A stretch of DNA of 64,000 nt, taken from contig OZ316899.1 of the NCBI GenBank assembly GCA_973895155.1, positions 15,031,974 to 15,095,973 of the forward strand, in the 5' to 3' direction. This DNA comes from Marsupella aquatica. Taxonomy: Eukaryota > Plantae > Marchantiophyta. This document shows positions 1 to 64,000 of this stretch, one piece after another (positions within the stretch are counted from its first letter, which is position 1; every line of letters starts with the position of its first letter). Both the position numbers and the translations under genes were made by a program. The notes under the pieces were generated by a model. That model was not told the origin of the DNA and did no database searches. It saw nothing but the letters and a program-made list of their open reading frames with translations.

Positions 1-14
1 ATGAGGCAAAGAAG

Positions 15-2920
15 GTGATGAGCAAACTTGGTTTGAATTATGTGTCCATCCATGCATGCCCAGATGGCCATGTACTTTTCAGAAAAGAATATGTTGATTG
101 CCTATCGTGCCCTATCTGCGGAAAGCACAGATATAAGAACGTGGGGAAGTCAACTCAACCTGCTAAGGTCCTACGGCATTTCCCTCTCATTCCAAGATTG
201 CAGCGCCTCTATAGGTGTCCATCCATTTCTAAGATGATGACTTGGACCTCTGATCAGAAGAGTACAGATGGTTTGCAACATCACGTTGGAGATTCCAACC
301 ACTGGAAGTACATAGATGAGAAGTGGCCGGACTTTGCAGCAGAGAGCAGAAATGTGAGGTTTGGTCTAAGCCTTGACGGTGCTAATCCTTTTGGAGACAA
401 GAACAACGTGTATTCTTGCTGGCCAGTGACTTTGATAAATTATAATCTCCCGCCTTGGATATCCACCAAGCGTTTTTTTGTGATCTTGTGTCTTATGATT
501 CCCGGCCCAAACTCTGCTATAAGTGCAAACATAGATGTTTGGTTGGCCCCTGCGGTGGAGGAATGGGTTACTCTATGGACACATGGAGTTATGACAGTTG
601 ATGCACTTTGTGGACCTGGTAGACCGAGGACATTCGACCTACGTGCAATGTGTGTTAATTCAATAGCAGACTACCCTGGACATAGCATGATATCTGGGCA
701 GGTAGGGAAGGGATATCTGGGTTGCACATGATGTGGCCCAGATGTTACATCTGAACAGTCCGTTTCCTTGGGCAGTATCAAATTCCAGGGCCACAGGCGA
801 TATCTTCCTGCCGACCACCCTTTCAGGCACAGGCAATCCCACATAGCCCGCTTCAACAACCAGAGGGAGCTTTGAGAGTCTCCTGTGTTGGTTAGTAGAG
901 ACCAACTTCTGCAGTGGGGACTGAACAAGGTGTCTTATGATGAATATGGTGCTTGTAGAGACGTGCCAGACGACCCAGCAAAGACTCATGGCATCAAAAG
1001 GCAGACAATGATGAACACATCATTGGAGTATTGGAAGGTAACATTTGCATATTCACTTGTACTCAGCGAACCTCTTCAGATCCTATGCACAACAGTTTTT
1101 AGTTCTTGTGTCTGAACCTAATTGTGGCAATCATGCGTACTTCATGGGTGCAGGATTTTGAGCCAAGCAAACATAACATTGATGTAATGCACATTGAGAA
1201 GAATGTATGCAAAAGTCTTTTGAAGTTTCTGTCGGGGGACAACGATACTGCAGCAGTACGAAAGGACCTTCAGGAGAAGGGCATTCGTCCTCAACTTTGG
1301 CTGCAAGAATCCCAGAATAGGCCGGGTGTGGTTTTCAAGGACCAAGCTCCATATGTTTGCACCCAGAACGAGTGGAACATAGTTTTGTCTAGGCTGAGTT
1401 CGTTCAGAGTACCCTCTGGGTACGCTAGAGCCTTTGCAAAGCATATAAGGAAGAAGAAGTTGGGAAGCATGAAAACTCATGACTTCCATGTTATGATGCA
1501 AGACATTCTACCAGTATGTCTGAGGGGATTGATGCAAAACCCAGTTCGCAATGTCATTTTGAGACTGTGTCAGATCTTTCGTCGTATTTGTGTGAAGGTG
1601 TGGGACCCTACAACATTTCCTCAGTTAAAGGCAGATACTGTGCGTGTGCTTTGTGACTTGGAGATTTATTTCCCTCCAGCATTTTTTGATGTCATGACTC
1701 ATTTGATCATCCATGCGGTTGAAGATCTAGGCCACTACGGCCCAGTGAGTACAAGGTGGATGTATCCGATGGAACGGTACATGAAGTTGCTAAAAGGCCA
1801 TGTACATACTTATTACAGGCCTCAAGCAAGCATGGCTCTTGGTTACATTCAAGAAGAGACCTTGGGGTTCCTTACAGAGTACATGGCTGGTGTAGATAGT
1901 GTTAGGAGCAGGGTGTGGGATGCTGAGGAAGAAGAGGGGGTGGCTGGAGAGGTTCTTCAAGGCGCTTTTACTTCCTTGCAATTGTCTGCAGAAGTTCGTG
2001 ATGCAGCACACTTATATGTCTTACACAATACAGTCATGATGCAACCTTGGTGGCAGTGAGTACTCATGTTTCCGCACCCTCCCTGCATTCCTTCTTTATT
2101 CATATCCATTTTGGTAGGATATGTACATTGTATTGAGAAATTGTTCTCATTGTCATCATGCAGGGAATACAATGTGCAGAAGGCCGCCCAATTAGGGTTA
2201 AATCACCAGGCATTCCCTACTTTTCCTGAGTGGATCAGGACAACAATTTGAGAGCATAGCAGGCAGAACCCAAACATGGATAGAGATGTTCTCCTCTTGT
2301 CTGTGCCTCCCAGACGTATTGTACAGCGGTATAAACGGATGAAAGCATATGGGAATCAGTACCGTGTGCATGATGATGAGGACAAGCATTTAGTGACATA
2401 TAATTCGGGGGTAATATCTGTGTTTGAGCATATAGATGCTCAGAGCAACAGGGGCTGGATGGAGATGGGATATGTTGGGGAGTTGGCAGACATCTGGGCA
2501 CTGAATTATGGGAACACATCACAACAAATCATCCTAATGAAAGGTTCATGGGTGAAGCCAGATTGGCATGGGCCAAGAGCAACCATGAAACGGGATATGG
2601 ATGGCTTTCTAATGGTCAATTTTAACCAAAGACTGGCAAAATGGATGGAGCCTTTTGTGTTCCCAAGTCAAGTCGAGCAAGTATTTTTTTTAGATGTGGA
2701 GGAGTCTCGTGGTTGGCGTGTAGTCTGCCATAGCTCACCTAGAGTTCGAAGGATGGAGGGTACTAAAATAGAGTTCAGTTTGGATGCACATGGGGCCTTT
2801 GAACAGCCGGCAGTAGACGTTGTACATCGGGGCCAGGGGACCAGGGAGTACATCCCCTTGACAATGAGACAGACTTATGAGGGAGAGGTTGAAGCTGACA
2901 TGGACGAAGATGATGAGTAG
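15..2920 (+). pseudogene. CACTA TnpD-like transposase (Transposase_21, DUF4218 and DUF4216-type regions), spliced, with premature stops
   Basis: Motifs IHACP..C..C, LRHFPLIPRLQRLY, RNVRFGLSLDG.NPF, NYNLPPW, DVMHIEKNVC, MKTHDFHV, FPPAFFDVMTHL, RWMYPMERY and EPFVFPSQVEQVFF. Predicted GT-AG introns at 1038-1153 and 2056-2163. In-frame stops at 729 and 2249. Confidence 0.9.
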
Positions 2921-3382
2921 TTGGATTTGTTTTGTTGTGAGTAGGTGACTCTTTGAAGTGCAATGAGTAGCAAGTATGAGCAATAAATGGATGACTTGTT
3001 TGTGCAACCGCAATAACTTGGTGAGTAGGATGCCAGACGAAAATGGCATGTGTGAGTATGAGAAGCAGGCTGTGAAACACCGAGCATGCATTCGCCAATG
3101 TGCCGCAGCCCTGTTGGGTGATGTGCAAGAGGCTATTTTGGATATGTAAGGGACTGTGCATAGTATGAGCTGTATGTGTATCTCGTTGTGTGCGTCTGTT
3201 CATTGTGTAGCTTCTGTAATGGACTACTACATACATAACCTGTGTCGAATTTCATGTGGGTGTTGCAGTAACAAAAGTATCCCAACACTGTCGAAGCGGA
3301 GTCAGTGTAGACGGAAGACCTTCTGTAATCCTGACGGACCTAGGCGACGCAGTGAGAGGTTGACTTCAAAGACCCCTATTTC

Positions 3383-6235
3383 AATGGCTGAATCTCCTAA
3401 TAAGAATGAGGTAGAGGATTGCATGCCTGATGTTGGTGATACAGAATATGATCCTGACCAAGATCCGAATGCAAGTGCTAGCATGTCAGAGGATGATGAC
3501 ATGCCAAATCCTACCCCTCCACCAAAGCCTGCTTGCAGTAAGGCAACTGGGGGAACTTCTATGAGATCTCGACCGACGCCCTCTATATACTCAGCCCAAG
3601 CCCCAAGCAACAGCAATTGCAATAACCCACAATTTAATGCCCCCAACTATAACTGGCCGCAAGCACGACAGGGGGGCAATAACTATGGCGGGTCTATGGG
3701 TGTAGGCCCTTCTGCCAGCTATATGGGTCCAAGTTGGCCAAGTAAGTGTGAACATTTTAATTTGTTTCATGTGGACAAGTGTATTTTGAGCTCAAATTGG
3801 CTGATTGTGTTCCTCAATAGATGTGGGTCTGAGTATGACAATTTGCCTGGTCTGATGTGAATGGCAGACCCAATGTGGGACCGTATGCAGCCCACAAATA
3901 TGTATGAAGGAGGGTCAATGGGGCCATTGGGGCAATTCATGGGAGGTCCTCTCCCAATGGCGACAGGATGGCAAGGTTATGGTGGGTATGGTGGGAACCC
4001 AGCACCAGCACCTTCAGTCCAACCGACATAGAGTCTGCGGAGGGGAGGAGGTATTTTCTACAACAGTTCTAAGTAAGTATTGAAATCAGGTAGTTCACAT
4101 AGACCATATGATATTAATGGTGTTAATTGCATTTCTCTTTTCAGATAACCCTATCACACCCCGCTCAGGCCATGGGGGAGCAACTCCTGGATTTGCAACA
4201 CCAAGTAGTGCGTCAGGGAGCACTGGGAGAGGTGAGAATGTGAAGCTGGGTACTGTTGAAGTTGATGATGAAGGCCGGATCACAACGATGAGTGCTGGAA
4301 AGAATAGATGGCACAATGACTTGCGATTGGAGTGTCTACGGTGGTTGGACATTAGCTGTACTAACTTTAATTGTCAACATCCATCTGACTGGGAACTGGT
4401 TTGCAAATATATGCGAGACAAGTGGGAATATTTGGGGAATTCTGGGAAAGGGGTCAGTGCTGATTGTCTTGCAGAGTATGGACGAACTATCATGAAAACA
4501 GAGAGGCATCGATTGCACAAAGCATGGATTGCTGATGGTAGTAAACCACATGCTGAAGCACCCCCAAGTGTTCATGTAGAACAATGGGCTCGACTGAGAG
4601 GGACATTCCTATCTAGGGCAGGACAGGAGAAGTCTGCACAAATGATTGCTGCTAGAAATGCAGTGAAGAATCCTACGCTTACAGGGAGGGGAGGACATGC
4701 ACCAGTAGTAGCCAAATTGGTTGGGTTCCCATGCCATACATATCTTTATTTACATTTCAATATTTGAGTGGACTGTATGTAGTTGTAGCAGCACGCTACG
4801 TTTAGGCAAGATTGACATTGAGAAACGTGTCTTGCAATGTTTATGTGCTCCAGAAAAAGCTTACTGGAGAGAAACCCACAAAAGAGGAGGTTGTGGCAGA
4901 AATCAAAAGGGTAAAGTGTGATGAAGGCAACATTGGATCTAAACAAGTAATTTAGGAGCATTATTGATGGACAATCTATTATACAGTCCTTCTTCAGATG
5001 TACAGTACTGTCAGCCCTTATGCAATTGTAAAATTGCTGAGAAGAGCCGTTTGGTTGGTGTATGTGATATATAGCAGGGAGCAGTGTCTACCCTTACAGA
5101 GATATCAGACCGGTTGAAGACTGTGGAGAACGCTTGGCCATCAGTAGAGACTGAGATCAAGAGTCAATTCAAGGACATAGCTAGTCTTCTTCAAAGCCAA
5201 GGATCAACCTTAAGGGAAGTACAAGTTGAACTACGTGAGTTGCGGGCGATGCACATTGCTGGCAGGGTTGAGCACCCAATTGCACATCCATATGAAGAGC
5301 CTGCAAATATTGTGGAAGTTGTGCCTACAAAGAAGAGTGGTACGTGTCATCTGAAATCATGTTTAGTGTAGTGTGACTTTACCTAGGAATTTGAGGTTCA
5401 TGGATGCAGGATGGTTCAGGTTCAGGTTCTAGACCCTGAAGGTTTGTTACACTGTGTATCAGGTGATTAGATTGCAGTGGCTGCAGCAGATCCAAAGATC
5501 ATCAAACCTGGTACAACTGTCATTGAGAGTAAGTAAATGTTGGTTTGAAGACTCTGTCTGGCCTGTTAATGTGGTTGAGTATCTATGCCATGTACGTTCA
5601 ATTAGTGCAAACTTGATGGTTTGTTGACAGCTTTAGTGCCTATATGCTTAGTTGTAAATGAAGGAATTTGTGGCTGCTATTGAGGTACAGAGCCAGCACA
5701 GGAGGAGGTGCGCATACCAAATCCAGCAGGCAGGAAGAGGAGACGAAACTTAGAGGCTACCAAATTTTCAGATTCACAGGAGAAGCAAAGTGATGACAAT
5801 GATATGATTTTCATAGACTCTCAGCCTCCCCCAGGTATTGGAGATGAGTTTTCTCAATCCCCACCACTGATGAACATGGGAAAGATGAGGACTAGAAACA
5901 GTGGGAAGGAGACTTTGCCTTACAAGGCACCAAAGAAGAAGAGAAATAACACTTCTCCAAAAGGGACAGCAGTGAGCATTGTAGCACAGTCTTCTAGGCT
6001 AATGGCAACTGATAATTCTGGTGTTTGTGTTGGGACCGGCATACTTCAAATTGAAGCAAGTACTTTCCATGGAAAGAGGGTACTTGCTGATCATGTTGTG
6101 TTGTTATTGACTGCTGTCAGTAAGCCAAAATATCTTCTACCCTTTCCAAACAAGGGAGATGATCCGCCACACATCCATCTTGTGGATGTTGTGGAATCAT
6201 TTGTGATGTGGCCAGAGAAATTTGTAGAGTGTTAG
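3383..6235 (+). pseudogene. CACTA TnpA-like multi-exon gene (Ptta/Transposase_24-like region plus a C-terminal DUF8039/Tnp1-like domain)
   Basis: QWARL...EKSAQMIAARNAVKNPTLTGRGG at about 4580-4700. C-terminal VGTG...FHG.RV..DHV...LPFP...FVMWP at 6020-6230. Several GT/AG sites are present. The exon structure is approximate. Confidence 0.7.
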
Positions 6236-6399
6236 GTACCAAGTACAATTTGAGACTCAAATGTGAAGGATTGTTTCAATATATGGCCACAATTTTGAGT
6301 ACATGATGTTGGGTAATACTCTGTTTTTTGATGGATTGCTCATATTTTTACTCTGTTATTATGCCATTGTTAGTTGGATTGGTGCTTTTGTGGCATGAA

Positions 6400-6731
6400 T
6401 GACTCAGTCTCGAATATGAATGACATCATTGTCTACGGAAACTAGTGCGGTCAAATCAGTGTTACCAATCACTCATGGAAAACCCTATATGACTCGAACT
6501 AAGTCATTCTAAACACTTATGTTTGACTGATGTATAGATCTAAATACTTGAGCCTCTAGTCACTAAAAAGACTATTGACACTAGTCAATAATATGACTAA
6601 GTCAATCCAAGTCACCACTTTTACGACTACTAGTTGCAAGAACGACGTCAGTGATTTAATGTCATAGATGACCGATTTTAGTCATAGTCAGTCGTATTTT
6701 ATGGTCAAAAATAGGGGTATTTCTACTAGTG
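6400..6731. repeat. CACTA 3' subterminal repeats and TIR
   Basis: Dense short TGAC(T)/(A)GTCA motifs in both orientations, ending in TAGTG at 6727-6731. Confidence 0.8.
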
Positions 6732-9278
6732 TAAGCTTATTGTAGGAGTTGGTTGTTGAGGTCGGTCAGACTGGTAACTCGAGCCGAGGATTCTGAGCGC
6801 AACTGAAGTACGGTGTCGTCCAGCTTCTTGAGATCTGCTTGCCCCCCGCTCAACTCCTGGTTTAGTTCATTTCGCTGTTCGACAGTGCGGACTAACTCTT
6901 CACGGCGGGTAGTGGCCTCCTCTTCGAGGTGTTCTACTAGCATTTGGAGGCGCCCAATCTTGTTCCCCTTTGCCATGAGTTCTTCCTCCAAGCGGCTTAC
7001 AATCCGTGGTTGGTGCTCTAACATGAAGAAGGCTGGTTGAAAGTACGCCAAGACTTGTTGCCCGATGTACGTCGCCAGCTCCCCTGACATAGTCTAGCTA
7101 AACTTCTGGACCAGGTCGTAGGCCATGGTCCCTGGGGCTACTTGGTAGTCCTCCATCCTCTCGGGCACCGGTGGTTCCTTGGGCGGGGCGGCGAGCTCCT
7201 CCGTAGTCTGCAATGGGGAGGGGAAGGTTTCTTCAGGTGGTGGAGGGATTGGGGGTGGTTGTACCGGGGGTAGTGGAGGCTCAAAGGAAGGGGGTGACGG
7301 AGTATTAATCGGGGCCATGGGCTCAGGGTTTGCCCGAGGCGCGATAGTTTTCTCGCTCGTGGTTGCCTCCTCCGGAGCGGGGGTGACATTAGTCGGGGCT
7401 GAGGTGGCCATGTTCTTTCACTTGGCCTCCCGCCGTGCTTTGTACCAGGCAAGGATGATGGCGATGTGACTTCCCAGGTAGGTCCTTCCCCCGATAGCCA
7501 TACCTCCTTGAGCCCGCTTAAGCTCCCCCGAGAACCTACGGTAAAAGAATTGGGCCCAGTTCCGCCGTTTGTATTGTTCCACCTGTACAATCGTATAGAG
7601 GGAGATCTTGGATCGTGGCTCAATCATGTGTAGGGTAGTCCGTATGAAGTTAAGCCGCTTCATATAGATTAAGTTGGTGCATGACCCCTGCTTGTACCCG
7701 TTGTCTGTCTTACCCTCGGGTTTGAAGTGCCGAGGTGTATACTCCTTATCCCAAATTTGGAGTTCTACCGACACCGGCCCGGTTGGCAGACAGAAGATCT
7801 GTGCCAACCGATGCTCCATAAGTGATAAGGTTTGTCCTAAAACCTTGGTGGTCGATGCGTCAATGTCAAAGTTGGAGATGAACTCATAAACCTCCTTTGG
7901 CCCAGCTGCGCTAGGTCTCCATAGCAAGTGAGCGAACTGCTCCAACTGATGCTTTTTGAGATAGTTCGCATGGTCGGGTCTCTTGATCACCGTCCAGACT
8001 ACCTCGAGGACGCGGATTACCTATAATAAGTTAGGTTGTTGATTATCCAAGGGCCGTCGGGTCTGGTTGGTCCGGGGGTTGGCCGGGGTAGGTGCAGGGG
8101 CGGCGTTGGTTCGCGTTGTCGGTTTGGGGGCCGACGTCGTCCTTGCCCGCTTCCGAGAACGTTGCTCAAGCTACGGACTAACATGCTCGGAAACCGAGGG
8201 AACACTCGATGTTGTTCATGGGAAGGACTTGGGACCGGTTTGGCGGTACGCCGATGGTCATTGGCTGAGGGGCTAGGGATGGTGTCGGGGTAGCCATATC
8301 CCAGTTAAAGGCGTTGGAGCTTTCCCCGAGGAACATAAGATTGCGCGCCGCTTCTCGTTGTCTGTTGATGTCTTCTTCACACTTCTTGACTGCAATCTGT
8401 TGGTCGATGTATCCAGGGATTTTATCAAACTCTGTTGGAGTCAGCCTCTGGCTGCCCCTCAGCCTAAAGAACTTTGCGGGGACTTCAAGAATCGCCTCTG
8501 CTACCGATCTAAACCCCTCCTTGCTGATATATAACTTGGTGATGTAGTCCCGCAGCTCGTTGTAGTTGGAATCCCTGGTGATGGCTATCTTCTCACAGTT
8601 AACCTGTGCTACCTTAGCCACCAACTTTGTGTACCTTTGTTCGTAAGCGGCTTTCTTGGGGCAAGAATACCAGTAAGTCTCAGAGAACTTAGCACCTACC
8701 TCGCCAAACAAGGTCCAAAATCCCAAGGCTGTAAGGGTCATACTAACCTTTGTAGTCTGGTTCATTGAGTCCATGTTCCCGCCCGACAGTTTCGCTTGTT
8801 GGGGCAGCCTTACTCGCCCTGACTAAATCCTGCCACAATCCGCTCTTGCCCTTTGATAATTTCCTCATAAAAGTTAGCTCAATTCGAGCAAAAGGCGAGA
8901 AGGAATGGCAGCATCCACAAATTTTGAAAGGTATGATCGAGCAAATGGGCCGCAGCGCCATCGACTCAGCTCTTATGGGGGGTGCCAGGGTGAGCTTGAG
9001 CGTGAGAAGGCGAGGCCAATTTGGTCGTTGATAATGGCCCAAAGTTGGGTGTCTTGGTCCAAGTGTGATCTTCTAACAGATTTTTACTCCGCCGCCGCCA
9101 CTGTACCTCGATCAATCATAATAATCCCCTTTCCTTAATTCGTAATCATTCAGTCAACTAACCTACTCCTAATCTATTCATAATGGCAAAGACGGCTATT
9201 CGTGCTACTCTATGCTACGGCTACGGTCCTAATGACCGTATAAGTCCTAATCTAGGACCTGCGTTTGGTTAAGTGACA
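6732..9278 (-). mobile_element. LTR-like unit E (starts TGTCAC on the minus strand) carrying decayed accessory ORFs; truncated by the CACTA insertion
   Basis: In-frame segments 7418-7990, 7094-7411 and 6737-7090 encode the shared accessory domain (LEQFAHLLW..EF..F.....KV.G....L....LAQIFCLP; NGY..C; NWA..F; YLG.H), a Pro-rich linker and a coiled coil. There is an upstream ORF at 8178-8774. The 5' end resembles unit A (ATTAGGACTTATAC versus ATCAGGACTATAC). Confidence 0.6.
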
Positions 9279-9499
9279 CGTTATCCGTTGTAGTATGCCA
9301 ACAAAACCGAATATGCAATAATATGAACTAAAAACCAAGAATTCAAACCCACAAGGAACAAGTAAGAATGAATAGAATGATAAATGTATGATTTGAGTGG
9401 TTTTAGGATATTTCCACATCACATACGCAAATGTCAAATAAATAAAGGCATGTAATTAACAAAACACAAGAAAACAAGACTTCTTTTCAGCAGGAATGA

Positions 9500-10800
9500 T
9501 GAAATGACTTTTAGAATCGAGATCGGAAGTACTTGAACTCCATCACCGCTTCTTCAACAAGAATTCTGGCACTTTTAAGATGTTTGGTATAAGACAAGTC
9601 TAACTCCTCATTGACTGCTTCAATTCAACACACTACAAACTCTTTTAAATTGGCTTCTCTTGCTCACCTAGTCCATCACATCGTTCTGGTTATATCTATT
9701 GGAGGATCAACATTAAAGTGCCGTCAAGACGAGTTCCCTCATAGTGATACGCAATTAGAAGGAGCTACTAATGTATGTACCTTCAATGATTAAACGGTAC
9801 TAGATGGAATGAAAGAGGAATCTTGCTGTCAATTCATTCAGAATTCCATTCCACTCACCATAGCATTTCAGTATGAGCTTACATGGGAAAACAAGGTTGC
9901 AATTTGCAAGTAAGCACCATCACAAGGAATAAGCTGAGGTAAATATGTCCGCATCCTTCCACAGCTCAACAAAATCAGCAAAAGACTCCATGGTGATTTG
10001 ATAATGCTCACAGTGAGAAAGTCTTTTCTCATCAGAAACAGCTGCCCAGATATCATGCTTTACCGTAACAGATAGCACAGGAATAATAGTGTGAGCAGGT
10101 CGGAAAGGGATAGTGATCACGGTCTGAGCAGTGGTTTGCTCTAGGAATTCCACAACAAACTGCAGTGAATACAAGGGAAGATTGCCAAAGAGGGCAATAG
10201 CAGCTTCAACATTGTACATGGACAAATCACCGTAGAGTAACATGAAAGCAAGTAGAGGTCAAAATTGCCTTGCTGAAGTCCAGTACTCCTCAAAATCAGA
10301 AACCTCTAGAGTATGCAATCCACTAGGCATGATGTTGAGCACAACTGAAATCTCAGAAAGACGGTGATGATAGTAACGCTAGAACTCCAGAATGGGCATC
10401 TCAGATTGAGCAACCAGCCGGTAGAGAGCAAACTTCTTCTGAAAATTCTCATCCTCCTTCTTCAAAGTAACACTAGCAATACTGGGACTGGGAAATTTAG
10501 GAAATCTGCTCAACCTTGAGCTCACTTCTCCAAGAAAAGGTCGAGGGTAAGCCGTTGTTCTTTGTGCCTCGATGTCCGCACGTCCTCCCGCACTCGCGTT
10601 TGGTAACTCGGCGGCGCGCTTTGGAGTTTCGGGCAGAAAAATGTAGCCGCACATGTAGTCTTGCATGTAGTCCAAGTAAATAACTCTTTACAAGTTATTC
10701 CTTCTAACTAAGGTCTATTTAGCACTAAATAAAGCGTTATGCTTCAAAAAATTTAAAATTTCTACTAACTAGGGTAATTAAGGCTAAGGCCTCTATGACA
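9500..10800 (-). pseudogene. Decayed ORF of a second, unknown TE accessory family, just inside a TGTCAT start at 10800 (unit F)
   Basis: Read through stops it gives ALYRLVAQSEMPIL...YWTSAR...LAFMLLYGDL...LFGNLPLYSLQF, colinear with the remnants at 42320-43170 (+). Confidence 0.55.
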
Positions 10801-12099
10801 TCCGTGTCACACCTTGTGCCCCCCTCATTAAATGGGCTCCTCCTTGTACCTCCTGCCCCCTTGGGGAGGCGCTCCACACCTGGCCCCTCCCTCCTTTAAA
10901 AACAAATATGACAGGCCACCTTGGGCCCTCCCCCCTCCTTAATGTTCAAGAAGGGGCCTCCTGGCTCCTTGGGAGCCCAACTGGCCCCCTTTAACTCCAA
11001 CCTTGGCTTCCATGGGGAGCCCCTTTTACCTTGGGTCCCTACCCTATTTCTTTTTAAATATGATCCCCTTGGGTAACAAAAAGGGTAACACTAAAAGGCC
11101 CACCAAAATACCCAAATAACAAATAAGAAAGGGTAATTTATCACTTAAAAAGAGAGCACAAAATAGTGGACACGGATGGGATAAAAGTGCAGCATATGGC
11201 TACACTAGTAGGAGGGTAACAAATAAAGTGTCAAAGGGGACAAAAAGTAGAGGCAACCAAGTAGGGATAAAAGGTGGAGGGTAGTGTGCAGGTTTTGAGC
11301 CACTAAACACAAGAGTCAAAATGTCTTGAGCCCCTCTAAAGTGGATTTTGTTTCCCAAAATGCCACCAACTAGCCAGGCCTTGGAATTCCTCCCTTCTCC
11401 AAGCTAGCTTAGGCTCTAAACATATATTCTTTTTAGTTTTTTATGAACCCATAAAGTAGGCACAAAATGTGTGCACAATACAACTTCACAAAGTAGCCAT
11501 TAGCACCACAATTTGTATTGAAATCCCTTCACAAATTCCGTCACCAAATTCCGTCGAAAAAACTGTCGATAACAAACAAAATTCCAGCAAACGTTTGAAG
11601 CACAAAACGTCCACCTCTCAAGCTATTTTCACTCAAACTTCACCAATGCAACCGCATTGGCATGTTCCATCCAAAATCACAATAAAATTTCTAGTGGTTA
11701 TCCATCCAACAGAGTTTCTATCAAAATTTGGGCATGGCTTCTGCACATCCTTTGTGCATACAAAAATCTGCAGCAAGCTTTCCTCTCTAACCAGCAACAA
11801 ACAAAGTTTTTCGCACAACCATTCAATCGGCGCATACAATGAGCATAGCTTCTCCACATCAACGATTTGCGATGAAAGTGCAACCAGAATTCAGGAAATT
11901 CAGAGTTGAAATCAGAGTACTCTCACTGATTTTTGACAGCGCTTCCGCGCTCGGATACGTGTTGCCAACCAGTAGCATCAACTAGCAATCAGCAAACGGC
12001 AAACATTGGTAGAGTTCTGCTATACCAGGTCACCCTCCCAAACTCACAACACATGTGCAACCAACAAAGTTGCAACTCAAATGCAACATGGGGTGACAC

Positions 12100-12374
12100 A
12101 GTACAAGGAGCAAGGGGATAAACATCAACGCCAAGTTAGCTTTGAAATTGGGGAGAGCGTCTGGTTGTAGTTGAGACCTGAACAATACCACAGGAACATA
12201 ACTAGGAAGCTGGCTCCCAGATATGCGGGGCCCTATCGTATCATACAACGGGCCCACAAGGATAATCCAATTTTTGTGGTGTTGGAGAGTACTTGGGAAC
12301 CGGAAGAAAATTTGGGTAATGCCTCAAAGATCCTTGGAAGCTATCAGAAGCAAAGTGGCCTACCGCCGTTGTGA
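12100..12374 (+). pseudogene. Chromovirus (Gypsy) integrase C-terminus remnant with chromodomain fragment
   Basis: RKLAPRYAGPYRII (GPY/F module) followed, after a deletion, by ESTWEPEENL (chromodomain signature). Confidence 0.75.
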
Positions 12375-12499
12375 ATTGGTACAGGCAGCTATGACTACCT
12401 TTGTGAGTTGTATCCTAGTTTCACTCCTCCCAGCCTCTTGAGGATAAAGTTTGATTGTGTGGGCGCTAGAGGTTGTTGGGTGGCTGATTTCTTTTCCAA

Positions 12500-12930
12500 G
12501 TGGTGGACCTTGTGGAGGTAGGAGGCGTGAGTGGGCAGAGTGGGCGTGGACCTCCAAAATTAGGATTAGGATCAGGGCCAAGAGGCGGCCCTGACACTTA
12601 GGTAGTGGGATTGCCGATCCATTGGTAAGAGCAACACTTGTGCTCTTGCCTCACTGTACAGGGTAGATTATAGATTAGTTAGGTTAGGCTTACACATCAA
12701 GGAAATAGGTAGATGCGCTGTCAGGATAAATACTTGTGCAGCAAGAACTTTAGGGCCTTTTTCTTAAGCAAGTTTTTAGTGCACCAGCAAGGCTGGGATC
12801 AATTAGTCAAAGAAGCTCTCGATTAGTCCCATGCCAATAAGCCGCGGAACCGGCCTTGGCAAGAGCAAAACCAATGGGAAATCGGCTTGGTTAGGGTTCT
12901 TGGGTTTAGAGAGCCATGGGACGCACCACA
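12500..12930 (+). mobile_element. Internally deleted 3' end of a unit-A-family LTR-like element
   Basis: Highly similar to 58720-59045 joined to 59489-59595. Ends in the same GGGACGCACCACA terminus. Confidence 0.85.
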
Positions 12931-14109
12931 AGGGATGTGATCCTTGTAAGCGTTTGGGAAAACCTTTGCTAAGTGGGAGATGGCCTCTAGTTCCAATCAT
13001 GTTGTTAGCACCCTTTGAGCTGTAATGCCTTGCCAGGATCACGAAGTAATAACTAAGCCTAAAAAAAATGGCTAAATAAGGATAGATAGAGAGTATAAGG
13101 TAACAATAATGACCGATGCCGATTTCTACGTGTAGATGATAAAGGAAAGGATCCAACGGTTGAGATCCAGCAGATTGGAGTTATGACTGTGATAACATGG
13201 TTAAGAAGAAAGGAATAAAGAGAGTGGAAAAATTAAAAAAATTTGCCTTTGAAGCAGGAAAGAAGAACCTTAAATGCTAAGCAAACCATTATTGAAAGAT
13301 TAAGAGAAGGAAAAGAGGCTCAACCGGAAGAAAGTATTTCTTGGTAAAGAGAAGGAAACCGGACCACAAACCGGAAGCCGTAAAATTGTCTCCTGACGCT
13401 ATCAAGAAAATCTAACACCAGGTTCTTGAAGCCAAGGCTACGCTCTTTGTCCTGGGGAAAACCCATAAGCATTGGACTCCTGACAATGAGCCGGAATCCC
13501 TCTTAAGGCCGAACCGGTTTTGCTCTTCTCACACCTCTCAAAGCTGAACAGAGTAAGTTTTGAGCTCCCGAGTGAATAGGCTTGTTGAAGTAGTAGTGAA
13601 AGGAGGCTCTTCCCTTCCGATTGAGGATCTTGGGTCCGGATTATAGAACCATTCTAGTTTCTGTGAGAGAAAGGTATAAGAGAGCCTTGATAGACTCGTG
13701 TGAGGTGGCAGCCTACTCCTATGCTTGGAGGGAAGGCTGGGGATGTGGAGATTGGCGCTAAGACCCCTTGTTTTGATAGTTGTCTACTTCCGGGGCTTGA
13801 GCCGGTTTCTGAACCGGAACTGAACCGGTGGCAAACCGATTTCTACTATATCTCGCTTGCTGGACGTTTGTTTTCGCTGAAAGTGTGCTGAGATGGAGAA
13901 GGTTGGATGATATACGCGACGGAGTAATTATAGAGGCTATATTCACTTCTAGCTCCTACCTTCTGCCCTCACCGGTTCAAATCTGTTTGCTACTCCAACT
14001 ACCAGGCAGTATGAAGAGTGCCAAGAGCAGTCCTTCTTCCAAGACTCAGAGTGGGACTCCAGTAAAGCCTGAAGTACGACGTTCAAAGAGGAAATAGACT
14101 CAGATCACC

Positions 14110-15731
14110 ATGAAGCCCTTGAGACCCCTCATTCCTACTGATGCAGCTGAGAAGGAACAACTCCGAAAAGATCTTACACTAATGGGCTGTGCCTCCTTGA
14201 TGGATCTTACTTGGGGATTTCTGAGTGAAGACATGGTGAGGGAAGTGTTGGCAGGAGTTCCTCCCACAGAATTTCAGAAGACTGCACGAGCTCGACCAGA
14301 AGCTTGGACCAAGGCATTCGTTGGAGAAGCTTTTCAGCTACCAATGAAAGGGAGTGGCTTCTGCCCCAGAGGAGAGAATCTCACAGTGGAATACTTTGGT
14401 GGCAAGATGGATGCCAAAGAAGGATGGACCATCAATCAGTGTACTCACAAGGACCTCAGGAACGTGATGGCATTCCTAGTCCCCCGCATCTATCCAGAGA
14501 AATCAAGGAGGGTGATTCTTAAAGTAGGAAGTACTATCATTGCTTCCTTCTTCAAAACCAGAGAGGTATCATGGGCCACTATCTTCTCAAGTGTTCTAGA
14601 GAAGCAGGTCTCCACCCTGTCCAACAGAGCACCCACTGCTCTCTCCTGTTACTTGGTACATCTATACTCTCATGACCAAACCTTATTCAAACATGAGAAG
14701 AGTGCATTTGGCACCAAGAGCAGCTATGTGAAATATGGAGTCTTGGATCCAGAAATTCAGAACTTACCAGAATCTGAAGATGACCCAGAGCCGGAAGAGA
14801 TCGACTTTGTAGGGCCAACCAGGAAGAGGAAGCTTGACAAATCTGAACCGGCTTCTGATCCAGCTTCTGAACCGGCTTCTGAACCGGCTTTTGATCCGGC
14901 TTCTGAACCGGTTTCTGACCCGGTTTCCTACCCGATGAGTGGCGCTACTACCTCTTCAACCGGTCTTTCACACTCTACCTTACACCATTTTTCTTGTTTA
15001 TTCAAGGATCTTTCAGCCATCAAGACCAAGATGGGAATCATGGAACCAGTGCTCTCAAGGCTCTCCCAGGTGACTGGTGTAGCTCCTGCTGACCTTGTGA
15101 AGAAAGTGGAGGACCTGATGAAAGGAGATGCGAACAAGGTCAAGATTGAGCAGCTAGAGAAGTCATTAGAGGAAGAGAAGAAGAAGAACTATCATCTTGA
15201 ACAGTTGCTGCACAAGGCAAAGGAGAAGACCACAGTGGAGCAACTACTCTTCGATAACATTTCCAGAGCTATGGATCACCTGGAACCCTTAGTAGAAACC
15301 AAGGGAGAGGACCTGGTACAGACCCAACTATTCAGGCAGTACTTCATTGATGTACCCAATCCCCTTCTCATGCCCTTAGTCATCTAGATTGCACATGACT
15401 ATGGTGACAAGGTGGAAGAATGCCTCTCTGCCCTCAAGCTTATCCTTGCTGAACTGAAGAAATTCTATGACCTTTCTAATGAGGAGCAGACTCAATTTGC
15501 AGAGAAGGTCACTGTTCCATCTCCACAGGTGACACCAGCAGAAGGATGGGCTGACTCTCCTGATACTGATATCACTTCTACCACAGTTACACCCAATTTT
15601 CACCCATTCCGACCTCACCATTTACTATTACCTTTGGAGGTATCACTTTCATGCCAAACCCTCTCAACTCCATTGACCCAACAGTAGACTCCACATCGGT
15701 GAAGCCTGACACTTCAAATCCTGAAGAGTAA
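14110..15731 (+). pseudogene. Accessory protein: plant-transposon domain (Athila-ORF/PMD-like) plus EPAS repeats plus coiled coil; frameshifted near the C-terminus
   Basis: The 425-aa ORF aligns by eye with Gypsy ORF3 at 29299: MG...L..L.W; R.RP..WT; NGW/EGW...C; FL.P..YPE...R; (S/N)W; L..YL.H.Y. 12-bp repeats at 14843-14930. Confidence 0.7.
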
Positions 15732-16586
15732 AAAGTTATTCCATCCGGAAGTTGAACCGGCTTCCCATCCGGTTTCCCACCCGGTTTTTGATCCGGTTTC
15801 GTGTTTGAAGCCCTATAAAACTTAGTATAGGAAGAATTAGACTTTGAATTTTTGCTGAGCACTTTATCTCATAGTCTAGTTTCAGACTTTAGCATTACTT
15901 TTTACTTTTACACTTAGGTTAGGAATTGAAGAGGCATACCTCTTCAACTTTTGTTTAGAAGAAACTTGTCCCTAAGTATAAGAGGGAAAGTCTCCATCAT
16001 TTTACTCAGACTTGCATTTCACTTTTGAAAGTCTCCTTCTTTGAAGAGAAGTAATAGATTCATAATTTTGGTGATCTATGCTTTGTGTTTGGACATTAGT
16101 GTGTGACCATTCTTGCTAGAAAATCTATGGAAAGTGACTATCAATGTCATAGTTAACCTTTAGGCTGACTGGAAATGCATGCCTGAGACCATGCAAAGGT
16201 CTAAAGATTCATGTTGACTATGGAATACTTATGGCTTATTAAGTATTAGTGGAAGAAGCATCATACGAGAACTCACAAATTGCGTAGTCCTAAAAGAGCA
16301 ATCTGAAGGATTGAATAGAAGAATAAGTTAGTTTGGAGTAATCAGTACCACCTTTGCCTTGACATAGGTCAGAAAGTTAATACGGGCTATCTTATATGCA
16401 TCTTTTTACAAATTCTTAGATGGTTGGCTTTAAAGACGAGCTTTAGGCATCAGCCTAATTTAGTCAGACTCTCTATTGACTCTTAATCGTGCCTAACTTA
16501 GTCATAGATTGCTAAGTGGTGAGAGAAGATGAGACATTTAAGGCTCGCCTAATCCTATCTTTACGCCTTTGGCTTTTGGTTGTTTT

Positions 16587-16745
16587 TGTTATGAGTTAAA
16601 CCTAACCCGTTAACCCTAGGTAATAGAGGTTAAGGAGTAGTTACTCCTTAACCTCCATATAACCCCACATATGTACCAAACATTAACATTAATATAGATG
16701 TTGGAGATTGGAGTACATTCTGGCTATGGTGTCCTCATTCTAACA
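16587..16745 (+). repeat. Copia 5' LTR
   Basis: TG...CA direct repeat of 36213-36371. Differences are a 6-nt block and one base near the end. Confidence 0.95.
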
Positions 16746-17342
16746 CGTTATCAACGCGTCTCATTGAGCAATGTATATAGGCCAATAGTAGAAGAACTTA
16801 CGAACATGCAATTTGATTACCCTCCATCTATAGGAAAGAAATTGAATACATCCTCAGGAGGATAGTACAGCCATGAAAGGACAATTTTACATAGTTGTTT
16901 CCCCTTAAGACCCAGGAAGGATTGAAATCATAGGAACAGTCTTCCTCTCGCACATGACCTGTTATGCGATCCCACATTCAAAGACCAAGATGTAAATGGC
17001 CCGGAAATAGCATAGATTACACTCAGGATTCCGAAGACCATTGATAACAACAAATCCAAAGTGCGCCCTCATGAAATTGCTCGAGATTATGGACATTTGA
17101 TTGCGTACAGACAACATCGAGTATAAATTCACAACAGGAAGCGGCCTACAAAGGGAAGTCATACAAACATTTGTGAATCCCTAATCATTGATCAAGGATC
17201 TAATATTTACTCATGTCATAGTACCACTACAAAATTAAGCTCACACACCAAATTGTGAGAGGGGGATCATTGACATTTCAAAACCGTTGAGAAGGCCTAC
17301 AATATCCGCATCAGAAGAAGACCATAAATAAACTACACTTAT

Positions 17343-20223
17343 ATGGCAAAGATGACGCTAGAAAAACAAAGCTTCCAAGAATTGGCCATAGATGGATCAA
17401 ATGATCTATCGTGGTCCCTAGATATGGAGGCACATTTAGCAGCTAAGGACATACCAGATACTATAATCACAGATAATGGGCCCACATTACGTGAAAAAGC
17501 TAAGGCCCTGGTTTTCATGAGGCACCACCTAGTAGAGGCCTTGAAAACCCAATACTTAAATGAGTACAATCCGAGAATACTATGGGACGAATTAAAACTC
17601 CGATTTGATCATATGCGATTGATCTCATTGCCAACAGCGAGGCATGATTGGATCAACCTAAGGGTCCAAGACCACAAGACCATAGCAGAGTACAATAGCA
17701 AATTATTTTGCATAGTATCACAACTCGCGGTCTGCGGCAACCCAGTTGACGATGCTGAGCAGATCGAGAAGACCCTGTCGACGTTCCACCCAACAAATTT
17801 GGTATTAGCGGCTCAATACAGAAATATGGCATTCACAAGATACTCCCAGTTAATAGCACATATGCTATTAGCGGAGAAGCACCAAATCTTACTTATGGAG
17901 AATTCAAAAACAAGGCCCCCGGGTACTCTCCCACCCTTAACGAAACCAGAATCACAATATAACAGCAATAATCGAAGGGGTTTCAGGGGGAGGAGTACCT
18001 ATAGGGGGCGGGGTGGACGATCTGCAGGAAGAGGAAGAAACCAATTTCCCAGAGGAAGAGGTGCAGGATGCATCAATAACTCTGTAAATGACAAACCAAG
18101 GTGGCAGAGCCGAAACACGGATCGCGGCAGAGGGCGTGGAAGAATCAGCAACTACGGCATACCAGATAAGAGATACAACCCAATCAAATGCTTTAGATGT
18201 GGTACACACGGACACACAAGAAAAGATTGCAGGGCTCCATCACACCTAGTTAATCTTTACCAGGATTCAATAAACAAACCTACAAAAGAATCCCAAGGCA
18301 ATTTCCTAGAATTACATCAAGACCTCGCGCAATATGTTACCGAACCCCCATCACCGGAAATACATACAATTACCTATGGAGCGGAGGATTCCAAACTAGC
18401 AGACCCAACACTCTGTATAATCGACATCGGCACCTCACACACAATTTAAAAGAGAGAAAATACTTCACCAACATTACCCCATCATCAAGAACCATCACAA
18501 CAATTTCTGGCCAAAAACAGATAGAACACGGGCATGGTCCAGCTACTGTCACACTCCCGAGAGGGACTGTGATCCACATTGAATCTGCAATTTATGCACC
18601 AACAGCCACCAGAAATCTGATTAGCTTTCTGGACATCCGAGCAAATGAACTACATATCTCCACCAGCACCCACAACAATCAAGAAGTCTTGCAAATCCTT
18701 AAGAAAACACCCAAGGGACTACAAGTCCAAGAAATACTCTAGGCACAACCCCCAGGATTATATGTGACTCCAATACAATCACACTATGCTGAGCATAAAA
18801 AGCAGCATATTGCCATTACTTGGCATCACCGGTTGGGACACCCTGGCACAAACATGTACCATAAAATTCTTAAAGACTTAGTGGGCATCCCACAAGCAGC
18901 AAAAACATCCTTTAAACATGATCCCTGCATAGCATGTTTGCAGGGTAAATTTATTACCCGCCCATCGATTACCAAGACAGTGCATACTATCCCTAAGTTC
19001 CTAGAACACCTCAACGCTGATGTTTGCGGCCCTATCAAGCCATCCAGTGGCCCATTCAGATTCTTTTTGGTTATGATTGACTCATCAACCAAGTGGTCAC
19101 AGGTGTCCCTCATATCCACAAGAAACTTAGTATTCTCACGAATATTAGTAAATATACTTAAGTTGAGAGCACAGTTCCCGGAACATCCCATAAGAATATT
19201 GAGAGTTGATGGAGCTGGGGAATTCACTTCAAAGACATTCAATGAATTATGCCTTACCGCTGGAATAGAAGCCCAGTATCCCGTCCCATATGTACATTTC
19301 CAAAACGGGATGGCAGAGTCAGTGATCAAAAGAATACAACTCATTGCACGTCCACTATTGATGCAAAGCAAACTCCCAGCCACAGCATGGGGACATGCTG
19401 TACTTCACGCAACATCTCTATTACAGTATAGACCCTCATCTTTCAATTCATTGTCCCCCCACCACCTTGCATATGGACTACCACCAGACGTTACCCACCT
19501 GAAAACATTTGGATGTCAGGTGCTCGTCCCAATTTTGGGCCCTAAACGAACAAAGATGGGCCCTCAGAGGCAAACAGGAATCTATGTAGGTTTCGATTCA
19601 CCATCTATCATAAGATTCCTAGAACCCACAACAGGGGACGTCTATAAAGCCAGGTTTCAGGACTGCCACTTCTTTGAAACAATTTACCCCACCCTAACAA
19701 CCGGAAAGCGAGAAGACACGGAGGCAGTATCTAAGTTACTATGGCACACTAATGAAATACTCCCCAATGACCCACGGACGAGACAAGCAGATGCAGAAGT
19801 CAGGCGAGTATTACATTTAAAACAGATGCTGAGCACATTACCTGATGCGTTCAACGATGCTGTTGCTATAACTCGCTCCCACATAGAAGCTGCAAATGTA
19901 CCTGCACGAATTAAACCAATGCCAACTGAAACATCAGAGGCATTACCACGACTTAAGAGGGGCCGCCCCCCTGGATCCAAAGATTCTCGACCTAGACAGA
20001 CCAGACATACCACCCCTACAACAATACCAACTATAGACAACCACACTGCCACACATAATACCATTCCACCACAAGACAATGACGAGATAACCATCCAGTA
20101 TATGCACACAGGAAAAGTATGGCAGAGAGAACATACCACAATTGATGACCAATTTGCCTTCCTAATTGCACAGGAGATTACTAATGATACTCCAGATCCG
20201 CTGACAGTGCAGGAAGCTCAGAG
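17343..20223 (+). pseudogene. gag-pol: Copia gag-protease-integrase (frameshift at ~18447, stop at ~18740)
   Basis: CFRCGTHGHTRKDC zinc knuckle, IIDIGTSHT protease site, WHHRLGHPG GAG-pre-integrase, and a DDE core (ADVCGP, RVDGAGEF, MAES). Confidence 0.92.
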
Positions 20224-21613
20224 TGTGGTATGGGTGTCCCTGCAATTTTTTCTGGAAACTTGTTTATTTTTAGCATATCACAAGATTTACTTACACTTTA
20301 GACACCTTCCGGCCAACATTTACTTGTTCTGGACACTTATAGAAATATTTGACATCTCCGGCTTTCCTGACGATTCCTAGTGTACTTTGCCCGACGCTGT
20401 GACCAGCGCCCGTTTCTTTTACTCAAGACGCTGCGGAAGCGTCCAACCTCCTCATGACGCTTTTGGCAGTGCCCGACCGCCACCAAGACTCTATGAGGAT
20501 TTCGACCGACGCTGTGGAAAGCGTCAGCTTCAACACACGACGCTGTGAGCAGCGTCCACCCTAGTATTGACGCTGTGAGCAGTGTGAGCAGCGTCCGTTG
20601 GTTTTACTTAAGACGCTTCTAGCAGCGTCCAGATTCTCCCGACGCTTCTAGCAGCGTCCGCTCAACACTTAGTTTTTGAAGTAGATTACTAGTAAAGTAG
20701 TATTCTACCACCCTTGTTGAAGTACTTATGCTGTGCTTCTCCCTTGTTTAGTTTTAAGCTTGGAAAGGCACGACTGTTCTTACCTCCTCCATTTTAGGAT
20801 TCCAGCACTTATAAGACAGAGTAGAATGCTCATTTGAAGTAGAGAGAAATAGAGTTAATACTGTATTCAGAATTGAGTCTTCTGAATAGTTTTCTCCTCC
20901 TTCCATTATAACAAGGCATGCTGTGAGTGTTTTGTATGGAAGTAAAGCTATATTGATTGAAGTTAAGATTGAATTTAAGAGATTCCTGTGGTGATTGAAT
21001 TCAGTTGCAGATTTCTGAAACTCGTATTGAATTCACTGCTAGGCTTGCTTGCAGAGTCGGGATTCGCTAGCCAATTCAAGAATAGTTAATGATAAATGAG
21101 AAGTAAATTCTGATTCTCAGAGTAGTTAGTACTGTTGCTTTGATTCTGGAATATGGTTTAGAGTTTGACTGAATTGCGTATCGCTGATGTCAAACCATGT
21201 TGACGGCATTTTAAATCATATCATTCATTTGCAATCAGAAAGCTTCTGCTTCATCAGATTGAGAATTCCATTATCATTAACCTTTGTGTTTTGAAGAGTG
21301 AGATGGATGAATTATGAGATAGATTTCATGTCTATACTGAGCCCAAATCCTTTCTGAAGGAGTGGCAGTAGCAGTTTGTAGTCTCTAAATCCTTACTCAT
21401 TTCTTCTCTAATTCATAAATCAGAAGTTCAGTTACTTTGTTGTTTGTTTATTCGATTTTTTTATTGAGAAGTGAAGTCAACATAGAGCTCAAGACTCTAA
21501 ATCACTCGGAGTGATAAAAGTTATACAATTCATTCTGAAATCTGTTCTTAAAGGGATCGAAACCCTGGTTTTAGGTGAGGAGAGTCACTTTTGATACTTA
21601 GCACTATACGACA
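20224..21613 (+). repeat. Gypsy 5' LTR
   Basis: TGT...ACA direct repeat of 32382-33771. Confidence 0.97.
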
Positions 21614-21619
21614 TCTTTT

Positions 21620-21637
21620 TGGCGCCGCTGCCGGGGA
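21620..21637 (+). promoter_or_regulatory. Primer-binding site (Athila-type, tRNA-Asp-related)
   Basis: TTTTTGGCGCCGCTGCCGGGGA just after the 5' LTR. It matches the Athila consensus TGGCGCCGTTGCCGGGGA. Confidence 0.85.
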
Positions 21638-22831
21638 ACGAATTTAAGATTGAATTGATGTACAGGCAGTGTATGCCAGAAGGAGCTAGACGGGAGAGGA
21701 ATTCACGTTCTACTATAATTGTGAAGATGCGTCATCACTCCAGTTAAAAAGATGAAGAGCTTCCATTTCGAGGTGATGCCGTACTCTATCCAAAGCGCCC
21801 CGGAAGCTCTCTTAAGAGTATTGGAAAAATTTGTGGTGCCAAACTTAAGAGAAGAAACCGCCCTCCCACCAGAAAAGGCCTCACAGAGAGGAGCTGTTGC
21901 TCGTCAAGTTGCTTTGGAGATAGTCGAAGACACCAAAGACACTTTGAGTGACAAGTGAAGTTATTCTAACGTTGCTCGGGACGTATGATTTGTAAAATTG
22001 TCCAACCATCCTGGTTCGTGTGACCGATGCCACCTATCCAATCTTTGGGAACATTAAGAATTAGGAATTTGAGGAATCGTTATGTTAATTCTTGGGTTCT
22101 GAGCCTGAGAGGGAGGAATGGCATACATTGGTTAACTATCACCTGGTGGGAAGATGAAAGTTTGCATTTAGTAATATTAAGGCTGAATGGTAGGATCACA
22201 CAGGAGTGATATTTAGTCATTTCCATTCGGGAGTTAGCGGAAAGAATCATGCACCAGGAATTGCGTAGAAGATTAGGAAGGAGTTAGACGTCTGATTAGT
22301 AGGATGGCCTAGTGTAGCGTACCATGTGGTAAAGAAATTTCAGGGTGAAGGAAGTCGGAGATTATGGGGAACGCCCGGTTCCAGTAATCGCCACCGTAAA
22401 GGAGATAAGGAAGGACGCCGCGAAGAGCGTCCAATGCGATTCGTCCCAGAAGATTCCGCAAGTCAGGACGCTTCGAGTAGCGTCCGATCCCAGTGGACGC
22501 TGTGAGCAGCGTCCGGTGGAATCTGTGACGAACCAACGTGCGCGACGCTTCTGGTGTGCCTTTCCGCGTCTCAACCTGAAGGACGCACCAGAGAAAACGA
22601 GGTTTTAGAATCTCGGCTGGTCACTGAAGGGAAGTATTAGCTACGGGATAGCAAGGGGGAGGAATCATGCAAGGGATGTTGAACGACGCTACGGGAAGTC
22701 ACTTTGAGGAAGCAGGTTCATATCTCCCGGAGTGGGGTGATAACGTCGCACCTAAATGGTGACTCCTTGCATAAAGACTCCTGAGGAGCGGGTCTGGTGT
22801 CTCAAAATCACCCGTGCTTGGAGAATGAGGG

Positions 22832-25800
22832 ATGTCTGAGGGAGATCCACCGAATAAAAGAAAACCTACCAAGACCTCCAGTAATTCGGATGCTGCAAAA
22901 TTAGTAGTGACCCCTCGCACATTGTTACCCGAATTCCAGTCACCAGGAGCACCTGCACCGGGTAGTGTGTGGAAACAAGTGGGATCTATTCAAGAGGCAA
23001 GTGGCTCTTTGGAAAGGCCCACGTCCACCCGACCCCTGTTTGTAAATCTTCGTTCAGGTCCAAAACTTATTGGTTCTCAAAAGACCAAGCTCCGCCAGCA
23101 GACAGTACGTTCGGTGAACCAAATTGACTCTGGTGTGGATAGTACCACTGAGAGGGCCTTATCTCATACCGAAGGAAGAAATTTGGGTTTGCCCGAGAAT
23201 ACAGTTGCAGAATCGCTGGCCCAGGATAATTCTGTCGATCTTTCACAATTGGATAATCCAGAACCACTGAGTGAAGCCGGTGGTTCGTCTTCTAGTGAGA
23301 CAAGCAGCAGTTCAGGCTTGGGCAGCCCAAACCCATTTGCTACCCGATCAGCTCTTCCTTTCGTTACCCTCCTAGCTCCAACCACGATGGCTCGAAATAA
23401 TGTGAGGTACGACCGGTTCTTCGGTACTTCCAAGGAGGATGCAGAGGTGTATTTGAAAGAATTTGAAGCTGCAGCTGCATCCAATGGACAGAGTCAAGAC
23501 GCTGAAAAAGCCAATCTGTTTGGTGGTCTAATGAAAAAGGGTGCTCAGAAATGGTATGACCGTTTTCCGGACAAGCAGGATTGGGGGAAATTGAAGGCTG
23601 CTTTCTTGGCCAAATATAAAGAAGAAGGAGCAGCTGCGCGTGCCTTTGCCCGAATCTCACATCTGCACATGAAGAAACATGGGTCTGTGAGGAAATATGC
23701 CGACAAATTATTGGATTTGGTAGATCAATATAATCCAGCTACCTCGAAATCTACTATCAAGGACTGGTTTATTAACGGTTTACCCTCCAGGATTGCTCGT
23801 TACGTGAGACGAGAAGGTGGCACCACTTTGGAAGAAGTACAAGAGGCAGCCCAGAAGTACGTAGACTCGGAGATTTCAGAGAGAAAACGAGTTAAGAAGG
23901 ACCTGAAGAAAGACAAAAGAAAGAAGAAGAAAACGTCCAGGTCTAAATCTGACTCGGAGACGGAATCAAGTGAAAGTAGCACTAGTGAGGAGGACGAGAG
24001 TACAAATTCGAGCACTAGTGATAGTTCAAGCTCAAGTTCCGACTCAGAATCCGTTGCTCCTAAAAAGAAGAAATCCTCTGTAAAAGGGAATAATAAAGTT
24101 CCCAACCAGAAGAAGATGGATCGCATGATGGAAGAACTCTCTGGCCAATTGTCCAAGTTGAATGTCAATATCGCCGCGGTAAAACCAGTACGAAGGTTGC
24201 CTGCTCCCATGAGAATGAACGTATGGTGCACCCGATGCAGTCAGCAGGGCCATTACCCGAACGAGTGCCCCACATTACGAACCCCGGTGAATTATGTAGA
24301 TGGTCAAGAAGAGGCTGAGGAGTATGAGTACGATCCCACGTATACCGTCCAAACAGCACCCCCTGGACAGTATTTCCCACCACCTCCTGCTTCCAGACCG
24401 ACTTGGGGACCACCTAAGCCCACTTTCAATAAACCAACGTCAAGACCACCCATGGGACCCCCGGGAGGATACCCACCACGAGGAATGCCGCGTCAAAAAG
24501 GGGCTTGTTGGAATTGTGGCCAACCTGATCATTATTCACCCCAGTGCCCTTATCCCAAACAGGAGGTGGGGTATACACCTGTCTGTGGGAACTGTGGAAA
24601 AGAAGGACACTTACCGGTGGAATGCCCGAATCCGGCTAAGCCTAGGCTGATGGTTCGATTTGCTCAAGAGCCAGTTAAAGAAGCAAGTCGACCTGAAGCC
24701 AAGATTCGGATGATTTATTCTGAAGAGATGGAGCAATGCAGCTTCATTCAACATATGGATGTAAATCGGGTGGAATTAAAGCCAGATTCACTTTTTCATC
24801 AACCAGTATCCGGGGTGGTGCCTGATGTCTTGGTAAGTCATTTAGTGAAACCTGAAGTAGTTGGTATGCCGAATGATCGAGTTCAGAATCGGGATAAAGT
24901 TCTGACTAATATTTACGCAACTACTCGTTCGAAGAAAAAGGAGACCAAGAAGCACGAGCATCAGAAGGTCGCGAAAGCTCCCAAGGATGAAGGGCGCAAG
25001 CCATGTAAGGAAGGCCTCGACAAAGAAGACGACCCTGCTTATGACCGATATGACCCAAAATACTTCTTGCCCGACATCTCTTTGGAAGTGAAAGACCATC
25101 TGGAAGAGCTAGTTAAGGAGCAAGTGCAATCTCCTAACCCACCAGTAGTAGTCAAAGCTAAAGAGCCACTGAAAAATCCAGGTTATGATATTGTTGAAGA
25201 TGTCAAGAATCATCCTGCACATATCACCATTGGGGAATTATTACAGGACAATCCGGTTTATAGGCGACAGCTGAGGAGCCTCCTTGCAGGAAAACGGAGG
25301 AAGAAGAAGTTACCTTCTGTGGATGTGCTACGAACAGAGTGGGAGGACAAAGGACCGATGGAAATTGAGGTTCAAATCCAGGGGTGTGTCATTCGGAGAG
25401 TTCCTGTGGATGGAGGAGCCAGCGTTAATCTGATTACACAGTCAGCAACATTTAATTTGGGTTTCACTAAGTTTGAGCCCACTCCCAAGATTTTGCGCAT
25501 GGCGGATCAGTCTCGTGTGGTACCCATAGGGAAGCTGACCAAAGTAGAAACTTTGATTGCTGGTGTCCCTTTTCTGTTGGATTATGTGGTTATTAATCCG
25601 GAAATACCATCCAGCTTTCCTGTTTTGTTAGGCCGACCATGGTTGTATAAGGCTCAAGTTCAGGTTAATTGGCAATCTCAAGAGCTTTCATTTGGGAAGC
25701 CTAAGGTGACTGTTAGTTGGGTTCCGGAACCACATTTTGGAGAAACACAAACAGATGATGGGTACACCTCGGATTTTTCGACCTCTTCGCTAGTCCTGCA

Positions 25801-25885
25801 GCCATTGGAATTTGAACTGGAGGAAGTTCGTTACTTGGAAGTTTATCTGTCTGATGCTCCCATAAAACCAACTAGGCCCTCCTGA
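22832..25885 (+). CDS. gag: Gypsy Gag (three CCHC zinc knuckles) plus aspartic protease
   Basis: Retrotrans_gag-like region (A..WY...W..LK.AFL.KY; FINGL). Knuckles CTRCSQQGHYPNEC, CWNCGQPDHYSPQC and CGNCGKEGHLPVEC. Protease VDGGASVN...LLGRPWL. Confidence 0.93.
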   Translation: MSEGDPPNKRKPTKTSSNSDAAKLVVTPRTLLPEFQSPGAPAPGSVWKQVGSIQEASGSLERPTSTRPLFVNLRSGPKLIGSQKTKLRQQTVRSVNQIDSGVDSTTERALSHTEGRNLGLPENTVAESLAQDNSVDLSQLDNPEPLSEAGGSSSSETSSSSGLGSPNPFATRSALPFVTLLAPTTMARNNVRYDRFFGTSKEDAEVYLKEFEAAAASNGQSQDAEKANLFGGLMKKGAQKWYDRFPDKQDWGKLKAAFLAKYKEEGAAARAFARISHLHMKKHGSVRKYADKLLDLVDQYNPATSKSTIKDWFINGLPSRIARYVRREGGTTLEEVQEAAQKYVDSEISERKRVKKDLKKDKRKKKKTSRSKSDSETESSESSTSEEDESTNSSTSDSSSSSSDSESVAPKKKKSSVKGNNKVPNQKKMDRMMEELSGQLSKLNVNIAAVKPVRRLPAPMRMNVWCTRCSQQGHYPNECPTLRTPVNYVDGQEEAEEYEYDPTYTVQTAPPGQYFPPPPASRPTWGPPKPTFNKPTSRPPMGPPGGYPPRGMPRQKGACWNCGQPDHYSPQCPYPKQEVGYTPVCGNCGKEGHLPVECPNPAKPRLMVRFAQEPVKEASRPEAKIRMIYSEEMEQCSFIQHMDVNRVELKPDSLFHQPVSGVVPDVLVSHLVKPEVVGMPNDRVQNRDKVLTNIYATTRSKKKETKKHEHQKVAKAPKDEGRKPCKEGLDKEDDPAYDRYDPKYFLPDISLEVKDHLEELVKEQVQSPNPPVVVKAKEPLKNPGYDIVEDVKNHPAHITIGELLQDNPVYRRQLRSLLAGKRRKKKLPSVDVLRTEWEDKGPMEIEVQIQGCVIRRVPVDGGASVNLITQSATFNLGFTKFEPTPKILRMADQSRVVPIGKLTKVETLIAGVPFLLDYVVINPEIPSSFPVLLGRPWLYKAQVQVNWQSQELSFGKPKVTVSWVPEPHFGETQTDDGYTSDFSTSSLVLQPLEFELEEVRYLEVYLSDAPIKPTRPS

Positions 25886-28858
25886 CAATTAACTTCATCA
25901 TCGGAAGTGGGCCCAGCAGCAGACGAACCTCCTAATACTGAGGCTAATAGGGATTTACACCATGATATGGGAGTGTCAGCTACCCTTGAGCCATTTGCAC
26001 CAGAAGTATCCAAACTTGGACTTCAGCCGGCAAACCTCACGGATGGAATTGTGGATCCAAAAGCTTGTCAGAAAATTGAAATTGAGCCAGGCAAGTTTTT
26101 GAATATTGGTAAGCATATCGAAGGAGAGCTACGGGAACAGTATATCAGTTTATTAACCCAGTATAAAGATGTCTTTGCCTGGAGTCATTCTGATTTAAAA
26201 GGTATCCATCCACATTTGGGCGAACATCGTATTGACCTTATGGAAGGAGCAGTACCTGTCCGACAGAGACAGTACCGTTTGAATCCCAAATATTCCATCC
26301 TGGTTAAAGACGAGTTGGACAAGCTCACGACTGCTGGATTTATCTACCCGGTCTTGAGTAGTGAATGGGTCTCACCAATTGTCATTGTCCCCAAAAAGCC
26401 GGGACCCGATGGTAAAACGAAAATTCGCGTTTGTCAAGACTTCCGGAAGTTGAATGCTGCCACTCGGAAAGATCATTATCCTTTGCCATTTATTGATCTG
26501 GTACTTGATTCAGTGGCCTTGCATGAGTTATACAGTTTTTTAGATGGGTACTCTGGTTATAACCAGGTGTCCATTCGGAAGGAGGATCGCGACAAGACTA
26601 CGTTCACCACCGACTGGGGTACATATGCATTTACCATGATGCCTTTTGGGCTGTGTAATGCCCCGGGTACTTTTCAGCGCATTATGATGATTATTTTTCA
26701 AGAATATTTGCGGCATTTCATGGAGATTTTTATTGACGACTTTTGTGTTTACGGCTCAGCGGCTGAACACCTCGTCCATTTGGAGAAGACATTTCAGAAG
26801 TGTAGAGAGGCTCAGTTGTGTCTTCATCCAGAAAAGTGCTTTATTGGTATGAAGGAGGGAATTTTGTTAGGCCATGTTATTTCACAACGCGGCATTGAGG
26901 TTGATACAGAGAAGGTTAGAGTAATTATGGAGTTGCAACCACCGACCGATTTAAAGCAGCTTCGTGCTTTTCTGGGACATGTGGGGTATTATCGTCGGTT
27001 CATTTATAAACATGCTAATATTGCCTTACCCTTAACCCAACTGTTAAAAAGTGATGTGGAATATACATGGAATGAGGAGCGGCAGCAAGCATTCCAGTTG
27101 CTCAAGGATCGGTTAATCTCTGCACCTATTTTGTCACCCCCAGATTGGACTAAGAAGTTTCATGTCTTCATTGACTCTTCTGCGTTCTGCATTGGAGCTA
27201 ATCTCAGTCAGAAGGATGTGGAAAACCGTGACCATCCAATTTACTATGCCAGCCGCCAAATGAGTGCAGCCGAGAAAAACTACTCTGTCACTGAACGGGA
27301 AGCTTTGGCCATCGTCTTTGCGTGTAAGAAATTTCGTCACTATTTGTTGGGGTATCAGGTTACTTTTCACACTGATCATAATTCCTTAAAATATTTGGTT
27401 AACCAAGTGGATCTCTCAGGACGAGTAGCCCGCTGGGTTTTACTACTCCAAGAATTTGATTATGAAGTTCATGTCCGACCTGGCAAACATCATGAGAATG
27501 CAGACTTCCTATCTCGGTTACCTGGTCCGGAGAATCAGCATAATCTCTCCGATGAATTTCCTGACGAGCATTTGTGGCACATTGAAGGGGAGTCTTCTCG
27601 ATATTTTAATATTGTGCACATGCTGCTTCATGGAACGTTCCCTGAAGGCTTTAATGCGGAAGAACGAGCTGTCTTTGCTCATAAGGTGGGTCCCTATACC
27701 ATTATTCGGGGCACTTTGTTTAAACAAGGTCCTGATCAACAATTGCGACGTTGTCTAGAGGATAGGGAACTTCCCCAAGTAATTGAAGCTTTACATTCAG
27801 GAGAAACCGGTGGGCATTATGCTGTGAATACCACAGTTAAGAAAATTTTGGATGCTGGATACTGGTGGCCTACTATGCATCGAGATACTTACAATTTTAT
27901 TAAGACCTGTGATCCCTGTCAAAGGATCGGGAAGCCCACTGCTAGTTCCAAATGGCCTCTTACGCCTATCCTTCCGTTGGCACCATTTGAGAAATGGGGG
28001 ATTGATTTTATTGGCCCAATTTCTCCAGCAGCTCGGAAAAGCCAAAGCAAATATATTATTCTGGCCACTGATTATGCCACCAAATGGGTAGAGGCGAAAG
28101 CTACTCGCAAGAATGATGCTATAACCGCAGCTGCATTTCTCTTTGAGCACATTATCACCCGGTTTGGTTGTCCTTTGGAGTTGGTAAGCGATAGGGGTTT
28201 GCATTTTCTTAACTCAACTATTGAGTTAATCACTGACCTTTATCTTATCAAGCATCGCAAAACTACTCCTTATAACCCCCGAGCTAATGGCTTAACCGAG
28301 AGAGCTAATGGCATTATGGGCAAGATTCTGAATAAAATGGTAGAATCTCACAAGACAGATTGGGATGTGAAGCTCCATTCTGCATTATGGGCTTACCGCA
28401 CCGCTGAGAAGATTACAACTCTTCACACCCCCTTCTATCTGACCTATGGCCTGAATAGTATTATTCCAATAGAATTTTCGTTACCAACGGAACGTATCTT
28501 GGTACCACACCGACTCTCTCCTTCAGATAGTCTCTCACATCGGTTTTCCAATATTGTTAAATTAGAAGAAGTTAGACTTTTAGCATTAGACCATACAGTC
28601 ACCATTCAGAACCAGCGTAAACTTGCTTATGATAAGAAGCTGCGCGTAGTGCAGTTAGATGTTGGTGATTTAGCATTAGTCTTTGATTCTCGTTATATGC
28701 TATTTCCTGGGAAACTTCATACTCATTGGATTGGTCCTTACCGAGTTACACACATTTGGGATAATGGTTCAGTTTCATTGACTACCTTAGATGGTCACCC
28801 ACTTAACACTAGAATCAATGGGTTTAGGATTAAACGGTACTATGAGTCTTCCATTTAG
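25886..28858 (+). CDS. pol: Gypsy Pol: reverse transcriptase, RNase H and integrase (same frame as gag, separated by a single TGA)
   Basis: DFRKLN, LDGYSGYNQ, MPFGLCNAP and FIDDF (RT); YYASR, EREALA and TDH (RNase H); HHCC, DDE and GPY (integrase). No chromodomain. Confidence 0.95.
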   Translation, partial: QLTSSSEVGPAADEPPNTEANRDLHHDMGVSATLEPFAPEVSKLGLQPANLTDGIVDPKACQKIEIEPGKFLNIGKHIEGELREQYISLLTQYKDVFAWSHSDLKGIHPHLGEHRIDLMEGAVPVRQRQYRLNPKYSILVKDELDKLTTAGFIYPVLSSEWVSPIVIVPKKPGPDGKTKIRVCQDFRKLNAATRKDHYPLPFIDLVLDSVALHELYSFLDGYSGYNQVSIRKEDRDKTTFTTDWGTYAFTMMPFGLCNAPGTFQRIMMIIFQEYLRHFMEIFIDDFCVYGSAAEHLVHLEKTFQKCREAQLCLHPEKCFIGMKEGILLGHVISQRGIEVDTEKVRVIMELQPPTDLKQLRAFLGHVGYYRRFIYKHANIALPLTQLLKSDVEYTWNEERQQAFQLLKDRLISAPILSPPDWTKKFHVFIDSSAFCIGANLSQKDVENRDHPIYYASRQMSAAEKNYSVTEREALAIVFACKKFRHYLLGYQVTFHTDHNSLKYLVNQVDLSGRVARWVLLLQEFDYEVHVRPGKHHENADFLSRLPGPENQHNLSDEFPDEHLWHIEGESSRYFNIVHMLLHGTFPEGFNAEERAVFAHKVGPYTIIRGTLFKQGPDQQLRRCLEDRELPQVIEALHSGETGGHYAVNTTVKKILDAGYWWPTMHRDTYNFIKTCDPCQRIGKPTASSKWPLTPILPLAPFEKWGIDFIGPISPAARKSQSKYIILATDYATKWVEAKATRKNDAITAAAFLFEHIITRFGCPLELVSDRGLHFLNSTIELITDLYLIKHRKTTPYNPRANGLTERANGIMGKILNKMVESHKTDWDVKLHSALWAYRTAEKITTLHTPFYLTYGLNSIIPIEFSLPTERILVPHRLSPSDSLSHRFSNIVKLEEVRLLALDHTVTIQNQRKLAYDKKLRVVQLDVGDLALVFDSRYMLFPGKLHTHWIGPYRVTHIWDNGSVSLTTLDGHPLNTRINGFRIKRYYESSI

Positions 28859-29298
28859 AATTCCACCTGGGACAGGTTGCAATTTAAGTGGAGGGCGGTA
28901 GTTATACTTAGTTAGAATTAGTGACCCTCCCTAGTAAGTATTCGGCATATTTTTTTAATTTTTTTTAGTTACTTTCAGTTTTTACATTGGACGCTGTGAA
29001 AAGCGTCCATTGTAACTCGACGCTGGGGAAGCGTCCACTTAGTTTACAAAGGACGTTGTGCAGAGGTCCGCTTTTGTATTAGTTCAGTTGCATGAGACGC
29101 TGTGAGCCGATGACTAGGCATCTTGTACAATGGCGGATTGCGACAGCTCAACGGGACGCTGAGGAGTAAGCAGTCGCGCTTCGCCCTAGTTCACTATGGA
29201 ACACGATTCTCACTGAGCTTACGGAGCTAACAAGTCACGCGATGGCGGAGACTGAGCTGACGACGTGACCAATACTCGCAGACATTCCATCGAATGCA

Positions 29299-32200
29299 GT
29301 GCATAGGCGGCAGTTGAAGACGGCTCTGGCAAAAATGGGCTTGAAGAAGCTGCTTCAACTTCCTTGGAAGATTTGCGAATTCAGCCTTATCGATCAAGGT
29401 GTCTGGGACGCTGAAGAAAGGATTGGTGTGCGCTCGCGTCCCAGTGTTTGGACTGAAGCGCTCATAGCGAAGGTCTATTCGACGCCGATGGAGGGCGAGG
29501 ATTTACAGAGGGTTGATTGTGAGCCTCGGGTTTATGTAGAATCCTTCTTCGCTCCAGGATCTTTCAAGAGGCGGAATGGATGGCTAGCGGCGGACTGCTT
29601 AGATAATTCTCTGCAGCGTCTATTTCGATTTCTGGCACCAATTTTCTACCCAGAAAGCCAGACGCGCATCACTCTTTCGTTCGCTGCAACGGTGATCTGT
29701 TCATTAGAACAGACGCAGTCTATCAATTGGACGAAGGTTTTGCACCGAGTAATTCATACTCAGGTCAAAAATTTTCGTAGCAGGCTGAAAACGGGGAAAA
29801 TAAGGTGTACCTACTTGGCCCCTTATTTAGCTCACATTTACCATAAGTATGACTGTCTGCTTGTCTTGGAAAAAGATTTTTATCGCAACAATCAGAGAGC
29901 ATCTACCGGTGAAGCAAATTATATGCCTGAAGTACGAGAAGTCCGAGCCAATTCCACAGTGGTAGAGCTATGTGCAATACTCGACTGTGAGGAACCTGAA
30001 CTGGTGGGTGAAGTTCGGAAATTGAAAGAGACAAGAGCATCAGCTGAAGGGAGTGACGATCCGATTCTTCACCAACCAAGAGAGGCTCAAGTTGCCGAAG
30101 ATGTTCCTTCAGCAATGCCAACAGGGTTGGAGCATTCTATGTCACCTCGACTCTCGTGTTCACCTTGTGCTGCCGAGCCTATTTATGATGTTGATCAGGA
30201 TAATTCTGCTTCTCGGATGAATGTTGAAGATGAGGTGAGGGTGGATGAAGAAGGTTTTTCAGGGGAACCTCTTCAACATTCTACTGCTGAGGACGAGTAT
30301 GATGGATTTACTTCTACCCCTGTTTTGGTTCCCATAGAGGCAAATAGTGATGCTTTGCAGGCTTTACAGGAGTATGATTCGTCCGACTCTCTTAGTTCTA
30401 GCCCAAATATAGGTGAAATCCCTCTGGTCCAGGAGTCAGAAATATTAAGCTCAGAAATTGTGAAGCTGGTTAAAGTTGATTCGGAGGATGCAATTGTGGA
30501 TATAGACGAAGTAGGTGAACCAGTGACTTCTCCCCAATCTGTCGCAAGATACCCTGCCTGGTCTACACCTGGTTCACTCATATCGATTCCTTTGGATATA
30601 ACTAAGGAATTAGATGAGGCAATAGCCGCGATAGGAGCTCCTTCATTTCCGCCTGTAAAATGGGTTTCTCCTGAAGATGAGTTGATTGAAGGAGGCTCTG
30701 CTGGTTTTCCGAGTCGCAATCAGGTATCTGGTAATATGGGTATATCTGTACCCATATTGGTACCCGAGACACCCGCTTCGACAACCAGCTCAGCACCAGT
30801 TTCATTGGCTACAAACGAGGATAAAAACATTCGGGAGGAGTTTTCAGTGACGTATACTCGAAAATCTTGGAAACGGTTGCGCCATGCTATCAGTCGACAG
30901 ATCTTTCCTGAAGCATCTTCCCAGGATTTTGAACAGGGAGAAGCACCTATCGGAACAGACGAGCTACCCCTTCCTGTACTTTTGACAGATCGAACTAACC
31001 AGGAAGTCTCTTTACCTAGCGATAATTTTAAAGAAGAACTTCCTGTTTTAGTACCAATGCATTCCATTGCAGATCAACCAGCTACGGTTGCAAGAGAAGA
31101 ATTTGAACCACTGGAGCCCGAACCTTCTGCTCCTTCGTCTCCTGTTACATTGCCAATTCGACCAGTTAAGGAGTCAGTGATTCCTTCCGCTATGCCAGAT
31201 GTAATTTTCCGTTGGATAGGAGCACCAAGTGATGGAGAAGAAGACGAAGACCCTCGCATTATCAGAGTACCTCCTCGACTTCGGCATACAGTGGATTTGC
31301 CACCCCGAAATCCTATCCCTAATTTGGCTTCAATTCACAGGTGGGAGAAGAAACATTTTCGAGTAGCTTTTCGACATCTGGAGATGGAGAGCATTTTGCA
31401 GCAGCAGCAGATTTTGCCAATGACATCCCATCCGAGGATTCGTAGTTTGATTCGCACATATGAACCTGGGAAGGCGGTTCCTCCCATTGATAAGGACAGA
31501 CGACATAAGTTTTCGGAGTTCGAAATTTGGTGTTGGGTGTATATGCTTCGACGAGCTCAAGCTCCATTTCCGCCCCTTGTGCCGGAAATTCCATGGCCCT
31601 ATCCATACTTTGTTTGGGTTTGTCCTGGTGGGTTTGCTATTCCAATTAAATATGAGAAGAAGCTTGTTAAGCTAAGGGAGCAGTTGATTACAAAACAATG
31701 TATGCTACCGGCTTCCCAAGGGTTCAAGTCGCTTAGGTGTTTAGCGTTCCTACCTATTATTCCTTCTTATCCGGATGTGATTATTCAAGGTGTTTTATCT
31801 AGGACACAGATTTGAAGGACACCATTTATGAGAGATATCAAACGGTGTTGTCATTTATATGTATATAAGCCGTTACTTTTGCAGCATCCTGCAATTGTTT
31901 CCTTCTTTCTCCTTCGAATTGATATTTATCTGCTCATGTGGGACATCAAAGCTACTATGGATTGTTGGAATTCTTTACCCCGTGCTTTCCAACATTCCTT
32001 TGAAGGCAAGATCAAACTGGGAGGACATGCTATTCAACACTTTGTTATTGATCCAGGCTCTCGAATTAATTTCCTCTCCCACAGACTGTGCCAGTAATTT
32101 GTTCATCAAGAAGTACAACCGATATCTGCTCAGATATCAATCGATGGACGAATCATTAATCTTTGGGGAAGAGTTAAAGGAGTCCCAATACAGATCGGAG

Positions 32201-32304
32201 AAGAATTCCATGACCTCGATTTTTATATTCTGGATTCGGATATCTCCCAACTCCCGTCAATGATTTTGAGCACTACTTGGATTATTAAGCCAGAATATTA
32301 TTAA
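29299..32304 (+). CDS. Extra 3' ORF (ORF3): accessory domain plus acidic low-complexity region; continues in frame past stops at 31813 and 32095 into a retropepsin-like domain
   Basis: 838-aa ORF between pol and the 3' LTR. The N-terminal domain is homologous to 14110 (+), 7418 (-), 37342 (+) and 55805 (+). The in-frame tail reads FVIDPGSRINFLS...LDFYILD...MILSTTW. Confidence 0.8.
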
Positions 32305-32381
32305 TGAAGAACATGTCACTCGCTTCTGATTCAATTCGGTCATGTCTTGTGGGGACACGGCGAAATTTAAGTGGAGGGCTA

Positions 32382-33771
32382 TGTGGTATGGGTGTCCCTG
32401 CAATTTTTTCTGGAAACTTGTTTATTTTTAGCATATCACAAGATTTACTTACACTTTAGACACCTTCCGGCCAACATTTACTTGTTCTGGACACTTATAG
32501 AAATATTTGACATCTCCGGCTTTCCTGACGATTCCTAGTGTACTTTGCCCGACGCTGTGACCAGCGCCCGTTTCTTTTACTCAAGACGCTGCGGAAGCGT
32601 CCAACCTCCTCATGACGCTTTTGGCAGTGCCCGACCGCCACCAAGACTCTATGAGGATTTCGACCGACGCTGTGGAAAGCGTCAGCTTCAACACACGACG
32701 CTGTGAGCAGCGTCCACCCTAGTATTGACGCTGTGAGCAGTGTGAGCAGCGTCCGTTGGTTTTACTTAAGACGCTTCTAGCAGCGTCCAGATTCTCCCGA
32801 CGCTTCTAGCAGCGTCCGCTCAACACTTAGTTTTTGAAGTAGATTACTAGTAAAGTAGTATTCTACCACCCTTGTTGAAGTACTTATGCTGTGCTTCTCC
32901 CTTGTTTAGTTTTAAGCTTGGAAAGGCACGACTGTTCTTACCTCCTCCATTTTAGGATTCCAGCACTTATAAGACAGAGTAGAATGCTCATTTGAAGTAG
33001 AGAGAAATAGAGTTAATACTGTATTCAGAATTGAGTCTTCTGAATAGTTTTCTCCTCCTTCCATTATAACAAGGCATGCTGTGAGTGTTTTGTATGGAAG
33101 TAAAGCTATATTGATTGAAGTTAAGATTGAATTTAAGAGATTCCTGTGGTGATTGAATTCAGTTGCAGATTTCTGAAACTCGTATTGAATTCACTGCTAG
33201 GCTTGCTTGCAGAGTCGGGATTCGCTAGCCAATTCAAGAATAGTTAATGATAAATGAGAAGTAAATTCTGATTCTCAGAGTAGTTAGTACTGTTGCTTTG
33301 ATTCTGGAATATGGTTTAGAGTTTGACTGAATTGCGTATCGCTGATGTCAAACCATGTTGACGGCATTTTAAATCATATCATTCATTTGCAATCAGAAAG
33401 CTTCTGCTTCATCAGATTGAGAATTCCATTATCATTAACCTTTGTGTTTTGAAGAGTGAGATGGATGAATTATGAGATAGATTTCATGTCTATACTGAGC
33501 CCAAATCCTTTCTGAAGGAGTGGCAGTAGCAGTTTGTAGTCTCTAAATCCTTACTCATTTCTTCTCTAATTCATAAATCAGAAGTTCAGTTACTTTGTTG
33601 TTTGTTTATTCGATTTTTTTATTGAGAAGTGAAGTCAACATAGAGCTCAAGACTCTAAATCACTCGGAGTGATAAAAGTTATACAATTCATTCTGAAATC
33701 TGTTCTTAAAGGGATCGAAACCCTGGTTTTAGGTGAGGAGAGTCACTTTTGATACTTAGCACTATACGACA
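32382..33771 (+). repeat. Gypsy 3' LTR
   Basis: Preceded by PPT AATTTAAGTGGAGGGC (32364-32379) and followed by TSD CAGAG. Confidence 0.97.
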
Positions 33772-33776
33772 CAGAG

Positions 33777-35634
33777 CCGGGAAGACTGGCCACAGTGGCA
33801 AGAAGCCATAAATTCGGAGTTAGACTCACTGATAAAATGACAAGTTTTTGGCCCCATCATAAAGGTACCACCACAAACGAATTTAACTGGCTACAAATTT
33901 ACTTTCGTACGAAAAAGAAATGCGAAAGGCGAGATTATCCAATATAAAGCTCGACTGGTGGCGAAAGGCTATACTCAGATTTACGGGAGAGACTATGATC
34001 TTACATACTCACTCGTTATGGACTCCATTACATACCGCTACATGATTGCATTCGCTATGCACAATAAACTGATCATGCACTTAATGGACGTTGTCACGAC
34101 ATATTTATATGGCATTATGGATACAGAAATTTATATGCAGGCACCCCCTAAATTACTTACCAAAGTACAGTTCTACATTCAGGGGGAGAAAAGTCCTAGC
34201 TTACATCCAGATCTGACATCAGGCCTTAAACAGATCACTGATCAACCAAAGAAAGGACCTATAGTCCAGACTCCCCATGGGATACACATTCAATCTAACC
34301 AGCCTACAGCTGAGTTTGAAGCAAGTGAAACTCCTACAGAGATCTTGCAAAACTACCACAGAAGCCAAGGAGCTTCAATCCAAAAAGATAGTGGACTACA
34401 TCCACACCAAACCGCAAAACGGCCCAGAAAGAAGCAGAAATCTCAGCCACCATTCGCAATACAAGTCATGAGATCAATAAACGGCCTGAAACAAAGCGGT
34501 CGGATCTGGTATAAACGTTTTCGTGATGAAATGTTGAATTTAAACTTTACAAATGCTGAAATAGCACCTTGTCTATTCTTCAAGCAAACAGGCATAGAGT
34601 ATGTAATACTTGCTCTGTACGTCGATGATATTAACATCTTTGGCACTAAGCAGCTAACAGCAAAGACCATTGCAACACTGAAAAGTGTCTTTGAAATGAA
34701 AGATATTGGAACTCCAAGCTATTGCTTAGGCATCCAATTCAATCACCTCGAAGATGGCATCCTTATTAATCAATCGACTTACACTAAGAAACTCCTCAAG
34801 CAGTTCAATATGCAGCACTCATACCCGGTAACCACTCCAATGGATCTACGCTCACTAGACCCTGCAAAAGACATGTTTAAGAAGCGCCAAGAACATGAAC
34901 AGGTGCTGGGGCCTGAAAAGCCCTATCTCTCAGCGATTGGAGCCCTCCTTTACCTAGCAAATCAGACAAGACCCGACATCAGCTTCGCTGTCAGCCTACT
35001 GGCCAGACACGGATCACAGCCAACGATCAGACATTGGAATGGAATAAAGAGGGTCCTTCGCTACTTACAAGGGACAGTGGACATGGGATTATACTTCCCC
35101 AAGAATTCAACCCCGATTTTGACAGGATTCGCAGATGTAGGGTATTTGTCGGACCCAGATGATGCGAAGTGCCAAACGGGCTATGTTTTCCTGCAGGGCA
35201 CAACAGCAATTTCGTGGAAAAGCACGAAGCAGTCTTTGACAGCCACATCCTCCAACCATGCAGAAATTATAGCATTGTACGAAGCAACAAGAGAATGTGT
35301 GTGGCTTAGACACTTAATTAACCATATTAATCACAACACTGGCAAACCACTGCTAACAGAACCTACCATCCTTTATGAAGACAATCGCCCCTGCGTGGAC
35401 CAGATCGCCAAAGGATTTATCAAAGGTGACATAATCAAACACATTGCCCCGAAATTATTTTATGCACATGAACAACACGGAGAGAAGATTCAAGTTAAGT
35501 GGATACCAACAAAAGATAATAGAGCTGACCTCTTTACGAAGCCCCTGCCTCCCGTCCTCCACAAGGCACATACATTTGGCATCGGCATGAGACAGCTCAC
35601 AGACTTGTTACGTCCAGAAACAGAAAGGAATTAA
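33777..35634 (+). pseudogene. pol: Copia reverse transcriptase and RNase H (continuation after the Gypsy insert)
   Basis: YKARLVAKGYTQ, MDVVTTYLYG, GLKQSGR, LYVDDI, TRPDISFAV, GFAD, HAEIIA, YEDN, KHI and ADLFTKPL. In-frame TGA at 33838. Confidence 0.93.
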
Positions 35635-36212
35635 GATGACAGCCGAGATTACTTACCTGTACTCGAAAGAATGCAACTCGACAAATGATCGCTACAACGA
35701 CCTCTTTCAATAGCGCTCCTTGATGACCAGCGCGGGGACCAGCGTCTACCACTCGCGCACCTCGTAGCAGCCAACAACACTCCAAGAAACTACATTCCAC
35801 CTCCAAGGCGCTTTGTTCCCCTTCGACAAACCCGTCACCAGACCTAACAACGTCATCGACTAAACGTCGACTCTACCACTACCTAGCCGAAGACTTACTC
35901 CCCGCAGACTTTGCCCTTACACGCTCATTCTCCTTTTCGATAGTTACTCGAACAATTTCTCATATATTATGTTAAGACACTTACCTTAACTTAGATTAAA
36001 CTTATAAACAGTCTTAGATCAATTAGACTTTCATTACTTTTAATCATTTCCTCAAGGGTCCCACATTATGTAATGGTTGTGGCACTCTTTCCCTTATAGT
36101 TAGAAGAAGGGTTTTGATGAGACCAAACCAAATTGATGGGCACCACTACGGGTTAAGCTTTCCCCTACTATGGTTGATTTTTTGACTATCCCCAAATTCA
36201 ACCAAGGGGGAG

Positions 36213-36371
36213 TGTTATGAGTTAAACCTAACCCGTTAACCCTAGGTAATAGAGGTTAAGGAGTAGTTACATAACTACCTCCATATAACCCCACATATGT
36301 ACCAAACATTAACATTAATATAGATGTTGGAGATTGGAGTACATTCTGGCTATGGTGTCCTCATTCTAAAA
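36213..36371 (+). repeat. Copia 3' LTR
   Basis: Copy of 16587-16745 with terminal CA mutated to AA. Followed by TSD GTTTT. Confidence 0.93.
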
Positions 36372-36982
36372 GTTTTCTTATATTTTTAGAATTGATTATT
36401 GCAATGTTGATGATGCAAACATCACAATACCTGAGGATGTATTAAAAACTCCTTCCACCTGACCTAAGCATGTCAGTAAAGGCTTAAAATCTGAGATAGG
36501 TTAGTTTAACTATCTCAAAGTATATTAATACAATCTTTTAGGTCTCACAAGCTCTTAACGGGAACGAATTCTGGTTGTTTAAGAGGAAAGTAGTTCATAT
36601 TTCCTTAAACCCTACTCTACAATCCTAATCCATGCTTGATCACAAGGACCCCTAAGTGGCGGCTTCGGAGTAAGGTGACCAATACTCTGCCATTTTGCAT
36701 TCTCGTGTACACGGTTTCGGCATTCTCAGGGGTCTCACTATATGGATGTCTCCCCATCCCCTGCGACGGTTTTAGGCCTCAGACCCCCTAAAATGTAAGA
36801 AAAAAATTATTTTTCAACCCCTATAAAGTTGGAATATTCTTGGAATATTCTAAAATTTTGGTTAAAAAGACCCTAGTGTTCTTATAAGTCTCAAAATTGA
36901 ATTTAAAGGACCCTATTGTTCTTCTACAAAAATTCTTAAGTCTTCCCTTCAAACCAATAAATTGACCCTATACTTCGTCGCA

Positions 36983-39900
36983 TGTGATGTGCCATTTTTG
37001 TGGAAGTGAAACCCCCGAGTCGGCATTGAGGAGCGACTGTCAGTCAAGTGCATGTGGTGCATTGGGAGATTGCGCAAGTTCTTGGCATTCGGTGGAATGA
37101 ACACGGTGAATCAGGCAGGGAAGTTTTGGGGTTGTTTGCTTGAAGAAGCAAGGCAGTTGATACCTACGTATGAAGACGTTGAGCCGGAGCGCGCAGCCAA
37201 AGAACGAGCGGAGCTTGCACGATTGTGGGGAATTCACAAAATGGCATTTGTAGATACGGAGGAGGTGTTGGAAAAGTTCTCGTGGACACCCACCAGTGCG
37301 GAGCTTGATGAATTGCTTCTTCCAACACAACGCTTCGAAAGGTGTTCGAACTAACACCTACGCTTATCAAAGCCGTCTTCGCTTTACCAACAGGAAGGAA
37401 GACTAAGGTGGAGCAGAGGAAGATGTTGTCGGATGACCAGTTCAGGTCATTTCCAGGGCCTTCCACTAAGAATGGGTTTTTTAGGAATCAATGTACCAAC
37501 CCGCATATAGGGCAACTGATTGATTTCCTGAGAGTCACGTTGCATTGTACCTTGCCAAGAGCAGAAATCGGCAAAGCCCATGTATTTTTGGTGGAGAATA
37601 TCGATGCAAGCCGAGACTACAACGGCTATCTCTTAATGCAGTTGAAGAAGGCATTAAATGAAGAGAAGCAGAGCATTGGGGAGGGAGCGGTATCCAGACT
37701 AGGGTACCATCTGAAATTACTTTGCCGATATGCAAGAAGCCAGTCTTTTGCACCGGTGTTGCCTATACAGGAGCGGATGCCGATCACTACACCACTTGAG
37801 GAGGTGGAGGAGGACGAGGAGCCTCTAAGCAAGCGACGCCACGGGAGGAGGTCGGCAACACCGGCAACACAAGAATGGGAGCATTCCCCGATCAAGGAGG
37901 CAGAGGTAGTAACATATGATGTAGTGAGAAATCCGTTGCGCCAGCCTACTCGTAATAATCCATATGCAGGCATCCAATTGGTCGAGAGGAAGATGACTGC
38001 CAAAGAGAGAAAGAAATATGATGAGCGAATGGATTCGGAAACAGATGAGGAGGTAAGCCGAAGCCAGGAGAGGCCAGTATTAAGAGCTTCTAACAGAGCC
38101 CAAGTGGAGGGACCTGTGGAGGAAGGTCAACCAGCAGCAGCCCAACAATATTTGGAGGAAGAGATCGGGGGCTTTGGAGGAGAGGCCGGCATGCTAGGTA
38201 GTCAGGTTAATGTGGATGATTATGATGACGACTATGTCGATCACGGGGAGAGGCCGGTACCAGGAGTTAGAACGATGGGAAGGTTTTGTAGAAGACTTCC
38301 CGCAGTCTTCTATGGCAAGCCAGAGGACCAGAAAACCCCAGAGTCTCCTCCACCGGACGTGACACCATTGGAATTTGACCGAATGAAGGAAGCCGAGGCA
38401 GGTCTGAAGGAGAAACTCGACGAGTGGAGGGCCCAAAATGACATGCAGGAATGGCAGCTACCAGGGGGTGATTGGCCGGAGGAAATAAGATGGCTTAGTG
38501 AGAAGCAGGCCGAGCCTCTCACTGACTTCGATCAATTACGGGCAAAAGCTTGGGAGAAACGACCTCGTTGGTAGATGCCAGTATCACCTGGCAGGTCAAA
38601 ATATGCCAGGGATCGGGCTAGGGAGTATGGAGACATGTGTGGACTGCTCGCCTTAGAAATCTTTGGCAATGAGTTAGAATCCGGACCATTTCTTAGAAAG
38701 GAAATGGTTGACCAAACAAGATTAGCTAGAGGAGGCAATGACGTTGGAGCGATTAAAGAAAGAGGAGGTAATCGCTCGGCTTCGCTCCATGGAAGCCGAA
38801 GTTGCTAAGATAAAGTCTGGTCAACCAACTCAGCAGGATCTCTTGGCTAAGCACCAGGAATTGGAAGTGGCGAACAACCAATCGGAAAACTACCAATTGG
38901 ATAACCAGCAGATCAAGGAAAAATTGACAAAGGTAGAGCTGGAGTTAGCCGATTCAAAAGCAGAAGTACAGGGTCTAAATTGCCAAGTCAAGAGGCTCAG
39001 AAAGACGGCTAGGGATCAGGCCACCCAGAGCGAGAAGGCCTTGGCAAAAGCCCAAAGGAAGTATGACAAGTTACTCGACCGGTTGGAGGCCATGCGTGAG
39101 AAGCATGATGACGCCATTTGCACAGCCGCCAATGATCACCTAAGCCGAGTCCAACAGATACGCAAAGAGCTTCAGGAGGAGCTAACCAGGACAAAGCAGG
39201 CATGGACGGACAAGGTCACAAAATTGGAAGGCATCAACAATTCCCAGAGAGCCGCTTTGGATAAGCAAGAGTTTGAGATTGTGCAGATCTTAAACGAGGA
39301 GCTCAAGACGGCCAAAGAGGAGGTGCTCCGGCTTAATGAGGAGGTTGAGGATTTATCCCAAGAGCTGGAGGAGGCCAAAGACAAGATGATCGGCTTGCAG
39401 AGGTGTGCAGATAACCAAACAGAGAAGTTGCAAAAGTATGCCAAAGCTGGGCACGGATCACCAACTGGACGGTCTCCCGCTAGTGGCATGGTCGTCGGGA
39501 ATACGGAGATGCCGAAGCCGACATCTATTTTGTCAAGAGTAACTAGGGGTAAGGCAATGCAGTTGGTTGCGGATCTGGCCAAAACATTCATGGGGTCAGC
39601 AGGTACTTTTGGGGTACCCCTTAAAGCCACGCCATAAGAGGTTGAGAGTATGGCCGCCCACATTTGTGGGACTGTTGCTACAAAGGCAGTCGTGGTAGAG
39701 ATAAGTAATGCCGATGAACTTGGAGCTGTGGTAACAGGTTCAAACACCGGTACAGCCACCATGGACTACCAGAATGTGAAGCCGTGGAAGATCGATACAG
39801 GACGTATTGGAGAGCGGGCTTGGATTGAGGAAATAAAGGCCATTGCTATCCAAGTCATTTCCCAGGAGGATGCCGATGCAACAGCCAATGTCGGGGCCGA

Positions 39901-40910
39901 CAAACCAGAACCCGAAGTCGAGGAAGCCGAAGGGGTCAAGCCGGAGCTGATGGCAGGAGAAGGCGCAGAGTTGGAAGATTCGGACTTACCCCCGGTCACC
40001 TGACAATTAAGGAGGGCCAGTCATCGGTTGGAAGGAGGACGTGGCGGCAAGAGAAGGGCTTGGGCCAGAAGGGCGCGGCCGTTGTAGGATGGGACAGGGC
40101 AAGTAGCGCCCTGTCGGCTTAGGTAGTATTAGATGCTCGATTCACACAGGGTTCCGGGCTAGTCAAGTTTTTTAGGTGATAGTTTTTTAGTTGGATTATC
40201 GCGGTGGAAGGCCGTGAGTTGTGGTTAGGATTTCCGCCTTTTCCCTGAATGCGCTGCAAGGATAAAAACCTGGGCAGCGTGGCTCGGGGGGCTTTTTCTT
40301 AGTCAAGGCTTTAGTATAAATCTGTATTGTTGTGAGCACAAGAAGCTCTCGGCTAAATCTAGACCGCAGGGTATCAGTAAACCACCAGTTCCTTTGGATT
40401 TCTGAGCAATTGTTTGAATTGAGTTGGCCTCGTTGCATAGTTCGCAGATTCTTGCCATCCAAGAAGTTGAGTGTTATGATATTTGTTGCTTGATCGATTT
40501 AAGTCAAATAGGGTGAACTGTTGAGCAAAATACAATCGCATTGTCTTGATTGGAGACTGCCCAATCAAACTGTGAGAGAAAGGTGAGGATTGAGAGTGTT
40601 TAGTTGGTGAAGTGTGGGTTGAGTCAGTCTGAAAAAGACCTTCAGCCGGCTTAAGAAATTAAGCCGTAGAGGTACATTTCGGGGGCGGAATACAAATATA
40701 CCTGAAGAAGTTAAAGAGGAATTAGATGTCTCAGTTGTGCACAATTCACAAGCCCAATGAAAGAATCGATCCGATAAGTGTGGATCAAAGGAGAGGATCG
40801 CGTTTCCAAACCAAATAGCTGCCATACGGCAAGAGGACGGACATAAACAAGTGGTTTATGATCGACTGAGGGTAGTTCTTGGGGTTAGAGGTCTTGGAAA
40901 ACGTGCCACA
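36983..40910 (+). mobile_element. LTR-like unit D (diverged unit-A family member, internally deleted) with accessory ORFs
   Basis: Starts TGTGATGTGCC and ends GTTCTTGGGGTTAG...ACGTGCCACA, like unit A. ORFs 37052-40003 are colinear with 55082-58680. TATA-like TATAAAT at ~40315. No TSD recovered. Confidence 0.75.
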
Positions 40911-41800
40911 TGAGCCCAATCCAACCAGTCACACAAAGAAGGAGGAATTGCTACATTATTGTTGCAACAGACTATGCCACCAAATGGGTTGAAGCAGAGG
41001 CTGTGAGAAAAGATGATGCCCAATCATTGCACTTTTTCTTTTTGACAACATTATCACTAGATATGGTTTTGCTTTAGAGTTGGTTAGTGATAGAGGCACC
41101 CATTTCCTAAATAGCAACATAGAACTTCTCACAAGAACTTATCTTATTAAGCACCGCAAGACAACACCCTACAACCCTAAAGGAAACGGTTTAACGGAGA
41201 GAGCTAATGGAATTACCTGCAAAATTCTCACTAAACCTGTTTTTGCACACAAGAGTGATTGGGATATGAAGCTTCCGTCTGCACTTTGGGCTTATAGGAC
41301 TACACAAAAGATCACCACTAGACGGACCCCTTTTTACATGGTTTATGGCATAGACTCCATTGTTCCCATAGAATTAAGTTTACCCCTAGTACAATTGTTG
41401 GATGAGAGAAGATTACCTCCTAAGAAGAGTCAATTAATTAGGTTGATAGAACTGGAACACTTAGAGGAAAATTGCGTCTATGCACTCACACACACTCAAG
41501 CTCAACAACAAAGTAGGAAGACCACCCATGACAAGAAGTTGAAGGCAACTACTATTAAAGCAGGAGATTTAGTGTTACTATATGATAATTGTTATTCAAA
41601 GTTTCCTAGAAAACTCCACACTAGGTGGGGTGGACCATACTTAGTTTAAAATGTTAGGGCTAATTATGGTAGCCTTCAACTTGCCACCATAGAGGGCGAG
41701 ACCTTACCCACTAGAGTTAATGGTCATTGAGTTAAAAAGTACACCTCCCAGAATTTAGACTAGTGTCGTGTGGTCACTCCATTTTTTGAAGAGGGGGTGG
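40911..41800 (+). pseudogene. Gypsy integrase fragment (related to the integrase at 28000-28858) followed by a PPT
   Basis: YIIVATDYATKWVEA, VSDRGTHF, KTTPYNPKGNGLTERAN, LWAYRT and W.GPY. PPT GAAGAGGGGG, then TG at 41801. Confidence 0.9.
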
Positions 41801-43841
41801 TGTATGGTGTAATATTATTAGGTGAAAGAATTGATGGTGGTAGGAAAATGTTCTATATTTTAGTGATAGAATAAGAGTAGTTATAATTTAAAAACAAAAT
41901 ATTAGTTCATCAATTTAGGAATATGTAGGTTTATAACTGTTTAAAGCTCCAACCAAAGAGGAAAGGCCGGACTCTCACAAAAAGAGGGAAAACAATTTAA
42001 GAGGCTTAAGGGCGGGAGTTCAAAATGAGTCACGGATGGATGCGGTGGCAAGAAATGACAAGCTGTATTGGATGAAGGTTGAGAGGAGCCAACTCAGCTG
42101 AGCATTTTACCGTTGCTATGCGCAACCCTGTTGATTCTATTTCAATACGCAGGACTGAGCAGGGTGACATAGGCCAAATTTCCTTCCTGGCAGTGAAGCT
42201 GCCCAATAGATTGAGCAAAGCCTTTTCATTCTTGGCTGCAGAGTTTCAAGTTCTTTGTGAAGGAACGTAAGGCGCAATGGTGACAGTCCCGATGCCACCT
42301 GAAGCTGAGATTGCTTTCCAGCCCTCTATCGACTACTAGCTCTGTACAATTACCCATGGCTGAAGCAGTCATTTTGTTAAATCCTAATGATTTGTGCTAG
42401 CTATTGTATGAGAAGGGAGGCAATTCAGAGCATTTTTCCAGGGACTAATTGGTTTCACACACCTACTGTTGATTTCCTTTAGTACTATTGTTTTAAGAAG
42501 TTCTTGATCTGTCATTGGTATGGTCTGCATTAGTTTGAGAGGGGTCCTGTATATCATCAATTATCAGTGTTGTTGCCTTTAAATTTCTGAATCTCAGTTG
42601 AGTAGCTGAGATGGGGCCTTTGCACCTCCGCGCATCTCAGTTGGGCAGTTGAGATTAACTCAATCTCAACTAACCTCATTGAGATGGGGGTATGGACCCA
42701 AAAAAATGGAGAAAAAAATAGATTTTAAAAAAACATTTTTTGAAGAAAAAAATCCGGTGAAATCAAGTGTCCATATCGTATGGACACTTTACCATCTCAG
42801 CTAGCCTCGCCAAGATGGGATGTCCGTACGGACACCCACAGTGAAGAACAATTCAAAAAGGTTTTTTTGGTGCTTTTTTTGCATTGAAACTTGGTGGCCT
42901 CTTTGAGATGACGTGACAATTGATATCAAGTCAATTGATAGAGATGACTGATAACTGATGAGATGACTTATCTCAGTTTGAGAAGACCAAAAAGGTACCC
43001 TTGACCTTGATTCATTAGGTTTGGATTAAAGCCACTGCTGATGCTAGGGAATTGTTTGCGTTTGCCCTGATTTATGGAGATTTGGAGGTGGACGATCTCT
43101 CTTTGGCTACTTGTATCTTGGAAATCTTCCTGGATGGGCTACTAAGTTTCAATGCACTTATTTAACAAATCTTGGAAGCTGAAGCTGAGTCTTGCAGGTA
43201 TTTTGGAATCAAGCACAATTTTTGATCAAATTCACCAATTTGGAGGGAAATCTAGCTTTAGTGTGGAGAAACTGGAGAGAGCGATTATTGCCTCAGGTTG
43301 AGTCCAAAAGTTGCTTCTTACCGGTGAGAAATTTGTGTTGGATGATGAGCTTCACAAGTATTCTTGTCTAACTCCAATGCTTGATCGTGAGTACACTTTT
43401 ATTGCCAGAATGGTTGAGAAAAATCAACTATGTGATCCTCTCTTGGTTACTCTTGACTATAATCCACCCCAACTAGATGAGACAATGCAATTCATAGGAC
43501 CAGATGAGCTTGTTGACAATGCTGCCATTTTAGCTGAGAAATTGCTTGAACCTAATCATGATTCTAACCCTATGGAGATTGGTGTTCACTTGATACAATT
43601 CCTGAAGACTCTTATGCATTAGAAGACAAAGACCCAAATATTGACCTCATTCAGAAGGAAACAATTGAGGACTCTGAAGCACCAGTTAGCCAGGTTCATA
43701 ATCAGGAGCAGAAAAAAAATTCAAAAGCCATTCTCTTGATGCCAATTTGAAGTCTGAAGTTACCAGCAAGCGACCAAAACAAATTCTTTAGACTCTCTCA
43801 AAGAGCAAACTTCAGAAGAAGATCCAAACCTTTAAGTGTAG
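41801..43841 (+). mobile_element. Post-PPT region (probable LTR start, unit G) containing a decayed ORF of the second accessory family
   Basis: TG directly follows the PPT. Remnants ALYRLLALYNYPWL (~42322), VWIKATADARELFAFALIYGDL (~43020-43083) and GNLPGWATKF (~43120). Confidence 0.55.
42541..43000. mobile_element. Non-autonomous DNA transposon (MITE-like) with ATCTCAG/CTGAGAT subterminal palindromes
   Basis: It interrupts the unit-G ORF. Imperfect inverted ends (ATCATCAATTATCAG / CTGATAACTGATGAG). A related copy lies at 44765-44975. Boundaries are approximate. Confidence 0.6.
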
Positions 43842-46800
43842 TGTTAGGAATTGACTCGAGTTCCCGACTATAGTTAGTTTGGCCTTACTAGGGTTAATTG
43901 ACCCTTGGTTAGTTTAGGATAAGATCCACTTATTTAGGCCCACACATCTTAGCCCCCCTTGGGGGGTATAGATTGGAGGGAGAGCATTCTCTCCCTCATT
44001 CTTCACATGTTCAATCTCATGAGCTATGGATCCTTCAAGATTTTCTCCATGATCGTGGTGTCTTGTTGGTGTAGTGTGAGATTGAGTGCTCTCATGTTCC
44101 GCATTGCTGTCTAGTCTGGAGCTTACAGTTTTCCTACAAGTGGTATCAGAGCTTCATGTTCGATGTTTGGTTGCCTGGATAGTGGTGAGAGTGCTCTTTG
44201 TGTTGAATTGTGGTGACGGATCAAATTGTTTTCAACAATTTGTGTGATCGTGTCACTGGTCGTTGTGCGCTAGAGGTTTTGCATTCAGAAGGAGTGACGG
44301 TTTCTCGATTGAAACTTCACATTAGAAGTGTCGGATGTGTCTTTGGCTTTCTGAATGTATTGTCAGGCGGACAGTCTTGCATTTCATTGTGCGCATCGGC
44401 AGGCACTTTGTCTCGGTGAAATTTTCACAGCGTTTCATCCAGCGAGTGCGGAGCAATATCATTTTATATTTTGTTGTTTGTAGCCTGATCTCTTTGGCTA
44501 TGGAGTCTTTGTGTTTGGCTTGATCTCTTATGGGGTCTTGGGTTGATGTTTTCTTGGGAAAATGTCGATGTTCTCTTTTTTGTTGGATCAAAGTTGTGTT
44601 TTTTCTTTTTTTCCTTTGTTCACCTCTTGGGTCGCGTTGCGCAACAATTTGCGGTGACGCCGACAATTTGTGTGCTGGAGTACCAGTGCAAGTACGCAGC
44701 CATCGGGCACTATAGCGGTGAGGTGTGGTTGTTACTTAGGGCAAACAGAAAATGACAAGTGAAGGGGTACACAACATCATCAGTTATCAATGGCTGATAT
44801 CAGTTATCTCAAAAATTTCAGAATCTCAGTTGAGGAGTTGAGATGGGGCCTTCGAACTTCCGTGCATCTCAGCTGGGCAACTGAGGTTGACTCAATCTCA
44901 GCTGACCTCGTCGAGATGAGCGTACAGACTGAAAAAAATCGACGAGATGGGGCATACGGACCAAAAAAAAAACGGGAAAAAAAATCAAAATTTTCCCCAA
45001 AAACAAAATTTGGAAAAAAAATGGGTCACCGCAAATTGCGGAAAATCAGGTACACTAATGAACAGTGATTTTGTCCAAAAATCACGCCGTGTTTAGCGCT
45101 TATTCTGAGTGGTGGTGAGAAATTTCACCCGCAAAACAGTGTGTTGTCGCAGCTCAGTGGTGGTGAGACAGTCTTCCATGAAACACTGTTCCATCGCGGT
45201 TCGTTGGTGGGAAAAAACAGTACCCACGGAACACCGTTCCGCGACAACTTGGTGGTGGGAAAAAAAAGCAGTGACCCACGGAACGATGTTCCGTGGCAGC
45301 TTTGTGGTGGGGAAAAACAGGGACCACGGAACACCGTTCCGCGGGTGCTTTGAGGAGAAAAAAATAAAAATTTTGGATAACTTTTTTCAGAAGCAATTCT
45401 TTGCCAAATCATTTTCAGATATTGGTAGTGTACCTTATAGGCTACGCGGTGGTGCATTACAGTTCCACTTTTGCCAACTTTCATTTTTTGGTGATTGTGT
45501 GTAGAGGTATTTTGGTACTTGTGTTTCCTGTGTGTTTGTGTTAGCATCAATAACTTCACGAAAGCTTGCAGCGCCAAAGTTTGAGGTGGAAAAGTTTGAT
45601 GGGAAGGTCAGCTTTAGCCTCTAGACTCGGAAGGTCACCAACGTGTTGATCCAGCAGGGTCTTGAGAAGACCATCACTGGAGTGAAGCCCTCGACTCTTA
45701 CAGATGAGGAGTGGGAAGACATGTCGGTGCAGGCGTGTAGTACAATTGAGTTGTTCTTGGCGAACAACATTCTCAAGAACGTGTTGGGGATGGATCACAA
45801 CACCAAGAAGATTTGGGATACGCTTACTCAGCTATACCAAAGTACTTCATTGACTACTTGCATTTACCAGTTGGAGCGGCTATTCAGGTTGAAGTTGCAT
45901 GATGGTGGAAACAGGCATGATCATCTTAGTCTCTTTGATGAGATTGTGCATGAGGTGACCACGTCAGAAGATAAGTTGACCGATGAGTACCTTGCAATGC
46001 ATTTGTTGATGTCGCTTCCGAAGAGCTTTTCAACGTTGGTAACGGTCATCATGCATGACAAGCCTACATTGAAGCTGGATGCGGTGAAGGCCACTATTCT
46101 TGCAGAATGGAGCAAGCAACATCTATCTTCCCGTGATGATGAGTCTGCTGCCTTAATGGTTAGAGGTAGATCCTCTGAGCGTACTGTGGATCAATCTAGA
46201 TCTAGATTTCATACAGATCTAAATCTAAGTCCTATAGTAGGAAGGTTCAGTGTTGGCATTGCCATGAGAAGGGCCACACCAAGTGGTCTTGCCCTTCTTT
46301 GACCAGGCAGAAGCGTCCTGCTTCCGATGGTGCATTTTCATCTTCAGCTGGCATTGTGATTGCTGATCATGAGGATGGTGCTGAAGTGCTATGTATGGGT
46401 GTAGTTAATTCTGTGTATGACAATAAATGGATGTTGGATTTGGGTTCCTCTTATCACGTGTGTCCAACGCAATCTTATTTCTCTACTTACCAACCATGTA
46501 CTGGTAGCGTGGAAATCGGCAACGGGTCCGATGTGAGATTGTTGGCATGGGCACTATCAAATTCCGGATGTTTGATGGTGTTGTGCGAGCATTGACGAAA
46601 GTCAGACACATAATAGACATCTCTAAGAACTTGATTTCTCTTGGTGCTTTGGAAGCTGGTGGATATCATTTCATTGCACGCGATGGTGCGCTCTTTGTTG
46701 TCAAAGGTGAGGTATCTTTGATTAAGGCACTCCGACAGAATAATTTGTACATCTTGCAAGGAGATGTCATTGCTCCTAGAGTGGAGCATATGGATTCTAT

Positions 46801-47210
46801 GGTGGAACGTTTGGATGCAGTGGCATCGTCGGTTGCTTCAATTGAAGTACCATCAACATCTGGTTGCACACATGCCATAGACTTATGGCATGCACGATTG
46901 GGGCACTTGAGTGGTAAAGGATTGGCAGCCTTGGCAAACAAAGATTTGCTGCAAGGCGCACAATCTAGAAAACTTTCTTTCTGTGAAGATTGCAATTACA
47001 ACAAGCAGAGGAGAGTGAGTTTCAGTTCTAGTTCCTACCATTCTCATGAGATTCTTGAGTATGTACATTCTGATGTTTGGGGTCCAGCGCCGGAGCCGTC
47101 GTTGGGTGGAGCCAGATACTTGTGACATTTATAGATGATTATTCTCGAATATGTTGGCTGTACTACATGAAGGAGAAGTCTCAAGTATTTGAGATCTTCA
47201 AGGAGTATCA
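43842..47210 (+). mobile_element. 5' half of a Ty1/Copia element (Tnt1/Tork-like), truncated within integrase
   Basis: LTR at 43842-44138 (TGTTAGG...CCTACA). tRNA-iMet PBS TGGTATCAGAGC at 44141-44152. Gag KFEVEKFDGK and LLMSLPKSF; protease WMLD.GSSYH; LWHARLGHLS; LEYVHSDVWGP. Confidence 0.9.
44765..45350. repeat. DNA-transposon end fragment in the Copia leader: ATCTCAG palindromes plus ~47-bp tandem units containing GGAAC-N3-GTTCC
   Basis: 44765-44975 is similar to 42541-42710. About four CCACGGAACACCGTTCCGCG...TGGTGGGAAAAA units at 45175-45350. Confidence 0.6.
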
Positions 47211-47221
47211 GCCTATTCATT

Positions 47222-47570
47222 AAAAGTGTATTATTATTTGATTTATGTACATTTGCACAATGAAAAGTGTACTTTTGAGCTTGGAAAAGTGTATATTTGG
47301 CCAATGAAAAGTATACATTTGGGGATAAAAAAGTGTACAATTGGCCTAAAGAGTGTATATTTGGGCAATGAAAAGTGTACATTTGGGCATCCAAATATGT
47401 ACATTTGGCTTAAGAAGTGTACATTTTAGTACATTTGGCCTAGAAAGTGTACATTTGAGTAAAAATTACATACATTTGGCTTAAAAAGTGTGCATTTCAA
47501 TGCATTTGGTCTAGAAAGTGTAGCTTTGGGTGCAACAAAGTGTACATTTGGCCTAAAAAGTGTACATTTT
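47222..47570. repeat. Degenerate tandem array of ~20-bp AAAGTGTACATTTGG units (probable subterminal repeats of the transposase-bearing element)
   Basis: Roughly 15 copies, starting right where the Copia integrase breaks off and lying 3' of the minus-strand transposase. Confidence 0.75.
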
Positions 47571-47784
47571 CCTAACAACTCTTATTATAATAAAGGAATG
47601 AACAAAAAATACTTTTAATTATGCAAAATAACAAACATTCATATTCATAATAATCAAAAGTTTAGAAAATGAGGAGATAGTCTAACTAACACTCAATGAC
47701 ATGGTCTCACAAAAATATAAGTTAACTCTTACATAAAAACTAGTACTAACTATCTAATTATACCTTCGCTAGTGACAACTAAGT

Positions 47785-50700
47785 CTACTTGTCCATCCTT
47801 TGGAGATAACTTTGGACAGTTTGTAAAACATTTTGAGGAATCTTCAAACCTCTACCAACCATGTTTTCTTCTTTCATTCCAGATTTAAAACCATACATTG
47901 CAGAGTTTGCATACTGCCAATGTTGAGTGTTCTCACCAAATCCTGGATCTTGTTCCCATGTCTTGGTGGACATGAAACAGTTGAGATACCAAGCACTCTC
48001 ACTCACATCAAGTTTAGAGTGTTTAGGCCTCCACCATTCCACTGGGAATATTGGAGCATATTGTTGAGGCAAAGGAGTGTCTCTTGAAGACGCAATTGGG
48101 ACTTCATGCTTAGGGTCCACCAGACCCAAAGCTCTCACCAACCAGAAATGACCTCCACCATTTTTATTCTCCCAGTCATCCTCCAGTTGAAGAAAAACAA
48201 AGTTCCCTTCACAAATATCCTATAGGGGAATCCACCGTCCTTGTTCTCTCTCAGCTCAAGATCCAACAAATGGTGTTGCTTTATCTTCCATCTCTTCCAA
48301 GACCTCATTTTGAAGAGTCGTCATCTTTGCATTCTCCTCATCTTCACTTGGAAGACCACTTTGTTCCGGTGGATTGACCTTGTAACCAATGCCATGGTTA
48401 GTCTTAAGCCAAAATCCATTTTTCAAGGGAAATTGAGTACTTCCCTCCCCTTCTAGTGCGAGCCCATTTGTCAACAACTCCACAATTCTCTCCCAATATT
48501 TCACAAGAGGAAATCTTTCCTTATATGCTATAGATGTCTCATCAATGCAACTCTTTCTCAAAAAATCAAGGTACTTGTTGAGAAATGGGATAATCTCTTC
48601 AGATTTGTTTTGTAGCTCTCCAATGGATTTAGCTAAGGACTCTCCACTAGGTAGAAGAAGAGAATTTGTTGTTAGATCTGTTGCCCAAATGCACCTTCCA
48701 CCAACTAGAGCCCAAGCTTGCTCTACATGGGACTTATACTGAAATATTGGTACATTATCTCTCATAGAGAAAAGAAATGATACAGGTTTTGAATGACCTT
48801 GAATATCTTTCACCTTGAAAGTTTGAAGATATTCTTTGTAAGATGCAACTTCTTGTATCAATCTGGGAACTGGATGAATGCTCTCGCATTCCCATACCTC
48901 TATCATAAGAGCAAGGAGGGTCGCAACTTCTTTGTGCTGAACTTGATATGATACCTTTGAAAATAGTGCATCAATCATGTGTATGACCAACCATTAGAAA
49001 AGACATTTGAACAGTTTCAAATACTCCTCTACTCACAAGCTCGCTAAAAAAATGCCATGACAGTCTGGTTTTTGTTGTCCTTTGCTGAATTATCCATCTA
49101 CAATGTTAGGTGTTGTGGCAAGGGCTTCAACAATGGACTGCCTTGCTCCCCATGCATGTCTTCTCCATCATCCTCATCTTGCCGGTTTGGGATGGTCTCA
49201 GTCCGACAGTTTATGCCAAGGGAATCCTGGATTGGTTCCAAATAACCTGTCAAAAATGCTTCAAAGTCAAGTAGGGCTTGAAAGAAAGGTCTGTGAGGTT
49301 CCCAATGAAGGCCATCCAACATGTCACGTGTTTTGTCTCCATTGTACTCTTCAAGGTCTCAAAGGCACTTAGCCAAGGATGTCACCGTGAAATCGGCATC
49401 CCCTAGCCAAAGGCCAGTGACACTAAAGTGTGCGTAAATCCTGGATCTCTCCCATGAGTCAACATCTCTGTGAGAGCAATAGGTAGCGGCATTCCATGAC
49501 CTGAAAGCAATTTAGGAGTACTAACCATTTTTGGAATCCATGTTTTTGCTTGATCCATCTTGTCATGAATAATGCAAAGATATTCTCCTAGGTGTTGCTT
49601 GGCCATCACTCGATGAGCGTAGTAAACATATCTACGTGACATTTGCTCACAAAGATGTTGCGCTCATTTTTCTTCAATTTCAGCACATTCTTTTTTCCTT
49701 CTTTCCCGCATCAAATCGTCTTTGTATTCACAACAAAGAGTACACTTGGCAAATGCACCATCTTTATGGAAACTGAAGTTTGCAAATGAGGTGCTCCAGA
49801 TCTTGTAGAGAGTATTCTTTGTGACGGGAGGAAGCCCTTCTTCCTTCATCTTTGTTCTCACATCTTCTAGAATCTGTAGCTTCTTGTAACACGCCGAAAG
49901 ACGGTACTCAATGGAGTCTGTCCCATGTGCCCCTCCATAAGGCATATGAGGCATGGGCTCTGCATTTTGAGTCAAAAAAGCCTCCAAGAGAGCTTGTGCA
50001 TGCAAGGTATTTGCCCTTGTTTTCATCAAGCCCGTATTGCCATGGAACCCAATTTTGCAACCCTCCACGTATCTCCTTTTGTAATCATAATATTTGGTGT
50101 GGCTAAAACCATGGATAATTGCAAATGCATGTCTGCATACGACCATACCCTTAAGAACATGGTGTCCCTTATCACGAACATCATCCTCTCTATAGTGAAA
50201 GAGGTTGAAAATGTGTGACGTTTTTGATTTGCTAGACATCCCATGAAATTCCATCCTAATATCTTCGATGTTTTCCCTTGGCATAATGAGACAACATTTA
50301 TGCTTGCAACAATTTTCTCTTTTCACGTCATCAATTGACGCTTCTCTTGTTTTTGAAATTGCCTTGGTTTCCAACAACCTCTTCTTTTCATTTGGATCTA
50401 CTTGATTCCTCTTGTTAAAATTGTACGGCCTTGAACGCAGTACTCCTCTATCACTTACATCCTCATTGAGTTCATCCCTATCCATTGAGTCCATCCTCTC
50501 AGGACCTTCCACCAAAATGTCCAACAATTTTTTTCCATTTGCCACTAGTTTTGTTGAATCAATCCGCCATCAAATCAAACTCACTACTCCCCTGTGGATG
50601 TTGGGAAAGTATTGTGCTGCCACCACATCTTTCACAGCAATCCCAACATGGTCATCGCCAAGAATTTCATCATCAACTGCCGCCGTCACTTGAGGGGTAG

Positions 50701-51521
50701 TGATCGTTCCAATGGCAACCATATTGGTTCGATCCAAACCTGTGTAGAGTTCAGCCAACTCTGACATCCAATTTTCCCAATGAAAATAATCACGCTTAGT
50801 GTATGTGGTGTTTGCCAAACAAGACTGTGAAACAAAATCCGCCCCGTCCTTCTGCTTGTTAGAGGAAGATTTTTTGCTCCCATCGATATCAACATTCCAT
50901 ACTTATTGTGGACATCAACCACATCCCATAGAACCCATGAGCCCTTTGCCTCTTCAATTGTTGCAGCTCCACCGTGTGCGTAAGGTAAAGTCTTACTACC
51001 ATGAATCACATCGGTAATTTTCACACTAACCCGGGACTCACCGAGTAATATGTTATGGCATCTCTCCATTGGATCGGTCTTGAAAACAACTCCAAAGGCC
51101 ACACAATGGCCAGAGATAAACATTTCAACCTCATTGCCTGGCCTTAGGGTGGTCAAAGCATCCTCTACATTTGCAGATTTATGGATGTTGTTATCTGGTT
51201 GAGTCAAACAACTACCAATACTGATGCGTTTTTGAGTAATTTTATCCGCAGATCGATATGCACACAACATATCCCAAATGACACATGAGTCAATGGCATC
51301 ATGAAGATTTTCCGCCCTAGGCATTGGAAAAGGGAGCTTTCTGGTCTCCTCAAAGGCCTTCTCAATGAGAACCCCAATTCAATTCTATCCCAACAAAATA
51401 TTTTGAACACTCTCTCGCGGATCCGTCTTTTGAACTGTCCCACTTCCAACATCATAACCATCCATTGTCAAGGTCACATCATTGCCCCTAGAAAACCTTT
51501 GAGACATCCTTTCCCTATTTC
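47785..51521 (-). pseudogene. DUF7869-type (Sola-like DDD) transposase with three N-terminal DUF8039-like repeats and a Cys cluster; many stops and frameshifts
   Basis: CCKHKCC, VCRHAF..IHG, FAKCTLC, IIHDKMDQAKT, L(Q)MDNSAKDNKN, FLMVGHTH(..)IDALFS, and C-terminal VEWWRPKH. Upstream intron at 51522-52367 (AAG/GTGAGT...TGCAG on the minus strand). Confidence 0.8.
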
Positions 51522-51559
51522 CTGCACACTAATAAAATGGATTAAGACCAAACTCATGC

Positions 51560-52165
51560 AAATTTGGATTGAGACCATTTGAATATAAACTTTACTTAGA
51601 CCATCCGAGTCTGGATTTGGACTAAGACCCTCTGAGTCCGGATTTGGACTGGGACCATCCGAGTCCGGATTTGGACTGAGACCCTCTAAGTTCGGATTTG
51701 GACTGGGACCATCCAAGTCCGGATTTTGACTAGGACCTTCCGAGTCTGGATTTGGCCTGGGACCATCCAAGTCCAGATTTTGACTAGGACCTTATAAATT
51801 TGGATTTGGACTGGGACCATCCAAGTCCGGATTTGGATTGCGATCCTCCGATTCTGGATTTCAACTGGGACCATCCGAGTCTGGAATTGGACTGGGATCC
51901 TTGGAGTCCGGATTTGGACTAGGACCATCCAAGTTCAGATTTGGACTGCAATCGTCCAAGTACGGATTTGGAACTCGATCCTCCAATAAGTCCGGATTTG
52001 GACTTGGACCATCTCAATCCAATATTGGACTCGGACCATCCCAATCCAAACTTGGACTCGGACCATCCCAATCCAAGATTGGACTCGGACCATCCCAATC
52101 CAAATCCCAATGCAAATTGGGACTCTGACCATCCAAGTCCAAACTTGGACTAGGACCATCCTAGA
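51560..52165. repeat. 27-bp palindromic tandem repeat array (about 20 units) in the transposase intron
   Basis: Unit GGATTTGGACTGGGACCATCCGAGTCC. It shows as 9-aa periodicity in spurious ORFs. Confidence 0.92.
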
Positions 52166-53429
52166 CCAACCCAGGTAAGACATTGGGAGATGAACCCCAA
52201 ACATCTTAAGCTAAGAAAATCCAAATTTAGGAAAACTCCATATTTTACGGATCTCCCTATATGGTGTAGCCTAAAGTTGGCGTGATCTTAAGCTAGACAC
52301 TAATGTCTACATACAGTTTCATGAAATAATGGAACCTTATATTTGAATGCATTAACCTTATACTCACCTTAGTATTAAAATCTGGTAGAAGATGAATATC
52401 ACATTCAAGGGATATACTTTGTTGTTTCCAGATTGGTAAAAACTTTCCCAAAACCTTGCAATGCAAGCTATATGAGGCTAAATCTTGGGAATAAAAAACA
52501 ACTTAAACCCTAAACCACACTTCTCTATAAAAAATAAACTGAAAGGACTCCAAAAGCCAGGAAGTTGGCTGAGTTGACCCATTGCAAGTAAGTGGCTGAG
52601 TGCCGCAATGAAACTCCGAATTTAATGGAGCTAAGATTTGGGAAACTAGAACAAGAATGAGCTCCGAAGAGGACGTCTTCCAAATTATACCCTTGGCTTG
52701 AGTCAGTTCAACCAGAAATCTCGTGAAGATAAGTGTCAAGTATCCTTTCACCTTAGCTTGCAGACACACCTTATCTTTGCAAGGCTAAATGCGCGGGGAC
52801 AACCATGCAAGGTCATTTGGTAGCATTTAGGGCGCCGTATGCAGGAGGTCAAGGAAGGTGGCCATATGGAGGGTCGGGGCTGCAGGCCGTACGGATGCTG
52901 CAGGCCATACATAGGGAGCCAGCCATACGCAAGGTGAGGCAGGAGGTCAAGGCAGGAGGGGGTAAAGGGGTGAAGAGGTCCTGCCAGGACCTCATTCTCT
53001 TCTGCTTGCTCTCCATCTCTCCGCTCTGCTCTGCTCTCCGCTCTCTACCTCTTCGCTCTCCTCTTTGCTCTCCTCTTTGCTCTCCGCCTCCGCCTCCCCT
53101 CCTACCGGCGCCTTCCGTCTCCATCCTCCACAACCTTAAACCCTTTGCCTCCGCCTTCCGCCACCACCTCCATCCGGGCCTCTTAGTCCCGCCTCTTACC
53201 CCTAGATCGGATGCCTGCTAAGACACCACGTGTCATTTGCCATGCGTATTCAAGATGGAAGTGAACCGTGTCCTTGTTGGGGTCCTTGTGTTGTCCTCCA
53301 TGGAGCCAACGGAGGAGTTGGACCTCTCCTCTGTGAACGACAATGTAGAATTGGCACTCAAAGACTCCAGACAATTTCAATCACGAATCCCTAGTAAGTA
53401 TGCATCACCTATCCTCCCTAAGTCTTAGA

Positions 53430-53565
53430 GGACTCGGACCATCCCAGTCCAAAGTTGGACTTGGAGGATTCCAATCCAAAGTTGGACTTGGACCATCCCA
53501 ATCCAAAGTAAGTTGGACTCGGATGATCCCAGTCCAAAGTTGGACTAGGACCATCCTAATCCAAA
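53430..53565. repeat. Five copies of the 27-bp palindromic repeat in intron 1 of the ParB-MTase gene
   Basis: GGACTCGGACCATCCCAGTCCAAAGTT units. Confidence 0.9.
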
Positions 53566-54881
53566 GACAAGAATGAATCCCGATTGTAGGTGAAGGTCTA
53601 AAACTATCTCAAGTTGTACGTCTAACATGGACAATGTTTATGATGCAGGGAGAAATCTTGTTGGTTTCAAACCCGCAATTGCAACGGCTGACTGCCTGGA
53701 CGGATTCTTACTAGACGACGGGTCCCCAGGTTTCCGACGGGGGCTTGACTTCTCAAGGACCCCGCTTAATAATGAAGTATCAATAGGCACTATTGACCGG
53801 TTTTGACCTTAAAGTGCATATCAAATGATGGCCTGACTTTTGTTTCCGGACCTGTGGTCTCGGTTGGCATTGGGGGGAGAGGGATGAATTTGGTCATTCT
53901 GGAGATGCACAACAGGTCCTATTGGGTGAAACTTAACCTCGTGTCAAAGGCATACTCCTCAGAATTCAAAGTCAAATGGCACGCAAGTGGGGAATTGAGC
54001 GTGTTGTCAATGGGTTTTTTTCCAAAGACCTATGACACAAAGAAGTTGATCGTCGGGGTAACCGGTATGCTTCCAATCGACATTATGTATGGGTTTCAAT
54101 ATTTGAAACTCAACATGATGAAGCACCAAGGTAGTTTTTCTTTTCCAACTACCTGGACCTTGAGCAATTTACTTGAGAAAGCTGGATTGTTATCGTTGGA
54201 GTCAGGCCTGGTGTTTTAATCAATAAGGAAATTGCATTTGCTCCCAAGTTTGATTTAGTCAAAGCAAAACAATGGGTAGAATCTTTGTCCAAGGGGCAGA
54301 AGCTTCCAAAGTTGAATACAGACCTTGCACCCAAGCAAGCGCCTGAGAAAGCTCCAGAACCTACAACTGAGACCGCAGGAACTACAGCAGCGACCTCTCA
54401 AAGAGCACTGGGAAAGCGAAAACAAAGCCAAACAAAACCTCTGGTTGAAAAGAAACTGCCAGTTGAGAAGCCGAGTACGAGAAGATGAGTTGAGAATCCG
54501 GTTGAGAAGCCAAGTACAAGAAGCCGAGCTAAGAAGCCGGTTGAGAAGAAACTTCCAGTTGAGAAGCCAAGTGCAAGTGAAAAGAGGCCAAGACAGAAGA
54601 AGAAGTAGAAAATTGACAATGCCATCATGGATGACACTACAGAGAACCTGACAGTGCATTCACAAGATGTGGACGAGCAGTTGGACGCTCCTGAGGAGAA
54701 GAAGGTCTGAGAAGGTAATGAGGTACTGCAACAAATGGAGCAATATTATACGTTTGGGATCAATTCAATATTTTCTATTCCCGTAGAGAGTATTTTCCCT
54801 GCGTCGGCAAGACTTTGTTACAGAATGTTGAATGCAGACCATGTAAAGGATGTGGCCAATTCCATGATAAGAAATCCGGGG

Positions 54882-57800
54882 TGTGATGCCTAGCCAGGAA
54901 TTATTAGGCCAATTTAAATAGTAAAATCAGGACTATACCCTAGGAAACACCTTAGTATAGTAACAAAAATAGGGAAATATAAACAATTAAGGCTGACTAT
55001 GGAACCCGAGCCGAGGCCGAAAGTAAGGACGCCGGGGGAGGGAACACGATCAGGGTTAGGGTGCACTAAGTACCGGCGGCTATGGGTAACCAAAGGGAAA
55101 GAAGACCAGCCAAGGGGGGGGTAAGGACCGAGCGCAAGGAATGGCAGCTCATTTGCAAACACGAGCCAAGCGGACGACTACGGGAGGCCAACTACTGTCC
55201 GCTGCTCAGGCAAGCACTCGGGGTGGAAGCAGATACCGACAATCAACTCAAGAAGGGTATGAGCAACGTCAATCAAGCTGCTCATTTTTGGGGATGCCTG
55301 TTAGAACGGGAAACTGAGTACATTGGGACCTACGAGGACGAAGAATCGGAGAGAGCGGCTCGAGAATGGTAGGAGCTCGCTCGGCTGTGGGAGCTGCAGA
55401 AGTTTGCTTTCTTAGGAGGAGAACTCATTACGGCTGAATTCTTGTGGACGCCTACTGCCGACAAACTTAACGATCTTCTGTTTTGTGAGAACAGAATAGT
55501 CGGCATCCGGGAGGCCATCAACCGCTGCAATGACATACACTGGGAGTTGAAGGGTAGCACGAAGGGGTGGACAAAGGCAACCGTGCTAGGAGAAACATCC
55601 ATGGCAGCCGTTATGAAGAGGAAAGGGAACAACAACAAAGAAGCCACCCCTGCGAAAAGAACAAGGTCGGCGGCACCCAGGAAACCAGCAGAGCAGGGAA
55701 GCAGGAGGCAAGCGGAAGCCAAAGAGGAGGAGGTCAACCCCGTCAATGTCATTCCAACAAGAGATGACACCTAGAAAGGCTGGGCGGCGACCCTCCCCAA
55801 GGAGGTGCAATTACACTTTGCACGGGAGGAGGATGCATGCCTTACGGCTATGCAAACTCGGAAATACCAAGGTTTCATGGCCGGATCCGGCTTGGAAGCC
55901 TTTGTAAAGTTACCATGGCTAAAGCCGGAGGTGCCGGATTCAGACTTACTAGAATTCGTGGGATCATGGGAGCCCAAGACCAATTCCACAAGGGTGTATG
56001 GGAAGGATTTCTATCTCACTCCCCGGGTGATTGCCGAAGTGTTTGGCTTGCCGATGGGCAATAAGACCAAAGTAGATACCAGGAAGACCTTGCCAGACAG
56101 GGAGTTCTGGTCGTTTCCAGGGCCATCAACAAAGAATGGCTTCTTCCGAAACACCTGCACCAACCCGCACATAGGAGAAATGATTGATTTCTTGCGGGTA
56201 ACCATGCATTGTAACTTGCCGAGGGCAGAGATCGGCAAGGCACAGGTCTATCTGGCGGAGAGGCCAGACCCAAGCCAAGACTACAACGGGTACCTCCTCA
56301 CCCAACTAAAGAAGATCTTGAAGGAGGAACAACTGGTGATCGGCATGGGAAGCGTGTCCCGACTTGGTTATCATATGCCGCTATTGTGCCGGTATGCCAG
56401 AAGTCAGATATTCACCCCGGTATTGCCCCTGCAGGCAAGAGCACCAGAGGAGGTTCCAGAACCGAGGCCGACAATAGAGACACCGACCCACCCGACAGTC
56501 CTACAATTGAGCAAGTGTTTAGGCCGAGGAAGGAGGACTTGCCAATGCAGCAACCAGGCATGCAGAATCTGCTGAAATTGCTGGAGAAGGAAAGGAGAAC
56601 GGCAACGGCAACGGCAACGGGACCCGTACAGAATACTGCTCCCAAAGTCGGCCTTAGCCAACTTACCAGGGAAAACCCCTTTACCGGGGTCAAGGAGAGA
56701 AGGAGGCCGGAACACGAGCCGGGAGTCCGAATGTATGTAGGAGCTTCAAGTCCCGAAGCCGAGGAAAAGCAGCCCAAAGCTCCTAGTCGCGATAGGGAGA
56801 AGATGAGATCAACGTGGAAGCCAGAGGAACCAGGACCCGTGATCTGTGAGGCCGTGTTCATGGCAAGACCAGGACAGCAGCGGGGGGAGCCGGTAGTCCA
56901 AGCCGAGGAGGAGGCGGTAGAAGGCTACGACAATGATGACTCCGGCTACGGGTCAGACCATCATGTTCCAGGAATAAGGACCTGTGGCAGGTTCATCCCC
57001 ACTCTTCCAAGAGTAGTTCGAGGGGACCCGACTCAGTAGAGCAGCCCCAAGTCTCCCCCACCAGATGTCGCTCCCCCGAGCTTCGACGGCATAAAACAGA
57101 CGGCATAGGAGTTTCAGGAACAACTTAGGGAGGAAGAAGAGGCAGCCCTGGCTAGGGAGAAGGATTTACCAGGAGGAGAATGGCTAGAGGACATCAGGCG
57201 GCTTGCAAAAAATGAAGCAGCCCGCCAGCCACGATAGAAGAAATTTGCAAGGCGGCTTGGGAACAAAGGCCGCGGTGGATGATGCCGATGACTTCTACTC
57301 ACTCCGCCTATGCTAAAGAACGAGCCATGGAGTACGGGGAGATGTGTGGGGAACTTGCGCTCGGCATCTTTGGGGAGGAGTTGGAGTAGGGACCTTTTTT
57401 CCAGAGGGAAATGTTGGAGAAGCGCCGATTAGAAGAAGCGGTGGCTTTGGAGAGAAGCAAGAAGGACGAGGTCATCCGTCGGCTTAGGGCAAGGGAAGCC
57501 GAGGTAGAAGACCTGAAGGCGGCCAAGAAAGCCCAAGATGAGCTGCGGATTAAGCGGCATGAGCTCAACATCATGCAGGGGCAATTGGATACCGCGCAGT
57601 CTGATAATCAGATTATCAAGGATAAACTGACTCAGACCCAAGGTGAGCTGGCCGATTCGATCAAAGAAAAGGAGAAGTGGAAGCAAGAGCTGAGAGACGC
57701 AGAGGAGGCCCACATAGCAGCCAACAATCTGGCCATGGCGGAAACTCAGAGAAGGGAACGGGCGTTGAAGGGGGAACTCGAGGATATCCGCGGAGCCCTT

Positions 57801-59595
57801 GAGCAGAAGGAGGCCGAGTTAGGGAAATCCTATCAGGAGATTATCGTGCTGCGGCAGGAGCTTGCATCCATGACGGCCAGCTTCAAGGCCAACCTCCGCA
57901 AGAAAGACAACCAACTCGACCAGACTTATGCCAAGATGAATAAAATGGAGTCTGAGGTTGTTATGGAGCTCGACAAGGAGCTGAGAGCAACCCAGGAGGA
58001 GAGGGCTACCTTAAAGGAGGAATTGGAGGAAGCCCAGAAGGAGCGGGAGGAGGCGCGCAAGGACCTGGATGAATTGCAGGAAGAGTTGGAGGAAAGCACG
58101 CGGAAGATGGAGAACTTACAGCGGCGAGCCGACAACCAAACGGAGCGGCTGAAGAAACAAGTCGCAGTATTTAAGTGCTTGGCTTCCTTCAGGTCCAACT
58201 CCAATTGGGGCAACCAAGTTACCAGGAGTAGTATTGGCCGAAGGACAAGCCAAGACACTTGCACCGGTGCCGGAGGTAAGTGGCAAGGGGAAGGGGCCAG
58301 CTGCCGAACCAAAGAAGAAGAAGCGAAAACCTTTTGGGTCAGGGAGTAATACGGCTCCTCAAGCCGTTGTGACCAAGGAGGTAAACCCAACACCAACCTC
58401 AGGCAGGGTCACGGCAGAGGATCCAACTGCCCTAGAAGGCGGGGATGGCAAAGCCAAGGCCAGGATACTCGGTGATGAAGCCAGGGTACCGGATCCACCA
58501 CTAGAACATGTCGGGGAGGCCGTGGCCGATGCTGAGGCCAAAGCCGAGGGTGGACCCAGTCAGGCCGATGGAGAGTTGACTTGGTCCGGAGCAGGTAATC
58601 TGTCAGAGGGCGGACCTACGGTAGTGGCTGTGGAGGAAGTGTTGGGGGCGTCCATTGAGGACCAGATACCACTGCCATGACAATGGTGGAGGGCCGCTCC
58701 TTTTAAGGAGGCGGACGTGGAGGGAGGAGGCGTGAGTGGGCAGGGCGGGCTCAGATCTCCAAGTTTAGAATTAGGATCAGGACCAAGGGGCGGCCCTGAC
58801 ACTTAGCTTAGTGGGATTGCGGATCCACTGGTAAGAGCAACACTTGTGCTCCTGCCTCACTGTACATAGGTAGATTACAGTTAGGTAGATTACAGTAGGG
58901 TAGATTAGGCTTACGCTACAAGGAATTAGGTGGATCCACTACCAGGATAAGTACCTGGGCAGTGGGGAGTTGAGGGCCTTCTTCCTTAGCAAGTTTTTAG
59001 TGCACCAGCAGGGCTGGGATCAAGTAGTTAAAGAAGCTCTCGGTTAGTTATACTGTGACCCTTGTGTATATTCATGTTTCCTCATACCTAAGAGATGAAT
59101 AGAGTTGGCCTCACGGCTTAGTTCGCAGATCTTGTATATGAGAAGTACTCTTTGTATGGCAAGTGCATGGTATAACTCAGTCAGAAGGAGTCATTTTGCT
59201 ATTTGTGTGTCGCATTAACTTGTTTGAAGATTGCCCACATCAACCAAGAAGGGAGTAAGCAAGGTAGTAAGAGTTGGATGTGTCGAGCTGAGAGAGGTCT
59301 TAGCGGCTTACCCAAGCCAGTTGGGGATCATTCCGGCGGCGGAATCCAAACATACCTAAAAGGAAACCGAGAGAGGAGGACAAGGGAAGGCCTAGAATAG
59401 GCCGGCTACGTATCTCATGACCCGATGAAGGATCTGTCCAGTACATGTGAGTAAAATGTTAAATAGTAGTAGAAGGAAGTTAGCAGCGTCCCATGCCGCT
59501 AAGCCGCAAAATTGGCCTCGCCAAGAGCAAAACCTGCTGGAATCGGCTTGTGCAGAGGGGTTTCTTGGGTTTAGGGAGCCATGGGACGCACCACA
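54882..59595 (+). mobile_element. Unit A: 4714-bp solo-LTR-like element with accessory ORFs and no gag/pol
   Basis: TGTGATG...CACCACA termini. Perfect TSD CGGGG (54877-54881; the right copy is reconstituted after removing element B). Upstream ORF at ~55000-55550 and main ORF at ~55601-58680 (accessory domain plus long coiled coil), both with stops. Confidence 0.85.
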
Positions 59596-59598
59596 CGG

Positions 59599-60427
59599 TG
59601 TCGTGCCGAAAGATTTTGGCTCAAGAATGGCTTTTATAGGGGATGATGGGCGAGGCCTCCCGGTTGGGTTGCGTGCATGCTGACTTGGAGGGGTTGCTTG
59701 GTTTGTTGGATTGAGGTTTGGTGATTGGGTGACTCATCGTCACCAGGTTTGGTGTTTGGGTGAGTCACCAGGCTTGGAGTTTGGATGAGCCTCGCTGCTG
59801 GCAGCTGGCTCAGACTGGGTGGTTGGGTTTTCGATGTTATTTAAGACTTGAGCCTCGGCTCATTGAGGTTGGCGGTTGTCTATTGAGATCTGTTGAGTTG
59901 CGCTCTGTGAGTTCCACTCCGTTCTGCGGAACTCGACTGTTGTGCGGCGGTTTTGGAGTTCTGAGTGAGTTTTTGATCCAGGTGGGGAATTTCTCAAGTC
60001 TGGAGTCTCGTTGATCCAGGCGGGGATTTCTCAAGTTTGGAGTCTTGTCGATCCAGGCAAGATTTCTCAAGTTTGGAGCCTCGTTGGTCCAGGCCCGAGT
60101 TCCGTGCGAGTTGTTTTAGACTAGTGGAGTAGCTAGTCGAGTTTTTGGTTTTGTGAGCTAAGGAGGATAGTTTTTCCGTCAAATTTTGAGTAGTCAGTCA
60201 CTCGAGGAGTTCTACTCGACAAGTTAGAGGTAGCGGCCCGCCGTAGGGCCAACTACCAGACTCTTGCGGGCAAGCTTACTCGAGGGCACCTATTGTAACC
60301 TTTGTGAGAAAAGTAAAAAATATAAAGGAGTGAGAGTTCCCTCCAAAAAGTGCTTGTCACCTGTCCCGATCGCAGCCAGAAATGCGTAGTTTGCCCGAGG
60401 AGCCCCTAACTTTAAGTCCTTGCGACA
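59599..60427. mobile_element. Solo LTR B (829 bp) with a 4-bp TSD
   Basis: TGTCG...CGACA termini. ACGG at 59595-59598 and 60428-60431. Three ~38-bp internal repeats at 59977-60095. Confidence 0.8.
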
Positions 60428-60969
60428 ACGGGGCATGAACCACACATTGCAAACTTGATTCCTTACACTACAAAACATAGAAACCTAATGCAATATGACA
60501 ACACGGAATCAGATAGGAGAGACTTTGTAGCAGCCATGAAAAAGGGCAAGGTTCAATTCATTGCCATTAGCGGTCAACATTCGGCTAGAGCAGCCAGATG
60601 GATTCGAGAATGGGCAAAGAAGGATGCCAAGCTAACAGCATTGGAAAAAAAGCTGGAATTTCAAAAGTCAAGAATATTATCTCATCAAACACCATTGTCA
60701 ATATTAGTTGAGCATTCAATGTGATCGAATGCTATCAATAGCACAGTGGTGTTTCAGTCATGCTTCAAAGATACAGTCGTTCATGCCAAGCAACAATTTA
60801 TGGAATGTGAAAGACCTAACCAGCCAAAACATGGGGACAACAAAAAAAACGCTCAAGACAACCAAAAATTTCAGGTACAAAGTGTTACTGCTTGATGGGT
60901 ACAATACCATAGACTCTCCATATGTGGTTACAATTGAGATGGGGATTTTTGAACACAAAGCTTCAAGTT

Positions 60970-61315
60970 TGGTTTGGATTGAGATGGTCCGAGTCCAGAT
61001 GGATTCATGCACATTCAGTACAATATTTCCACTGATACCATCTAGTTTTGTGTTGGACTGGGATGGTCCCAGTCCAAATGGATTCACGCACATTCAATAG
61101 AATATTATCATTGATATTGTCTAGTTTTGTGTTGGACTGGGATGGTCCTAGTCCAAATGGATTCACGCACATTCAATATAATATTTCCACTAATACCATC
61201 TAGTTTTGTTTTGGACTGGGATGGCCCCAGTCCAAATTAAATCATGCACATTCAATAGAATATTTCCACTGATCAGACTGTCTAGTTTTGTGTTGGACTG
61301 GGATGATCCCAGTTT
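60970..61315. repeat. Five ~80-bp tandem units, each containing the palindromic motif in inverted orientation, in intron 2 of the ParB-MTase gene
   Basis: TTGGACTGGGATGGTCCCAGTCCAAA cores at about 60973, 61053, 61133, 61211 and 61293. Confidence 0.9.
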
Positions 61316-63486
61316 GCACCTGAGTGCATTCAAACAATTGAGTTATGGAGCTAACAGACTTTCCTTTGCAATTGTAGGATTGGTTGGCTCTTGCAAGAAT
61401 GACCATGAGAAGGAAGGATTGTCAAAATGTTTACTGGTTACTTTTTGCTGACAATGCTCTTTTAGATTTATGGAGTTTGGTATGCCAGTTGTGGTTGGAT
61501 GGAAAACTTCCTGATGGAGCTGGGGTAGAAGGAAATGAGAAGTCTGAAAAAGCAATTACTGTTGCCATGTTTCGTTGTTTTGATGGTGAGTTGATCTCAC
61601 AAAGAGACATCACAAGAATACTGACGCGGGTGAAGTCAGGAAAGGTATTGCTAAAGAAAGACGCCTCTAATAAATCAGACATGCCATCTATAGAGGAGTT
61701 GGCCAAAGATGTGAAGATCGTGCGGAAACTGAAGTCCCTTATTGAAGACTACTATTGCACCAAGGATGCGGTGAATTTCCCGATAATTACTAATTGGGGG
61801 AAAGTAGTTGAGGTTCTTCCTACGCTAACAATTGATGCAGAGTTCAGCAGGTGTCAAAGAGCCGTTGGCGAGGTCTATCTTGCCAACCTTTTAAAGCCCA
61901 ATCATACGCGGGAGAGCGCAATCTTGCCGATGGCATTGGCATTCCGCCTAGATGATATATATACTGCCAGAAATTTGGCGGATGATCACGTTCTTGGACC
62001 CTACCATGGGTTACATTTTTAGCGACAATCTCATGAAGACCATTGATCCAGAGTCATTGCAAGAAGCTCCTCCGACCTGCCCTCTTGCCATTGTTGATTT
62101 TAGCCCCCAACAATCCAAAGCCAAAATTCTTGTATACATCAAAGGATGTTGATTACAAAGTATGCAAGATTGACAAGGGAAAGGGAGAGGCTAAGGAAAC
62201 AGATGAGGGGACACAAAACAATGACCTAAAAGTGGTTTTGGACCCAAAAGAGGTAGTCAAGATTATGAATATGGCCCCTTGATTTGAGACAGTTGGCAGT
62301 CGCAGTGGGTGGGTTAATCCTCATGCCAAACCCACGCGGATGATCCGAAGGATTATTGAATCCTTGTCAAAACCGGGAGATTTGGTTCTAGATTTTTTCT
62401 CCGATGGCCAAGTCATGAAGACATCATTTTTTTGCGATAGGGAATGCTTTGTTTATTGTGACTCTCAGTTCGAGAGGCATTTTGAGGAAGCTTTTGCTTC
62501 CTACCTTTGCGAGAGAGTTCCCTCACTTAAAGCCCATTGTGAATCACTTGCTGAAAATTCTCGACAATGGGCTACCACTGGTGCGGCTGTAGCTGTCGCT
62601 GTTGAATCCAACGGTTTTGAGTTTGAAGATGTTGCTGACAAAGTGGCTGAAGGCGTAGAGGCATCAAAGGGGGCATATGTCAAGAATTTGGATGACCGTG
62701 TTGGTCAAGGTGAGCCTTACAATGTAGATGATGATATTGGACTTTCACCAAACCGTTCATCTGGTTTAGATGACATCCCTCCGGGGCCCAATGAAGTTCA
62801 GGTTGATGATAACTTGGACAAGGATGATCCCAATCCAACACCGCCAGGAGGACAGATGGAGCAAATGGAAGGAGCAAGGGTTGATACATTTGATCGTCTT
62901 TCTTCAACAAATCTGATCAATGAAGGCGCAACGAGGCTTGGAGATTCAAATGAAGCTGAAACTCAAGAATTGACTCCGGGGGAGATTGATGGATTGCCTG
63001 ACATTCCCATCAATCCAGGAGAAAATTCATCAACGGTTGTTGACAACCAGGCAGGTGCTTCAACTTGTCTTGACACACTCTTTTCAGCTTCTGATGACAA
63101 ATTGGTGTTAGTTCGCTCACACTCGGGGAGTCCTATTGTCCTTCCGCTATCAAAAAAGAAAGGGAATAGAGTTGAATCAACTGGATGGAGGTCATTCCAG
63201 ACGCATGATGTTACGTGTGGAAAATTGGGCCAAATAGAGGCCAAGAAATACCATTGGATGCTGCTCCTTCAATTCTAAATAAGGAGGAGTATAAGAGGGG
63301 AGAATTGGGGTTGATAACTCATGTTTGGACTTCACCTTATTGGGTAGAACAAAGTACTTCAGATGTCAATTTTGAAATCCAACAGGAGCTTGGTGCTGAC
63401 ATGATTATTGATGAATACGGATCTCTTATTTTGGGATGAAATTCAGCCTTTGACTTTCTATTTATTCATACCAGTCTAAAATACTT

Positions 63487-63855
63487 GGTCAAGTGCAAGC
63501 TAGAGGGGTACTGAAAGGATCTCCATTTTCTCCACCAAAAGGACATAGGTCCTTGGTAAAAGCAATCACTAGAGGACAAAAAGACCAAAATGTTACATGG
63601 AATGGCCAGGATTGTTTTGGTGAGATTGAAAGGTAAGATCTTGCATGCCAAATCTTTGGAAGTGTGTCCACATATTTCGGAATTTAAGAAGAGTGCCCAA
63701 TCTTTTTGGAAGTGTGCACAATCTTTTTGGAAGTGTGCCCAACCTTTTTGGGAGTGTGCTCAGCTAAATCTTAATGACATTTATACTCCTTTCACTCTCC
63801 TTTTTGAGCTAGTCCTTGGGGACTCCTTTGGTACCCCTCTAGCTTGCTTTTGACC
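63487..63855. mobile_element. 369-bp MITE with ~38-bp TIRs and 4-bp TSD ACTT
   Basis: GGTCAAGTGCAAGCTAGAGGGGTAC... / ...GTACCCCTCTAGCTTGCTTTTGACC. ACTT at 63483-63486 and 63856-63859. Internal 21-bp repeats at 63655-63765. Confidence 0.8.
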
Positions 63856-64000
63856 ACTTCTTGGTCCACAGAATGCGCTCACCAATTAAAGTCTCCATAT
63901 CCGTCTACCCATTGTGGGGCTTCTAAAAATGGTATGTAGGTTACTTTTTTTCTTTTTTGTCAGCTGTTGTCCTGTATTTTTGGACTGAGACAATCCAAAC

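Follow-up and report, generated by a model that had tools for sequence, protein, structure and literature searches.

The window analysed here, 64,000 nt of contig OZ316899.1 from the liverwort Marsupella aquatica, holds 16.8 kb from the left side of a DNA transposon, a decayed member of a family of large cut-and-paste elements found in liverworts. Here a DUF7869 transposase gene on the minus strand and a gene of some 1000 codons on the plus strand (54672-63439) stand head-to-head, both of them broken. From N- to C-terminus, the product of the plus-strand gene comprises a domain of the ParB/sulfiredoxin fold, a conserved middle domain, a methylase-like domain of the beta class, an acidic linker and a small C-terminal domain. 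The explanation of the whole that we favour, and consider probable, is a decayed liverwort transposon with a ParB-like binder of palindromes, joined to a methylase-like part that would more probably be non-catalytic or atypical, and with accessory genes that would serve the element. The features of the region are as follows.

47203-47206, unstranded: GAGT, the 4 bases directly outside the left terminal repeat, a candidate for one half of a 4-bp target duplication; the right end lies beyond the window
47207-47238, plus: left terminal inverted repeat (ATCAGCCTATTCATTAAAAGTG...), matching the L007 repeat
47246-47570, plus: direct repeats of 20-22 nt, TGTACATTTGGGCATTGAAAAG, in a subterminal array, like the L007 subterminal repeats
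47786-51507, minus: DUF7869-type transposase pseudogene (Pfam DUF7869 match and tblastn to L003)
51599-52170, plus: array of ~27-nt units that each contain an imperfect palindrome, GGACTnGGA-nnn-TCCnAGTCC; located 5' of the transposase coding sequence
53430-53567, plus: second array of this palindrome, between the two head-to-head genes
54672-54881, plus: first half of the ParB-like domain (YYTFG...IPVESI...CYRMLN..HV...NPG), by tblastn to P0054 residues 45-115 and alignments A2 and A3
54882-60428, unstranded: a different repeat, 5547 bp long, inserted in the coding exon of the ParB-like domain, with the duplication CGGGG at 54877-54881 and 60429-60433
60429-60874, plus: second half of the ParB-like domain (FIAISGQHSARAA...), interrupted by an in-frame TGA (60722-60724); 60874 is the last base of the exon
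60875-61377, plus: intron with GT and AG edges, holding the third palindrome array
60966-61313, plus: third palindrome array, 79-nt units with the core TTGGACTGGGA-TGG-TCCCAGTCCAA
61378-62119, plus: conserved middle domain and start of the methylase-like domain, with a frame change near 61980 and LAIVDFSP at about 62084-62107
62120-62243, plus: deletion scar, lacking ~140 codons that the relatives have (P0002 residues 238-384)
62244-62531, plus: methylase-like block, VNPHAKP and motif I (VLDFFSDG), matching Pfam PF01555 and the M.RsrI profile
62532-63439, plus: acidic linker, then the conserved C-terminal domain (...DEYGSLILG); stop codon 63437-63439
63440-64000, plus: spacer 3' of the methylase-like gene; a palindrome-like unit starts right at the window's end

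Limits of the Element and Its Third Gene

The limits of the copy can be read against L007, an apparently complete element of 13.7 kb in Calypogeia fissa, which contains three genes: one for a DUF7869 transposase and, on the other side of a divergent junction, one of ~1000 codons with a NIF-like gene behind it. The 32-nt terminal inverted repeats of L007 (arms at 2514-2545 and 16223-16254, 97% complementary) are flanked on both sides by AGAG and have 22-nt subterminal repeats, TGGACATTTGGGCATTTTAATA, directly inside both of them; this is the one locus at which both termini and the target duplication were obtained. The first 22 bases of the left terminal repeat of the window are identical to the L007 repeat ATCACAGTATTCATTAAAACTGG at 19 of 22 positions, and this left repeat breaks the reading frame of a copia integrase at ~47206. 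An earlier note on this DNA had set the right boundary at 63440, which is only the end of the large gene; the element continues past the window. The extent of two genes proposed there is likewise too small, as relatives carry a third, NIF-like gene and a right terminal repeat, both of which would be expected past the end of the window.

The NIF-like gene lies 3' of the methylase-like gene in L001, L004, L005, L007 and L008, separated by 270-1840 nt, and matches Pfam PF03031 (NIF/FCP1-like phosphatases; E=2.6e-19 in L005 and E=1.6e-18 in L004). The second aspartate of the catalytic DxDxT motif is lost at all five loci, which show LDLNK or LDCNG.

The Transposase Gene

A Pfam DUF7869 match (E=1.3e-8) among the minus-strand ORF pieces at 47786-51507, together with homology to L003 (33-58% amino-acid identity between transposase pieces by tblastn), bears out the proposal of a minus-strand transposase gene head-to-head with the plus-strand gene. 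The transposase of L003, with which the window pieces align at 50-58% amino-acid identity, looks intact, with a DUF7869 match of its own at E=1.4e-37, and arithmetic on the tblastn coordinates places the window HSPs in differing reading frames where L003 has single ORFs. Nucleotide identity between the window and L007 in the transposase region is 66.7% across 2.9 kb. The transposase copies of C. fissa diverge about equally at all codon positions, which points to neutral decay after insertion. The window transposase is probably Sola1-like, a label that fits the 4-bp duplication; the transposase itself matched only Pfam DUF7869. Target duplications of 4 bp are listed for Sola1 and Sola2 (PMC12477816 supplement), and the AGAG of L007 is the single instance in this family.

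The Large Gene and Its Damage

The plus-strand gene aligns to the full-length relatives P0054 (1009 aa) and P0002 (901 aa) over five segments (54672-54881, 60416-60829, 61378-62119, 62244-62531 and 63048-63427). The exon edges predicted from the letters were exact, with GT following 60874 and AG preceding 61378. That this copy is dead was also correctly recognised, given the 5547-bp insertion, the in-frame TGA, the frame change and the loss of ~140 codons. The ParB-like exon is uninterrupted in L001, L003 and L007, whereas in the window it is split by the insertion, portions of which are similar to window positions 12512-12933 and 37439-37771. Neither terminal direct repeats nor long terminal repeats were found in this insert, which leaves its former description as LTR inserts unproven.

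The N-terminal part of the protein is, as modelled with AlphaFold2 (pLDDT 84.8, pTM 0.79), a ParB/sulfiredoxin fold. A Foldseek search against the PDB with this model returned ParB or Noc proteins as all of the best 12 matches (probability 0.89-1.0, best E=5e-3), followed by sulfiredoxin, KorB and SbnI; the E-values are modest, with no PDB match at or below 1e-3 and a TM of ~0.35. Named BFVD matches were mostly ParB/Spo0J-type, ParB/sulfiredoxin or DNA-sulfur-modification proteins. The ParB/Srx-like N-terminus suggested earlier is thus supported by structure; searches with the ParB sequence profiles of Pfam and NCBIfam gave no match in the family, only a weak DndB match in one member (E=0.024). 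The CTP-binding motif of ParB, GxxRxxA, is absent and SGQHSA stands in its place, the G, Q and H of SGQH being the only nearly invariant columns of alignment A3.

Palindrome Arrays

The palindromic repeat GGACTNGGANNNTCCNAGTCC has 25 matches in the window, all of them inside the element at 51619-62836, where 0.03 would be expected by chance. It had been described as occupying introns of both genes, which stands for the plus-strand gene (intron 60875-61377); as for the minus-strand gene, the array at 51599-52170 lies 5' of the coding sequence that could be mapped. Palindrome arrays are also present in L003 (7032-7285) and L007 (10661-10754) in the intron that follows the ParB-like exon. Across the window, L003 and L007, the arrays occur at the same positions (intron, intergenic and downstream of the genes) with lineage-specific sequences and a common arm-3 bp-arm design, the palindromes being 21-27 bp long with arms of 9-12 bp.

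Transposase sites, or transcriptional elements such as promoters or enhancers of the divergent gene pair, would account for these arrays equally well; a colonising satellite or MITE is a further reading. Two of the arrays do lie between the head-to-head genes, a stretch that must contain both promoters, and internal repeat arrays are common in other large DNA transposons. However, arrays of one design kept at homologous positions in three lineages while their sequences differ argue against independent colonisation, and transposase sites are more usually of the kind seen in the separate 22-nt subterminal repeat. We regard it as less likely that the arrays are something other than ParB sites.

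The Methylase-Like Domain

The block NPHAKPTRMIRRIIESLSKPGDLVLDFFSDG is present in the window, and the fragment that contains it scores 26.8 bits against Pfam N6_N4_Mtase (PF01555; E=5.9e-6, cut-off 26.7), while the family profile matches M.RsrI in the PDB (1eg2) at E=3e-5, in agreement with the beta-class amino-methylase block reported before. Motif I (FxGxG) and the HPxxKP-type block preceding it are both present. The catalytic motif IV, [DNS]PP[YFWH], is absent from all 9 family proteins checked; the lack of a clean motif IV first noticed in the window copy is hence a property of the family. The positional candidate is a conserved (I/F)(V/L)DF[SATG]R, of which the LAIVDFSP of the window would be a candidate remnant, although a forced hhalign alignment puts the DPPY of a phage methylase on another strand, at FVQPG, so that the position of motif IV is uncertain. 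The large gene is nevertheless under purifying selection in two intact copies (L005 versus L006), with dN/dS values of 0.25 in the ParB-like domain, 0.14 in the middle domain and 0.29 in the methylase-like domain; the linker gives 0.63.

These data bear on whether the large protein could be an active N6-adenine or N4-cytosine DNA methylase, aimed by its ParB-like domain and marking the DNA of the element itself, as has been proposed in the literature for the Sola1-1 protein of a brown alga (PMC12477816). The conserved motif I and NPxxKP block, with their matches to PF01555 and M.RsrI, and the selection on the domain would be in keeping with such an enzyme. Nevertheless, (D/N/S)PP(Y/F/W) is found in 0/9 proteins, with DF[SATG]R as the best candidate by position, motif I has a shortened glycine loop (DFFSGG), and the intact relatives remain under the Pfam cut-off, at 18.5-23.5 bits. 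An active methylase seems to us unlikely; with the catalytic motif missing, the methylase-like part is more likely a non-catalytic or atypical binder of DNA or SAM than a standard N6A/N4C methylase.

One Transposing Unit

A 10-kb ENA contig and two C. fissa loci also hold the head-to-head pair (L003, L007, L008). Gene order and orientation are thus shared by four loci, which come from two or more genomes and show 37-57% protein identity. Since the large gene lies inside the terminal repeats of L007, the earlier view that transposase and ParB-methylase-like gene form one cut-and-paste unit holds. The large gene is multi-copy, with relatives on at least seven C. fissa contigs. The unit is not always complete, as L001 shows no transposase within 9.8 kb. 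That the large gene is a host gene merely lying beside a transposase here, or a passenger acquired once, is highly improbable and largely refuted, because the absence of a transposase within 10 kb of it in L001 and L002 is set against the arrangement repeated at four loci, its enclosure in L007, its dispersal within one genome and the comparable pairing reported in a brown alga (PMC12477816).

A Proposed Mechanism

In the mechanism that we favour, the transposase would recognise the terminal and subterminal repeats and mobilise the element. Purely by analogy with the bacterial ParB-parS system, we infer that the ParB-like domain might bind, as a dimer, the palindrome arrays between the genes and in the intron, and such binding would bring the methylase-like part to the DNA of the element itself. 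The retained motif I and NPxxKP block would fit cofactor binding by this part. The accessory genes would serve the element and not the host, through expression, protection from silencing or control of transposition. A more far-reaching version, which we find doubtful, sees a land-plant transposon with its own ParB-parS-like module (a ParB fold with co-evolving, element-specific palindromes), a catalysis-dead methylase fold fused to the ParB fold, and a pseudo-phosphatase as partner, together acting as a non-enzymatic chromatin or anti-silencing device needed for persistence.

Related Systems and Significance

The closest description is that of Sola1-1_Ec32 of Ectocarpus, a 21.5-kb Sola1 giant transposon with a ParB-methylase gene on the opposite strand (Dinatale et al. 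2025, PMC12477816), whose transposase has the Repbase family Sola1-1_PPa as its best BLAST match (PMC12477816). Both are, by description, giant cut-and-paste elements with a 4-bp target duplication and, inside the element, an opposite-strand gene for a ParB-like and DNA-methylase protein of about 1000-1100 aa; they differ in the host, a brown alga versus a liverwort, and in the terminal repeats, of 282 bp versus 32 nt here. We take Sola1-1_PPa, from its name, to be a moss (Physcomitrella) element. The description of Sola1-1_Ec32 makes no mention of a NIF-like third gene, the state of the catalytic motif or palindrome arrays.

The Plavaka giant transposons of red algae, with the accessory genes PAG2 and PAG3 (Petroll et al. 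2025; bioRxiv 10.1101/2025.02.11.637652), also carry a PF01555 methylase domain and a ParB-like domain, and tandem inverted-repeat arrays adjoin their ParB-like gene and were proposed as its binding sites (bioRxiv 10.1101/2025.02.11.637652). However, their transposase is of another superfamily and the domains reside in two proteins, the methylase fused to SET and the ParB-like domain to a 2OG-oxygenase. The ParB-methylase genes of phages and prophages and bacterial ParB-parS share with the liverwort family the ParB/Srx fold beside a beta-class amino-methylase and the logic of palindromic sites, but in the liverwort proteins neither the CTP motif of ParB nor motif IV of the methylase is canonical. 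No close sequence relative of the large protein was detectable in phages, plasmids or bacterial genomes, so no donor could be traced for the capture from a prokaryote or phage that had been suggested. A capture specific to plants is unlikely. A prokaryote-type amino-methylase fold in a eukaryote is likewise found in N4CMT of bdelloid rotifers and in MpDN4MT1 of Marchantia, also a liverwort; however, MpDN4MT1 belongs to the host, carries the canonical motif TSPPY and has been shown to have 4mC activity, whereas the family described here is transposon-borne, lacks the canonical motif and has a ParB-like domain.

As the brown-alga pairing was reported in 2025 (PMC12477816), the liverwort element is a new land-plant example and not a new kind. 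Transposons with DNA-binding and DNA-modifying genes of their own have so far been noted just in passing, in brown, red and green algae, and the liverwort elements extend this to land plants, adding intact and dead copies for comparison and a conserved NIF-like partner gene. Selection on the protein despite the missing catalytic motif sharpens a testable question, whether it writes a mark or only binds, and the position-conserved, lineage-specific palindrome arrays offer a concrete candidate for the site that the ParB-like domain would bind. Such tests are made feasible by the annotated chromosome-scale assembly of C. fissa and by the genetically tractable Marchantia. In a wider sense, DNA-binding and DNA-modifying genes that transposons carry themselves could let these elements control their own epigenetic state.

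A three-gene mobile unit in liverworts

The minus-strand DUF7869 transposase gene and the plus-strand ParB-methylase-like gene (hereafter the large gene) had been proposed in an earlier note to form a single element at 47210-63440 of the window. Their head-to-head arrangement recurs in a 10-kb ENA contig (L003) and in two Calypogeia fissa loci (L007 and L008), and in L007 the genes are enclosed by inverted repeats, so that on sequence evidence the pair is one mobile unit. Moreover, the unit has three genes, since a NIF/FCP1-like gene (PF03031, E about 1e-19) lies downstream of the large gene in L001, L007 and L008, all from C. fissa, and in L004 (4374-5480) and L005 (3572-4510). The alternative that the large gene is a host gene sited here by chance is largely refuted by this recurrent linkage. 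The L007 copy has all three genes enclosed by a pair of 32-nt inverted repeats (2514-2545 and 16223-16254, 97% complementary), each flanked externally by AGAG. The element thus measures 13.7 kb, its target duplication is 4 bp, and 22-nt subterminal repeats beginning TGGACATTTGGGCA are found just inside both ends. The corresponding features of the window are as follows.

Features of the element in the window
47207 (start): left terminal repeat, ATCAGCCTATTCATTAAAAGTG, matching the L007 end and cutting a copia integrase frame
47246-47570: subterminal repeats, TGTACATTTGGGCA
47786-51507, minus strand: DUF7869 transposase pseudogene, one piece matching Pfam DUF7869 (E=1.3e-8)
51599-52170, 53430-53567 and 60966-61313: palindrome arrays, the last in the intron after the ParB-like exon
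54672-54881, 60416-60829, 61378-62119, 62244-62531 and 63048-63427, plus strand: segments of the large gene, mapped onto full-length relatives
54882-60428: insertion of 5547 bp splitting the ParB-like exon, flanked by a 5-bp duplication, CGGGG
63437-63439, plus strand: stop codon of the large gene

Of the limits first proposed for the element, the start at 47210 was essentially right, as the matching left end begins at 47207, while position 63440 was rejected as its end: it marks the stop codon of the large gene, and relatives continue into the NIF-like gene. Judging from these relatives, the window element would be expected to go on past base 64000, with its NIF-like gene and right end there. 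The copia-type gag and integrase frame at 45643-47206, with a frame change near 47125, stops at the left end of the transposon, and no continuation of it was seen up to base 64000, as would be the case if the element ran past the window.

At least 7 C. fissa contigs carry relatives of the large protein's N-terminus. The transposase was not found within 9.8 kb in L001, which carries the large and NIF-like genes. In L008, a second, inverted transposase copy adjoins the element (1-5271). A stretch of ~1.5 kb at this locus (2653-4287) has an inverted counterpart past the NIF-like gene (16630-18085) and is also found ahead of the large gene in L001; either nested copies or a separate repeat may account for this. 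The spacer that follows the stop codon in the window has an inverted repeat with 40-nt arms (63486-63525 and 63817-63856, 80% complementary) enclosing a 21-nt tandem repeat, GAAGTGTGCCCAATCTTTTTG, at 63688-63759, and another palindrome-like unit begins at the last bases. The window is plant-like in character and otherwise rich in copia and Ty3/gypsy genes, including a Ty3/gypsy element (22832-31815) whose long gag and pol ORFs (1017 and 983 aa) are open and precede an 838-aa ORF (29299-31815) with no Pfam match.

Decay of the window copy

All pieces of the window transposase share 33-58% identity with the better-preserved relative in L003, which matches DUF7869 with E=1.4e-37. The coordinates of the tblastn matches revealed changes of reading frame within stretches that are single ORFs in L003, and the window gene is therefore a pseudogene. 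The C. fissa copies mostly differ about equally at all codon positions, a pattern that indicates decay after insertion. A literature search for the term DUF7869 gave no match.

The large gene was searched exon by exon, and its relatives of 900-1200 aa came from a middle-exon search of 1.84 billion proteins, with 51 matches. The splice edges read by eye in the earlier note were exact, with GT right after 60874 and AG right before 61378. Its view of the copy as dead also held, because the gene carries the 5547-bp insertion, a TGA (60722-60724) in place of the arginine of its relatives, a shift of frame near 61980 and a loss of ~140 codons between 62119 and 62244. The insertion was considered as an LTR element, but a search for terminal direct repeats gave none; parts of it resemble window positions 12512-12933 and 37439-37771, so we regard it as a repeated element. 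It has a higher G+C content (0.52-0.54) and long ORFs without Pfam matches (55805-56575 and a coiled-coil ORF at 57411-58349).

An in-frame stop (54708-54710 in the window, ~9857 in L001) lies 8-9 codons before the MEQYY/MEKYY start of the ParB-like exon, and its presence in the window as well as in C. fissa suggests a conserved splice acceptor there. It likewise suggests an upstream exon encoding the lysine-rich N-terminus of the protein. In two metagenome contigs, L005 (271-3300) and L006 (3-3662), the large gene is one uninterrupted ORF that lacks the palindrome-bearing intron present in the genomic loci L001, L003 and L007; these ORFs may be transcript-derived or intron-less copies. The L005 contig also holds a NIF-like ORF.

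A ParB-like fold at the N-terminus

Single-exon scans of the window ParB-like pieces against Pfam and NCBIfam gave no match, searches of PDB sequences with the N-terminus, by phmmer and by profile, gave chance matches only, and the sole hint of ParB kinship at the sequence level was a DndB match (E=0.024). As sequence methods failed to recognise the domain, 26 further N-terminal relatives were gathered and the N-terminus was modelled with AlphaFold2. With 9 sequences the model was unusable (pLDDT 37.7); repeated with 29, it reached a pLDDT of 84.8 and a pTM of 0.79. Its best 12 PDB matches were without exception ParB or Noc structures (E from 5e-3, probability 0.89-1.0), sulfiredoxin, KorB and SbnI came next, and the named matches in BFVD were mostly ParB/Spo0J-type, ParB/sulfiredoxin or DNA-sulfur-modification proteins. 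The ParB/Srx fold initially suspected from short motifs is thus supported by the predicted structure. Membership among canonical CTP-binding ParB proteins is not supported, because the motif reads SGQHSA.

A methylase-like domain without its catalytic motif

The beta-class methylase block noticed earlier is real: in the window it matches PF01555 just above threshold (26.8 bits, cut-off 26.7, E=5.9e-6), and the family profile matches M.RsrI (E=3e-5). On this kinship rests the rival view that the large protein is an active methylase. Against it, the absence of a clean motif IV already remarked in the window copy extends to the whole family, with [DNS]PP[YFWH] absent in 9/9 proteins. A conserved (I/F)(V/L)DF[SATG]R lies ~195-210 residues upstream of motif I, and M.RsrI has a similar spacing between these motifs. 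This segment is the best candidate for a degenerate motif IV; its position is given only as a candidate, since a forced global hhalign alignment with the methylase of phage Sitara points to another strand. Between the intact ORFs of L005 and L006, dN/dS was lowest in the middle domain (0.14), next came the ParB-like (0.25) and methylase-like (0.29) domains, and the linker reached 0.63. These two ORFs show, as far as codon comparison can tell, that the large protein is under purifying selection despite the missing catalytic motif. The NIF-like genes read LDLNK or LDCNG at the expected DxDxT, so their product is probably a pseudo-phosphatase.

Palindrome arrays and a proposed mechanism

The palindrome GGACTnGGA-nnn-TCCnAGTCC occurs 25 times in the window, all within the element (0.03 expected). 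L003 carries arrays of GGATCGAGA-GCG-TCTCGATCC in the intergenic region and the same large-gene intron, and L007 arrays of GTCGCCTCGAGA-CGA-TCTCGAGGCGAC in both these places, in the gap between the large and NIF-like genes and after the latter. Design and positions are common to the window, L003 and L007 whereas the sequences are lineage-specific, which argues that the arrays are an inherited part of the element. Midway between the head-to-head genes of the window, at 53007-53097, lies a CT-rich simple repeat (CTCTCC units) with a similar counterpart in L007 (8115-8505); it may belong to a promoter region that the two genes share.

We propose that the transposase would act on the terminal and subterminal repeats, and that the ParB-like domain would bind the palindrome arrays, carrying the rest of the large protein onto the element. 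The rival reading takes the palindromes, which lie partly between the two genes, for transposase or promoter elements. Under the proposed ParB binding, the methylase-like part might bind SAM or DNA without standard catalysis, or have an atypical activity, and the NIF-like protein may be a non-catalytic partner.

Known relatives and novelty

Elements of this kind are already known from algae. The 21.5-kb Sola1-1_Ec32 of Ectocarpus encodes, on the strand opposite its transposase, a 1104-aa ParB-like and DNA-methylase protein; a 4-bp duplication is tabulated for it, and its transposase best matches Repbase Sola1-1_PPa (Dinatale et al. 2025, PMC12477816). The duplication and the opposite-strand ParB/methylase-type gene are shared with the liverwort element. 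From its name, we take Sola1-1_PPa to be a moss family. Red-algal Plavaka elements encode a PF01555+SET protein and a separate ParB+2OG-oxygenase protein, whose gene is adjoined by inverted-repeat arrays proposed as its binding sites (Petroll et al. 2025, bioRxiv 10.1101/2025.02.11.637652). ParB-linked methylases also occur in chlorophytes, chytrids and haptophytes (Iyer et al., PMC4738411). Marchantia MpDN4MT1 is a different case, since it belongs to the host and has the canonical TSPPY motif.

No close prokaryotic or phage relative of the large protein was found in phage, plasmid and bacterial-genome searches: with full-length relatives as queries, tblastn picked out one phage (two records), over a 68-residue motif-I stretch only, and no plasmid; bacterial genomes and JGI metagenomes, scanned by pattern, gave motif-I matches only, besides one short contig with a family member. 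The observation in the earlier note is confirmed, and its interpretation is partly supported. The closest named relatives are from liverworts, and no paper on the family was found for liverworts or any other land plant, within an incomplete coverage of the literature. The new points are the occurrence of such a family in land plants, its third, NIF-like gene, the family-wide loss, under selection, of the methylase and phosphatase catalytic motifs, and palindrome arrays conserved in position.

Follow-up and report, generated by a model that had tools for sequence, protein, structure and literature searches.

What is a 4.7-kb unit that inserts like a retrotransposon, carries a protein-coding region over most of its length, and yet holds neither gag nor pol? 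The question is posed by one locus, here called unit A, in a 64-kb stretch of the Marsupella aquatica genome (the window, meaning the whole stretch analysed). An earlier note, made from the letters alone, had read it as the solo LTR of a Gypsy element with a whole gene in its U3. Here we show that unit A is a real, multi-copy 4.7-kb insertion with integrase-type ends. We infer that it is probably the solo LTR of an Athila/Tat-type Ty3/Gypsy family that houses an accessory gene inside its LTR.

Limits, ends and target site of unit A

The insertion and its immediate surroundings comprise the following features.

54882-59595, + strand: unit A, likely solo LTR, 4,714 bp, with TG...CA ends and a 7/8 terminal inverted repeat
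54877-54881, + strand: left copy of the 5-bp TSD, CGGGG, the 5 letters shared by the empty-site joint
60429-60433, + strand: right copy of the 5-bp TSD of unit A, CGGGG
59599-60427, strand not assigned: separate 829-bp unit TGTCG...CGACA with the 4-bp TSD ACGG, probably the solo LTR of a different family

The termini read TGTGATGC on the left and GCACCACA on the right and are complementary at 7 of 8 positions, as expected from the TG...CA ends and short inverted repeat first noticed at this locus. By itself such a pattern is no evidence, since the window contains 158 TG/CA pairs with a short inverted repeat and a 5-bp TSD. The empty-site joint from 54876 to 60429, with 5 letters in common, was present in all four sequencing runs (two studies), and the host reading frame continues unbroken across it, which bears out the claim of a perfect TSD whose removal restores the frame. 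In the reads, the 3' end at 59595 is sharp and its flanks, in 17 and 38 contigs, are unrelated.

The earlier note had assigned its 4.7-kb unit to 54877-60433. The size stands; the extra width belongs to the 829-bp unit, which went undescribed there; it is inserted on the last base of unit A and so reconciles the 4.7 kb of that note's title with its 5.56-kb coordinates. This second insertion has its TSD at 59595-59598 and 60428-60431, and its target fits NCGN, described as a trait of Phygy (PMC6317226). It has no sequence similarity to unit A, and treating the two as one element was rejected because each has its own TSD and its own end with diverse flanks.

Within unit A we found no terminal or long internal direct repeats, and alignment of its 5' part with its 3' part revealed no similarity (z = -1.0). 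The same alignment disposed of a hidden short LTR pair suggested by a 10-letter word at 54914 and 59459. No gag/pol match was obtained with Pfam in any of the six frames scanned, in agreement with the first reading of the locus, and no integrase (rve) or transposase match either. TRIM, LARD and TR-GAG elements lack pol and have TG...CA ends, a TSD and two terminal direct repeats; unit A shares the first three features and differs in having no terminal direct repeats. An ordinary non-autonomous LTR element of these kinds is therefore excluded, as unit A lacks both gag/pol and the direct repeat. Ginger-like DNA transposons with TG...CA ends either encode an integrase-like transposase themselves or end in long inverted repeats, and a cut-and-paste origin of this sort does not agree with a unit that has no rve and an inverted repeat of 8 bp.

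A decayed gene once under purifying selection

The interior of unit A and its two relatives by descent in the window are laid out as follows.

54882-55081, + strand: AT-rich 5' non-coding part carrying CCAAT (54909) and TATAAA (54978)
55082-55771, + strand: N-terminal coding part in the core's frame, stops at 55370 and 55772 (against copy D, pN 0.28 and pS 0.89)
55775-56458, + strand: conserved core domain of about 200 aa, relative of Gypsy accessory ORFs
56459-57389, + strand: acidic/proline-rich linker and second conserved block, with stops and frame changes
57390-58160, + strand: coiled-coil region of about 255 aa (dN/dS 0.27 against copy D)
58161-58680, + strand: C-terminal tail, stop TGA at 58678-58680, frame change near 58187-8
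58681-59595, + strand: 3' non-coding part, 915 bp, kept to the terminal CA in copy D and in the 12490-12930 fragment
58686-58694, + strand: GTGGAGGGC, possible relic PPT directly after the stop codon, with no TG next to it
37094-40910, + strand: diverged copy D, with ORF order and 3' part as in unit A, ending GCCACA
12490-12930, + strand: A-family 3' fragment, about 80% identity, internal deletion, ending GCACCACA

The coding span, 55082-58680, measures 3,599 bp (76% of the unit), matching the earlier estimate of about 3.6 kb. The description of the unit as mostly a protein-coding gene thus holds for its proportions and fails for the state of this copy. With five in-frame stops (55370, 55772, 57037, 57106 and 57387) and about three changes of frame, it is a pseudogene, a single coding region of about 3.6 kb that is now broken; the frame change near 58187-8 is absent from about half to most of the contig depth. 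What had been taken for a separate uORF is the N-terminal part of the protein, in the core's own frame and one stop codon apart. By eye, this part ends in a basic, NLS-like stretch. The supposedly SMC-like coiled coil is a coiled coil, matched by generic coiled-coil Pfam families only, below cut-off, and with no SMC family among its Pfam matches.

Comparison with copy D showed 293, 224 and 461 differences at codon positions 1, 2 and 3 over 710 codons, with pN at 0.36 and a saturated pS of 0.80 for this one pair of copies; the core domain is 70% identical over 152 aa. Saturated synonymous change against a pN of this size indicates that the protein was under purifying selection, and upholds the claim that copy D keeps the protein with mainly third-position changes. 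The 3' part aligns strongly with both relatives (z=31 for copy D, z=36 for the 12490-12930 fragment). Directly 3' of copy D lies integrase sequence of another element; its 5' end is not recognisable and does not align with that of unit A.

Kinship with the accessory ORF of an intact Gypsy element

One related element in the window is complete.

20224-33771, + strand: intact Athila/Tat-type Gypsy element with identical 1,390-bp LTRs, 5-bp TSD, PBS at 21620, gag and pol

Its accessory ORF lies internally at 29269-31815 in sense orientation, with a PPT motif both before and after it (28880-28896 and 32363-32379). A profile of the unit A core matched this ORF at 29296-29790 with an iE of 1.3e-7, against 5.7 for the best reversed-sequence control, and also found two further units, B and C. 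By this profile comparison the unit A protein and the accessory ORF inside the intact element are distantly related.

The core has 20 homologues at E<=0.001. Unit A and 17 aligned members gave no Pfam match above the curated cut-off, with PMD (PF10536), Transposase_32 (PF20167) and ATHILA (PF03078) among the families compared. Language-model neighbours of the core include a PMD-bearing cluster (score 0.87, PMD in 14% of members); for unit C, the neighbouring clusters are those of Transposase_32 and ATHILA (0.90). We treat a possible kinship of the core with these three families as an indirect lead only. The modelled protein has a pLDDT of 50 and a pTM of 0.41, and the best fold match of this low-confidence model (Z 2.8 among 48,161 chains) is uninformative. 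Similarity of the N-terminal part to a Calypogeia homologue is weak, its score being reached by 5 of 300 shuffles. Word-index protein searches returned nothing among longer proteins and elsewhere only a self-match, with a poorly trimmed alignment. The exact 3' terminus of unit A occurred in 0 metagenome contigs, and scans for related loci gave none in viral contigs, metagenome contigs or prokaryote genomes.

A core domain, a basic stretch and a long coiled coil together predict a nuclear accessory factor. PMDs are known to be encoded by Gypsy elements, and those of the host (MAIN/MAIL1) function in silencing (PMC5418596). Our leading guess as to function, drawn from such distant families and offered tentatively, is that the protein may act on the chromatin, or the silencing, of the family that encodes it.

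Solo LTR, derivative or a distinct kind of element

The solo-LTR reading is the best fit to the integrase-type ends, the 5-bp TSD, the many insertion sites, the absence of terminal repeats and the kinship of the protein with Gypsy accessory ORFs. In the survey cited, a 5-bp TSD is found in 93.4% of plant LTR elements, and non-chromovirus LTRs reach about 5 kb (PMC6317226). To this extent the earlier proposal of a Gypsy solo LTR is sustained. No paired copy came to light in the window, and a primer site follows none of the three A-family 3' ends there. Both results count against a solo LTR, as does the sole intact relative in the window, with its internal ORF and 1,390-bp LTRs. Read flanks past the 3' end of unit A agreed at 0.37-0.44, compared with 0.33-0.41 for random sequence, in a comparison of low power in which the control unit likewise appeared without a PBS.

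Three further observations favour the solo LTR, the first weakly. Unit C, which carries a related ORF, begins with TG right after AGGGA, a weak fit to the end of a PPT; its flanks form no TSD and its limits are uncertain. At 9289-10800 lies a second TG...CA unit, flanked by a 5-bp TSD and containing a long reading frame in decay. The third is the PPT-like 9-mer GTGGAGGGC after the stop codon of unit A, identical at 9/9 positions to PPT letters of the intact Gypsy element, with a local chance of about 4e-4 for a motif noticed after the fact. A shorter version occupies the equivalent place in copy D. Against the motif, the coding region of D holds one chance occurrence of the 9-mer, and a 17-letter PPT search allowing 3 mismatches reached neither A nor D. 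A further point against the solo LTR is that the LTR of the intact element has no similarity to the 3' part of unit A (z 0.8); the 3' part of unit C has none either. A candidate for an ORF inside a 3' LTR, in which a homologue of the 9289-10800 unit would follow pol, a PPT and TG at 41802, was rejected as equalled by chance, its best score being matched by 10/200 shuffles and 10/112 other windows.

The internal position of the ORF in the intact relative suggests another origin, which we consider unlikely: a non-autonomous derivative of a short-LTR element, in which deletions joined a 5' LTR piece, the ORF and a 3' piece before the product spread. An internal ORF would be followed by a PPT-like motif, as is the case here after the stop. 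The 5' non-coding part lies below the interior in contig depth, with the first 370 bp lower than the rest, and the 5' end of D does not align with that of A. Against this, an ORF kept together with a whole 3' LTR would repeat the first bases of unit A within it, and no such repeat was found. A unit without any terminal repeat cannot be reverse-transcribed by the LTR route, yet copy D retains the order from ORF to CA at saturated synonymous distance.

If instead all these ends are complete, as the three without a primer site in the window and the diverse flanks in the reads would allow, unit A could be an LTR-less element whose DNA is mobilised in trans by a retroviral-type integrase, its gene being cargo that aids persistence. 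This one window also holds several TG...CA units, unrelated to each other, that have ORFs but lack gag/pol, which points the same way. However, unit A has no transposase or integrase, its inverted repeat is merely 8 bp and its protein is of Gypsy accessory type; solo LTRs look identical and often outnumber full elements (PMC4667437). We regard this reading as distinctly improbable, and equally so its extension to an LTR-less, gene-carrying bryophyte class derived from the Athila/Tat accessory block and served by integrase in trans, with several unrelated families of this build in the one 64-kb window.

Should unit A be an LTR, the gene might still lie outside U3, either downstream of the start site (R/U5) or antisense in a minus-strand LTR, an arrangement we hold to be decidedly unlikely. 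CCAAT and TATAAA precede the ORF, about 100 bp in from the left end, and this 5' part may serve as the gene's promoter. In the 3' part, the minus strand (about 59470-59355) offers TATTTAA, a patch of pyrimidines and a splice-donor-like AG/GTAT, the last also in D. Extra ORFs of Retand/Grande-type elements are antisense, and antisense extra ORFs have been reported to carry promoters of their own (PMC7264820). On the other side, the PPT-like motif is on the + strand, the related intact element carries its ORF in sense, and promoter-like words this short can arise by chance. The minus-strand words make both the orientation and the choice of U3 over U5 tentative.

On the solo-LTR reading, a plausible route would start from an element like the intact relative, with its PPT duplicated on either side of the accessory ORF. 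Were plus-strand priming to move to the upstream PPT, the ORF, the old PPT and the sequence downstream would become part of the LTR. The full element would then run from an LTR of about 4.7 kb through PBS, gag, pol and PPT to a second 4.7-kb LTR, with two copies of the gene, and LTR-LTR recombination would leave a single gene-bearing unit between 5-bp TSDs.

Discussion

The nearest parallel to such a layout is sag of MMTV and related betaretroviruses, a protein gene largely within the LTR (in U3), under purifying selection and surviving in solo LTRs; in MMTV-like viruses the LTR gene mostly survives there (490/527 contigs; PMC4667437). Unlike sag, the gene of unit A encodes an unrelated protein, is 3.6 kb long and resides in a plant rather than in an animal retrovirus, in what is probably an LTR. 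Among plant elements, unit A resembles the Athila/Tat/Ogre (OTA) Ty3/Gypsy group in its 5-bp TSD, its TG...CA ends and LTRs that reach about 5 kb (PMC6317226, PMC7264820). Extra ORFs of OTA elements encode a plant-mobile/Athila-type domain or a coiled coil, and one such element, in the window, has an internal ORF akin to the unit A core; unlike the gene of unit A, these extra ORFs are described as internal, before gag or after pol (PMC6317226, PMC7264820). Soybean Diaspora likewise has long LTRs within the Athila lineage (2.5 kb, with Ogre over 5 kb), and its PPT and LTR follow closely after pol (PMC1142308). The description of Diaspora, in contrast to unit A, reports no long ORF outside gag-pol; the extra ORF was lost there, not relocated (PMC1142308). 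The literature searched, the main texts of open-access papers, yielded no plant example of a gene inside an LTR.

If unit A is indeed an LTR, then a family of plant retrotransposons houses a gene of roughly 1,200 codons in its LTR and doubles it in every element, and the gene, perhaps with its promoter, outlasts the very recombination by which hosts purge such elements. Paired-LTR finders would overlook units of this kind or label them host genes. Movement of plus-strand priming from one duplicated PPT to the other would offer a testable route to giant LTRs, and the family may provide a clean system for the long-open role of plant extra ORFs. Rather than inert scars, solo LTRs would in that case form a store of a trans-acting protein encoded by the element.

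Insertion of unit A and its empty site

Unit A is a repeat with TG...CA ends that encloses a decayed accessory-type gene and bears a second, smaller unit on its right end:

54882-59595, unit A, 4,714 bp, ends TGTGATGC and GCACCACA
59599-60427, nested 829-bp TG...CA unit, 4-bp duplication ACGG, on the last base of unit A

Because the nested unit occupies the last base of unit A, the right CGGGG copy lies at 60429-33. Chance TG...CA end patterns are frequent (158 pairs with a 5-bp target-site duplication, TSD, within the window), and the insertion is therefore proven not by its ends but by empty-site contigs, in which 54876 is joined to 60429 with five letters in common (4/4 runs, two studies). 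The reading frame of the host is uninterrupted across this joint. Both the TG...CA unit with its 5-bp TSD and the restoration of the host frame on removal of the insertion and one TSD copy, as proposed in the earlier note, are thus borne out. Neither terminal nor long internal direct repeats, nor Pfam matches to gag or pol, were detected in unit A; the earlier note had likewise reported no internal direct repeats and no gag/pol.

Contigs on the stretch number thousands per run, mostly at 90-99% identity, and their summed depth, which is not copy number, is far higher in the interior of unit A than in its flanks. It drops sharply at 59595, where 17 and 38 contigs continue into differing sequences (12 of 51 loose ends listed). 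The interrupted host (54600-54881 and 60434-63278) is itself repeated, judging by high-depth empty-site contigs; its downstream part matches PF01555, N6/N4 DNA methylase (E 5.9e-6; 26.8 bits, cut-off 26.7), and it may be a mobile element that carries a methyltransferase of bacterial type. No related locus of unit A was found in the metagenome contigs, viral contigs and prokaryote genomes searched.

A decayed gene under past selection

The coding span, previously put at about 3.6 kb, runs from an ATG at 55082 to a stop at 58680 (3,599 bp, 76% of the unit), and in this copy at least five stops and some three frame changes interrupt it. From the proposed uORF, accessory domain and SMC-like coiled coil, a core domain with homologues and a plain coiled coil in the C-terminal half were retained; SMC kinship was unsupported by Pfam, and the "uORF" shares the frame of the core, one stop away, so that it may be the N-terminal piece of a single protein.

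Comparison with copy D, a diverged relative at 37094-40910, gave 293, 224 and 461 differences at first, second and third positions over 710 aligned codons (pS 0.80, pN 0.36). dS was saturated in four of five blocks, and dN/dS in the remaining block was 0.27. Conservation of the protein in copy D with mostly third-position changes, and the suggested dN/dS check, thus both indicate, from one pair of sequences, purifying selection on the lineage of this gene, which says nothing of a working copy here.

Relatives of the protein in the window

A search of 1.84 billion proteins gave 20 homologues of the core at E<=0.001, with an identity of 42% for the top one; of ten looked up, the two named ones are both from Calypogeia fissa. 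A profile built from 14 trimmed cores (best reversed-sequence control, iE 5.7) matched unit B (iE 1.8e-38), unit C (iE 3.5e-6) and the ORF that the intact Gypsy element carries internally (29269-31815; iE 1.3e-7). Pfam named none of these, nor the core itself.

Relatives and neighbouring features
6737-9279, minus strand, unit B, two frames, the second 22% against the unit A core (E 1e-16)
9289-10800, minus strand, 1,512-bp TG...CA unit, perfect 5-bp TSD
12936-16587 and 36377-36426, unit C, TG start directly after AGGGA
20224-33771, plus strand, intact Gypsy element, identical 1,390-bp LTRs, 5-bp TSD, primer site, gag, pol
28880-28896 and 32363-32379, two copies of a 17-letter polypurine-tract motif in the intact Gypsy element, one following pol and one preceding the 3' LTR

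The ORF of unit C aligns with that at 29269 (27%, E 8e-29), and unit C may be a 3' LTR with an ORF inside, its limits being uncertain. It is interrupted by a Copia element (16588-36371; 157-bp LTRs, 96% identical), which the intact Gypsy element has in turn divided; the 100% identical LTRs of the latter make that insertion very recent. Unit B is truncated by a CACTA end immediately past its stop. The unit at 9289-10800 lacks an internal repeat; its decayed frame, roughly 245 codons long and interrupted by two stops, is unrelated to the unit A protein. Chromovirus-type pol with a deleted end (12100-12470, read by eye) adjoins an A-family 3' fragment at 12490-12930. Decayed frames of a DNA-transposon-like element (48256-51378, minus strand), one matching PF25273 DUF7869 (E 1.3e-8), lie near tandem repeats at 47246-47570 and 51562-52170.

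The intact element is provisionally labelled Athila/Tat-type. Its RT-RNase H is 67% identical to Riccia sorocarpa, 64% to Calypogeia fissa and about 40-51% to flowering plants among the 120 matches listed. With the C. fissa homologues of the core, these identities place the window, a nest of transposons, in a non-seed plant, most probably a liverwort. Athila/Tat lineages are present in liverworts according to the sections available of PMC12885004 and PMC13468544, which do not treat a gene-in-LTR layout. Its primer site begins six bases past the LTR, compared with five in Diaspora and Calypso (PMC1142308, in excerpt). Its ORF related to the unit A core follows pol in sense orientation, which identifies the ORF as a Gypsy accessory gene kept internal in some families.

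Origin of unit A

We consider unit A to be probably a solo LTR whose U3 contains the gene, as the earlier note had it: its insertion ends, TSD and Gypsy accessory kinship agree with this, while no paired copy was seen. An LTR-less class moved by an integrase, the alternative in the earlier note, we regard as improbable. According to PMC6317226, 5-bp TSDs occur in 93.4% of plant LTR elements, and non-chromovirus LTRs reach about 5 kb.

Nine letters of the polypurine-tract motif lie directly past the unit A stop codon and seven at the matching place in copy D, with no TG following in either; the local chance of the 9-mer is about 4e-4 for a motif noticed after the fact, and the motif also occurs once in the coding region of copy D. 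Together with the duplicated tract of the intact element, this suggests a priming shift, in which plus-strand priming would have come to start at the upstream tract instead, so bringing the ORF into the LTR. A separate candidate in the window, an ORF following pol, polypurine tract and TG, seemed to exemplify an ORF in an LTR and failed its control.

The intact element, with its related ORF internal between 1,390-bp LTRs, is just the short-LTR relative that, by the earlier note, would make unit A a deletion derivative; in such a derivative, however, a complete 3' LTR retained alongside the ORF would repeat the first bases internally, and unit A has no such repeat. This origin does not fit and is unlikely. 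That unit A is an LTR with the gene outside U3 or antisense is also unlikely. CCAAT and TATAAA upstream of the ORF speak for the former and minus-strand promoter-like and donor-like words in the 3' part (the 915 bp after the stop) for the latter, and with promoter-like words at both ends U3, U5 and antisense layouts can all be accommodated.

No primer site follows any of the window's three A-family 3' ends, as would often be expected if solo LTRs are common. Agreement among contig flanks past 59595 was 0.37-0.44 against 0.33-0.41 for random sequence (contigs counted, not depth), a comparison of low power, as the nested control unit yielded no primer-site consensus either. Consensus strings of the loose ends from two runs agree in register over eight letters, positions 8-15 (per-pair chance about 2.6e-4), which may reflect insertion sites in common or a conserved stretch further on, for instance a primer site.

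Known systems and possible function

The favoured layout, a solo LTR with its gene in U3, resembles that of MMTV, whose LTR gene, unrelated in sequence, lies mostly in U3 and survives mainly in solo LTRs (PMC4667437, as excerpted). Surveys, in the portions at hand, place extra ORFs of plant elements in the internal region (PMC7264820, PMC6317226), and a literature search at the level of titles and abstract openings turned up no plant element whose LTR holds an entire gene.

Structure prediction for the unit A protein was poor and a fold search returned no informative match. Language-model neighbours suggest, weakly, a PMD affinity for unit A and Transposase_32 and ATHILA affinities for unit C. 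Host PMD proteins function in silencing, and an anti-silencing role for element-borne ones has been put forward speculatively (PMC5418596). By this indirect analogy, the unit A protein may be linked to PMD silencing or anti-silencing functions.
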